Below are positions 1-64,000 of a stretch of 64,000 nt of DNA, piece after piece (within the stretch, counting starts at the first letter, position 1; every line of letters begins with the position of its first letter). The stretch lies in assembly GCA_030390025.1 (NCBI GenBank), contig CM059426.1:189534001-189598000 (forward strand), written 5' to 3'. A program made the position numbers and the translations under genes. The stretch is from Squalus acanthias. Taxonomy: Eukaryota. Below the pieces are notes generated by a model. It saw only the letters and a list, made by a program, of their open reading frames with translations. It did not search any database and was not told the DNA's origin.

Positions 1-444
1 GAGATTGGGAAAATTCCGGGGGAAATGTAGCCCATAATAAAATGATGCAACGAGTCACAATAACATAATTTTTAATGAAAATTATCACCATGTCATTTGT
101 ACATAGTGTCATTTGTGACAAAATGACATGCAACTCTTCCTCTTCTCTCAAATGATGACAACCCCCTTTTCATGTATTGAAAAGGAGTTTGGCACAAATC
201 AGATCATCAGAAAGTTTATCCTTTTTTTCTATTTTAATATCCATCCATGAGATGTGACTGGTCATTCCAATTTTGGTTACTCAAGTCTGCTTTCCTTGGA
301 ATGCCGAGAACAAGCATTAATGTCATAAACAAAAGGTCACTGCAAAGGCATTATTCTTATGCAAATACATTTTGACAGCACTTCAAGTAGAAACCACTTA
401 CCACTGGCAGCTTTGTCCAAAAATCTATCCAATTAAGATAACAA

Positions 445-1262
445 GGGGAATTTTGCCAGCCCTGGGGAGGCGGGTTTGGAGGCGGGACTGTCGGGAAAAT
501 GGCAGAATCTGGGGGTGGGTGCCCATCCCGCCCCCAACCCGCCTCTGTGTCATCTTCCCAGGAGGCGGGTACCTGACCCGTGCTGGGAGCCACCTCCCCG
601 AGGCGAGAAGGGGATTAGTGACAATTAACTGCCTGTTAACAGGTAGTTAACAGGCAGTTAAGAGGATTATCCCCATTTTACCCCTGCAAGTGCGGGCTTC
701 CTGATGTCGGGAAACCCCGCCAGGGTCAGCGAGGCGAGCATTGGGTCTGCGGGGGTCGGAGGGGTCGAAAAGTGCACTGTGGAGGTGAGTGATGGGTGCA
801 AGTGTGGAGAGGTAAGTATGTGAGGTAAGTGAAAAGTGATAGAAAATGTTTACTTACCTTTGTTTCTTCCTGCAGACTTCAACCGTTGGGGAACCGGCAT
901 CTCCGCAGCAGAGATGACAGATGGCTGCTGCATTCTCCGATTTCTGCTCAGCAGATAGGTTTGATGAGTCTTGAATACAAGGACTCATCAAACAACAGAG
1001 AATGTCAGTGTTTGACAGCTTCACAGAGCTGTCAAACTATGACAATTCATCTGTCAAAAATTTTTGACAGATGAAACGTCATACGCTGACGTTCTTTGTA
1101 ACCGGCTTTCCCTTAATTGGCCTGCTAAGCCCGCTGGGCGGGCTTAACAAGGTCAATCAAGGGAAAATAGCATGGGTTGGCCACAAGTCGATGGAGGCGG
1201 GACTAAAACCCGACAAGTGGGAGTCCCGCCTCCAAAAGCTCCCCATTGGCAAAATCCAGCCC
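445..1262. mobile_element. Non-autonomous Harbinger-type element (MITE-like)
   Basis: Degenerate terminal inverted repeats (TIRs) GGGGAATTTTGCC / GGCAAAATCCAGCCC. GC-rich subterminal GGCGGG motifs and an internal GTTAAC palindrome are shared with the Harbingers at 2703 and 52789. Confidence 0.6.
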
Positions 1263-1823
1263 AAAGTGCTTGGTAAGGAATGCAAATGGGAGATTGTCTC
1301 GCAGCTCAAGTAATTTCAAGAAACCTTAGCATTAAGTTCCTTCTCCTCTGGAAGGTACCTTCTGTTTTCCAAATTCCAGGTATTAACTTCAAAGAGTATA
1401 CGTCCAGGTAGCAAACAATTCCCCAAGTCTTACATCCTGTGGAAGTTTCACAGGCTGATGCCATTGAGAGAAGAATATTTTTGGCTTCCTTTGTTCCTAG
1501 TTAAACTTGAAAGTACATCTTGGACAGTGTTGCACCAGCTCGTCAGTTCTTCTCTGGGATAATCAAGATAACAGCTGTAAACTTTAGGTCTGATGAGACC
1601 GCACATCTAAATTATGTTACAGGTGCTGACGCAGGAGTGGTATTACAGAGAAGATTAGCAAAGGACCACATTCTTATTTTTGTATTGAGGAGGTTTAGAT
1701 ATAGTTATATAACTACTGTATCCGGCAATATTGCCTTTATTGTTATTTGTATCTTTGCATAACCCATGGTTTGATAAAATATTTATTCTACCAATTTCCA
1801 AAGTCAGAGAGATAACAGAGCTT

Positions 1824-2354
1824 GGGGGAGATTTTAACTGTCGGGTAGCTGACCCGAGAAATGCGGCGCCTGCACCCCCAATCCAGCTGGTTGGAGACCC
1901 GATCCATTTTGAAAGTTGGGCATCATTACCATGCCCTCAGTGAGTTACACGCACTCCGCTACAGTTCATTGGCTCTGGGCTGACGCAATATTAGGCAGCC
2001 CAGAGGACAACCCAGCCAGCAGGAAGGTACATCCAGGGGGCAGGGGGACGATCGCGGAGGGTGGGGGAGTCCATAGTGGCAGCAGCTCTGCTTCTGCTCT
2101 TCCGAGCTCTACAAAAATAATCTTAAACTTGCCTTATTGGGAGCTCATCTGCTGCACCATACATGGAGCATGCTCTGCCTGTTGTCTGTCAAAACTGCAA
2201 TTTGGGTCCTATGCTTGTCATAAAACCCCGATTTGTATATTAAGTGGGCCTACTACCTGAAACAGGCAGGTGCATCAGACACCTAGTGGAAGGGCCCTTT
2301 GAGGATGGCAGCTGCTGGAGGCCTTTTCATCAGCCCAAATTATAATCGACCCCC
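1824..2354. mobile_element. Non-autonomous Harbinger-type element
   Basis: Termini GGGGGAGATTTTAA / TTATAATCGACCCCC resemble the GGG-N-ATTTT TIRs seen throughout the window. Confidence 0.45.
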
Positions 2355-2993
2355 TTATGTCACAGCAGTAAGTTAAGTATAGTAATAAGGGTTTCTGTTT
2401 GACCCATGAGCAATGCGACAATGCCAAATAATGTGTGTGTGTGTACGGTCCCACTTCAGCTTGTAATGAAGATTAATATAGAGAACTAGACCTAATGCTA
2501 AGCACAAGAGAAATATCTGTGCAAAACCCCAAAACACAACCGCAACATTTTATTTTGTGTTCCACTTTGCAAATGTCTATTTTTATTGGGGTTTTTTAAT
2601 TTTCTGAGGCAAAAATGAATAACTCTGGGGCTACAAGGGGTCAGCCAACCGCTTTTTAATTGGATTCCAATGCCTTAATTCCTTGCTTAGCACAAACACT
2701 AGGGGCTTGATTTTAATTCAGCTGAGTGGGCGAGTTTGGAGGCGGGTCGGGTGCGAAAATTGGAAAAACTGCCAGTGGGATGCGAACCCGCCTCCACCTG
2801 ATTTTCGCAAGTGTCAGGTCAGCTGCTCCTGAACTGACCCAACAGCAAATGGTGGGACAGGCAGTTAAGGCAGTTAGCAGCTTGTTAACTGCCTTGCTAA
2901 TCCTATTTTAATCAGTGATTCAGATTTTGGTGCTTTTGGCTCCTGTCTCCCGTCTTCCGAGAAACACGCCAGCTGCAATGAGACAGGCAGAGG

Positions 2994-5537
2994 ATGAGCT
3001 TCCTCAGCATGACTGAGCAGCAGTGCCAAAGGAGGCTGAGACTTTCGAGAGATGTAGTTGCTGACATCTGCACAATGCTGCACCAACACCTGGAGCTCAG
3101 AGGAGTGTGTGGACATTCCTTACCAGTAGCTGTCAGTCACCACCGCACTCAATTTCTTTGCTTCAGGCTCCTTCCAGGGATCAGCTGTAGACATCAGCGG
3201 CATCTCCCAGTCGACCGCACACACCTGCATCATGCAGGTCACCGATGCCCTCTTTGCAAAGGCGCACAATTACATCCACTTCTCCACGGATGGCACCAAG
3301 TGTGACCATGCGTGCGGTTGGCTTTACTAATATGGCAGGCTTGCCAATGGTGCAGGGCATCATAGACTGCACACATGTGGCCATTAGGGCCCCCCATCAC
3401 AACCCAGCTGTATTTGTCAACCGCAAGGGATTCCACTCCCTGAACGTCCAGCTGGTGTGTAACCACAGGAAGATCATACGAACATACAAATTAGGAGCAG
3501 GAGTAGGCCACTCGGCATTTCGAGCCTGCTCCGCCATTCAATAAGATCATGGCTGATCCGATTACTCCACATTCCTGCCTACCCCAGATAACTTTTCACC
3601 CCCTTGCTTACCAAGAATCTATCTACTTCTGTCTTAAAAATATTCAAAGACTCTGCTTCCATCGCCCTCTGAGGGAGAGAGTTCCAAAGACTCACTGACC
3701 CTCTGTGAGAAAAAATTTCTCCTCATCTCTGTCTTAAATGGGCGACCCCTTATTTTTAAACAGTGACGCCTAGTTCTAGATTCTCCCACAAGAGGAAACA
3801 TCCTCTCCACATCCACCCTGTCCAGACCCCTCAGGATCTTATATGTTTCAATCAAGTCACCTCTTACTCTTCTAAACTCCAGCAGAAACAAGCCTAGCCT
3901 GTCCAACCTTTCCTCATAAGACAACCCGCCCATTCCAGGTATTAGTCTAGTAAACCTTCTCCGAACTGCTTCCAACGCATTTATTCTTCCTTAAATAAGG
4001 AGACCAATACTGTACACAGTACTCCAGATGTGGTCTCACCAATGCCCTGTATAACTGAAGCATAACCTCCCTACTTTTGTATTCAATTCCCCTCGCAATA
4101 AACGATAACATTCTATTAGCTTTCCTAATTACTTGCTGTACCTGCATACTAACCTTTTGCGATTCATGCACTAGGACACCAAGATCCCTCTGCATCTCAG
4201 AGCTCAGCAATCTCTCACCATTTAGATAATATGCTTCTTTTTTATTCTTCCTGCCAAATTGAACAACTTCACATTTTCCCACATTATACTCAATTTGCCA
4301 GATCTTTGCCCTCCCTTCCATTTCCTGGGATGTTACTTGTATCCTCTATAGTGAAGACCGATGCAAAATACCTGTTCAATTCAACTGCCATCTCCTTATT
4401 TTCCATTATTAATTCCCCAGACTCACTTTTTTAGGACCAACGCTCACTTTGTTAACTCTTTTCTTTTTTAAATATCTATAGAAACTCTTACTATCTGTTT
4501 TTATATTTCTAGCTAGCTTTCTCTCGTACTCTAATTTTTCTCTCCTTATTAATCTTTTAGTTATTCTTTGCTGTTTTTTATATTCTGTCCAATCTTCTGA
4601 CCTGCCAACCATCTTTGTGCAATTATATGCTTTTTCTTTAAGTTTAATACTATCTTTAACTTTTTTAGTTAACCACGGATGGTTGGTCCTCCCCTTGGAA
4701 TTTTTCTTTCTTGTTGGAATGTATATATTCTGTGTATTTTGAAATATCCCCTTAAATGTCTGCCACTGCAACTTTATTGACCTATCCCTTAACCTAATTT
4801 GCCAGTTCACTTTAGCTAGCTCTGCTTTCATGCCCTCATAATTACCCTTATTTAAGTTTAAAATACTAGTCTTGGACGCACTCATCTCTCTCTCAAACTG
4901 AATGTAAAATTCAATCATATTATGATCGCTGCTACCTAGGGGCGCCTTCACTATCATCATGCATGTTTGCGCTAAGTACCCTGGCAGTTGCCATGACTCC
5001 TTCATCCTGCGCCAATCTACTGTGCCTCAGCTCTTCCTTCCGACAACTCAACTTTCCGGATGGCTACTTGGTGACAAGGGCTATCCCCTGAAAAAGTGAC
5101 TTATGACACCGATGAGGATGCCAACAAATGAAGTTGAGGAGCGCTACAATCTGAGTCACTTATCCACCAGAAGCATCATCGAGCAAACCACCGGCTTGCT
5201 CAAAATGCACTTTCGATGCCTGGACAGATCTGCAGGAGCCCTGCAGTATGTACCAGCCAGGGTGTCCAGAATCATTGTGGTCTGCTGTGCCCTGCACAAC
5301 ATCGCACCGCAGCGCGGCTTAGTGCTGCCGGACGAACAAGTGGCTCAGCGCACAGCCTCCTCGGAAGATGAGGAAAAGAACGAGGAGGAGGACGAGGAGG
5401 AGGACCAGAGGAGGAGGATGGGGAGACACGCATTGCGGGGCCGGATGTGGCCAATGCAGTCGCACGCGACCACATTACTGGTCGTCTGGCAAGGGAAGTA
5501 TTCATCCTTGCCAGATACGCAAGAGCTGACACTTTAA
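2994..5537 (+). pseudogene. Harbinger DDE transposase (HARBI1-like, DDE_Tnp_4), disrupted
   Basis: Motifs [55 protein letters not shown] and CCALHNI. It has frameshifts, a stop near 5098 and a CR1 insertion at 3478-4952. Confidence 0.92.
3478..4952 (-). mobile_element. CR1 LINE (HER1-like), 5'-truncated, RT core internally deleted
   Basis: ORF2 pieces [26 protein letters not shown] and RGDLIETYKIL, plus a CR1 3' UTR (CCTACTCCTGCTCCTAAT). TSD ATCAT at 3473-3477 and 4953-4957. Near 4315 the sequence jumps from the linker region to the post-RT region. Confidence 0.92.
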
Positions 5538-5824
5538 ACACAGGTGACTGGCAGATGGAGATGAATATAAGGCCGACATTCTCAAAACCTCATGCATCAT
5601 CTGTCCAATAAACGATGGTGTCCGCTCACTTTCATCATCATCATTATAAATGGAATTAGTCCTGAGCCCTCACTCTTGAACTTCCATTTCCCAGAACACA
5701 TAGGCCAGAACCTCAACTCTTTGCCATCACTTTTGTTTAATTGCATCACAAAAGTATGACACTCGATATTTAACAACACCAGAAAACATCCAAGTGACTA
5801 CCCTTGTGACTATTAGTGCTTTAA

Positions 5825-7670
5825 CTATCTCTTATGTGTGCTCCTATGTGGTGCTTCCCCTGTGGCTTCAGCAGATGTAGAGGCACCTTGCTCACTTTGG
5901 TGCTGCGCCTGCTTAGATGCCTTTGGCGGGCATCCTCTGAGTTTTGGAGCCTGTGAGGGATCCTCCACAGTCTGCTCTTCCTGCGGCTGTGCAGGGGCTG
6001 AGATGGCCATCTCAGTTGGGTGAGGAATCTGGGGCACTGACCGAGGGCTCCACAGTGGCATGGTCATGTGAGCACTTGAAAGGAGCCCACACTTCCTTGT
6101 TGTCTGCCACCAACATCCCTCTCATGGGTCACCCGCACTTCACTGCTAGCAAGTGGCAGGAGAATAACCTGCTGCACCACAGTGGGGCCACGAGGACCCG
6201 TCTCAATACTGAAAGTCCTCATAACAGGGACGTCCATGTAACTCTGGTGTCTGTCCTCAATAGATGCCCATCTATCCTCCATAGCTGACCATCTATTTAG
6301 AAGAGTCACCATGCTCTATTGTGTCTGGCGACTTATGTCCTCCAAGGAGATTGCCACCCTCTCCAAGGCGGCATGTTCGTGCGCCATTGCCTTCACAAAG
6401 GCAGAGATGGACTCCTCCATTCCCTCCACACTCGCAGTTACCCTGGATGCAAACCCTGTCAGAGACTCCTGCACTTGTTCCTGGAGTTCCAGCACCACTC
6501 TCTTTCTGGATGGCCCCAGAGGCACAGCGGCTACAGCTAGGAGCGTCCTGCAACCTCTGATGAGGACTCTCCACTGCTGTCGCTGTCTCCACCATCTGCT
6601 GATGCTCACTTGTGAGCTGTGATACACCAGGTGACAACACTACTCTATATCGTGAAGGACCCACCCGTGGTGTGCGTATCTGCGCTGGTGCTGGGTGCGC
6701 TGAGTCCTGGTGACGCGGCTCCCTCAGAGGCTCCAGGTTCCTCTAAGGATTCATCTGGCTCTTCCTCCTGGACAGTGGGGAGGGGGGCGCTCGATGGTCC
6801 TGTGGGAGAGTAGATGCATGAGTTAGACATCAGATTTGGAGGTAGCAGACACATCCTATTGTGCAGATGATCAGAAGTCAATCTCTATGAGCAACATATG
6901 CCATTGCAGTCAATCATGAAATCTTAATGGGAGGGATTTAAAATGCATTCTGTCACCAGGTTCCTCAACTGCGCCCGTCTCTCCGTCCCCCACTTCCAGG
7001 TCCTCACCACCACCCACGACTTCGTGAGCAGACTCCTCGGCCAATGTAAGTGTAGCGAGGGATGGAGGGCCTCCTCCTGTCTTGGATCTCTCCCTCTTGT
7101 TGTGGGCTATCTTTTCCTGCAAGGAGGGACACAAATGGAGTTTCAGCGAGAGTGATGGAGTGAGTGCGAAGAAACCAGAAGATAGAAGCTTAGAGGGAGA
7201 CCAAGATGGAATGAGGTGGCAAGAGGAAGGAGGTTCCCTGTGCATTGTTAGTTGTTGTGATTGCATAACAGTGAGAGCGAGTGTGAGGGGTGCATAGTAG
7301 GATGGTGAAGTGATTCAGTACAGAGCGAGAGATGGATAGGTAAAGGTGCAACGGAAGTAAGGGTAAGTTGGGATTTGGAGGAGCAGGCTTCCAAAGCAGA
7401 GTGCTGGTGATGAGAAGTGGAGGGAAGCAGAGCGAAGGTAAGTGTGATGTGATACTCACTTTTGATGATCGCAGAAGATCATTAAATCGTTTCCGGCACT
7501 GGAGCCAATTGCGTGAACCGACAGACCTTGCTCTGACCTCCTCAGCAATGTGCAGCCTTCGTTTGCTGAGGAACAGGATGTCCCTGCGGCCCTGTTACTA
7601 CCTCCACAAGAGCTTGGTGGGAGTCCTCATCGAATCTGGGAGCAGCCTTTGATTTGCCAGCATTCATTGC
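5825..7670 (-). pseudogene. Harbinger Myb/SANT-like DNA-binding protein gene, three exons (about 7670-7460, 7116-6957, 6799-5825), disrupted
   Basis: Exon 1 encodes AAPRF...NWLQCRKRFNDL and is followed by GTGAGT. Exon 2 (EKIAHNKRERSKTGGGPP) has AG/GT boundaries. The acidic, coiled-coil exon 3 has frameshifts. The exon layout matches the copy at 48140-51763. Confidence 0.88.
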
Positions 7671-8808
7671 CACCAGGGACCATCCAAACTGCAGCCAAAA
7701 GGAGAAATGAGAGGATGGGGCTAACTGGGCCCCTTAAGAACCACTGCAGCAATGACCTCATTAGTGGAGAGCAACAGACCCGCTCCCATTCATTGCAGCA
7801 GCCAGTGCACCCACTGAGGCTTAATAGGCCAAATTAATTAAAATTGCAAAGCTGGAGCGGATTAAACCAGCAGCGGGACCGGAACCCACCCACCAAGCAA
7901 CCCGACTCCATCCCGCCTCTTCCATTAAAATTGAGCCCTAGCAGTTCCTTAACAAGCACCGAGTTTCTCAAGTCAATAAATTGAACCAATGCACATGCAC
8001 CCCATGGAATATCATATTTATTCCATATCCTCAATTTCATTTTTAATCAATCATTTTAATAAATTATAAAAATTGGATTGATTTCTTATGATCCTATTTG
8101 CATTTTGTTCACTGGCGATCTCTTTTAATTTGGGTCCTATACCTCAGTACTGCCAAGAGACTTTAATGACAGTGAAGGTTACATGCAGCAATCTGCATCA
8201 GTGCAGGTTAATAATCTAATGCATGACAAATAAAATCAGCTTTGAGGTGGTGAATATTAAGGAGTTGATTTTTATGCTTCAGCAAAATATTTGTTTGATG
8301 AATTTAATTTTTAAAATTAACTTTGAGGCATTTATTTGTATTAACCTGCTGCAGTATGTTCAAGCCTTGACATGGACATCATCTTTAAATGAAATGGATA
8401 TCTGGCACTTTACTGTAAATGTAGCATGCATATGAGAAGTGTCAGTATTGACCTTTAACCCACTGAGGCAGGGTATCCGGAGCACTGTGAGATGAATCAG
8501 TGCTTATAGTGTATCTGTATCCACAATGAGTATGGAATAAATATGAACATAAACCCTTAAAGTGCTAGTCCCAGCATTTGTGGTGCTAACAGTACTCTCA
8601 TTTCTTCAGGAGAAAGGGTTAAATATAGAACAACAGATTCATGCAGCTTAGTTGCAAGGCTGTAACTTAATCAAGGGAGTTCAGAAAATGTGTAAAGCTC
8701 AATTGATCCATCAACACATTCTGAAGCGTAGGGTTAAGGTTAGCACTTTGAAGTCTCTCTCTGCAAGCTACAATTTTTTTTTACATGCTGGGCTGTGTAT
8801 GGAATAAT

Positions 8809-10282
8809 GGGCAGGATTTTACTCTCATCGGCGAATAAATGGCGCCAGCCCTTCATTGCACTTGCACTTGCTCACAGATTTGCTATGGAATTTTGCACTG
8901 GAGCTAACTGTAAATTAGAGAGGCAAAATGGCACAGTGCCTTTACAGGGGATCTGGGGCCTGTGTGAACAGGGCAAGCAACTGTGTATCAATCAGATTGA
9001 AGAATCGTTAATGAGCAGCGCAGAGTCTGAACCAGGAAGTGTCAGTTAGAATATTGAATTCAATGTCAAATCAGGTACAGAAAGTGAAATAAAGAGAGGG
9101 AAAGAAAGGTTTTATTTATTAAAATCTCTAAAAATAAATAAAATCTGAAGGAATGAGACACCACACTTGGTAAATATAATTTTCAGTGCCAGAGAGGTTG
9201 TTTGGCAGTAATTAAGACCTATCACGCTGTTAGAAATTAACTTACACTGGAATGGACAGGTCCTTACCTTTTCTTCTGAGTTTAGTGGGTATATATCACA
9301 TAAGTACAACAACTTCACACTGTTCCATCTAGTTCAGTGGTGAGTCTCTCGGTGAGATACCATTATAACGCAGCTTCTAGAGGAGCAGGACATCTCAGAT
9401 AGCAACATCCGGATTTCCGCGTTTAACTGCATATGTGCAGTTGCTGAAAGTTGCTGTCCGATTTACACTTTGGGCTGTATATTCCGATGCCTATGGGTGT
9501 ATACGAGCTGTGTACACACCCGTAGGGACATCAGAAATGCCGGTTTCAGGCATGCGAAGCGCATGCGCTGAAAACCAGTATTACCGATCTGTCAAGAATG
9601 CTCTTGACAGAATGGGCGCCTGCCCTCGAGAAGGGCCTCTGCGGGCGGATAATTCTGCTTTCTGGAGAACCTCCGCCCGCAGAAAACTCTTAGAAATCTT
9701 ACGCCGGGTAAAATTAGGCATAAGGCCTGCTTTTACCAGCATAAGAGTTGAAAAAAGTGAATTTTTTTCCCCACTCATTTATAATTTAAAAATACTTTTA
9801 AAAAAGGTAAGTTTATTTTTAGCCCCGTAAAAAACTTCAATTATTTTTTTAAATATTACATTTTTGTTTCAAATATTTAATTTATTGTAATTTCAACTCA
9901 TTTTAAAAACATGATTTAAAAAAAAAATTAATTAATGTTTTACTGTGTTTCTGGGGTGATCTCCATTCATATATTTGACAGGTCTATCTGTCAAGTGTAT
10001 GAAGGGAGATTCCCTTCTCCCATTTGCTCCCCATGGCCCACGGGATCCCAGGGATGTTTGCGAACTGCATGCGCCTCTGGGATATGTGGGCCCTGCTCAT
10101 TCCGAGTTTGGAGGGGCCCAGGATTGGAAGTATACGCACCTCGGGAGTCCTCAGGTAAGTTCGTAGATTTTTTCCAGATCGGAGGCCTCCGCACGCAGGA
10201 AGCCTCCGATCGGAAAATACGGGCCTTTAATAAAGGTGAGCACTGTTACCCTCACCATTATTTTTACAGCAAAATCTGGCCC
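8809..10282. mobile_element. Old non-autonomous Harbinger-type element containing a nested MITE
   Basis: Termini GGGCAGGATTTT / AAAATCTGGCCC. Confidence 0.5.
9472..10225. mobile_element. Non-autonomous Harbinger-type MITE
   Basis: Termini GGGCTGTATATTCCG / CGGAAAATACGGGCC. A homologous copy lies in inverted orientation at about 15410-18139. Confidence 0.65.
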
Positions 10283-11264
10283 ATTGTGTATAGAATGTCT
10301 GCATGGAGTTTCCCAAGGTGGGCTTCAATAGCTCTTTGGTGTGGATTTGGAGTGGGAAAATTGCTACTTGTTGGATTCCTATTGCTAAGACAAAGGGAAA
10401 TTCAGTGGTGCAGCAAGATTTAAAGTACTGCAGTTGATTAAAAGAGCACACACCCTTTCCTCTCAGAGTAGGAGCCACAAGTACAATAATGATGGAAAAA
10501 GAAGCAGCCTTATGGGAGAGACGGGGGGAGGTTCCAGCAGCCAAAAGGGCCTTCATATTTTCAAATGCATTTGTGAATGTCTTACTTATTGAACTAAGGG
10601 AACAACTCTTAGGGACCGAGAAAAGGAAGGTCTATAAAACAGCGGTGTAGATATTATAGAGGGAGGTTGCTGAAGCAATCAGTGCAACCTCCAGCACCCT
10701 ATGAACTGCCATACAGTCCGGGAAGAGGTTTAAGGACCCCACAAGTTTGGCTAAGCTAGGTGAAGGCACGATTCCCTATGCACATAAGATAAGAATGATA
10801 GAGGCATGACTCTTCACTTTACCTGTCATGTTCTCTCTATCATTTATTGGGTGAAATGAAATCTGTACTATTCACAAGCAACTATTGAAAGCAATAATTT
10901 CCTTATACTGTCATAAAGGGGGTTGTGTTAGTCTTGAAGAAGAGGTGTTTAAAGAAGGTTTGCATCTGTAAGCATTATAATCATAGGATAGATGCAAACA
11001 CCTGGGTGAGAAGAATTGCCAATCAGATTCTTTCATAATTATGTTCTCTCCTTACAAAGGAGGTCCAAATCATAGGAGTTTGAGTAAGTAAGTCAGCTAG
11101 CACAATGGGTAGACGTGATGATAAGAAGTAAATGTAGTTAGAGTGTTTGTAATTATTGGAATAATTTGGAACATATTATTATGGAAGTAAAAATTGATTG
11201 ACCACATAGATTTCAAAGTTCAATTTTCTACATGCTGCATATTGGCGGTATCATCCGAAAACAT

Positions 11265-12226
11265 AACATCAGGCTCCACATGTACGCTGACGACACTCAG
11301 CTCTATCTCACCACCACCTCTCTTGACCCCTCCACTGTCTCAGATTTGTCAAACTGCTTGTCTGACATCCAATATTGAATGAGCAGAAATTTCCTCCAGC
11401 TAAATATTGGGAAGACCGAAGCCATTGTCTTTGGTCCTTGACTCAAACTCCATTCCCTGAACACTGTTTCCATCCCTGGCAACTGTCTGAAGCTGAGGCA
11501 GATCATTCGCAATCTTGGCATTGTGTTTGAACCCGAGATGAGCTTCTGACCACATAGCCGCTCCATCACCAAGACTGCCTTCTTCCACCTCAGTAACAGC
11601 GCCTGACTCTGACCCTGCCTCATCTGCTGCTGAAGCCCTCATCCATGCCTATGTTACCTCTAGACTTGACTATTCCAACGCACTCCTGGCCGGCCTCCCA
11701 CGTTCTACCCTCCGCAAACTTGAAGTCATCCTAAACACTGCTGCCCGTGTCCTAATTTGCACCAAGTCCCGTTCACCCATCACCCCTGGGCTTGCTGACC
11801 TGCATTGGCTCCCGGTTAAGCAACACCTCGATTTTAAAATACTCATCCTTGTTTGCAAATCCCTCCATGGCCTCGCCCCTCCCTATCACTGTAATCTCCT
11901 CCAGCCCCACAACCCCCCTAGATATCTACACACCTCTAATTCTGGCCTCTTGAGCAACCCCAATTTTATTCGCTCCACCATTGGTGGCCGTGCCTTCAGC
12001 TACAAAGGCTCTATGCTCGGGAATTCCCTCCCTAAACTTCTCTGCCTCTCTACCTCTCTTTCCTCCTTTAAGGCACTCCTTAAAACCTACCACTTTGACC
12101 AAGCTTTTGGTCATCAGCCCTAATATCGCCTTATGTGGCTCGGTGTCAAATTTTGTTTTATAACGCTCCTGTGAAGTGCCTTGGGACATTTTACTATGTT
12201 AAAGGTGCTATATAAATACAAGTTGC
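11265..12226 (+). mobile_element. L2 LINE 3' fragment
   Basis: Decayed translation HMYADDTQLY...LSDIQY*MSRNFLQLNIGKTEAIVFG...SRLDYSNALL, and a 3' tail GCTATATAAATACAAGTTG. Confidence 0.88.
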
Positions 12227-15200
12227 TCTCCTAGTAAAGCTCCACAAACAGGCAATTACTTCTGTACAATAGCTTCCACTATGTGGTATCCGGATCAGGG
12301 TTACTGCTCTGCTACTCACACTGCACTTATATATTGCCATTGTTTCCCATCATTGGGTTAGGGGCGCTAATGTTGTGATAGCTAGCCATGCTCATCTGCC
12401 TCCATTTATATGCAGTGGGGTGGAATCATGGTGTACAATAATGGTGACTGGTGGTTTTCTTGCAGGAAAATTTTGGTGACCATTTTTTGGAGTGGGATTG
12501 CAGCGTAAAGCCACAACACTCACCTTTCCTCACATAAGCACCTGAAAATCATCTGTTTCTGGGCAATTTCAAAGGAAAATCTAGGTCCCTCACTACAGGT
12601 TTGGTGACTGTAATTTAGAATTTATTGCCCTTCTACCTCCTTGTCTACAATAAAAAATAAATGCAAAGACTGCCCAGGAAGTGTTTCCATCTCAGTTACG
12701 TGATCCTTTTCCAAGAAGGCCAATTATATGTCCCATTCAGTAGTGGCAGAAACCCTCCACCAGATCATCTTTATTTCATATCAGCAATTGATCCATGCTA
12801 TTCCCACTTCAGTCCCTAGACCTTGCTGCTCCCATCCCTCCAGTATAAAATAAGAGATGGTTTAATTTTAGTCAGCCAGGTATCCAACACATGCAGAAAA
12901 CCGTTACTATGCTTCATAAATTCCAAACCAAACTACTGAAAAATCCACATAAGTACAGTTCCTATTTGCCTGATAGACACAGTCACTATCTCTTATTAAG
13001 GATGCATCTCACTCACGTATGCCCAGAAAATTTAGCGGCAGTTTGGCAATAGCCAAGGCTGTAGGTTCTCCCAAGTGTCGAGAGATACTGCTCAAATATA
13101 ACCATGCAAATTACCAGCACAGAACACTAATAATTTCTCACTATTCAATTAGCATCACGCTTCCCATTACGACAGTGGCTCGCAGAGTTAGTTGGAGTGC
13201 AGTCCCCAGTGAGCGGTCTACCCTTCAGGTCCCATCAATAAATCAAGCTGTCAGGTCAGTCATCAACAACACCCTTGAGTACTGCGGGCCTGCCTGATTC
13301 AGGTACCGGATTCCCAAGCTTGCAATCGAGGATCAATTTGGTTTCAGTCTCCCATCACCACTCTTGTGATCTTGGAGCTAACTCAATCTCAAAGAGACTC
13401 TACTAGCTTTTCCTCAAGGATCATAGGCAACAGTTGGTCATTAGACAACTGATAAGTGTGTGTTTGAACCCTCACTAAATAGAGAGCTGGCACAGAGAAC
13501 TCACAAGCAGCATGTAAAGCAGCACAACACACCAGAAAATGTGTAAGTGGATTGCTACGATTGTCCTGACCACTGCAAGACCAAATCATACCAAATCAAA
13601 AGGTGATCCCACCAGTTGGAGGTCTGGCTCCTGTGCATCAAGTGTGTGCCTCTCTGCAAGATAATTATAGTGGGCATGGAGCCCTGGATATATCAGTGTG
13701 TGTTTACCTGAGCAGCCTTTGGGTAATTCCCTCTAGCAGCTCATTTCAAGCCTTGGGATTTTCTTATCAACTGGGCATGATGATGGGCATCTGCCTTTAA
13801 AATGGTGGAAGGACCTAGATGGGACATCTTGCAATATGTCAGCCACCTTGACATTCTAGTTGTCCAAGTCCAATGCTCTTTCAGGCTAGCTTGTCACCAA
13901 CTGCTCACTCCTGGTTCTCATACAGGGCTTTGATAAAGAAACGTGCCCACTGTAAGACTGACTCTGCATCTAAGGGGCTGAGCAATAGGTTGTTGTAAGC
14001 TGAAGTGCTCCCTGCATGAAACCGTTTACTGAAGAAATGCCATTCCCAAGAAAACCAAAAAAACATCCAAGAATCAAGAATAATTCAGACTAAAAGGATT
14101 TTATCTGACAGAATGAATAACTGCAGTGGAATTGTTTATCTGTAAAATTAGACAATGCATTCATTTTTTTGTGCTAGAATTCCAAAAGCACTTACGTTAT
14201 TTCAAAAGAAATTACCTTAGTTGAGATTCCCCTGGTTCATATCACAAATACTCCTGCAGAGGAGAGTCAAATTATTAGTTTTAGAAGAAATACGGCAATA
14301 TTTTCTGAATAATTTAATGATACAATATTTGATAGACTTTTTTTCATAGCACAGTGATTACCTTTAATGTGGTGCCACTTGATAGCTGTAGTGTTCGGTA
14401 GGGGGAGGAGAACAATTTTTCAGTGTGTATGTGGGTGCCTGCGTATCTATGTAGGTGTGCACTGAGGGAGGAAAAACACAGCAAAATTCTTTCAATTTCA
14501 GCTAGTTTTTGACTCTGCATTGAAATTAGGTACCTTGCGCATTTTTGTGACGAATAAATTTGACCAAATGGGGGAGATGCCAGTGTATCAGGTAATCAGG
14601 GTGGAAAACACCGACACAGATAAAAAGCTTAAAAAAATTAAAAGCTAAAAAAAGCACAATAAAGAAAATTGTCCCGATGGCTCGAGGAAATATGCTTCAA
14701 ATTGAACAGTGTTGAGTCCAGAACTCACCCAGCCTTTGGCAGAAATGATTTATTAATAGCAGGAACACTGAGCAACAGGACTAGGTAAGGAGCTAGCAAG
14801 ACAACGTCAAACAGTGGGCAAGAACAAAATAAAATACAGGAAACAAATAAATTCCTCAAAACAGACCAATTATTAAAAGAGAGAATGAGGGTAACTTTCA
14901 ACTTTAGTGGAGGGCAGAAAACTAATGATATTGGATCGGCTGCCCGTTAAATATCCTGCTGAATTTTCCTTTCTATTGAAGTTAATGGAAAAGAAAATCG
15001 GCCGGGCTGTATAACGAGGCACTTTGTAAGGAACAAAGTGATTCTGGGTATTGGGAATTTAGGTTGAGGAAAAGTTTAGAGAGTGCTGGGAGTGTAGGAT
15101 CTTGGAACTACTCCAAGAGTCTGCTTCTCATCCCTTGGTTCCCCAGCCTAGGGTCTGCCGTTCCAGAACTCTTCATGAAAACAGGAGAAAACATAAGTTT

Positions 15201-15409
15201 TTTCTCCATAATTAATGAACCACTACCAAAATCACAGGAAAACACAGGTTTGAAATGTGTGATTTCTAAGATAGCAATTTTGTAAGCAGCAATGAAAATA
15301 CAGCAGCCAGTCCTTTAACGATGTCAGGAAGATCGATTGGGTGTGCTGTATTTGGTGAAAATGATCAGATCGTGCAAGTGCCAGCAAACTCTGTAATGGA
15401 ATGATGTAA

Positions 15410-18139
15410 AATGCCCGCATACCTGGTGGTCCGGGAGGTACGGAGACTCGCGGTCCTGGGCCTCTCTGGGTACCCGCGGGTAGAGGCCCACGTATCCCAG
15501 GGGCGCATGCGGTTCGCAAGCACCCCTGGGATCACGTGGGCCAGCCCGACAAATGACAGAAGGGGGATCCCCATTCATGCTTATGGGGATTCCGTATGTA
15601 CAGAAATCCCATAAGCATGAATGAGAATATCCCAAAAAATACATCTACACATCAAATAAATGGGGAAAAAAAACATTACATATTTAAAATTAATTAAAAT
15701 GCCATTTAATTACATATTTAATACAAAAAATTATTTTTTTGAAAAATAAATTTAAATGTTTTAAAGGGGCTAAAAATAAAGTTTTAAAAATTTGTTTATG
15801 AGATGTGGATGTCGCTGGCAAGGCCAGCATTTATTGCCCATCCCTAACTGCCCTTGAGAAGGTGGTGGTGAGCCGCCTTCTTGAACTGCTGCAGTCCGTG
15901 TGGTGAAGGTACTCCCACAGTGCTGTTAGGGAGGGAGTTCCATGATTTTGACCCAGCAACGATGAAGGATCGGCGATATATTTCTAAGTCAGGATGGTTG
16001 GTGACTTGGAGGGGAACTTGGAGGTGGTGGTGTTCCCATGCACCTGCTGCCCTTGTCCTTCTAGGTGGAAGAGGTCACGGGTTTGGGAGGTGCTGCTGAA
16101 GAAGCCTTGTAGAGTTGCTGCAGTGCATCTTGTAGATGGTACACACTGCAGCCATGGTACACCGGTGGTGGAGGGAGTGAATGTTTAAGGTGGTGGATGG
16201 GGTGCCAATCAAGCAGGTTGCTTTGTCCTGGATGGTGTCAAGCTTCTTGAGTGTTGTTGGAGCTGCACTCATCCAGGCAAGTGGAGAGTATTCCATCACA
16301 CTCCTTACTTGTGCCTTGTAGATGGTGGAAAGGCTTTGGGGAGTCAGGAGGTGAGACACTCGTTGCAGAATACCTAGCCTCTGACCTGCTCTTGTTGCCA
16401 CAGTATTTATGTGGCTGGTCCAGTTAAGTTTCTGGTCAATGGTGACCCCTAGGAAGTTGATGGTGGGGGATTCGGCAATGGTAATGCCGTTGAATGTCAA
16501 GGGGAGGTGGTTAGACTCTCGCTTGTGGGAGATAGACATTGCCTGGCACGAACGTTACCTGCCACTTATCAGCCCAAGCCTGAACGTCGTCCAGGTCTTG
16601 TTGCATGCGGGCATAGACTGCTTCGTTATCTGAGGAGTTGTGAATGGCACTGAACACTGTGCGGTCATCAGCGAACCTCCCCATTTCTGACCTTATGTTG
16701 AAGGGAAGGTCATTGATGGTTGGCTAGGACACTGCCCTGGGGAAATCCTACAGCGATGTCCTGGGGCTGTGATGATTGACCTACAACCATCTTCCTTTGT
16801 GCTAGGTATGACTCCAGCTATTGCAGAGTTTTCACCCCAATTTCCATTGACTTCAGTTTTACTAGGGCTTCTTGATGTCAAGGGCAGTCACTCTCACCTC
16901 ACCTCCATGTTTGGACCAAGGCTGTAATGAGGTCGGGAGCCGAGTGGTCTTGGTGGAACCCAAACAGTGAGCAGGTTATTGGTGAGTAAAAGTGCCACCT
17001 GATAGCACTGTCGATGACACCTTCCATCACTTTGCTGATGATTGCGACTAGACTGATGGGGCAGTAATTGGCTGGATTGGATTTAGTTTTCCACATTGTC
17101 GGATAGATGCCAGTGTTGTAGCTGTACTGGAACAGCTTGGCTATTTTTGGAGCACAAGTCTTCAGCACGATAGCCGGGATGTTGTTGCGGGGCCATAGTC
17201 CAGAGCGCTCAGCCATTTCTTGATATCACGTGGGGTGAATTGAATTGGCTGAAGACTGGCTTCTGTGATGTGGGGACCTCAGGAGGAGGTCGATATGGAT
17301 CATCCACTCGGCACCAAGATGGTTGCTTTGTCTTTTACACTCACGTGCTGGGCTCCATCATCATTGAGGATGGGGATATTCATGAAGCCTCCTCCTCCTC
17401 CTATTAGTTGTTTAATGGTTCACAACTGGATGTGGCAGGACTGCCGTTGATTGTGGGATCACTTAGCCCTGTCTATAGCATGCTGCTTCCCCAGGTTGGC
17501 ACCTCATTTTTAGGTACCATGCCCATAGCCGGGTGGTCCGTCCGGTTTTGTTCTTATTATTGTGTTTCGTAGCAGTTTGTTACATCTGAGTGGCTTGCTA
17601 GGCCATTTCAGAAGGCAGTTAAGAGTCAACCATATTGCTGTGGGTCTCAGAGTCACAGACAGGCCAGACCAGGTAAGGATGGCAGATTTCCTTCCCTAAA
17701 AGGCATTAGTGACCCAGATGGGTTTTTATGACAATCCGATAGTTTCATGGCTACCATTACTGTTACTAGCTTTTGATTCCAGATTTATTTAATTCACTGA
17801 ATTTAAATTCCAGTGGATGGGATTTGAACTCACATCTCTGCGATCATTAGTCCAGGCCTCTGGATTACTAGCCCAGTAACATTACCACTATGCTACCATT
17901 CCCTCCTTACCTCATTGCCCAGGTTTTTTAATGTATAAATGATTGATAAAACATTATTTTTATTTTTTTTAAACTCTTACGCTGGTAAAAGCAGGCCTTA
18001 CGACTGCTTTTACCAGACATAAGAATTTCATGGGCATTCACTGGGCAGAAGCTTCGCATGCCTAAACTCGGAACTTGCACGGCCCTTACGGGCACATACA
18101 CAGCTTGTACACGCCCGTAGGGGCCGCAAATTACGGCCC
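15410..18139. mobile_element. Harbinger-type MITE (family of 9472-10225, inverted), split by a LINE
   Basis: 15410-15790 and 17905-18139 match the reverse complement of 9472-10225. Right end is AAATTACGGCCC. Confidence 0.65.
15795..17903 (-). mobile_element. CR1-group LINE with tRNA-like 5' head, multiply internally deleted
   Basis: RT-region peptides SNPANYCPISL, LGVTIDQKLNW and IYKAQVRSVMEYSPLAW. 3' end GGGATGGGCAATAAATGCTGGCC. Head carries an A box (TAGCATAGTGG) and a B box (GAGTTCAAATCC). Confidence 0.85.
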
Positions 18140-18865
18140 ATCATCTCAAGTGTGAGAAAGTGGGCATGTGGGGTGATTTATTTTTGGAAAATGGAACTTG
18201 TCGGGTCTAAAGGCCCTTTTGTTGTTTCTAAATGTTCTTGTGTTCTTATGTAAATTAATGTTGTACTGAAAGCTGGATTCTTGCATAAAAGGTTTTGTTT
18301 GAGTAAACATTTACAAAGCCTATCGAACACTTAACATGTAAATGATCAAATAATAATTCTATAAAAATGCAATCACAAATCTATGAACTGCAGCTTGAAA
18401 CATCCTCACTGAAATCTACCAGAAACAGTGATTATAAACTACAGAAAGTGGACCAGACTTTAGAAATTAGCCACTGCCTACATCATTATAGCAGTACAAA
18501 AAGCCTATTCATAGCGGCATGTGTATTTGAAGCACACATTATGATGGGAATTTATATATCCATAATTACCAACATTTCTTCCAACAATACTGTGCCCTTT
18601 CCTTATGATGGAGAAGGGTTGCCTAAAATACAATCATTATTACAGTTATTATGGAAAATTGTAGGAAAATCAGAGTCCGATGAATGGGATTTTTTCCTTT
18701 AATATGTTTGATTACGCTGGTTCAGTAGAAGCCTTGAAATCCTTGACCAGCTATTTTAATCTTGTCTACAGATTGTGTGGCAGAGTTCAAATTATACTGT
18801 TGACTGTGCCCAGTCCTGATTTACACTCCACAGTTTGAGGTTGTGCCATTCTTGCACTTGTTATA

Positions 18866-19085
18866 AAAAGAACTTGCATTTAGATAGCACCTTTCACTAC
18901 CTCAGGACATCTCAAGGCGCTTTACAGCCAATTAAGTACTTTTGAAGTGTAGTCACTGTTGTAATGTAGGAAACGCGGCAGCCAATTTGCGCACAGCAAG
19001 CTCCCACAAACAGTAATGAGATAATGACCAGATAATCGGTTTTGGTGATCTTGGTTGAGGGATACATATTGGTCAGGACACCAGG
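18866..19085 (-). mobile_element. 3' half of a SacSINE1/Deu-type SINE
   Basis: Reverse complement of the 3' part of the SINE at 44992-45440. Confidence 0.8.
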
Positions 19086-20948
19086 GGTGGGGGAGGGGGA
19101 GGAGTACTTCCTTGCTCTTTGTTTTGTTCTTTTTCCTTAGGATATATGCAACAATTCCTAGTCAGTGGTATCAAGTAAAACAACCTTAATAACACAGCCG
19201 TACAAATTATAACTTGGCTAAGTGTTTTTTGTTTTGAGGCAGTTAACATGAGCAATGCTATATAACACTTACAGATTACTGTGAATGAAAGTATCTTTAA
19301 TGAGATTCTGAATTATACCCTCATCGTGCTGCCCTTGCAAAATCGTATTGGCTCCAGTTGCGTAGTGATATAAATGGAGAGTGCTAAATTATGCTGGCTG
19401 ATTGTACGGGAACAATGATGTAGCAAGGTCAAATATACATATACGTGCAAGGAGTGTGATTTCTGTTGCTAATCTAATGACAATAACTGAAAGGAATACA
19501 GTACTATCATCCAGAAAACATTTATTATTATTATTATATTCTAAATAAAAGACAATTTCCTCACTGGCTTTTTAATGTTGATCTATAATAATTGCAACTA
19601 TTTAAAGGGTTACTGTCTTAATGGAAAGTGTTTCTAACATAAAAATGAGTGTTCCTCAAGTGCCAAAGAAGAGAATCGGCCCTGATCACAGAATCATAGA
19701 ATCTTACTGTAGAGAAGGAGGCCATATGGCCCATCGTTCTTGTGCCGGCTCTTTGAAAGAGCTGTCCAATTTAATCCCCAACCACCCCAGATTTTTCCCC
19801 ATAACTGATGGCTCTGTGTTAAAATTAATGTGATGTCTTTTCGTTTTCAATTTGTTGAACACTTTAATGAACCCACTGCCGTTTTACAAATAGAAGCAAA
19901 AAAAAAAACTTTTTTGTATGATGCCGTATAACTGTAGAGAGCTTACCTCACACGCTGCATTTCTGGTTGTGTTCTGTCGCAAAGCATAGGCCAGCCACAA
20001 AACACAGTCAATGACCGCTTGCCTTTTATATGGTTTGCACCTAGTTATGAAGGCAATCTAGCTTGCCACGGCACTGTCCCCTCTCTATCAAAACACAACA
20101 GCAGTCATTGACTCCTCACTATTGTTCCGATAAAGTAAGTGTAGCCAGCTTTGGTATCAAATTAAAATAGATGGAGGGATAAACTGTACCTTTTAGCCGA
20201 TACAGTTAAATAACTGTTTCTATCAGTAGGGGCACGATGGAGAGTGTAACTCACTGCAGACACTTAAAAGCCATGGGAGAGAGAGAGAAAGGTTTAGTCT
20301 GTGGATGGAGCCTCACTCAGAATCTTCATGCCCAAATTTAAATAAAAGCTTTAACTCTTTGATAACCTCAGTGCCATTTCTGCATTTAAATAGTCGTTTC
20401 AAAGATTTTCCTGTATGCGCTCTTGTTGAAATTATTCCATGTTCTTTTGATCCATAACTTTTGTTGACTGCAGTAAAATTCCAACTTCTCAGTTTTGCTC
20501 AGCACAATTAGTCCATGGAAGTAAAAATGAAATGTATCTAACCACATCTGACATTGACCTTGAACCCATATCGATTTCTGTTGAGAACCACACACAATGT
20601 TTCTCAGAGATGATGTGATTTCAGCCATGACCCTGAAATTCCTCAGGTGGATTATGAGGGGATCATGCCTGGTGATGCCCTCTAGCATTGACCCTGCTGG
20701 AGTTTTTAGCGTCAGTGGGAGGGCAACTCATTTAAATGATAGGCGGGCACAAGCATCACAATGGACATGGCTTTGGTGCCCACCTGCCCCATGCTGCTGG
20801 AAACTTTGTGGCTTTGGTGTATATATGGGCGGGGTGGGGGGGATGGTTTGCTCAGGCTCCGCCCGATCCAACATTTCCCTCTACCCCTTGAACAAGAATG
20901 TTAATCTGCACAAATTTGTAAAAAAACAATAATTTACCTTCTTCAGGG

Positions 20949-22534
20949 TGTGAAGGAATAAGCCATATAACCTATTCAGTAAAATTCACCATTCTATGAA
21001 AGAATTCTGGCCTTATTAAAACATGACAAACTAGGTCTGGAAATCTAGAAACCTAACTGAAAAAGCTGTGATAGCATTCTGGCTATAGAGATAAGACAGT
21101 TGTTGACACTGAATCAATAACCTTATTGAAACAGAAAGTTAAAGGCTCCTGACAGACTGACCTTAGGGAACAAGACAATAGTTCACCCTGGTTAAGGTGT
21201 TCTAATTTACACTTCGTAAAGAAGCACAAACATCTGCCTTCGTAAAAATGACATCAAGTAAAAAACACACCTGTTGTTACACCGTTTTTTTATGGTAAAC
21301 TTAGAACACCTAGAGGAGAGACACGATTCTGTAATGCTACCAGCTGAGGCGACTAAGAATTGCAGAAGTCAGCAGAAAAATGACTAGAGATAATTAGCTT
21401 ACATCAGCAGAAAACGTTAAAGGAAATACCACTGAAAAAGGGTATAAATATTGAACTCTCAAATGGGATAGTAGACTCGCTGTAAAGGGGCAAAGCGATT
21501 CTCAGGCTTCAGAGGTGGCTCTGTAAGTCTCCAACTCTTTGTACCTCGGGGATCAAAGGTACTGTATTTGATTTTGGTGGATATCCTGAATAAAACTAAA
21601 AACTGTAAAACTGTAGCGAAGTTAAGATTTGATAATAGAATTGTAAGCTTTCTCTTTTTGGAACTGTTAATGTTGCGATTGACTCACCAACTGTAAATTA
21701 CATGTCGGTTCTTTAATAAGTCTATATATTTTTAGAATTGTCTCACATAAGACTTCTGTATCAAACTCGCAAACTCAATCTCTGTACACTCTTTGGTGAG
21801 GAGTTGCAGAATTCTGGGGGAGTTTTCCGGACCCTCATAATATCCGGAATGTTACAGTCTAGCTAAACTTATTAAAAGTGCTATCTGGAGGACGGTAACA
21901 TTTTCAGGTTGTTCCTTTCCTTTAGGGAGAGATAGTCCGGACCTTTAGACCCAATTAAGCAACTTTAGGATTCGGCTACCTCAAACTTTAGTTGAAAGTG
22001 AACGTCTGGGGAATACGCCTGATCTGGGGTAGCCCTAAAGGAGCTAGGACTAGTAATTATCCCTTCAAGGGATCCAGGCCGCCTGTTTGACCTGTACCCC
22101 ACCAGTGGGGCCCACATTGGCTTTTGCAGAGGCTGGTGTTGTAGTGGCCTCCAGTCACTCGGTGTACCGACTACTATTACAATGCTGAGGACCCAGGAGA
22201 GGGAACTCCTGTCTGAGAGAGTCCCCAACCCTGGCCCCTACCCCCTGCCTGTCAGTTGTCTTGTAAGTGGCAGATGGAAGTTACGGCCATTACAAGGCAA
22301 AGAAAAAACAGAATTGGCTGAGTCTCAGCATGATCGGGTTTCTGCCATTTACCTACAGATTTTGCCAGTCTCTCACTGGATTTACGGCAGAAAAACTGGC
22401 TGAACCTCCCTGGAGATTCAGGGCTCATGTATCTCATTTAAACAGCAGGGGGAACACAAGTCAGATATTTAACTTTTAAACCTGCCGTCCATTTACTTCT
22501 TAGATGGACTATCTTTATCTCTGCAGTAGTTACA
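20949..22534 (+). mobile_element. Probable LTR/ERV-like fragment (boundaries uncertain)
   Basis: Starts with TGT, has TATAAATA near 21444 and AATAAA near 21589, with candidate ACA ends at 21856, 21900 or 22534. No TSD or primer-binding site found. Confidence 0.35.
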
Positions 22535-24954
22535 TTACTGATTTTGATGTTGTCCATTATGACAGATAGCTAAATACCTGCAAACTTCTCCCCCGCCCCC
22601 AAATAATGACAGGGTACATTTCCACAGGCAACAACGGGCCATTGGTGCCTTGTCCAAGTGACCATTCTTTACGTAACAGTGAGCATCAGCCAACCATTCT
22701 ATTGGTGTGGCGTTACGGCCAAGTTCAATCCTAATCATGTCCATACCCAATATCCACATATAGGCCGAGATTTTGCGGGGAGTTAGCAGGCAGGATCAGT
22801 GGCAGGTTAGGTGGGAAAATGTTTTTTTTTTGACAGCGGGCCAGGAACCTGCTGCCAACCTGCTGCAACGCGCCTTTCCCAATGTCGGGTCTGTCAACGC
22901 TGAGCAGTGGTGGGCGATCCAAATAAAATCATTCGCATCTAGTTGACAGATGCTTAACAGGCTTTTTTAACTTACCTTTCGACTTTACCTGCATGACCAC
23001 TGGAACCACACTGTTCGGGGACCAAGGCTGTCAACCTGAGGCGTAATTCCGTGGTCATTGCTCCAGCGAATTACTTGACAGCTTCAAATTTTTATTTTTT
23101 TTATTCGTTCATGGGATGTGGGTGTCACTGGCAAGGCCATCATTTATTGCCCATCCCTAATTGCCCTTGAGAAGGTGGTGGTGAGCCGCCTTCTTGAACC
23201 GCTGCAGTCTGTGTGCTGAAGGTACTCCCACAGTGCTGTTAGGGAGGGAGTTCCAGGATGTTGACTCAGCGACAATGAAGGAGCAGCGATATACTTCTAA
23301 GTCAGGATGGTGTGTGACTTGGAGGGGAACTTGGAGGTGGTGGTGTTCCCATGCGTCTGCTGCCCTTGTCCTTCTAGGTGGAAGAGGTCGCGGGTTTGGG
23401 AGGTGCTGCCGAAGAAGCCTTGGCGAGTTGCTGCAGTGCATCTTGTAGATGGTACACACTGCAGCCACGGTACGCCGGTGGTGGAGGGAGTGAATGTTTA
23501 AGGTGGTAGATGGGGTGCCAATCAAGCGGGCTGCTTTTTCCTGGATGGTGTCGAGATTCTTGAGTGCTGTTGGAGCTGCACTTATCCAGGCAAGTGGAGA
23601 GTATTCCATCACACTCCTTACTTGTGCCTTGTAGATGGTGGAAAGGTTTTGGGGAGTCCGGAAGTGAGACACTCACAGCAGAATACCCAGCCTCTGACCT
23701 GCTCTTGTTGCCACAGTATTTATGTGGCTGGTCCAGTTAAGTTTCTGGTCAATGGTGATCCCCAGGATGTTGATGGTGGGGGATTCGGCAATGGTAATGC
23801 CATTGAATGTCAAGGGGCGGTGGTTAGACTGTCGCTTGTTGGAGATAGTCATTGCCTGGCACTTCTGTGGCGTGAATGTTACCTACCACTTATCAGCCCA
23901 AGCCTGAACATCGTTCAGGTCTTGTTGCACATGGGCATGGACTGCTTCATTATCTGAGGAGTTGTGAATGGTGCTGAACATTGTGCAGTCCTCTGCGAAC
24001 ATCCCATTTCTGACCTTATGTTGGAGGGTAGGTCATTGATGAAGCAGCTGAAGATGGTTCGGCATAGGACAGTGCCCTGAGGAACTCATGCAGCAATGTC
24101 CTGGAGCTGTGATGATTGACCTTCAATCACCACAACCATCTTCCTTTGTGCTAGGTATGACTCCAGCCAGTGGAGAGTTTTCTCCCTGATTCCAGTTTTA
24201 CTAGGGCTCCTTCATGCCACACTCGGTCAAATGCTGCCTTAATGTCAAGGGCAGTCACTCTCACCTCACCTCTGGAATTCAGCTCCTTTGTCCATGTTTG
24301 GACCAAGGCTGTAATGAGGTCGGGAGCCGAGTGGTCTTGGCGGAACCCAAACTGGGCATCAGTGAGCAGGTTATTGGTGAGTAAGTGCCGCTTGATAGCA
24401 CTGTTGATGACACCTTCCATCACTTTGCTGATGATTGAGAGTAGACTGATGGGGCGGTAATTGGCTGGGTTGGATTTGTCCTGCTTTTTGTGGACAGGAC
24501 ATACCTGGACAGTTTTCCACATTGTCGGATAGATGCCAGTGTTGTAGCTGTACTGGAACAGCTTGGCTAGTTCGGGAGCACAAGTCTTCAGCACGATAGC
24601 TGGGATGTTGTCAGGGCCCATAGCCTTTGCTGTATCCAGTGTGCTGAGCTGTTTCTTGATATCACGTGGAGTGAATCGAATTGGGTGAAGACTAGCTTCT
24701 GTAACCTCAGGAGGAGGCCGATATGGATCATCCACTTGGCACTTCTGGCTGAAGATGGTTGTAAACGCTTCAGCCTTGTCTTTTGCACTCACATGCTGGG
24801 CTCCACCATTGAGGATGGGGATATTCATGGAGCCTTCTCCTCCTCCCGTTAGTTGTTTAATGGTCCACATCCAGTCATGACTGGATGTGGCAGGATTGCA
24901 AAGCTGTGATCTGATCTCTTGATTGTGGGATCGCTTAGCCCTGTCTATAGCATG

Positions 24955-26610
24955 TGTAAGGTTTCCAAAATTTACAGATCCCCAAAACCTAAGGAAAAAG
25001 GACTTTGGAACTACCTCAGTGATAGAAATGAATTTGGGCCTAACCTAAGGAATATAAGACCAAAAACCAAGTTTTGGCATTTTAAAACTATGTCTGGGCC
25101 TGTAAAGGAACAAAAAGGTGGGCTCGACCTCTGTAAAAGCAGTTTTGGTTATTGCAGTTAATTACACTGTCTGGGGAACCGGGATGACCCTACTCAAGCC
25201 CCAGCAGTCATTAACATTTTGACAATAGACCCTGGGAGAAGACAGTCCCACCCAAAATAACAGGCCCCATCAAACCGATTACAGGGCCCATCAGAAAATA
25301 TGCATAATACAAATCACTCAAGACCATTCTATAGAAAAGACTGAGTCCAGCCTAGAAACACAAAACACGAAACCAATCACCAGTGATCAGCCAAGGAGAT
25401 CGACAGGATGCAAACCATCCCAAAACCCATTTGACACTTACAGAGCAGTTACTGGTAACAGGCCCGCCAAAATTCAGACAATGAACTGAGTAGATTTGGC
25501 GGGTAGATAAGGCCATGTTCAATGGGTGAGATTGAAGGCCTGTTAAAAACCCAGTTAACGTGCTAGTAAGTCGTTACCGATTTATGAGCCCGCCAAAAAC
25601 CAGACAATGAACTGAGTAGATTTGGCGGGTAGATAAGGCCACTTCAATTTAGTATAATTGAAGGCCCATCAAGCAGTTCAGGGTGGTTCGAGCAGTCAGT
25701 CGCAACCGGTGGTCATCAGAAGAAGAAGAAACCAGGAAGAAGACAAACCGAGCTGGAAGCGAGTCGGCATCGCTCACCACTCAGACACACCTGAGTCCAG
25801 CTCATGAAGATACCACCTCGACGGACCTCCAACAACGGTCCCAACACAGTCACCCGGAGCAACAACCAGCAACAAGTCACCGACAGCTCCACGAGGTCGA
25901 CCGACACACTAAACAAGGCCTAAAGCCATCGCGTAAACCAAAGGCCTCACGTAACCAACAACCGCGCATTACCCCCAACTGACCGGATAATAGCAGGCCA
26001 CCATGACCAACAAAGACCAACTCCAGAGAAGAAAACCCGAAGAATCACAAAGTTTCCACACTACAAACTACTCCTGACTTATCCCTGGGTAAGATTTTCC
26101 CCAAAGACTCTAACCCCTACTGCTAAACCAAAGAAATTGGGTACTCACCAGATAAATCCATAATGACATCCTACCGCATCAGCGGACTCACGAAGACTGA
26201 CCAGAGACTCAGGTGAAGTCCTCTACCGCGTACGGGGTACGGCAGACACTAACCGCCATAAACAGCAAACCCCAAAACCGCGATTTAGCCCAACTGTCAA
26301 AGGATTGGTGGGCATTATCCCTGGTCCTTCAAAACCTAACAACTAGTAAAGTGGGGTTGGGAGGGGTGAAGTATTGTTCTACTGTCATTTCCCTCGCTTG
26401 TACCGAAGTGTTCCCCACTTTTAGAGTGTTAAGACTGTTATTATTTGTGTCTTACCTTTTAATAAAGATTGAAGTTCTTTCATCAAACTCAGTTGTCTGC
26501 TGCACCTTTTGTATCACAACCCCCAAATAAGTCCAAGGTCTAGAACCAAGGGAGTGGGAGTGATTCGAACCGCTCAGAAGTAAAGCTGACACAAGCCACC
26601 ACCCCCTACA
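24955..26610 (+). mobile_element. Solo LTR, family A (about 1.65 kb)
   Basis: TGTA...TACA ends, 4-bp TSD CATG within the host LINE, AATAAA at 26461, and a second copy at 58782-60579. Confidence 0.9.
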
Positions 26611-26650
26611 CATGCTGCTTCCGATGTTGCAGCTTCCACAGTTTGGCACC

Positions 26651-28136
26651 TGTAAAATTCGCAATTATCGCGATTCGAAATAACGAGATAAAGCAGATTC
26701 GTTTCATCAGTTTTATTTAAACAAAATGCTATCATGATTAAACAGGACACAGAAGCCTGTAAAATGGCCGCCGAGCATCATGGCAGAAGCTTCCAGAATA
26801 CAGTGGGCAGACAAGATGGCGTTCGAATAAACATTTCAGTCATTGTACTGGGCAATCGAAGGCCCATCCAGACGCATCAATCCACAACTACCCCCACGGC
26901 TCTACAATGAGAGAGCCTTTCACGGGTGATTAAGTCAGTATTCGAGGAGGCCCCAAAACCCCTCCAGGGAGACTCCTAGCCGGTTCCACAATGGGAGAAA
27001 TATTAACGGGTAATTAGACAGTTACAAGTATCACCGAAACCCATTAACGACAAGAACCACCCCATTCAAGAAGTTTGAGCGCCAAAACATGACAAAAGTT
27101 GAACATTAAGTTTGGGCAGGAGATAAGGAATTACAGTACTATAACTGTAGTGTCCAAACGTCCATCGCTCTCTTATCCTTTTCATTCGCTTGGAATCGTC
27201 TCTTGGCTATTCTCCCGGACGACCGTTACTCTCTCTTGTTCCGCTGATCCCTTTTGGGGTCGACCTCGTGGCGCGCTGCGAAATCGAGCACCATCCCGAA
27301 GGTCGGTAAACGGTGTCTGGACCCGAAGGCCCGAGGAGATGAGATGAGATGAGAAGAGAAGAAGAAGAATCCACGTGCCGCCGCGGTCAGTAAACCCCGA
27401 CCGCGCCCGAAAATATATAGACCATTTTTGAACTCTATAGGTTACTGCACGAACTGACACAGGAAGACTTTTCTTCGAATTCTATCGAACTGGTGTCGAT
27501 CCAGAAAGACTTGTCTTTGAGTTCTACAGCCGGGCCCGAGCACTGTCGAGTTCTTCATGACAACGGGGAGCCCAGCCTGCTTGCAACAGCAGAGCGAGTA
27601 AACAAGTGGGGTACAGAGACCCCTGATCAACACGTGAATAGTCAGGTGCTGTGGCGAAAACATCCGAGCATCGGTTTAGAATTCTCCGAGTTATCACGAG
27701 TGGTGAGCATGGTTCTAGATCCTACAGATCTAGATTAGGACAGGCATTAATAGGGGAGGGTTTTTTGTTTTAAGGATAATTATAATGTGTGTCCCCTTTT
27801 ACGATGTGTCGTGCGCTCCTCGTTTCCCTAAACCTAGTTGCATAAATGTATGTAAGCTTGTACTGTCATTAATCTGTGCTTATGACATGTATTTCATAAT
27901 CTTGAACAATATGCAATAAAGATTTTCCATTTCGTACTATTCAACCGGGTCTACCTGAGTTTTCTCTGCATTACTGCTCTCGCCCCTAAGTCCAGTGTCA
28001 GAACCGTAAGGGCGAGTGGGTCGAACCACTCACAGGTGTCTAGTGCTACCAGGCTGGCTGGAGACCAGAACAGGCAACAAGGCCTAACCCCGCACTAGCA
28101 CCCAGGCTAAGCACAGAGCCACCTGAACCCCTTACA
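26651..28136 (+). mobile_element. Solo LTR, family B (about 1.5 kb)
   Basis: TGTAA...TTACA ends, with the host LINE resuming on both sides and ACC(T) duplicated. AATAAA near 27915; YY1-like AAAATGGCCG and CAAGATGGCG in U3. Confidence 0.82.
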
Positions 28137-30889
28137 ACCTCTTTTTTTAGGTACGCCTAGTGCTGTTCCTGGCATGCTCTTCTACACTCCTTATTGAACT
28201 AGGGTTGGTGATAATGGTAGAGTGAGGGATATGCTGGGCCATGAGGTTACAGATTGTGGTGTAATACAATTCTGTTGCTGCCCCACAGCGCCTCATGGAT
28301 GCCCAGTTTTGAGCTGCTAGATCTGTTCTGAATCTATCCCATTTAGCACGGTGGTAGTGCCACACAACACGATGGAGGATGTCCTCAGTGTGAAGATGGG
28401 ACTTCGTCTCCACAATGACTGTGCGGTGGTCACTGCTACCAATGCTGTCATGGACAGATGCATCTGCGATTGGTGAGGACGAGGTCAAGTAGGTTTTTCC
28501 CTCACCACCTGTCGCAGACCCAGACTAGCAGTTATGTCCTTCAGGACTCGGCAAGCTGTGGTGTGACCGAGCCACTATTGGTGATGGACATTGCAGTCCC
28601 CACCCAGAGTACATTCTGTGCCCTTGCTACTCTCAGTGCTTCTGTGGTGTTCAACATGGAGGAGTACTGATTCGTCAGCGGTAGGTTGACCTAAAGCTAT
28701 GAGACTTCATGGGGTCCCAAGTCAATGTTGAGGACTCCCAGAGCCACTCCTTCCCCACTGTATACCACTGGAGGAGTTTGGGACATTGGCTGAACGGTAT
28801 GATTCTGTCAGGCTATTGCTTGACTAGTCTGTGGGACAGCTCTCCCAATTTTGTCACAAGTCCCCTGATGTTGGTGAGGAGGACTTAGCAGGGTCGACTG
28901 GGCTGGTCGTTGCCGTGTCCGTAGTCAGTGCCAAGGTCGATGCCAGGTTTCATTCTTTTTCGTAGCGGTTAGTTACAACTGAGTGATTTGCAGTTAAGAG
29001 TCAACCACGTTGCTGTGGGTCTGAAGTCACATATAGGCCAGATGTGATTTGTCAGACTTCCTTACCTAAAGGACATTCGTGAACCAGATGGGTTTTTATA
29101 ACAATCCGATTCATGGTTACCATTACTGATACTAGTAATTATTCCAGATTTATTTAATTAACTGAATTTTAATTCCCCAGCTGCCATTGTGGGATTTGAA
29201 CTCACGCTGGATCATTAGTCCAGGCCTCTGGATTACTAGCCCAGTGACATTACCAGTACGCTACTGTTCCCTGGTACAGTAAAAGCTCCCACCTGACAGA
29301 TCATCACTTTCCTCAGCCACAAGCTGTTTCTCACTCCATCTCCAGCACAGATTCTGTAGGCTTTCCACTTTCCACTCTCCATCCACTCTCACCTCATTGG
29401 AAGAACTCTCTCACCATTGACAGAATGCTTCTGTCATCTCTACTTCACCTGCCATCTATTCCATCAAAGTGGGTGCTACTTATACTGTCTCACCTTAGTC
29501 CTCAGAATCCAACCACAAATCAGCCCCAACACCAGTAGCACCAGGCACACCAGCAGCACCAACAACAACACAAAGCTTCTCCGCAATCACCTGATGCTGC
29601 ACAGGACAGAGGGCATCAGCACCAGATTACATTGCTGCCCGGGAGGCCAGGGATGGCCTCACCATGGCCAGATTTACTTTACTTGACGCTGTACAACTTG
29701 GCTGCCACATGATGCGCCAGGTTGGCACCACCCCACACCAATACCATAAAGCAACCCTACAATGTCCAAGCCATTCCTTTCACACTCATGACCATTGCGG
29801 GGGGTACCGTTATGTCTCACCATTCACTGCAACTCACTAAGCCACTTCCAAAGGTGCACACAAATCTGTCCAAGAACAAAAAGTGTTGAAAATAAAGGTT
29901 TCAATGTCTGACAGCACATTAACAGAAACTTTACATGAACATTGGATAAAACACCCAAGTGGCTACCCTTGTTTGATGTTAATTGGTATGATTGCGCTAG
30001 GGTGAGGGTGAGGGGTGGCTAGTGAGATGGGGATGCGATAATGTAGATAGAGAGAGAGGGATGGGTGAAGGTGCAAGGTAAGTCAGTGTGAGTAAGAAGG
30101 TGCAGGAGTAGGGTAGGGAAGGCAGAGTGATGGGGATGTGATGAGAGACACAGCAGGATGAAGGTGAGTGTGGCTTTGTACTAACATTTCGTGATCTAAT
30201 GAGATCATTGAAAGGTTTGCGCCACTGCACCCAGGTCCTCCTGACAACATCCCTGCTTGTGACCTCCTCTACAATGTGCAACCAGGCTGCGTTAGTCTCC
30301 TGGGGAGGTTTCTTCCACCCATGACTCCCTCCATAAGCATATGGAGGGACTCATGGGAGAACCTGGGTGCAGCCCTGCACCTCTGTGCAGTGACTGTCAG
30401 TATTTGCAGCACTTCAATGCTGTAAAACACTGACAGCACAAATGTCAAAGTAAGGCGGCCATGGCCTCTTTAAGGAAACCGCCTCAAGACGTATCATGAA
30501 TGACCTCACCAGGCCCACTCCTTCTAATTGGGCCGGGAGAGGCGCTGGGCAGGCTCCATTAAGGTAAATTCATTCTGTACAGTGGGATGGAGCCAACAGC
30601 GGGCCCGCGACCCGCCAGGGACATCCGCCCGCCCCGACCCGCTGAGGTGACCAAATCTCGGCCATACTCACTTTCTACTGGGTCGCTGCATAGCCAATAG
30701 GAGATTTTTCTACTTCCTAGCCTAGGTATGCGAAGGCAAACTGTAGCACCTTCGCTGCCACTCCAGGTGAGGTCAGCTAGATCAACACAGACCAGGGATC
30801 TCATTCGGAATCTAAGCCTAGTCTGTATGGCTTAGCAATGGACTGTTTAGTGCCTTTACCTAGCTTCCCTAAAGAAAGTTTCTGAATGA

Positions 30890-31393
30890 GAGGAATTTTA
30901 AAGCCCCCATGATGAGCGGGAAGGGGTCGAGGGGAGGTTAATTTGGGAAAAATGGGAAATCCGACCACAACCCGTTGCGAATGCGCCTGCTTCCTGTTTA
31001 ACTGCAGCGGGTTTGGGGGCGTCTGAGTGACCGGCTCTGGAGAGCCGGGTCAGTGATTATAATATTTAAATGAGGCTCCGTTCCTCTCACCCACCCCCCC
31101 CTCGATCTCTCCCTACCTCCTCGCTGCCTCACTCCGAACAGCCGCCCCACCAATCCCCGATCTTCGCCCATTGCCAGGGACCGTCCCCAGCTGTGGTCTC
31201 CTACTGTAGACTTACCCACCCGGCAGCTGGCCATCCTTCAATCTGATTGGCTGCCGGGCGGGCAACAGAGTAAAAAAATTCTAATGAGGTCCTGCCGTTA
31301 AATTTGTCGGACCTCCGCCATTCCGGTATTTCCAGGTTTCACAGCCGCAGACATGCGTCCCCTTTCCCTTTCGCCTCCCCGGAAATATTGGGG
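30890..31393. mobile_element. Degenerate Harbinger-type MITE
   Basis: Resembles 54887-55977 (CAATCTG..TGGCTG, CCTGCCGTTAAATT), with eroded TIRs. Confidence 0.5.
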
Positions 31394-31634
31394 TGATTAT
31401 TATGTGTATATACATACATATATTTATATATTTTATTATGCACACACTTGTATAAACTCACATAAAGAATAGCAGATGCTTGGAAGCACTGCTCTTTGGG
31501 GTTCCATTGGAGTCCATTGTAACTCCTGAAGAATTCCAGAAAATGGTGACGCCAGGTTGTGCAAGGCACTGAGATTTTCCAGGCAGCCGTACAAGCGGTG
31601 GAACTTCAGACAGACCCTTAAAATGCAAATGATA

Positions 31635-32552
31635 GGGGGCGGAATTGGGGATAGGGACGCCCTGCGAAAAGAGGTTCTGCTTCTTTGGCTTATTTGACTG
31701 GATGAGGTGAGGCAAACCAGCCTCCAGATGGGACCAAGTTGGCTCCACCATGGGGTCCTGATCAAAGACGCGACCCATCCCTCAGGACTGGAGAATTTAA
31801 AATAAATTCGGGAATGCCTCCCTTACAGGGGGGCCAAGAGGGGACACCATGGGGTCTGGGAGGGGCCTGAGCAACCTCCTCCTCAAAAGTGGGCAGGCGC
31901 TAGATTGGCTGGCTTGGATGACAAATTTAGCAGCGAGATGGCCCTTGCATCGAATCTGCACATGGGTTCGGGCCACTGCTAAATTAGTCAGGCCCACCTT
32001 TAAGGTGTCCTGGGCTGCCAGCTAAAACAGGCGTTAGGCTCCTCGCAGAGGTTAATGAGGGGCCTGATGCCTGTTTAAGGATCTCCTGGGGAATTGTTTT
32101 TTGATGAGTGGAGCAGGAGCTGATTTAGCCCGCACAGCGTACTACAGCGGCCATTGTGGCCTGAACAGCGGGCCGCCGACAACAGGCAAGTTTACTATTT
32201 TTTTAAATTATAAAAGTGTTCCTGTGGAGCCAGAAGGAGTAGGAGTGCTTCTCTGACTCTACAGTCCATGCGATCATCCCCATCCCCCCACCACCCCACC
32301 CCCCCAGCCTCACTATCCCCACTCCAAGCCCCCTCCTACGACTTACCTTTGGGTTGCTTAAGACGAGGCAAGCGGCCCTATTTTCATCTTAGTAAAATAC
32401 GCAAGCTACCTGTGGAGGCATAACAGGCACCTGCAGCTCATGCAAATAATCCTGAAGAGGCTCCAAGATCAATTTTGCGCTGGTGCCGGGCCTCCCGGTT
32501 GGGCCACGTGTTGTCGAAGCGCCGCTGGTTATGGATCGAAAAAAATGGGCCT
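31635..32552. mobile_element. Probable degenerate Harbinger-type MITE
   Basis: GC-rich block with GGAGCAGGAGTGCT-like internal motifs and TIR-like ends. Boundaries are approximate. Confidence 0.35.
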
Positions 32553-33699
32553 TGACCAATGTTCACCTCAATTACTGTTACTTTGGTGATAATTGCACGC
32601 GTCCCGGTAGAAATGGTTTACACCTCCAATGAACTACCACCGGAACCTTTTTATTAAACTGTTCCCAAGCATTCATGAAGCCAATCACGTTACAACAAAA
32701 ATGGCTTGAGTGCCAGTTCTTTACCCTTAATTGCACTTAATTGTAATTGATTTTGTTATTGAATTTATATCAACTTTAAACACACAACCGCCCATAAAAA
32801 GTAAAAGGATAAATCCATTACTGGCAGCATTTTAGGGAACTTTATATACGATTACACTCCAGCTCAAATGGTATTATAGCACTTGCAGAAATATACAAGG
32901 TAGCCTTGAGTGTTGGCACAGTATGCGCCACACTACAGCCTCGAATAAAATGTCAGCCTTGCTGAAAGAGCTGAAGATCTGGCATTGCTCAGAGTGATTA
33001 AGAGAATTCTGGAGTAGAAATTCGGCAGCGGCCGGTTTCGGACGCGAAGGCGGCAATGCGGCTGGAGCCGGGAGGACCGAGGCCGGCCCGAAATTGGGCC
33101 TCAAGTTTCATGTAAAAAATCTGCGTAGTTTCCAATGCCTGTCATGCCTGCCCCTCTGCAGGATCGAACTTCGGGCCACGTGCCTTGCCAAGAGTGGCCA
33201 AAGGTAAGTACCGGAGGGATGGGGGTCAGGTGGGATGGGGGAGAACAACAGGAAATGGGCTGATCACGGCCAGCAGCCGCTCTCAGGAGTGCTGTGCGGC
33301 TGGGAGGAGCACTCCCGATCCTTCTAGCTCCACATGAATTTTTTTTTGTTACTATTTTTGGTGGCAGCCATTCCTCCCATTCCCAACAGTACAGAGATGT
33401 CTTACTTCCTTCAACATGGTTTATCTCCCTCTAGCCCCTGCTCAGCAGTTTCTCTCTCTCTCTTTCATACTTCATAGATTTTCTCTTTACTTTCAACAGG
33501 ATCACTTTTTCCATCTCACAACAGACTAATCTAGGCGATGATTTTCTGCTCCACACCTATCAGTTCCACAGGCTCCCAAAAAGACCGTGCTGTTGCTGCT
33601 GTCGGTGATGCCTTTCAAACATTTGAGCCACTTTATGTATTCATCATGTGATACATTTTAATTTTAGGTCTATATATGGAGTGAATAAAGAGTGAATGA

Positions 33700-34215
33700 A
33701 TGTCAGGATCCACATGCATGCTGATAACACCCAGTTCTACCTCACCACTACCTCTCTTGACCCTACTACTGCCTCTCTTTTGCCACGCTGCTTGTCCCAC
33801 ATCCAGTATTGGAGGAGCAGAAATTTCCTCCAATTAAATATTGGGAAGAACAAAGCCATTGTCTTCGGTCCTCGTCACAAACTCCGTTCCCTAGCCATTG
33901 TCTCAATCCCTTTCCCTGGCCACTGTCTGAGGCCAAACCTGCCTTTTTGCCACCATGGAGTCCTATTTGAACTTCCAACCCCATATCCTCTCCATCACCA
34001 ACACCACCTAATTCCACCTCCCTAACATCGACCATCTCCGCCCCTGCACCAGCTCACCTGCTGCTGAAACCCTCATCCATGCCTTTGTTACCTCTAGACA
34101 CGACTATTCCAATTTTGGCCTCTTGTGCATCCCCGATTTTCATTGCTCCGCCATTGGCAGCTGTGCTTTTAGCAGCCTAGGCCCGAAGCTCCAGAATTCC
34201 CTCCATAAACCGAAA
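33700..34215 (+). mobile_element. L2 LINE fragment
   Basis: HMHADNTQFYL...SRNFLQLNIGK; homologous to 11265-12226. Confidence 0.82.
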
Positions 34216-34349
34216 CCAAGTTGTTGTTATTGTTGAAAGAGGAACTGGAACTGTCAAGGTCACTATCTTGGGGAATATTTTTGATGTGATGTGATTGAAA
34301 AGTAAAACATTTGCATTCTATGATTAATAAATAACAAAAGTAGAAAATA

Positions 34350-34906
34350 ACAACAACGACAACTTGCATTTATATAGCGCCTTTAACGTAGTAAAACGTC
34401 CCAAGGCACTCCACAAGAGCATTACCAAAACAAAATTTGGCACCAAGCACGTAAGGAGATATTAGGACAGTTTGGTCATAAAGGTAGGTTTTAAGGAACG
34501 CCTTAAAGGAGGAGAGGGAGGTAAAGAGGTGGAGAGGCTTAGGGAGAAAAGTCCAGAGCCTAAGGCCCTGGTAGTTGAAGCCACGGCCTTCAATGGTGGA
34601 GCGATTAAAATCGGGGATGCCAGAATTGGAGGTGCGCAGATCTCGGAGGGTTGTAGGGCTGGAGGAGGTTAATGATAAGGAGGGGCGGGATTTGAAAACA
34701 AGGATGAAAATTTTAAAATTAAGTCGGTGCCAGACCAGGAGCCAATGTAGGTCAGTGAGCACAGGGGTGACGGATGAACGGGACTTTCTGCGAGTTGGGA
34801 CATGGGCAGCAGAGTTTTGGATGAGTTAATTTTATGGAGGGTGGAAGATGGGAGGCCGGCCAGGAGAGCATTGGAATAGTCAAGTCTAGAGGTAACAAAG
34901 GCATGG
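34350..34906 (-). mobile_element. L2 LINE 3' fragment
   Basis: HAFVTSRLDYSNALLAGLP and LHWL...FKI, with a (TTG)n tail. Confidence 0.85.
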
Positions 34907-35982
34907 AAAACCAATTAAAAAGGAAAAATGAGATTAAAACACAACATACGAGGGAGAGGAAAACTGATCGATGACTTGGTGGTTACAACAAACATGAGAG
35001 TCCTGCAAACCCAGTAAGGCAATTTTAATGTCCCTACCACCCCATTTGTGCCTAAAAATGCAGTGGTAGTGAGGCTAAAATAATGCATTTAGTTGAAACA
35101 CTGACTTACCACCAAGGCCTACTCCATTCTGGACATCAAGTGGATTTCAATCTTGCCACCAGAGGTCTCGCCCAGAAACGGGCAAGAACCTCCTGAATAT
35201 ATGTTACTTGGAAATCAAATGTAGTTATGACCCCTGCTGCTATTTTTCTCGCTTCCCTATGGATTACCGCCAGTCCCTGGCCCATCCACCAAACATGGGC
35301 AGTAGAAGTCAGGCATACATTAATAGGATCTTTATATGCAGTCAGGAAACACTAGAAGTAAGTACTCATTTTTATGCAATCGCTTATGGACTTTGAGCCT
35401 CAAAGGATTCCATATTTAATCTCCTTTCTGCTGCAATAATTTTGCTTGCTGCTCAAAACGGCTGCTTCCTATCACTCGCGGCACTGCCACCCCTCCCTTT
35501 TAAGGTGCTGCTGCAAGATCTCCAATATCAGTCACGCTGCCAGATTTCTCACCCCCAGATTGGCGAGCTGCCTATAAAGAGCATGTTAAAACATCCAATA
35601 CACAATTTATTATTCTGCTGCTAAAGTGCATCTGTGTGTAACATGGTTCTCCCCTTTAATGCCTCAGGTCAATAAGATGCTGAATGCTCTGAGCAGATCC
35701 TCAGGTTGAGTAGATCTCACAATAGCCCTCTTGTCCTTAAATATATTTTTTAAGTAGGATTCCTGAAGTCAATTAGAATTTTTGTGTGTCTGGGCAAGTT
35801 GGAAAATTGGAAATGATTGGCTTTCTTTTTTTTAGGTGTGGCAAGGATATTTTAACATGATAGTGACGCCTGAAGTGAAACAGATGTGTCTCAAATGTTT
35901 ATGTCTAATATGTATAAACACGCATACAAATATATAAAATTTGGATTTCCAATGGTATTGTTCACAGTGGGTCAGAAATTAT

Positions 35983-38735
35983 GGCCGGAATTTTGCTGGC
36001 ACTCAGAGGGCAGGTTCGGAGGTGGGTCCCCTGTCAAAAATCAAAAAGATTGACAGCGGGTCGGGATCCCGCTGTCAACCTGCCTCCATGTCAGTTTCCC
36101 AAGTGTCGGGTCCGTCTGCGCTTTACAGACCCAACACCAAGCGGCGGGGTGAGCCAATTCAGATACTTAAGAGCTTGTTAAAAGGTACTTAAACACCATT
36201 TTACCATGTACTTATCATTTTACCAGCAGTGACTAGTGGGGTACCGCAGGGATTGGTGCTAAGACCCCAGTTATTCACAATATATATTAATGATCTCTAA
36301 GTTTGCAGACGACACAAAGCTGGGTGGGCGTGTGTGCTGTGAGGAGGATGCAGAGAAACTCCAGTATGATTTGGACAGGTTGGGTGATTGGGCAGATGCA
36401 TGGCAGATGCAGTACAATGTGGATAAATGCGAGGTTATCCACTTTGGTGGCAAAAACAGGAAGGCAGATTATTATCTGAATGGCAATAGATTGGGAAAAG
36501 GGGAAGTGCAATGAGACCTGGGTGTCCTTGTGCACCAGTCGCTGAAGGTAAGCATGCAGGTGCAGCAGGCGGTTAAGAAGGCAAATGGTATGTTGGCCTT
36601 CATAGCGAGAGGATTCGAGTACAGGAGCAAGGATGTCTTGCTGCAGTTGTACAGGGCCTTGGTGAGACCACACCTTGAGTATTGTGTGCAGTTTTGGTCG
36701 CCTTATCTGAGGAAGGATGTTCTTGCCATGGAGGGAGTGCAGCGAAGATTCACCAGACTGATACCTGGGATGGCAGGAATGATGTATGAGGAGAGATTGG
36801 GTCGATTGGGCTTGTATTCGCTAGAGTTTAGAAGAATGAGAGGGGATCTCATTGAAACTTACAAAATTCTAACAGGACTAGACAGACTAGATGCAGGAAG
36901 GATGTTCCCGATGGCGGGGGAGTCCAGAACCAGGGGTCACAGTCTAAAGATAAGGGGTAAGCCATTTAGGACTGAGATGAGGAGGAATTTCTTCACCCAG
37001 AGAGTGGTGAACCTGTGGAATTCTCTACCACAGAAGACAGTTGAGTCCAATTCATTAACTATATTCAAGAAGGAGTTAGATATATTTCTTAAGGCTAAGG
37101 GGATCAAGGGATATGGGGAGAAAGCAGGGACAGGGTACTGAATTTGGATGATCAGCCATGATCGCATTGAATGGCGAAGCAGGCTCGAGGGGCTGAATGG
37201 CCTACTCCTGCTCCTATCTTCTATGCTTCTATGTTTCTATGTTTTCATGAGGTTCCCGGTGCTCTGGGATCACGTCAGGTAAGTACGTTGGGCTGTAAAT
37301 GCCTCTCCATTCCTCTGAATAGTAGACAGCTGCAAAAGTGGTATAAAAGCTACCATTACACAGCTGTTCAACTTCCAATGTTAGAAGCTGGAGCCTTCAG
37401 AATTTAGAGTACACTTTTCAGCTTTATGCAGTTTGGAAGTGTTTGGAGTAAACTCTCTATCCACTGTCACCTCCTTGGAGCAAGCTCTCTCACCATTGAC
37501 AGATCGCTTCTGTCATCTCAACTTCAGCTGCCATCTATTCCAGCAGCATCGGTACCCTTGAAAAAATCTCACCTTGGTCCTCAGAATCCCACCACAATCA
37601 GCCCCAACACCAACATCACAAGGCACACCAGCACCACCAACAACACCACCAACTTTTCCGCAATCACCTGATGCTGCACAGGACACAGGGCATCAGCACC
37701 TGACCACATTGCTGCCCGGGATGCCAGGGATGGCCTCACCATGGCCAGATTGACTTCACGTGATGCTGTACACCCTGGCTGCCTATATGATGCGCCAGGT
37801 TGGCATCATTCCACACCAGCACCATAATGCATCCCTACAATGTCCAAGCCATTCTTTTCACACTCATCACCATTGCGGGGGTACCGTTATGTCTCACCAT
37901 TCACTGCAACTCACTAAGCCACTTCCAAAGGTGCACACAAATCTGTCCAAGAAGGCAAACACATTAACAGAAACTTTACATGAACATTGGCGAAAACACC
38001 TAAGTGCCTGCCATTGTGTGTTAGTTGGTATGATTGGACAAGGATGCGGGTGAGTGTGGGGTGGCTAGTGAGATGGGGATGTGATGATATAGATAGAGAG
38101 AGAGGGATGGGTGGAGGTGCAAGGTGTGAGTAAGGATGTGCAGGAGTAGGGTACGAAAGGCAGAGTGATGGGGATGTGATGAGTGGCACAGCAGGATGAG
38201 GTTGAGTGTGGCTTTGCAGTAATGTTTTATGATCTACTGAGATCATTGAAAGGTTTGCGCCACTGCAGCCTGGTCCTCCTGACGACATCCCTGCTTGTGC
38301 CCTCCTGTGCAATGTGCCACCAGGCTGCGTTGGTCTCCTGGGGAAGTGTCTTCTGCCCATTGGAAGGGAAGAGAACCTCCCTGTGTGCTGTGACTCCCTC
38401 CATAAGCATAGGGAGGGAGTCATGGGAGAGCCTGGGTGCAGCCGTGCACCTTTGTGCAGTGCTTGTCAGTGTTTGCAGCACCTCAAAGCTTCAGAACACT
38501 GACAGCACAAATGTCAAAATCAATGTGGACCTGGTCCCTTTAAGGAAACCGGCTGATGACGCGTCATCAATTGGCGTCATCAGACCCGCTTCCTTTTAAT
38601 TGGCCGGGAACCTTGCAGGGCAGGCTTAATAAGCCTAATCAACGGAAAATTCTTCTCACAGAGCGGGATGGAGCCGGGAGCGGGGTCACAACCCGCCACC
38701 TACCTCGGCCGCACTGAGCCCGCCTCGGTAGGCTG
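35983..38735. mobile_element. Internally deleted Harbinger element (family of 22763-30663) with CR1 insertion
   Basis: Left TIR GGCCGGAATTTTGC. A Myb/SANT exon on - at 38227-38481 (AAPRLS...AAWWHIA...LQWRKPFNDL). The right TIR was not found. Confidence 0.78.
36229..37243 (+). mobile_element. CR1 LINE (HER1-like) 3' fragment
   Basis: SGVPQG, ISKFADDTKLGG and a 203-aa open C-terminal segment, followed by the 3' UTR and a (TTCTATG)-type tail. Confidence 0.93.
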
Positions 38736-39394
38736 CAAGGGAGGAGGATTATGGGACAGGACGTGATAGAACGGTGCAACGATCCAGTGGAATAGTTTGG
38801 AAAAAAGTTTCTAAAACTTCTTAGCAGAGATAGTGAAGCAATTGTTTTCTGATTGGTTTCTGCTAAATAAATATAGTCTGTTTACTTTACTGATTGCCGC
38901 TAGATAAATAGCTAGCACAACAGTATAAACAAATCTTTATGTAAAAAAATATTGTTTTTGAATCCTATGTATAAACAGAATTAAGTACAAGTGCTTTAAT
39001 CACCCCTTCTGTCTCTATCTGTCCATCTCTCATTTCTCCTTGAAGTAGATAATGGAACCTGTGTGAATTTTTCCCTGAAAAAGGCTTAAAACATTTTTGC
39101 AGCTTGTTTTTAAATCATTAGAAAAACAAAAAAAACATCAATTGTTTTATAACCTGAAGAAATGCTTTGAATTTTTCCACTGAGAAAAATTAAAGTCAAA
39201 ATTCTAAATATCAAAATAAAAAGATACTCTAATCATCAACCTCTGTTTTCTCTCTATCTTTGTCTCTTTCAGCAGCCTCTCTCTTGAAGCAAGACTTAGT
39301 ACTTTGTAATAGTTTTCCTCTGAAACTTTTTCATAAAAAAGCTTTTAAAATTCATCTACAGCTTGGTTTTAAATCATTTGGAAAATAAACATAG

Positions 39395-40080
39395 GGTCCT
39401 GTTCAACCCCGAGCTGGGCTTTTAAACCTATATCCTATCTATTGCCACACAACTTGCTTCCACTTCTGCCTCTATCTCAGCCCTTCTGATACTGAAACCC
39501 TTATAACTTTGTCGCCTCCATCCTTGATTACTTTAATGCTCTCCTTTCTGGTCTCCCATCCTCCATTCTCCATTAAGTCTAACTTGTCCAAAGCTCTACT
39601 GCAGTTATTCCGCCCTGCAAGCCCATCATTTCCATCTTTTCTGATTTACACTGGTTGCCTGTCCCCCAATGCCAAAAAAATCAAAACTCTTGCCCTCAAC
39701 CATAAAACCCTCCATGGCCTTGTTCCACTCTATCTCTGCAATCTCTTCCAGTCCTTTTACCCCTCCTGGATGCACCGTCCCTCCCATTTTGGTCTTCTAT
39801 GCAAATCACTTTTCTTCACCCCACCATTGGTGGTAGAGCTTTAGTCACCTCAATCCTAATCTTAGGAACTGTCTCCCTAAACCGCTCCACGTCTGAAACT
39901 CTCTCTCCATCTTTAAAAACATCCTCAAAACCCACCTCTTCGACCTAGCCTCCATTCACCCTTCCTAATCTCTCCCTCCCTGGTTTGATGCCATTTTTTT
40001 TTATTGTGCCTGTTTATGAAACAGCTTCAGGTAATTTTTACATTAAAGGCACTGAATCAATACAAATTGTTGTAAATAGT
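39395..40080 (+). mobile_element. Old L2 LINE 3' fragment
   Basis: Degenerate similarity to 11530-12226. Confidence 0.65.
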
Positions 40081-41328
40081 ATTATGACCTGAATCATATA
40101 CTGGTGCAGACTGGGAGATGCTTCACACTGCATGCACCCATTCAGCTGACAGATAGCTATGGAAAGAACCATAGCAGTACTTTTTAAGAGGCATAAATGA
40201 AGATGGTAGGCAACATATGCAGACTGCACAGTAGCATTCTTAGGTTTAGCAGCAGTTATCGGCTGGTAGTATTGGCGGGTGTGGGGGGTGGGGGGTGATT
40301 ATGGGATATAGCACTACTGTAGAGGGAGAACCTAGGGTTTGGTAGCACTGAGAGGTGGAATGTGGGCTTTGGCTTGTTTGGTGATTCCTGGGGTCTGGTA
40401 GTAAGAGAGAATCCCAGGACACGGCAGCAGTGGAGCAGAGGGTTCTGGATTGGGCAACATTGGGAAGATATTGAGGTCTGGCTCGCTAGAGGAAAATACT
40501 ACTGTCTAGGAACATTGGAGGAATATATGTCTGTTAGTACTGGGAATGGAAGGCCCTAAAGTGTGGGGCCCTGGGCGGGAGGATGACAGGATTGGGAAGG
40601 TGACAGGGCCTAGTATCATAAGGTAAGAGGTCTCAAGGTCTGGCAGCATTGAGCGGGATGCCAATGTCTGGGAGCATTGGAGGAGGGTACCAGTATCTTT
40701 CATTATTGGGGGTGGCAGCATGGGGTTGGGAGGGGGAAGGGTCAGGGCATTAGTAGGACAGGAAGAGGGGAAGGGCTGGACCTGGTAGCATTGAGTAAGA
40801 GTCCCATGGTGTGGGAGTACTGGGGAAGGGGGGCGGGGATTTTGCAGGGTATGGGACAACTGAACAGGGGTGCTTGAGAGTCTGGGAGCGCTGAGGTTGG
40901 CATGAGGCTTTGGTAATGTTGAGGGAGGGGGCCATGGTATAGCAGCATGAAGGGAAAAAAGACCCAAGCCCAGCAGAACATAGCCTGATCTCCCCACACT
41001 GAGCAGCCATTTCCTAGCAGTCACAAATGTAGAGTTCAAAGTACTTTCCACACTTAAAACTAGCTTCAGGCAGAGAACTAAGACCAACTCCCCCCTCACT
41101 GCTGACAAACCTAGAAATCCACTAGTGAGCCAAACCTCACATCCTGCCACCTCACACAAGTTTTACAAAGATTTGGTTCCCAATCCACGGTGTTGCTAAA
41201 CCACAGGATGCTTCTCCTACCCCATGCTGCCAAACTTCAGGACTATTCCTCCAGTTCAACCAAAGCCCAGAATTGGTCAACAGTGCTGCTAACAGTCAAC
41301 CTCCCCTCCCAATATTGCTAAATATCAG

Positions 41329-42055
41329 GGGGGGGGCGAAATTTGGTTGCTTTGTGCCTCCCGTTAGCGCCCTAAGAGGGCGCTAACGAGGTGCAAAGCA
41401 ACTAGCGCCCAGGTGCGGCGCCGCCAATGCCTCCCGCGAAATTCAGGAGGTGGCGGTAACCGTTAGCTCCCCGCGGCGCTGTGTCGCCGGCGATGACATC
41501 ATTGCCGTGCGCAGTGCCCCGCTCGCTCCCCGGCCGCGATCTTCGGTAGCGCCCCCTGACTTACCGCCGGACGCTGTGTCCGATGGGGTCAGGGAGGCCT
41601 ACCTGCGCCGCTAATTAAAGGCGAGGTGCCGGGCGGCCATTTTTGTTGCTGGCCATCTGCCAGCACCTGCCCCCTCTGCCGTCCCCAGCCTCCTCTTCAG
41701 CCCTCCCCCCACGGAGTGCCGGCTGCGCTCTGTGAGCCCGGTACTTCTCTTGAGTGCCGGGCTCTTTTCCCGGCACTCCGATCCCTGGTGGCCCAGCTGG
41801 GCCCCGGGTCGCGCTGCGCAAGGCCCCTCCCCTTTAAGAAGGGGAGGAAGGCCTGCAGTACCGCGGCACGTAGCGCCACGATATTCCCTCGCAGCGCCCC
41901 AAGAGGGAGGCGGGGCACTTCCAGTAGCACCCCGCTTCCCTCTTGGGGCGCTACCAATGAATTTCAGCCGCGGGGCGCTAATTTTTTCGGGGCACTAAAA
42001 GTAGCGCCCCGGCAAAGTTAGTGCCCCAAAGGGGGCGCGACTCAATTTTTCCCCC
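41329..42055. mobile_element. CpG-rich Harbinger-type MITE
   Basis: G-run...AAATT / AATTTTT...C-run termini, TSD CAG and repeated TAGCGCC motifs. Its ends are shared with 46111-47004. Confidence 0.7.
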
Positions 42056-42899
42056 CAGGTGCCTAGCTCCAACTTTACATTTTGCACACCATCTTGTGTA
42101 TCCTGAGCATTAAAATGTAAGGTATAATAATTAAATACAGTGGAAAGGGCCACTGATTTATGGTTTTCATAGAATAATGGACAGAGCCATAGAATTTGAT
42201 CCCCAAAGCACTGGTAAAAATCCTAGAATACCATGGTTTATTCAGATGCCATAAATCAATGCCTCTGATATTATGGCCTACATGTCATAAACACCCCTAT
42301 TGTTATAAAATAAGCATATTCTTTGACTCACCATGAGGGGCACTGTGGGAGATTTTCTAGTGATAGATTAAAATCGCACAAGTGTGGTAAGTGTCACACT
42401 TTCCCTGTGCATCCATCAATACACACAAATTACACATCATATAATATCTATATATTTTGAAAGAAGTATCTTGGTTCACTGAGGGAGATACATGGTAAAT
42501 TAGTTATCTGTTTTATTCCTGTCTTCAGTTCTGACTGGAAATTATTCCATGTTATTTTGAGACGTTGCCTTGAGTCTTCATGAGCTTTCTTATGGTTCTG
42601 GCCCTACTGTTTAATTCAGTTCCCAGTTTAAGATTCTGCCAATGCATATTTACATCTGCTTTGTGCTCTGCAGAGCGACAGGATCTTAAATTGGGATCAG
42701 GATCAAGCAGTGAGTCTGAAACTCAAGAAGCAGGCTGAGGAAGACTGGAGGCAATGAATCAAAATGTCCTAAAATAATTTCTTTCTGGACAGGAATAAGA
42801 TGGAGACCATGTTTATATATAAATACGCAATGTAGTACCAGAATTGAGTTTCTGAAATTATTTCCCTGTTGTTTGAACTGCAGTTTTCGGAGTAGCTGC

Positions 42900-44160
42900 C
42901 ACTTTTTGCTGAAGGCTTTTGCACCATAAGGCTGGGGGAACCAGAATCAGCAGATATACAATAATCTCTCGAGCTTCCCTTCATGGTATTTCAGTGGGGA
43001 AGTCATATCCTAGATGTTCATCCGACAATCCCAGCTTTACCTCAGGTGTTATGCTCTGCATTGGCTCCATGTGTTCTGACGTCTCAGCTAACAGTGTATA
43101 CATATTTGTTCCTTGTACCTGAAGGATTCTCCAGAGGGTTTGGCTTTGAATTGCTTTATTGTCAATAGTACATGATGGATACAACAAAATTATCAGGTTT
43201 AGTTCATTAGATCTCTTGTAAATGGAGATACCCAGGAGTGATTATCAGGTGATAATCTCATCAAGAAATTCAGAATGCAGAATAATGCAATGCTGACGGG
43301 GATACTGTTTGGCAAAGAGCTCTTTAAACTCTTTATCTATGTAACCTCCAGTAAAGAAGAAAACCTGCACCATTTGGTAAGTCTACCAAAGTTTTCCCAG
43401 TATCTCATTAACTGTGAGATCAAAGCTTAAGTGATTGATAACCATCAATTAAAAAAAGAAGGTTTGCTTGATTTTCTTTGCCAGCGGTGGCTGTTATGGT
43501 GGACAGTGACTGCCAGGTTGCTCCTTGCAGCTGCTGTCTTTTGACATCCTCACTAGAGGATTAATAATTGTAACATAATCACTTCCAGGTTATTGAGTGA
43601 TAATTTGCAGTTGCATTCCAGGAAATACTAATCAGTATATGCATGATAACAGGATACAATTCAAGACATTCAGGCAGCATTCAAATAGTGACACATGACC
43701 CTTAAAATCAGAGATCAAAAACTCCAAGCCTGCTCTTCTTCTAAAACGCTAATTTGCATCTTAAGGAAAAGCCAGAAAGAAATCAACTTCACTTAAGATT
43801 GCTTCACAGGGAATTTAGATGAATGGACTGTAGTCCCCTTCTCAGTTAACAGTACTTAATTGTCTATGAAAATTTGTTTTCCTTTAATAAAGCTGTGGTG
43901 GTATTGTGATACCGGGTCCATATAAGATCTTACAAAATTGAATCACACAGCTTGTTGTATTTATCGTATTGATTCTAGACCTTGGTAATGACCTTCTCAA
44001 AGGTCACCATATGGAGCACTTCCTCCAGCAGTTCTGGAGCTTTGGATACTTCTTCAAGTGTAAGATAATCATCCATGTCACTAGCTGCGATTTCAATGTT
44101 TTTCTTGTATTCTGTATCTTCAGAGTGTTTGAAGTATAATTACTTCAATACATATAAGTT
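42900..44160 (-). pseudogene. Possible decayed NACHT-domain (NLR-like) coding remnant
   Basis: Manual translation gives KENQANLLFLIDGYQSL (Walker B-like, 43426-43480), followed by protein-like frames with stops and frameshifts. No clear Walker A. Confidence 0.3.
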
Positions 44161-44991
44161 ACGCGGTTTGCATCACTTTGTGGCTTATTTCCCGTAAACC
44201 ACCCAGTGTGTATCTTCTGTTTACTGGCTATTGATGTTGTACTGTGAAGCTAACAATGCACAGGATGTTACATTTTATTGGAGCTAACCATTGGTATTAT
44301 CGTACTAAATGTCTTTTAACCTTTAAACTTCCATCACTCCAGGGAATTTTTTTAACTCCCTGGGACAACCAATTTCTTGTTTTCAGCTCACACACACCCC
44401 ACACTGGATTTTACGACAATCTGTCAGCTTTCAGCTAGTCCACAAATGACCAAATTTATTGAGTTCAATTTCACAACTTCCTATGGTGAGAATTTGAACT
44501 ATGACCTCTGGGCTGCTAGTCCAGTCCCATAACCACTACTTTACCGTACTATGACCACTACATTCTGGTACCTGTGATTCTAAAGTTTGTGTCAATCTCC
44601 AACAGATCAGGATTCAAATTATCTATTCTTTTAAAAGTCTTGAATACTTCAATAATATCTCCCATGAGACTTAATTGTTCCAGAGTAAACATTCCAGGCT
44701 CTTCAACCTCCAACAGTGACTACACTTCAAAAGTACTTCATTGGTTGTAAAGCGCTTTTGAGCCATCCTGAGCTTGTGAAAAGCGCTGTACAAATGCAAT
44801 TCTTTCTTTCTCTCCTTATAGCTCCAATATGTTAAGCTAGGCGTCAGTTTCGCTGCCCTTTTCTGCAATGCCTCCAGTGCCTGGACATCCTTGCTGTAGT
44901 AGAACTGAACACTGTACTCCAGTTATGGCCATGCCAGTTCCTTGTACAAACTCATTATCATCTCCTGTGATTTGTGCTCTATACCTCTAGT

Positions 44992-45440
44992 GTCAGCCAT
45001 GGCTCAGTTGGTAGCACCCTCATCTCTGAGTCAGAAGGTTGTGGGTTCAAGTGCCACTCCAGAGACTTGAGCACAAAAAGCTAGGCTGACACTCCAGTGC
45101 AGTGCTGAGGGAGTGCTGCACTGTCGGAGGTGCCATCTTTCAGATGTGACGTTAAACCGAGGCCCCGTCTGCTCTCTCAGCTGGATGTAAAGGATCCCAT
45201 GGCACTATTTTGAAGAAGAGCAGGGGAGTTATCCCTGGTGTCCCTGAATAAACATCACTATCTGGTTATCAAGTAATTATTACATTGCTGTTTGTGGGAG
45301 CTTGCTGTGCGTAAATTGCCTACCGCGTTTCCTACATTACAACAGTGACTACACTTCAAAAAGTACTTCATTGGCTGGAAGGCGCTTTGGGATGTCTGGT
45401 GGTTGTGGAAAGGCATTATATAAATGCAAGTCTTTCTTTC
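44992..45440 (+). mobile_element. tRNA-derived SINE, SacSINE1/DeuSINE-like, near full length
   Basis: A box TGGCTCAGTTGG, B box GGTTCAAGTGCC, Deu-like core (GGAGGTGCC.TCTTTC.GATG.GACGTTAAACCGAGGCCCC) and an L2-like tail. It is inserted in an old minus-strand CR1 remnant. Confidence 0.85.
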
Positions 45441-46110
45441 TTTCTATACATCCTAAGGCCCAGTTATCTTTCCTCACTGCTGCCTCACATTATTACTTTC
45501 AGTGAGCTGGCCACAAAAGCCTCAGTTCCTTATCCCGTGTTAGGTCCTGTAGCCTAGAGAAATTTGGGTAGATTTTCCATGGGAGTTCCCCGATCTAACG
45601 CTGTAACTGTCTGTTAACGCCACTTCCCCGAGGTTTCTGCTAAAAGTATAGCGGGAGATCGGGGAATCCTGTGCAGAAATGCTACCTTATTTAATTTACA
45701 GGAGTGCTGGTCAGCGAATAATGAGGCTGCAGCCCATGAATTATCGCTCATTCATTTAAATGGCTAGACAACCAAAGGTCTTTGGGACTATGATTTCTCA
45801 ACCAATGCTCCCTGTGAGTGCTGTTCCTCACAAGGAGCACCAATTCGGAAATCAAGCTTTATATTCCCTTTGTTTCCTTTCCCTTGACTTATTACATTGC
45901 ATTTGTTTACATTAAATGTCATTTGTCACCTATCCAACCTATTCAAATTCCTTTATATAAATAAAGTTCGTTCTTCCTTCCTTCCTTGTTCCCTATTGTC
46001 TGATTCTCCTCTCTGCCAATATGGTGCATCTGCAAACTTAGACAAATTTGTTTCTGCAGTTGTTCCACATCATTTATGTGCACTGGGAACTGCCATAGCA
46101 CAGATTCCAG

Positions 46111-47004
46111 GGGGTAAAAATTCAGTTGGTTGCGCCTCCCGTTAGCGCCTTAAGAGGGTGCTAATGGGGCGCAAAGCCGCTAACGCCCGGGCGCAGCGAT
46201 GTTTGCGCCGCTCGGGAACTTAACTAGAGATTGTGCGGCGGCGCTAAACTTTACCGCTGCGACCACCTGCGCGCGCAGATTGTGACGTCATTCCATGGTG
46301 CAACGCCCTTGTGGCGCCCCGGAGCGGAAATTGAGTGGCGCCCCCTGCCTTACCGCCTGGCGCATCCAACGACCAGAGGACTGGAACGCTATCAATCGCT
46401 GTGGGGCTGGGGGGGGGCGCTATTTAAAGGGGGCCTCTTCCTGTCTTTTATTGTTGGTGGCATTTTTGAACTACGCATTCTGAGAGAGAGAGGGAGAGAC
46501 ATCTGGAGAGATTCAACGTTGTGTGAAGGAGTTTTGGGTACTGAGCAGCACTTTGCAGGTTCATTTTGATTTGCCATTCCTTGTATCGATTTAGCAGAGA
46601 CTGTGGGAGCTGCACTCTGAGCTCTTTGCCTGGTACTCTCCATTGTTCTTTCCAGCACATTTGATGTGCAAGTCTCTCCAGGCCGAGATTCAAGGCTGCA
46701 ATGAACAGGATGTGGATGGAAAGCAAGATTAACCATCCCCTTTAAGAACTGGCCCGTGCCATTGTGTGTGTGTTCCATTGCTGACTGACATTACATGAGC
46801 TTCGCCAGCGCTCTGAGTTAGCGCCTCACTCCTTGGCCTTTGCGCCTTAAGACAGGTGTGCAGCGCCTGATTTAGCGCTCCACTCACCTCCCGGGGCGGT
46901 AAAAGTGAAGTTTCCAGTCAGTGCTGATAATTAGCGCCAGGCGCTAATATTTGCGTCCAGACGATATTTGCGCCCCAAATGGGGCGCGACCTAATTTTTC
47001 CCCC
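46111..47004. mobile_element. Harbinger-type MITE (related to 41329-42055)
   Basis: Shared termini (GCCTCCCGTTAGCGCC; GGGGCGCGAC..AATTTTTCCCCC), with a different interior. Confidence 0.7.
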
Positions 47005-49734
47005 CTGTGGTACCCGGCTGGCCACCTCTTGCAAAGTTGACACAGCTCCATTCACAGCTACTCTTTGCTCCTTTGGTTTACCCAATTTCAATCCACCTCA
47101 GCAGGCGTTCTATTCTGTGCCTTTGTACCGTGTGGACTAACAGTATCAAAAGCCTGTTAAAGTCTAAATATATTGCGACAAATTTCAGTTGTCAACAAAA
47201 ATCATAACTTCTTCAAAGAAATCCATTAGGTTAGATAGGCAAGACTCCCTTTCCCATAAATCTATGTCGCCATCCTCTTAGCATGCCACACCTAGCTAGC
47301 TAGATGTTCATTTATGCCCTCTTTCAGGATACCATCTAATACTTACCCACAATGGATGCTGGACTCACTGTTGCAGCATGAATAGCAGCTGCCTGATTAG
47401 TGCTGCCCCCCTTCCTGGAACTTCAAGGATCAGCCTCATTTTAATAAAGGTTGTGAACTCCTGCCCTATATTGGGCCAGATGGTGGGAGTTCTCCAGGGA
47501 AGCGGGCCAGAAAATTGTCTTTAAAAGGCTACTGACAAGTATTGATGGAAAACTTTACAGGGATTATAGATCCAGATTCGAGGGTAACCGTGTATGTTGG
47601 CTGTTGTATCTGGTGTAACCTCACTTGCCTGGAAGCGCTTCTCTGCTCTTCTCTTTTTCCTTGTAATATCATACCGAGAACTGATTTGCTAAAGTGAAAC
47701 CCATGGTGCCAATATATATTGCACCGATCATAATAGCAGTGCCAACACTTTTGACAAAGGCAATCACAAAAAAGAGCACTGAAGTAAATAGGCTAATAAA
47801 AAACTATTTTTCAGAACCCTTCATAAATAGAATTGTAAAGAAATGCCAGACCCCCTTTAAGAGCTGACTTCCTGTTTGCAATTAGCAGCTTAGAGACCAA
47901 CAATGCTCTTTTTATCTGTACAAGCTTAGCACATGATGGATATCCAGGACTAATACTGGGCATATGTGTGTGACTTCATTTCAGTACCTTGTTAATTTCA
48001 TGGAGGCGCGCTGGCCGGTCCAATGAGTGGGATCAGGTCGGCTGGCTGCCTCTGATGACGTCACAATAGCAGCTCCTTTTAAAGCTGCCTTCCAGCCTGA
48101 GCCTTTCCATTGTGGTTTCCTGCATTTCTTTTCACAGCTATGACTTCTTCCAGAGGCAAGGCAGCTCCTCGGTTTAATGAGGAGTCCCTCCAAGTTCTTG
48201 TCGATTCTGTCAGAGGGCGCAGGGAGATTCTCTTCCCTCCTAATGGCCGGAGGAAGCCTCCTCAGCAGACCAAGGCAGCCTGACTGCGCATTGCTCAGGA
48301 GGTGAGCACGAGGTGCATTTATGCACGCTTATGGATCCAGTGCCGCAAAAGGTTTAATGATCTTGTGAGAACATCAAAAGTGAGTATCCCATCTCACTTG
48401 CCTTCACTCTGCTTCCCTTCTCTTCTCATCACCAGCACTCTGCGTTGTAAGCCTCCTCCTTCACATCCCACCTTACTCTTACTTCCCTTGCACCCTTTCC
48501 TATCCATCTCAGTCTCTGCACTGAATCACTTCAGCATCCTGCCTATGCACCCTTTAGACTCGCTCTCACTGTCATGCAGTGACAACAACTAACAACGCAC
48601 ATGGAGCTAGCTTCCTCTTGGCACCTTACCCCATCTTCGTCTTCTATGGTAGGGATTAATCACACTCACTCCATCACTGTGGCTGAAACACCGCTTGTGT
48701 CCATCCTTGCAGGATAAGATAGCCCACAATAAGAGGTAGAGAGCAATGACTGGAGGAGGAACACCTACCCTTGCAACATTGACCAGTGCTGAGGAGGCTG
48801 CAAACAAGATTGTTGGAGGTGGCGAGGACCTGGAAGTGAGCGATGGAGAGACGGGCACACTAGAGGAAGCTGGTGACATAATAGATGTTCATCCCTCTCA
48901 GAAAGCAATGCAATATGATGTTCATAGAGCACCGCTTTGTATCATCTGCTCAAAAGGATGTGTCTGCTACATCAATATCAGATGTCTAATTCAAGCCTTT
49001 ACTATCACACAGGACCATCGTGTGCCCCTATCCCCACGATCCAGGATGAAGACCCGGACATCTCCTCAGAGGAACCTGAAGCCTCTGAGGGAGCAGCATC
49101 ACCAGTGCACCCAGAACCAGCGCAGCAACGCACACCTCGGTGGGGCCATCGCGAGTTAGAGTAGTGTTGCCACCTGGTCTATCACAGCGCACAAGTGAGC
49201 ATCAGCAGATGGTGGAGACAGCGACAGCTGTGGAGGGTCCTCCTCGGAGTTCGCAGGACTCTCGTAGCTCTGCTGAGCTGCATGCAGACGCTGTGCCTCT
49301 GGGGCCATCCAGAAAAAGAGTGGTTCGTGAAATACAGGAACAAGTGTAGGTGTCTCTGGAAGGATTTGCCTCCAGGGTTTGTGCGAGTGTGGAGAGAATG
49401 GAGGAGCCCATCTCAAACATCAGCACTGCTGTGGTGGAGGCAATGGCGCTTGAATGCACCACCATGCATAGGATGGCAACCTCTGTGGAAAGGATGGCTA
49501 CCTCAATGGAAAGGAGGGCTACGGCCATGGAGGAAGTAAGTCACCAGAGTCAGGAAAACATGGTGACTGTTCAGAATAGACTGACATCTCTGGAGGAGCG
49601 ATGGGCAGCTATTGAGCAAAGAGACCAGAGCTTCATGGACATCCTTTTGAGGAGGACTGCCAGTGCAGATACAGGTCCTTGTGGCCCCCCTGAAGTGCAG
49701 CAAGGTGCTCTCCTGCCACTTGCCAGCACTAAGG

Positions 49735-51429
49735 GTTTTTAAAAAAATTTTATGGGATGTGGGCGTCGCTGGCAAGGCCAGCATTTATTGCCCATCCCCA
49801 ATTGCCCTTGAGAAGGTGGTGGTGAGCCACCTTCTTGAACCGCTGCAGTCCGTGTGGTGAAGGTACTCCTACAATGTTGTTAGGTAGGGAGTTCCAGGAT
49901 TTTGACCCAGCGACGATGAAGGATCGCCGATATTCTTCTAAGTCAGGATGATGCGTGACTTGGAGGGGAACTTGGAGGTGGTGGTGTTCTCATGTGTCTG
50001 CTGTCCTTGTCCTTCTAGATGGAAGAGGTCGCGGGTTTGGGAGGTGCTGCCGAAGAAGCCTTGGTGAGTTGCTGCAGTGCATCTTGTAGATGGTACACAC
50101 TGCAGCCACGGTACGCTGATGGTGGAGGGAGTGGATGTTTAAGGTGGTAGAGGGGGTGCCAATCAAGTGGGCTGCTTTGTCCTGTATGGTGTCAAGCTTC
50201 TTGAGTGTTGTTGGAGCTGCACTCATCCAGGCATGTGGAGAGTATTCCATCACACTCCTTACTTGTGCCTTGTAGATGATAGAAAGGCTTTGGGGAGTCA
50301 AGAGGTGAGACACTGGAACTCACTGCCTGAAAGGGTGGTAGAAGCAGAAACCCAAACCACATTTAAAAAGTAATTGGATGTGCACTTGGGATGCTGTAAC
50401 CTGCAGGGCTACGGACCAAGTGCTGGGAAGTGGGATTAGGCTGGATAGTTCTTTGTTGGCCGGCACGCACACGATGGACCGAAATGGCCTCCTTCCATGC
50501 TGTAACTTTCTATGATTCTATGACACTCGCCGCAGAATACCTAGCCTCTGACCTGTTCTTGTTGCCACAGTATTTATGTGGCTGGTCCAGTTAAGTTTCT
50601 GGTCAATGGTGACTCCCAGGATGTTGATGGTGGGGGATTCGGTGATAGTAATGCCATTGAATGTCAAGGGGCGGTGTTTAGACTGTCGCTTGTTGGAGAT
50701 AGTCATTGCCTGGCACTTCTGTGGTGCGAATGTTACCTGCCACTTATCAGCCCAAGCCTGAACGTCGTTCAGGTTTTGTTGCATGTGGGCATGGACTGCT
50801 TCATTATCTGAGGAGTTGTGAATGGCGCTGAACACTGTGCAGTCATCAGCGAACATCCCCATTTCTGACCTTATGTTGGAGGGAAGGTCATTGATGAAGC
50901 AGCTGAAGATGGTTGAGCCTAGAACACTGCCCTGAGGAACTCCTGCAGTGATGTCCTGGGGCTGTGATCATTGACCTTCAATCACCACAACCAAATTCCT
51001 TTGTGCTAGGTATGACTCCAGCCAGTGGAGAGTTTTCCCCCCTTCATTTTAATGGGGCTCCTTTATGCCTCAGTCGGTCAAATGCTGCCTTGATGTCAAG
51101 GGCAGTCACTCTCACCTCACCTCTGGAATTCAGCTCCTTTGTCCATGTTTGGGCCAAGGCTGTAATGAGGTCGGCAGCTGAGTGGTCTTGGCGGAACCCA
51201 AACTGGGCATCCGTGAGCAGGTGAGTAAATGCCACTTGATAGCACTGTCGATGACACCTTCCATCACTTTGCTGATGATTGAGAGTAGACTGATGGGGCG
51301 GTAATTGGCCAGATTGGATTTGTCCTGCTTTTTGTGGACAGGACACACCTGGGCAGTTTTCCACATAGACAGATAGATGCCAGTGTTGTATCTGTACTGG
51401 AACAGCTTGGCTAGCGGTGTGGCTAGTTC
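49735..51429 (-). mobile_element. CR1-group LINE fragment (family of 23088-29271), 5'-truncated
   Basis: MFADDCTVF, NYRPISLLS and LDIKAAFDR, with the same 3' end as the other copies. Confidence 0.9.
50313..50521 (+). mobile_element. Short CR1 3'-end fragment nested in a LINE
   Basis: WNSLPERVVEAE..TFKK, 3' UTR and (TTCTATGA) tail. GACACT occurs at both junctions. Confidence 0.8.
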
Positions 51430-54400
51430 TGAAGCACTGCTGACCCATGAGAGGGATGTTGTTGGCAGGAGAGAAGGAAGTGTGGGCTCCTCTCAAAGCG
51501 CTCGTATGACCATGCCACTACGGAGCCCTTGGTCAGAGACCCACTTTGCAGAGACAACTGAAATGGCTTTTTCAGCCCCTGCCCAGCCGCAGGAAGAGCA
51601 AACTGTTGAAGAGCCCTCCCAGGCCCCCAAACCCAGAGGATGCCCGCCAAAGGCGTCTAAGCAGGAGCAGCATCCTAGTCAGCAAGCTGCCTCTACATCT
51701 GCTGAAGCCACAGGGGAAGCACCACGTAGAAACCCGCGTAAGAGAAAAAGTAAGCACCTATAGTCACAAGGGGACTCACTTGGGTGATGTTTCTTTTTTT
51801 CTGACTGTTGTTGATATATTTTGTCAAGTGTTAAAGAGAAATTATGGCGAACAGTTGATTGTGTGGCCTATGTGTTCTGGGAAATGGCAAAAGCGCATTG
51901 AAGGCTCAGGGAGACTTACATTTGTAATGCTGATAGTAACAGTGATAGGAAATAACAGGGTATAGCAGAGATGAAGTATGACGTTGGACAAATGTCGCCT
52001 GCAATTACAGAGCCATATGGTGGCCACCTATGGTCGAAGAGTAAGCTTATGGTAGTGTGGCATGGCAGTGTGCATACCCTGGTTGACGGGCAGCAGTGAA
52101 CTGGAGGGATGCTGCATTGGTCACAACAGGGCATGCAAGGCTCCCCTCATCCTCCTCCTACTCCTCTTCCCAGGAAGACATGTGGTGAGTCACACGGCTG
52201 CTACTCCCCCAATTATGAGGACCAGGATGAGAGGGCATACATGTTTCCCATCCCCTTGCTATAGATTTCATTGAGGTAACAATCTTGCAAGTGTACAGTC
52301 GAAATGGCCTGAAATAATTCCATTCATGACACACTGCAGATGGGTGTCAGCTTGAACAGTCAGAAGGTCAGTAGATGTGCAAAAGGTTATCCCATACCTA
52401 CAACAGCAAAGTTGTTGCATTTGAATGTCAGCCATGTTTCAGGGGTGCTTTTAAAGTGCTCCACCAATGCATACAAATCATGTCCTCCAGCAACTCGTCT
52501 CCTTGAACCTGGCCTGTTTCTGACAAGTCGGGAAACAGGAGCCAGTAGCAGGAAAATGGGAAACCACAATGAAAATAGGATTAGCAAGGCAGTTAACAGG
52601 CTGTTAACTGCCTTAACTACCTGTCCCACCGGTTGGAGACGGGTCAGTTTGGGAGCGGCTAAACAGACACTCAGGAAAATCGGGTGGGGGCGGGATGGAG
52701 GCGGGTTGGGTGTCTGAAGCCATTTTTCCCGATTTTCCCAACAGACTCGCGTCCAAACCCACCTCCTCAGGGCTATTAAAATCGAGCCCAGATACTCTGT
52801 CAGATAAGTTGCTAGTAAAGAGCTTCAACAGTGCTGCCAAAGGCTAGGCACCTGTGCCATGGTTTGAGATAACTTTTAAAGTCATGTGGCAATTACATTT
52901 TCAGCTTTAAGGTGATATTATCCTTGGAACTGACTATAAGACCTGAGCATCTTCATTTTAAATCTGTTAAAACCACATTAAACTTTTAGTGTGCCAGCTC
53001 AGGAAGTCCTCACCTTCCACTGTGGGAGGAATAGCCAGAGTTGAGGGAAAGAACAGATGGAACGTGGAAGTACCAAAAAAAATGCCGCCAGACTTGCATC
53101 ATTAACCATACAGATGGATGAGGCTGCAATGTATTTGGAATATTGCAGCAGTGAATGAGCTCAAGGTTTGAGGGGGAAGGCAAGCACAGTGAAGCTTTAC
53201 CATATCAACCCATGACTGCTCCGAAGATGGAAGAATTGACTATAACATGGGACAGACTTATGCATCCCAACGGTACAATAGGCAGTTTGGGAAATATAAC
53301 CTCCAATCCACCTGTGCTGAGCTGTACGTATTTAAAGGGCGTGAATTTACTTTACAAATTGCGCCAAAGATCTCCCTCAGAACTAGCAGCAAAGTGTGCT
53401 GCAAGGGTCATGCATGCACAGAGTGGCTGTGACAAATTGGCCACTGTGCATGCCAACCAGTGAGGTTATGTCATGCAAGATGTCCAAGGTTTTTTTCTGC
53501 AGCCATTTTGATTGGCTTGTGATCAGTATAGGTGTGGGTGCAAGATGCTGCTAGTGAAAGTTTTTTTTAATGTAGTCTTATTGTTTAACTGCATCATAAG
53601 ATAGGTGTGTAGGTGATAATATCATGATGTCAGCAGTGGTCGTGCTTAAACGGAATGAAAATCACATTGCTCTTTTTACTGGCCAGTCTGATTGGTGGCC
53701 AGTACTAAACAAATGGGTCATCTTTGAAGTTGGTCGAACAACATCCAGCAGTTTTACATTCATCTGACCACTGGCTCCCGAAGACTTCGGAACAGCAGCC
53801 GAAGATCAATACAGAAACAGCTTAAATCTCATCTTTGGCTGCCAGCTCTTCCACATAAAACAAGCAAACTATCGGTCTGGTTGCTTAAAGGTGATTCTGG
53901 GGATGTAAATCAAGAGCATCTGAAGTGAGAATTGCTTTTAAACTCTAAGCATTTAAAATATGTGCCAAGCTGTCTGTTCCTTCTTGGGGATTTCTGGAAG
54001 AGAAATTAATTATCCGTGGAGGCTTAGCATGATTAACTCATAGGACGTAAAACCCTGGTTTCTGATTTCAGCGTTTTGAGTGTGTATTTTTGTGAAACTT
54101 ATATAGTTTGTGAGGCACTGCTCTCAGCTGAATTTCTACAGTTGGTATATGTCCACTTGTGGGGTCGGCAGTAGATGGAAACAAATATACCTCATCCATT
54201 AAAGATTCAAGGAGCTTCCCGTCAAACTGGAAGCAGCTATTCTTTTGATGATTTGCCACTGGTTGGTTACTAATTAAACAATTTGTTTTTATACTTGCCT
54301 TTTCCACCCCTGTTGCTCACGGCCTGGTTTTCTGGTGGCTTATTTATTCTATATATGGAACTTTATTCAGGCTGAGATAAAATTGATTTCCAGTTTCTGC

Positions 54401-54886
54401 ATCAAGTACAGGGACAATAAATGGCTTTTAAAACGTTTTTGAATTTGTTGCAGAATAGCTTTTTTGATAAATGCGATTTAATTATGCAGCTCTGCATATA
54501 TTTATCAGTTTGCATAGACACTGTCATTCAGAATTAAACTGTAGGCTTGTTTGTAATCAATCTCTGTAGGAAATCTTGAAGGTGTTAACAGATTACTTCA
54601 AAGAGCACCAAGTAGGACCAGCAATAGAAATGAGTGAAAAGTAAAATTAGAACAAATATTAGGAATACATTTTTTTTTACTCCAAGCATAAGAAACATTA
54701 GGAATAATATATCAAACAATGTAATTTGAGGTAAAGATGTTGAGATTATTCAAAATGCAATTATTTGCCATGATGGAAAGATTAATGTACTGGAGGGATG
54801 AGCTTCAATATGCTGAATGGCTTTTTCTCATCCCTTAACTTTCCTGGTGTTCATACAACCCAACTCTAGCTGCAGCTGACTGATTA

Positions 54887-55977
54887 GAGGACATTTTAAC
54901 CGAAAAAAAAGGTGGGTTGGGAGCGTTAAAGTGTTAAAAATGTGAATCCCGACCTGAACCCGCCTCCAACCCCTTCACTTCCGGTTTTAACGGAGACGGG
55001 ACAGGGGGCGGGGAGCCAATCCGCTACCAGGAGGTGGGCCATCTCTTTAAATATTATAATGAGGCTAGAAGCCTCTTCTTTAACCTCCATTTTGTGTTTA
55101 ACTGTAGTTGGTTGGGTTTTGCAGGCCTCGTCAAACCCGCCAGCTACAGCAAGGTGAGGACTGCTGCATCCAGGAGGTAAGTGCCTTTACACTTACCTCC
55201 TGAATCCAGCATCCCTGCCTAACTCACGCCCCGTGATTGGAGACCCCACCACGAGGCCTCTGATCAACCCCCAGACCTTCTGACCCCCCCAACCCCCGCA
55301 AGGCCTTCGATCCCCCCCAAGCTTCGGATCACCACTGCCCCCACCACCCCCCCAGGCCTACCCACCGTTCCAATGGTTCCCCCGTGTGCTGCTCCTGTCC
55401 CCCAATCGTCACCTGACCACCCACAGCCTATGCTGGTCCCAGTCGGCCTGCGATCGGGATGGTCTAGTCCCCTCCTCCCCGCACCTCTGGCCGGCCGGCG
55501 ATGGACTGAACCATCCCACCCCCCGCCCCTCCAGCCAGCCAGCCAGCGATGTTGTGGACCCACCCACCACGCCCCGACCCCGTGCTGGTCCCGGCCCGCG
55601 ATCTGATCTTTTCAAACCTCCCGCCTGCTCCTCCGGCTAGCCCGCGATGGTCTGGACTGCGCCCCTCCCCACCCCCCATTCCTCCGGCTGGCCTGCGATC
55701 TTTTGGACCACCCCCTTGCTCCTCCAGCTGTCCCCCACGTGATCCCTCCCTCCCTCCTCTCTGCAGCCTAGTGCCACAGGCCTACCCGCCTGGAGCCAGC
55801 TAGCCTCTCAATCTGGCTGGCTGTGGGTGGGAAACAGAAGCTTCCCATTCAAATCAGGCCCTGCCGTTAAATTCAGCAGGGCCTGCAAGGAAACCTGTTT
55901 TCCTGGGTTTCCTGGCCATCTCGGAGCCCACCCCCCCACCACGCCTCCTACCCCGCTTCCCCATTAAAATTCAGCCC
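54887..55977. mobile_element. Harbinger-type non-autonomous element with C-rich low-complexity interior
   Basis: Right TIR ATTAAAATTCAGCCC and degenerate left TIR GAGGACATTTTAAC. Confidence 0.6.
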
Positions 55978-56599
55978 ATTGGTTGAGTAGAAATTAAATG
56001 GTAGCCATCTCATGCAGTGTATAAATACTGACTTTACAATCTATTTTTATGCTTAGTAACAAATAACAGTAACATGAAGTGATTCCTGGCCCTTTATGTA
56101 CAAATATTGCATACAGTGCATTCCTCGATATAAAGTCTCGACCCTGAGGAAACAAAAACTTTAGAATGAGGAGAGGCTGTATGAATGTAATAATCATGAG
56201 ATCATTTACACATCTTTAGAATAAATATTTAACAATTTGAGAATGTGGTAACATTCAAAATTCATGGTGAATTCTTGATACATTAATATACATTTCCAGC
56301 GCTTGTAGATTGAATAGAGTATTATAGAAGGAATATAATCTACAATGGGCAATGCGTTACACAGGAGACCTCCAGCAACAAAGAACTGCCCTCAGAGTAG
56401 AAGTTCTATCTATGGTGCTTTTATAGATATGTTTCTTTTCAGCTATTGAATATTAAACTCACTTTGGCATAAACTGTCTTTCCTCTGGATCAGTGTTTCT
56501 TTTTACTCTCCAAGCAAGCTCCCACACACTTTGGATAGAATTCCCTTTGTGGCAAGTTCATGACCTTTACTGTTCTGTCAAGTAGAGGGAGGTAAGTTA

Positions 56600-57077
56600 T
56601 CCAGGATGCACTTGTACATTCTCGAATAGATGGCTACAGAACACTACTTAAAAAAAAACATCTTTGTCCCCTTTTCTCCTGGAGGCGCTGACTCATGCTG
56701 TATTAAAATTGTATGGGCGGTAGCAGTCATCCAATATCTCAGCAAAGTGACTGTTCAACACGAATGAGCATGGACAATATCAACCAGGAACTCAACGATG
56801 GAGGAGGGAGCCTCGTGACTGAGCCGAATCCTGTTCTCATCTCCATGCCCACACAGTGCACTTTTAAGTGGATGGTAAACAGAAGTAGCAAACATGGCTG
56901 ATTGTTCTCCTCCCGAGGCCAGGACTGTTGAGACCAATTGTAGTATTCCCAACTACTGCCTTGGCCCAGATCAGTTAACTCAGCACAGAATAAGGATCAA
57001 ACCTAGGTCCTTCCTGATCTGCAAGATTTAGTACCCTATTAAACTGCTCATTAATCCACCAAGCCATCTGAGGAACT
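56600..57077 (-). mobile_element. Old tRNA-derived SINE
   Basis: Degenerate A and B boxes on - (TGGCTTGGTGG; GGTTTGATCC). A related head fragment lies at about 30690-30860. Confidence 0.45.
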
Positions 57078-57340
57078 TGAACAGTATCTCTTTTCAAAAC
57101 TTTATTTTTGTCCCACATAATTTTGCCGCAATATTTTCCTCCCCCCCCGCCACAGATCCTGCACCCTCCTTTGGCTTTCTTAGGTGAGTGGGACCACACT
57201 CAACTGAGAACCTCTTCACAATCACGGTCAATGCTGCTCTGTGACTGCCTACAAGGCAATGCACCTGCAGTGCCACAAGGCTGGTGAGTTTTTGATTTGT
57301 CTTCCCCTCCTCCATACTCTAAAATGAAACATTCAGCTCT

Positions 57341-57745
57341 TAGCCATGGCTCAGTGGGTAGCACTCTCACCTCTGAGTCAGAAGGTCATGGGTTCAAGTC
57401 TCACTTCAGGCGCTGTCAGAGGTGTCGTCTTTCGGATGAGATGTCAAACCCGTCTGCCCTCTCAGGTGGATGTAAAAGATCCTATGGCACTATTTTGAAG
57501 AAGAGCAGGGATGTTCTCCCTCGTGCCCTGGCCAATATTTATCCCTGAACCAACATCACTAAAACAAGATTGTCTGGCCATTATCACATTGCTGTTTGTG
57601 GGACCTTGCTGTGTGCAAATTGGCTGCCATGTTTCCTATATTCCAACAGTGACTACACTTCAAGAAGTACTTCATTGGCTGTAAAGCACTTTCTAATGTC
57701 CTGAAGTCATAAAAGGCACTATGTAAATGGAAGCCTTTCTTTCTT
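57341..57745 (+). mobile_element. SacSINE1/DeuSINE-like SINE with internal deletion
   Basis: Homologous to 44992-45440, with A and B boxes present. Confidence 0.85.
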
Positions 57746-58344
57746 TTGGGGTTTTATGGGGCTTTCGGCTCAGATTCTTAGCTCATAAACTCTCTCAGCG
57801 AGTGAGCCTCCCTCAGTTGCATTGCTTTGCAGTTGATAACAATGGGGTAAATGGCAGCTTAATCACTGTAGGGGGCAGATGCAGCTCCTCAAGCACCTCT
57901 CCCCCGCAAAAAAAAAGAAAACAGGCTGAACTGCTGCCACTACTCCCATAAAGATTGACTGCATCACCTATCACGAACCAAGATTTGGGTACTATGAAAA
58001 CCTAAGAATAAGTGATTGAATGCTGCAATGAATGACCAGGTGAAAACACTTTGAAAGATACAATAAGCTTTGTTGCTGGGAGTCAAGCCATGGCAACAGC
58101 CACTTGCCTGCCCGTTGCCATAACAACTGCCAACTGACTGCTTGAGATGGACAAGGGTAGCATGTCGGTTAACTTATCCACAAACCTTCTCAAACAAAGA
58201 GAATTCTGATTTTTGTGAATTAAGCACAAAATTGACAAATTCTCAATAATTTGTGTTTTCTAATTTGGCTTAGTATGTTTTTTTCTAGCAGTGTCCTACT
58301 ATACCAAGGTGATTCACATAGCAGCACAACCAGAAAATAATGAA

Positions 58345-58479
58345 CGATAGCAAAATACTGCGGATGCTGGAAATCCGAAATAACAACAGAAAACGCTGGA
58401 AAAACTCAGCAGGCCAGGCAACATCCGTGGAGAGAGAAAGAGAGTTAACGTTTCAGGTCGATGACCTTTCATCAGAACT
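58345..58479 (-). mobile_element. 135-bp hammerhead-bearing Penelope-like/retrozyme-type insertion
   Basis: 14-bp TSD CAGAAAATAATGAA at 58331-58344 and 58480-58493. A close homolog lies at 59417-59551. Confidence 0.85.
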
Positions 58480-58480
58480 C
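58442..58480 (-). ncRNA. Minimal type I hammerhead ribozyme motif
   Basis: GAGUU CUGAUGA A AGGUC-AUC-GACCU GAAA CGUU AACUC: stem I GAGUU/AACUC, conserved core, stem II, and palindromic AACGUU in place of stem III. Confidence 0.75.
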
Positions 58481-59415
58481 AGAAAATAATGAAGCTCACT
58501 GCTGATTGTAATAGTCTAGCTGGAGCACCAGGTAGCCTAAAGGTTCGGGCCCATGACAGTCTTGTGGCAAGGATATCCACCCTACTGTCTGTGTGCTGTT
58601 TTCAAGTAAACAACACCTGCTCTGCAATGTCAATCTGAAAAATCTATTAGGCTATTTTTTAAAGGTTAGCTGAGGAAACTTTTTTCAAGAAATATGAGGG
58701 TTGATTTTGGTATGCACTGCAGACCAGGCAGGCAGTGGGTGGGGAGTCGGTTCCGACAGTCTGATGACGTTGGTAGGAGGCTGTAAGGTTCCCAAAATTT
58801 GCAGATCCCCAAAACCTAAGGAAAAGGGACTTTGGAACTACCTCAGAGTGATAAAAATGCATTTGGGCCTAACCTAAGGAATTTAAGACCAAAAAACCAA
58901 GTTTTGGCATTTTAAAAACATGTCTGGGCCTGTAAAGGGACAAGGAGGTGGGAACGACCTCTATAAAAGCAGTTTTGGATATTGGAGTTAATTACACTGT
59001 CTGGGGAACCAGCAGACATTAACATTTTAGCAATGAACCCAGGGAAAAGACAGTCCCACCCAAAATACAGGCCCCATCAAAACCGATTACAGGGCCCATC
59101 AGAAACAAGCATAATAAAACCCACTCAGACCCATTCTATAGAAAGACCGAGTCCAGCCTAGAAAACCAAACACGAAATCAATCACCGGTGATCAACTGAG
59201 GAGATCGACAGGATGCAAGCCATCCCAAAAGCCATTTGACACTTACAGAACAGTTACTGGTAACTAGCCCGCCAAAATCAGACAAAGAACCGAGCAGATT
59301 TGGCGCGCAGATAAGGCCATGTTCAATGGGTGAGATTGAAGGCCTGTTAAAAACCAGTTAACACGCTAGTAAAGTCATTACCGTTAACGAGCCCGCCAAA
59401 ACCAGACAATGGACT

Positions 59416-59453
59416 GGGTTCTGACGAAGGGTTTCGACCTGAAACGTTAACTC
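59416..59453 (+). ncRNA. Minimal type I hammerhead ribozyme motif
   Basis: GGGUU CUGACGA A GGGU-UUCG-ACCU GAAA CGUU AACUC. Confidence 0.75.
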
Positions 59454-59551
59454 TGTTTCTCTCTCCACGGATGTTGCCTGGCCTGCTGAGTTTTTCCAGC
59501 GTTTTCTGTTGTTGTTTCAATTTTCCAGCATCCACAGTATTTTGCTATCGT
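59417..59551 (+). mobile_element. 135-bp hammerhead-bearing Penelope-like/retrozyme-type insertion
   Basis: Absent from the sister LTR at about 25605. 9-bp TSD AATGGACTG at 59408-59416 and 59552-59560. Confidence 0.88.
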
Positions 59552-61205
59552 AATGGACTGAGCAGATTTGGCGGGCAGATAAGACCACTTCAATTTAATA
59601 TAATTGAAGGCCCGTTAAGCAGTTCGGGAGGGAAGGCAGGTCGAGACAAGTGGGTCATCAGCATCACACACACAGTCGAGTGTGGAGACAAGGAGCAACA
59701 TCACCGACCCAAGCCGAGCTGGAAGCGAGTCGGCATCGCTCACCACTCAGACACACCTGAGTCCAACTCGTGAAGATACCACCTCGACGGACCTCCAGCA
59801 ACAGTCCCAACACAGTCACCCGGAGCAACAAGCCGAAAAGCCACCGACGGCTCCACGAGGTCGACCGACACACTAGACAAGGCCTAAAACCATCGCGGAA
59901 ACCAAAGGCCTCACGAAACCAACAACCGCATATTACCCCCAACTGACCGGGTAATAGCAGGCCACCGCAACCAACAAAGACCAACTCAAGGGAAGAAAAC
60001 CCGAAGAACCGCAAAGTTTCCACTCTACAAACTACTCCTGACTTACCCCTGGGTAAGATTTTCCCAAAGACTCTAAACCCTATTGCTAACCAAAATAAAT
60101 TGGGTACTCACCGGATAAATCCAAACCGACATCCTACCGCATCAGCGGACTTGCGAAGACTGACCAGAGACGCAGGTGAAGTCCTCTACCGCGTATGGGG
60201 TACGGCAGACACTAACCGACATAAACAACAAACCCCAAAACCGCGATTTAGCCCAACTGTCAAAGGATTGGTGAGCATTATCCCTGGTCCTTCAAAGCCT
60301 AACTTAGCTGGTAAAGTGGGGTTGGGAGGGGTGAAGTATTGTTCTACTGTCATTTCCCTCGCTTGTACCGAAGTGTTCCCCACCTTTAGCGTGTTAAGAG
60401 TGTTATTATTGTGTTTTACCTTTTAATAAAGATTGAAGTTCTTTCATCAAACTCAGTTGTCTGCTGCACCTTTTGTCACAACCCCCAAATAAGTCCAAGG
60501 TCTAGAACCAAGGGAGTGGGAGTGATTCGAACCGCTCAAAAGTCAGAGGTGAAGCTGACACCAACCACCACCCCCTACAGGCCCAATTGATTTTGGTGGT
60601 CGGGCCTCATTTAGAACTGTTGAGCTGGCAGTGCTAATCATGTCTTTATAGGCAGCTCACCAATTGGGAGGGTGGGAAATCCGATGGGGCAGAAAATGAT
60701 CGTGGGCCTGCAGCAGCACCTTAAAGGGGAGGGCTGAACAAATTGGGGGTTAAATGGAGCAACAGATTTCAGTGGTAAGGAAATGTTATGTGTAAACACA
60801 GCAGCAAGGAGATGAACTTATGGAAGCCTTTAATGCTCAAAACTCTCAAGAGACTGAAGAAAGAAATGAGTTCCAGACCTGCTTGAAGCTTTCCCTGACT
60901 GTATTTAAGGATCCCTTTAGCTAGCGCTGTAACTGGTCACCTCCCGACCTCTATATTGATGGGTTGAGGAAGTAGCGGCAGCAGCATTGACTGAGATAAA
61001 ATGGTGTTGGGAGTCCTGACAATGTCAGTTGAACCCTAATTGAATATTTTAATTAGGCCCCAGCCTGCTTCCGGTGGGAGCACTGGCCGCCTAAATGCTC
61101 AAAGATCAGAATGGACAGTCATCCAGTGGTAAATCACCGATTTTCATCCCGCTACCACCCTGTTTACAGCCGAAAATCAGCCTCATGGAATGTTTTAGAC
61201 ACTCT

Positions 61206-61820
61206 GGGCTGGATTTTCATTGACCCGTGGAGGCGGGTTTGGAGGTGTGTGGGGGGTTAAAATTGCGAAAACTGGCGGGCGGGCACGAGTCCGCCTCCAT
61301 CCTGCCTCCACGCAATTTTCATTAAATCGTGTCTGCTGGTCCCGACTCCGTCCCGCCTCTAAGAGACGGGATAGGCTGTTAAGGCCCTGAACAAGCATTA
61401 AATTGGCTCTATAATGCCATTTTGAAAGGCCTTTGTGATTTTAACCCTTGTTCTACGTGAAGCACGCCTGTTCTGAAATACGATTGTGAAACCTGGCAGG
61501 GAGAGGGAGTGTCTCTGTCTCTGTCTCTCTGTGGTGGTGGTGTAAAAATATCTAGGAGCAGACTTAGGACTGCTGCTGCTCATTTTGCATCCAGGTCCTC
61601 TCACAGCAAAGGCCAGGCAGTCTCTGAAGACCTTCAATGCAGCAGCAATAATGACATCATCAGAGGCGACTTTCAGACTGAAAACACTAATTGGTTCATG
61701 GGTTCCCACATGCTGGAACTCAATTGCCCAATTAGGTGAAAATTGCATCAATCTCCCACATCCAATTGCAGTCGGGTGGATAACACGACCCCAACCCGCC
61801 CCAGTATCAAAATCCAGCCC
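61206..61820. mobile_element. Harbinger-type MITE
   Basis: Perfect 12-bp TIR GGGCTGGATTTT / AAAATCCAGCCC with TSD TCT. Confidence 0.8.
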
Positions 61821-61944
61821 TCTGCATAAATAGCTTTGTTTCAGTGCTGAACTGAATGGCAAGTCAAACTCAGGCCATCACATATGGCGCCAATTCCTTT
61901 TAAAATGAACCAGTAATATCTGAATGCACCATATAGTAGTATGT

Positions 61945-62697
61945 ACAATGTAGTAAACAATGAGGAGGATAGTAACAGACATCAGGAGGACATAGATAAA
62001 CTGGTAAAATGGGCAGACAAATGGCAGATGAAATTTAACGCAGAGAAGTGTGAAGTGATATATTTTGGTTGGAAGAATAAGGATAGGCAATATAAATGAA
62101 ATGATACAATTTAAAAAGGGGTGCAGGAACTGGGAGACCAGGGGTGAAAGTACACACATCTTTGAAGGTGGCAGGACAAGTTGAGAAGGCTGTTAAGGCC
62201 TTAGAGAGAGGGTGCGGAAGAGATTTACTAGAATGGTATCCGGGATGAGGGACTTCAGTTATGTGGCAAAACTGGAGAACCTGGGTTTGTTCTCCTTGGA
62301 GCAGAGCAGGTTAAGAGGAGATGTGATAGAAGTGATGAAATCATAAACTGTTCTGATAGAGTAAATAAGGAGAAAAAGTTTCCAGTGGCAGAAGGGTCGG
62401 GAACCAGAGGACACAGATTTAAGGTGATTGGCAAAAGAACCTGAGGCAAGATGAGCTAACATTTTTATACACTGTGAGTTGTGATCTGGAATGCAGTGCC
62501 TGAAAGGGTAGTAGAAGCAGATTCAGCAGTAACTTTCAAAAGAGAATTGGATAAATACTTGAAGGGAAAAAATTTGCAGAGCTATGGGGAAAGAGCGGGG
62601 GAGTGGGACTAGTTGGATAGCTCTGGCAAAGAGCCGGCACAGGCACGATGGCCCGAATGGCCTCTTTCCTTGCTGTATCATTCTGTGATTCTATGAT
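61945..62697 (+). mobile_element. Older CR1 3' fragment
   Basis: WADKWQMKFNAEKCEV remnant, CR1 3' UTR and ATTCTATG tail. Confidence 0.85.
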
Positions 62698-63284
62698 ATA
62701 GCATTTGTCAAAGTAGTTTCCTGTGCATCAAGACGAGGCTGTTGATTTCTGTGCCTGGGGTTAAAGTGCATGCACACATCTGATGCACCTGGAGGCAATC
62801 ATCAGCACAAGTGGTTCAGAAGGCATCCTCTGATTTCATTTTGCCAGAGGTAAAAGAAAAATAGCTGTATTTACTGATATATGAATCAGACAAACAGATG
62901 CAGGTCTGCAGGCAACACATCACATGTTGCTAGAAAGATGTGCGAGGGCATAATTTTTCATGATTATTTTCTCCTTCACTTCGTATGTAGAGTATGGTAA
63001 AAGTAGCACTGAGCGGTCGGATCGGATCGCATTCATTTATTGTATAACCATGTATTAGAAAGAGTATTTTGAAAGTTTTGTTTCAATTACTTCAGTTAAA
63101 ATTGCAATACAGACGTGCAACGTAAATATAAATGTTTATTAGAGGACCTCCTAAAGATTCTGTCATGTTAATAATGCTTGGCTTCTTGTTTCAACTAATA
63201 TTTGGATATACATGTGAAAAACAAGACGCAAGCTGTTATCTTGTGATAGCAGATTTATGTGATATCTTGTGCAGTTAGAAAGAA

Positions 63285-63395
63285 AAGAAATACTTGCATT
63301 TATAAAGCACCTTTCATGACCTCAGGACATCACAAAGCGCTTTACAGCTAATTATATACTTTTGAAGTGTAGTCACTGTTGCAATGTCGGAAACT
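63285..63395 (-). mobile_element. SINE/L2-type 3' tail fragment (further pieces at about 44710-44810 and 63840-64000)
   Basis: Reverse complement of the SacSINE1-like tail. Confidence 0.7.
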
Positions 63396-64000
63396 ACAAC
63401 CTTTATAGTGCGTACAAATAGAATCATTAAAAGAGAACATTGATGTACACAGAGAAAAATACACATCTTCATGTACAATTTTCTGAGATCCCATGCCATA
63501 GGTATGGCCTGACACACAGCCATCATAAAATCGCATTTACATTGTCTATGATTAAGTCACGGGAAGTGCAAATGCGATTCTCCAATAAGCTGCCCCTTGC
63601 ACGTGAGGCCCGGCTGATGGCATGTGGTCTTAGAAAATCTCACAGCGAATGTGGGATTAATGCGCAAAATATTAATTTTACATTGTCAATGACCATTCAT
63701 TTCTGCATTTCCCTGCATCTTCAGCGTTGCCCATGCCACAAGTAATCACTTATTGAGAGGCGGGCAGACGCATTTCTCTGTAACTTCTCTACAACCAGAT
63801 GCTAGGAGAAGCGTTCAAGCAGGTCCGAGGTGATGTAAAAGAAAGGAAAAAGAACTTGCATTGATATAGCACCTTGTAGCATCCTCAGAACATCCTGAGG
63901 CACTTTATGACCAATTGCTTTTTTATATTGCAGTTACTGTCCTTATGCAGGCAAATATAATTTGCACACCGTAGGTTCTCAGAAACTGCACATGATCAAT

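Follow-up and report, generated by a model that had tools for sequence, protein, structure and literature searches.

A 135-nt unit that begins with a minimal hammerhead ribozyme occurs twice in the 64-kb stretch of Squalus acanthias DNA analysed here (the window), and most likely corresponds to the terminal ~135 nt of a pseudo-LTR (pLTR) from an elasmobranch Penelope-like element (PLE), whose clade is probably Neptune. We lean towards reading the unit as a by-product of an autonomous PLE whose 5′ breakpoints have a hot spot at the edge of the ribozyme, not as a separate family. The ends of such units bear on the role of the hammerhead in PLEs, where its cleavage is described as weak and dispensable in vitro, and whole clades as being without the motif (PMC11167929, PMC4209133, PMC8557442). 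Should the 5′ breakpoints of many shark and ray copies prove to be concentrated at the edge of the ribozyme, a census of ends would test models of the insertion template (uncleaved versus cleaved, spliced versus unspliced, linear versus circular) without new biochemistry; if the unit is only a truncated terminal repeat, it is ordinary repeat annotation that happens to carry a ribozyme label.

The two copies, A and B, are real and separate insertions (Table 1). A sequence-only reading of the window had reported both, each with its own target site duplication (TSD) of 14 or 9 bp; both copies were confirmed at the stated coordinates, and both TSDs are exact. By chance, duplications of 9 bp or more appeared in 2 of ~2,990 random flank pairs. 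Copies A and B are 92.5% identical over 134 nt, and the 64-kb window contains no third or partial copy. The same reading had placed copy B inside an LTR whose sister copy is empty, and this was borne out: copy B is a true insertion because the sister solo LTR has its target once, with one mismatch, and unoccupied.

Table 1. Coordinates of the 135-nt copies, their hammerheads and target duplications, and the two solo LTRs in the window.
Feature	Position	Strand	Remarks
Copy A, 135-nt unit	58345..58479	-	Ribozyme + 102 nt
Copy A, upstream TSD	58480..58493	-	14 bp
Copy A, downstream TSD	58331..58344	-	14 bp; initial 1-2 bases may be the element's own
Copy A, minimal type I hammerhead	58442..58480	-	Predicted cut between 58447 and 58446
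Copy B, 135-nt unit	59417..59551	+	
Copy B, upstream TSD	59408..59416	+	9 bp
Copy B, downstream TSD	59552..59560	+	9 bp
Copy B, minimal type I hammerhead	59416..59453	+	Predicted cut between 59448 and 59449
Host solo LTR holding copy B	58782..60579	+	TG...CA ends
Sister solo LTR	24955..26610	+	4-bp TSD; empty site 25606-25614

The two solo LTRs are ~87–88% identical and have an internal repeat of ~125 bp, with copy B lying inside the second repeat. The TSD of the sister LTR is a clean 4 bp, while that of the host LTR is 3 bp or shifted. The sister LTR also adjoins an RT-bearing LINE relic (~23100-24954, with RVT_1 at 24154-25044 on the minus strand), and related LINE pieces are found at 15782-17482 and 49737-51414.

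That the copies share length and ends, as had been claimed, holds with qualification. Both measure 135 nt, but their equal lengths result from two offsetting one-base differences: copy A has an additional base in loop II, and copy B an additional 3′ T, which cannot be told apart from the beginning of copy A's TSD. Both TSDs end in CTG, and the final G forms the fifth pair of stem I; because this last TSD base completes the stem, the true 5′ end of the unit is uncertain by 1–3 nt, and a microhomology of 1–3 nt at the 5′ boundary of both copies is probable. The TSD of copy B implies a bottom-strand nick following an ATT, which the endonuclease of an anole PLE prefers (PMC11167929); this is not seen for copy A.

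Terminal inverted repeats, a feature of MITEs, are absent, and the unit ends are not complementary; there is no AATAAA or ATTAAA in the unit, and no Pol III A or B box, in agreement with the sequence-only reading. Contrary to that reading's claim that there is no ORF, one sense frame is open across both copies for 44–45 codons. A coding role for this frame found no support, on weak evidence, namely 0 RT-bearing proteins among 193 candidates; with the open frame of copy B as query, an initial protein search scored none of its 8 candidates. A special structure in the 3′ 100 nt of the unit was likewise unsupported (z = -0.4 to -1.2).

These properties bear on a non-PLE origin, in which a LINE (CR1/L2) mobilised a SINE-like or captured fragment, or DNA repair inserted it. 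LINE RT relics are present in the window, and TSDs of 9–14 bp also fit LINE-type insertion; however, the unit matches none of the other repeats in the window, has neither a Pol III head nor the LINE-like or simple-repeat tail of a SINE, and is associated with a PLE-type ribozyme and inverted pairs, making this origin highly improbable. The window contains no PLE ORF, with 0 GIY-YIG matches among its 183 ORFs of at least 78 aa; its ORFs include Harbinger-type and LINE RT relics (family names read from Pfam domains). Fragments with DDE_Tnp_4 and Myb/SANT-like domains at 3191-5534, 30000-30350, and 38230-38490 are, we assume from the Pfam domain names, decayed PIF/Harbinger-type DNA transposons. 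A dispersed SINE-like family with a common 3′ part (57342-57746, 44995-45446, 18865-19086, 44709-44814, and 63276-63394) presumably resembles the shark Deu-SINE SacSINE1, and self-comparison of the window gave imperfect palindromes of 46–86 bp at 1038-1083, 15572-15623, 17971-18028, 41346-41402, and 41880-41965.

A hammerhead fold had been proposed at the start of each copy, and both copies fit the published pattern of PLE minimal hammerheads: a CUGANGA-H core, helix II, GAAA, the palindromic 15.2/16.2, UH, and a helix I of at least 3 bp. Three Rfam scans with E values up to 10 detected no hammerhead family; a minimal hammerhead descriptor matched only these two loci in the window, and nothing in 300 Markov-shuffled 64-kb windows. 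The hammerhead of copy A is composed of a stem I of 5 bp, to which the final TSD base contributes, the core, an extra A, a 5-bp stem II, and GAAA-CGUU; in copy B stem II is 4 bp long, is capped by a UUCG loop and, compared with copy A, carries two G-U wobbles. The usual G10.1-C11.1 pair is absent, its place taken by A-U in copy A and by G-U in copy B—both of which occur in the published alignment (PMC4209133). Pairing is kept between the copies, as had been noted; as a sign of selection this is weak, since 15 of 38 single transitions are tolerated by the fold and the chance of three tolerated substitutions is ~0.06. Both copies contain an intact, uncleaved minimal hammerhead, with the predicted cut 32–33 nt inside the unit.

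Folding predictions place the active form away from the energy minimum, and both monomer and dimer are predicted to misfold. With tertiary contacts not counted, the active dimer compares with two misfolded monomers at -17.9 vs -21.8 kcal/mol for copy A and -10.1 vs -18.8 kcal/mol for copy B. PLE-type hammerheads are described as having low or protein-assisted activity (PMC11167929, PMC4209133), and the predicted misfolding would be in keeping with this.

The same energies are relevant to the proposal, made from the sequence alone, of an independent retrozyme spread through multimeric or circular RNA. In such a miniature retrozyme, tandem units would be cut as dimers, circularise, and be copied once round, so that each insert has unit length and begins upstream of the cut. 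The fixed length, the permuted position of the cut, and a motif with the palindrome needed for dimer cleavage agree with this model; circular templates have been proposed for PLE hammerheads (PMC4209133), and frog genomes contain dispersed monomers of tandem retrozymes (bioRxiv 10.64898/2026.07.22.740005). However, the active dimer is computed to be less stable than two misfolded monomers for both copies, the CTG upstream of both copies does not match the unit's own 3′ end, and retrozymes as described are tandem arrays with mostly canonical hammerheads (PMC7229834). Head-to-tail units are absent from the 64-kb window and from all 10 related readings described below (0/10), where some relatives instead form head-to-head pairs with variable junctions, and one extends upstream. 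We consider the miniature retrozyme quite improbable. Nor does a start upstream of the cut need a circle, as had been argued, given that uncleaved RNA is the dominant template of an anole PLE (PMC11167929).

This anole PLE provides a close parallel for the 3′ end of the unit. Its RT initiates 111–118 nt after the start of stem II (85–92 nt past the cut), genomic ends are found there, and ribozyme mutants insert normally (PMC11167929); the 3′ end of the unit is 123 nt past the start of stem II. Because the anole RT initiates similarly on uncleaved RNA, the common 3′ end and the retained cut site can be explained without a circle. Insertion from the 3′ cleavage product is unsupported, as no copy in the window starts at the cut.

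Mobilisation by a Penelope-like RT/endonuclease, another suggestion of the sequence-only reading, is supported. In the by-product reading that we favor, a PLE protein would nick the target and reverse transcription would begin on uncleaved RNA at a fixed internal site, ~100 nt downstream of the ribozyme cut. Synthesis would tend to stop at the hammerhead's 5′ edge, after which the cDNA would join the target via 1–3 nt of microhomology, or fold back to produce head-to-head pairs. The stop might be caused by the ribozyme fold stalling the RT, which would also yield inverted pairs. Alternatively, the RT might run off a template made from a 5′ pLTR that has its transcript start or a splice junction at this edge; in D. 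virilis Penelope, helix I is where the intron ends, 46 nt downstream of the start site (PMC4209133, PMC2377424). Head-to-head pLTRs, solo pLTRs, TSDs of 8–10 bp, and microhomology junctions are described features of PLEs (PMC3846280, PMC8557442, PMC8969392), all of which are reported for rotifer PLEs (PMC3846280), and minimal hammerhead motifs are mostly single copies that probably derive from truncated PLEs (PMC4209133). The PLE feature of variable-length TSDs is seen here at 14 and 9 bp; an inverted 5′-truncated copy beside a pLTR is found only in relatives (3 of 10, one marginal), not in the window copies.

Two random truncations would be expected to coincide within 1–3 nt only 0.15–3.5% of the time; the 5′ coincidence of copies A and B, together with the span of a database relative (P0004), is as compatible with a discrete family as with a hot spot. 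The corresponding alternative is an independent non-autonomous family derived from the pLTR, in which solo 135-nt masters give read-through linear RNA that is copied in trans by a PLE protein. Copies A and B share their ends, which P0004 approximately matches, and the two copies differ in stem II yet stay paired, suggesting separate functional sources (p ~0.06); additionally, rotifer pLTRs are sufficient in cis (PMC3846280) and non-autonomous Chlamys elements exist (PMC8557442). On the other hand, the unit has no internal promoter motif, read-through RNA alone does not fix a 5′ end, the ribozyme cannot liberate the unit because its cut is 32–33 nt inside, and there are longer and inverted forms among the relatives. 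An independent family of this kind is unlikely.

As a proxy for related DNA we used spurious protein readings of the unit, which gave 12 protein hits, 10 of which were kept; P0002 (687 aa, 10 short stretches) was dropped, as was P0003, an internally duplicated partial match judged to be chance. Two named ray proteins (Mobula hypostoma and Hemitrygon akajei) end in a sense reading of the unit, and since two of the kept relatives are ray proteins, the unit's family is elasmobranch. The two predicted ray proteins with this ending, P0011 and P0012 (C-type lectin and CBFA2T1 isoform), suggest exonisation, by which the unit would supply exon sequence to predicted proteins; the acceptor AG that P0012 would need before its internal ATG is GG in both window copies. 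P0008 and P0009 are gene models that join the unit to unrelated LINE fragments—these two, along with P0011 and P0012, are probably spliced models and uninformative on unit ends.

Three of the 10 readings contain antisense-then-sense (head-to-head) pairs with the junction inside the ribozyme or adjacent to it: P0007, which scores 33.9 bits vs a shuffle maximum of 18.1; P0001, at 26.6 vs 21.9; and P0006, marginal at 22.7 vs 21.9. At codon resolution, the antisense copy in P0007 runs to unit position 3 and the sense copy from position 9, the junction of P0006 is at positions ~18 and 11, and that of P0001 at ~18 and no more than 38. The query had no part in selecting the sense half of P0001 or of P0007, and a partial one for P0006. 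P0010 is ambiguous—its antisense half was unscored in tblastn—and is not counted as an inverted pair.

Of the other readings, P0004 appears to span unit positions 135 to ~4, and P0005 continues for 29 codons (at least 87 nt) upstream beyond the unit's 5′ edge. The P0005 extension is pyrimidine-rich on the sense strand, like the unit, with a pyrimidine-starting codon in 1 of 29 residues; strand bias this extreme was found in 2 of 7,132 open stretches of the window. Its residues before the edge would allow a pyrimidine tract and then an AG, although the extension could alternatively be a pyrimidine-rich flank. The sequence-only reading had held that random 5′ ends would mark the copies as truncated Penelope terminal repeats; the outcome is divided, in that ends do vary, but they cluster in the ribozyme.

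Other searches added little. Pfam on the 10 readings passed only host domains of the two ray proteins at its cut-offs, an ESM Atlas query with P0005 gave no usable match, and blastn of plasmids and phages found no match to the unit. A GTDB pattern scan for stray copies returned 0 matches; two later GTDB pattern matches were rejected as chance, their similarity being confined to the pattern itself.

The probable link to the Neptune clade comes from P0007. On the opposite strand, its residues 1-96 are compatible with segments of the Neptune1_Ap RT (supplementary alignment, PMC8557442), matching 18 of 36 and 16 of 32 positions in two thumb/linker blocks, which a single gap separates, and 11 of 23 positions across the YIDD motif. 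Null means for these three comparisons were 6.6, 6.8, and 3.0, and maxima 16, 17, and 10 (27,000–39,000 offsets); positions were counted by eye, and the comparison was chosen after inspection of the data. The order on the PLE strand of P0007—inverted unit, direct unit, YIDD, thumb/linker—would be the layout of a full PLE with an inverted 5′ copy, as read from one spliced gene model of another genome. The co-occurrence of unit and RT may be chance, as two of the three other models of P0007's source type join LINE fragments. Exact linker motifs had three matches in the Craig supplement, which were unrelated and lend no support, and neither that supplement nor the full texts searched contain shark entries or the unit motif.

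A more general proposal, which we make tentatively and with some doubt, is that elasmobranchs hold a large class of fixed-length 'strong-stop' PLE insertions that run from the RT initiation site to the 5′ edge of the hammerhead, and that some of these insertions multiply as a non-autonomous PLE family, the smallest of its kind. The edge would reflect either a splice acceptor or transcript start, for which D. virilis Penelope offers a precedent, or stalling of the RT by the fold of the ribozyme. If such a class exists, its ends would be an in vivo readout of PLE template choice and of the ribozyme's role in transposition.

In the literature that we searched (Repbase, Dfam, and subscription papers lay outside the search), we found neither this elasmobranch unit nor a hot spot of breakpoints at the hammerheads of PLEs; Repbase, Dfam, or the supplementary tables of the retrozyme preprint (bioRxiv 10.64898/2026.07.22.740005) may well list the unit already. 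We regard it as a PLE pLTR stub with a known type of ribozyme, in a lineage for which we found no description. The minimal hammerheads of PLEs reported by Cervera and De la Peña (PMC4209133) share with the unit an extra base after A9, a helix I of 4–5 bp, the lack of helix III, a palindromic CGUU end (as in the Tetraodon Poseidon motif), and mostly single dispersed copies. The portions of Table S1 and Fig. S3 of that paper covered here include no chondrichthyan example, and fixed, TSD-flanked units such as those seen here are not described in the portions covered.

The Anolis Poseidon PLE (Frangieh et al. 2024, PMC11167929) has its 3′ end at a similar distance downstream of the hammerhead, and insertion from uncleaved RNA would be common to both systems. 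In contrast, Poseidon belongs to a different clade from that of the unit's one link, which is Neptune-like, and its initiation site is an AC-rich stem-loop, whereas the unit's 3′ end is U-rich; no ORF is attached to the unit. Non-LTR retrozymes are, like the unit, non-coding, pLTR-related, and equipped with a type I hammerhead, and dispersed monomers occur; however, they are defined by tandem arrays (at least two hammerhead units) and circRNA (PMC7229834; bioRxiv 10.64898/2026.07.22.740005), while the unit and its relatives, in the window and the 10 readings, form solo units and head-to-head pairs only. The mean chondrichthyan retrozyme consensus is 363 bp, compared to 135 nt here, and the same preprint derives retrozymes from pLTRs and notes 5′-truncated single-repeat insertions and dispersed monomers (bioRxiv 10.64898/2026.07.22.740005). 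The Penelope pLTRs of Adineta vaga (Arkhipova et al. 2013, PMC3846280) resemble the unit and its relatives in their short terminal units, head-to-head junctions, TSDs of 8–10 bp, and microhomology at 5′ junctions; they differ in being 181–218 bp long with promoter-like motifs, and in that the solo pLTRs are without TSDs or bracket captured DNA.
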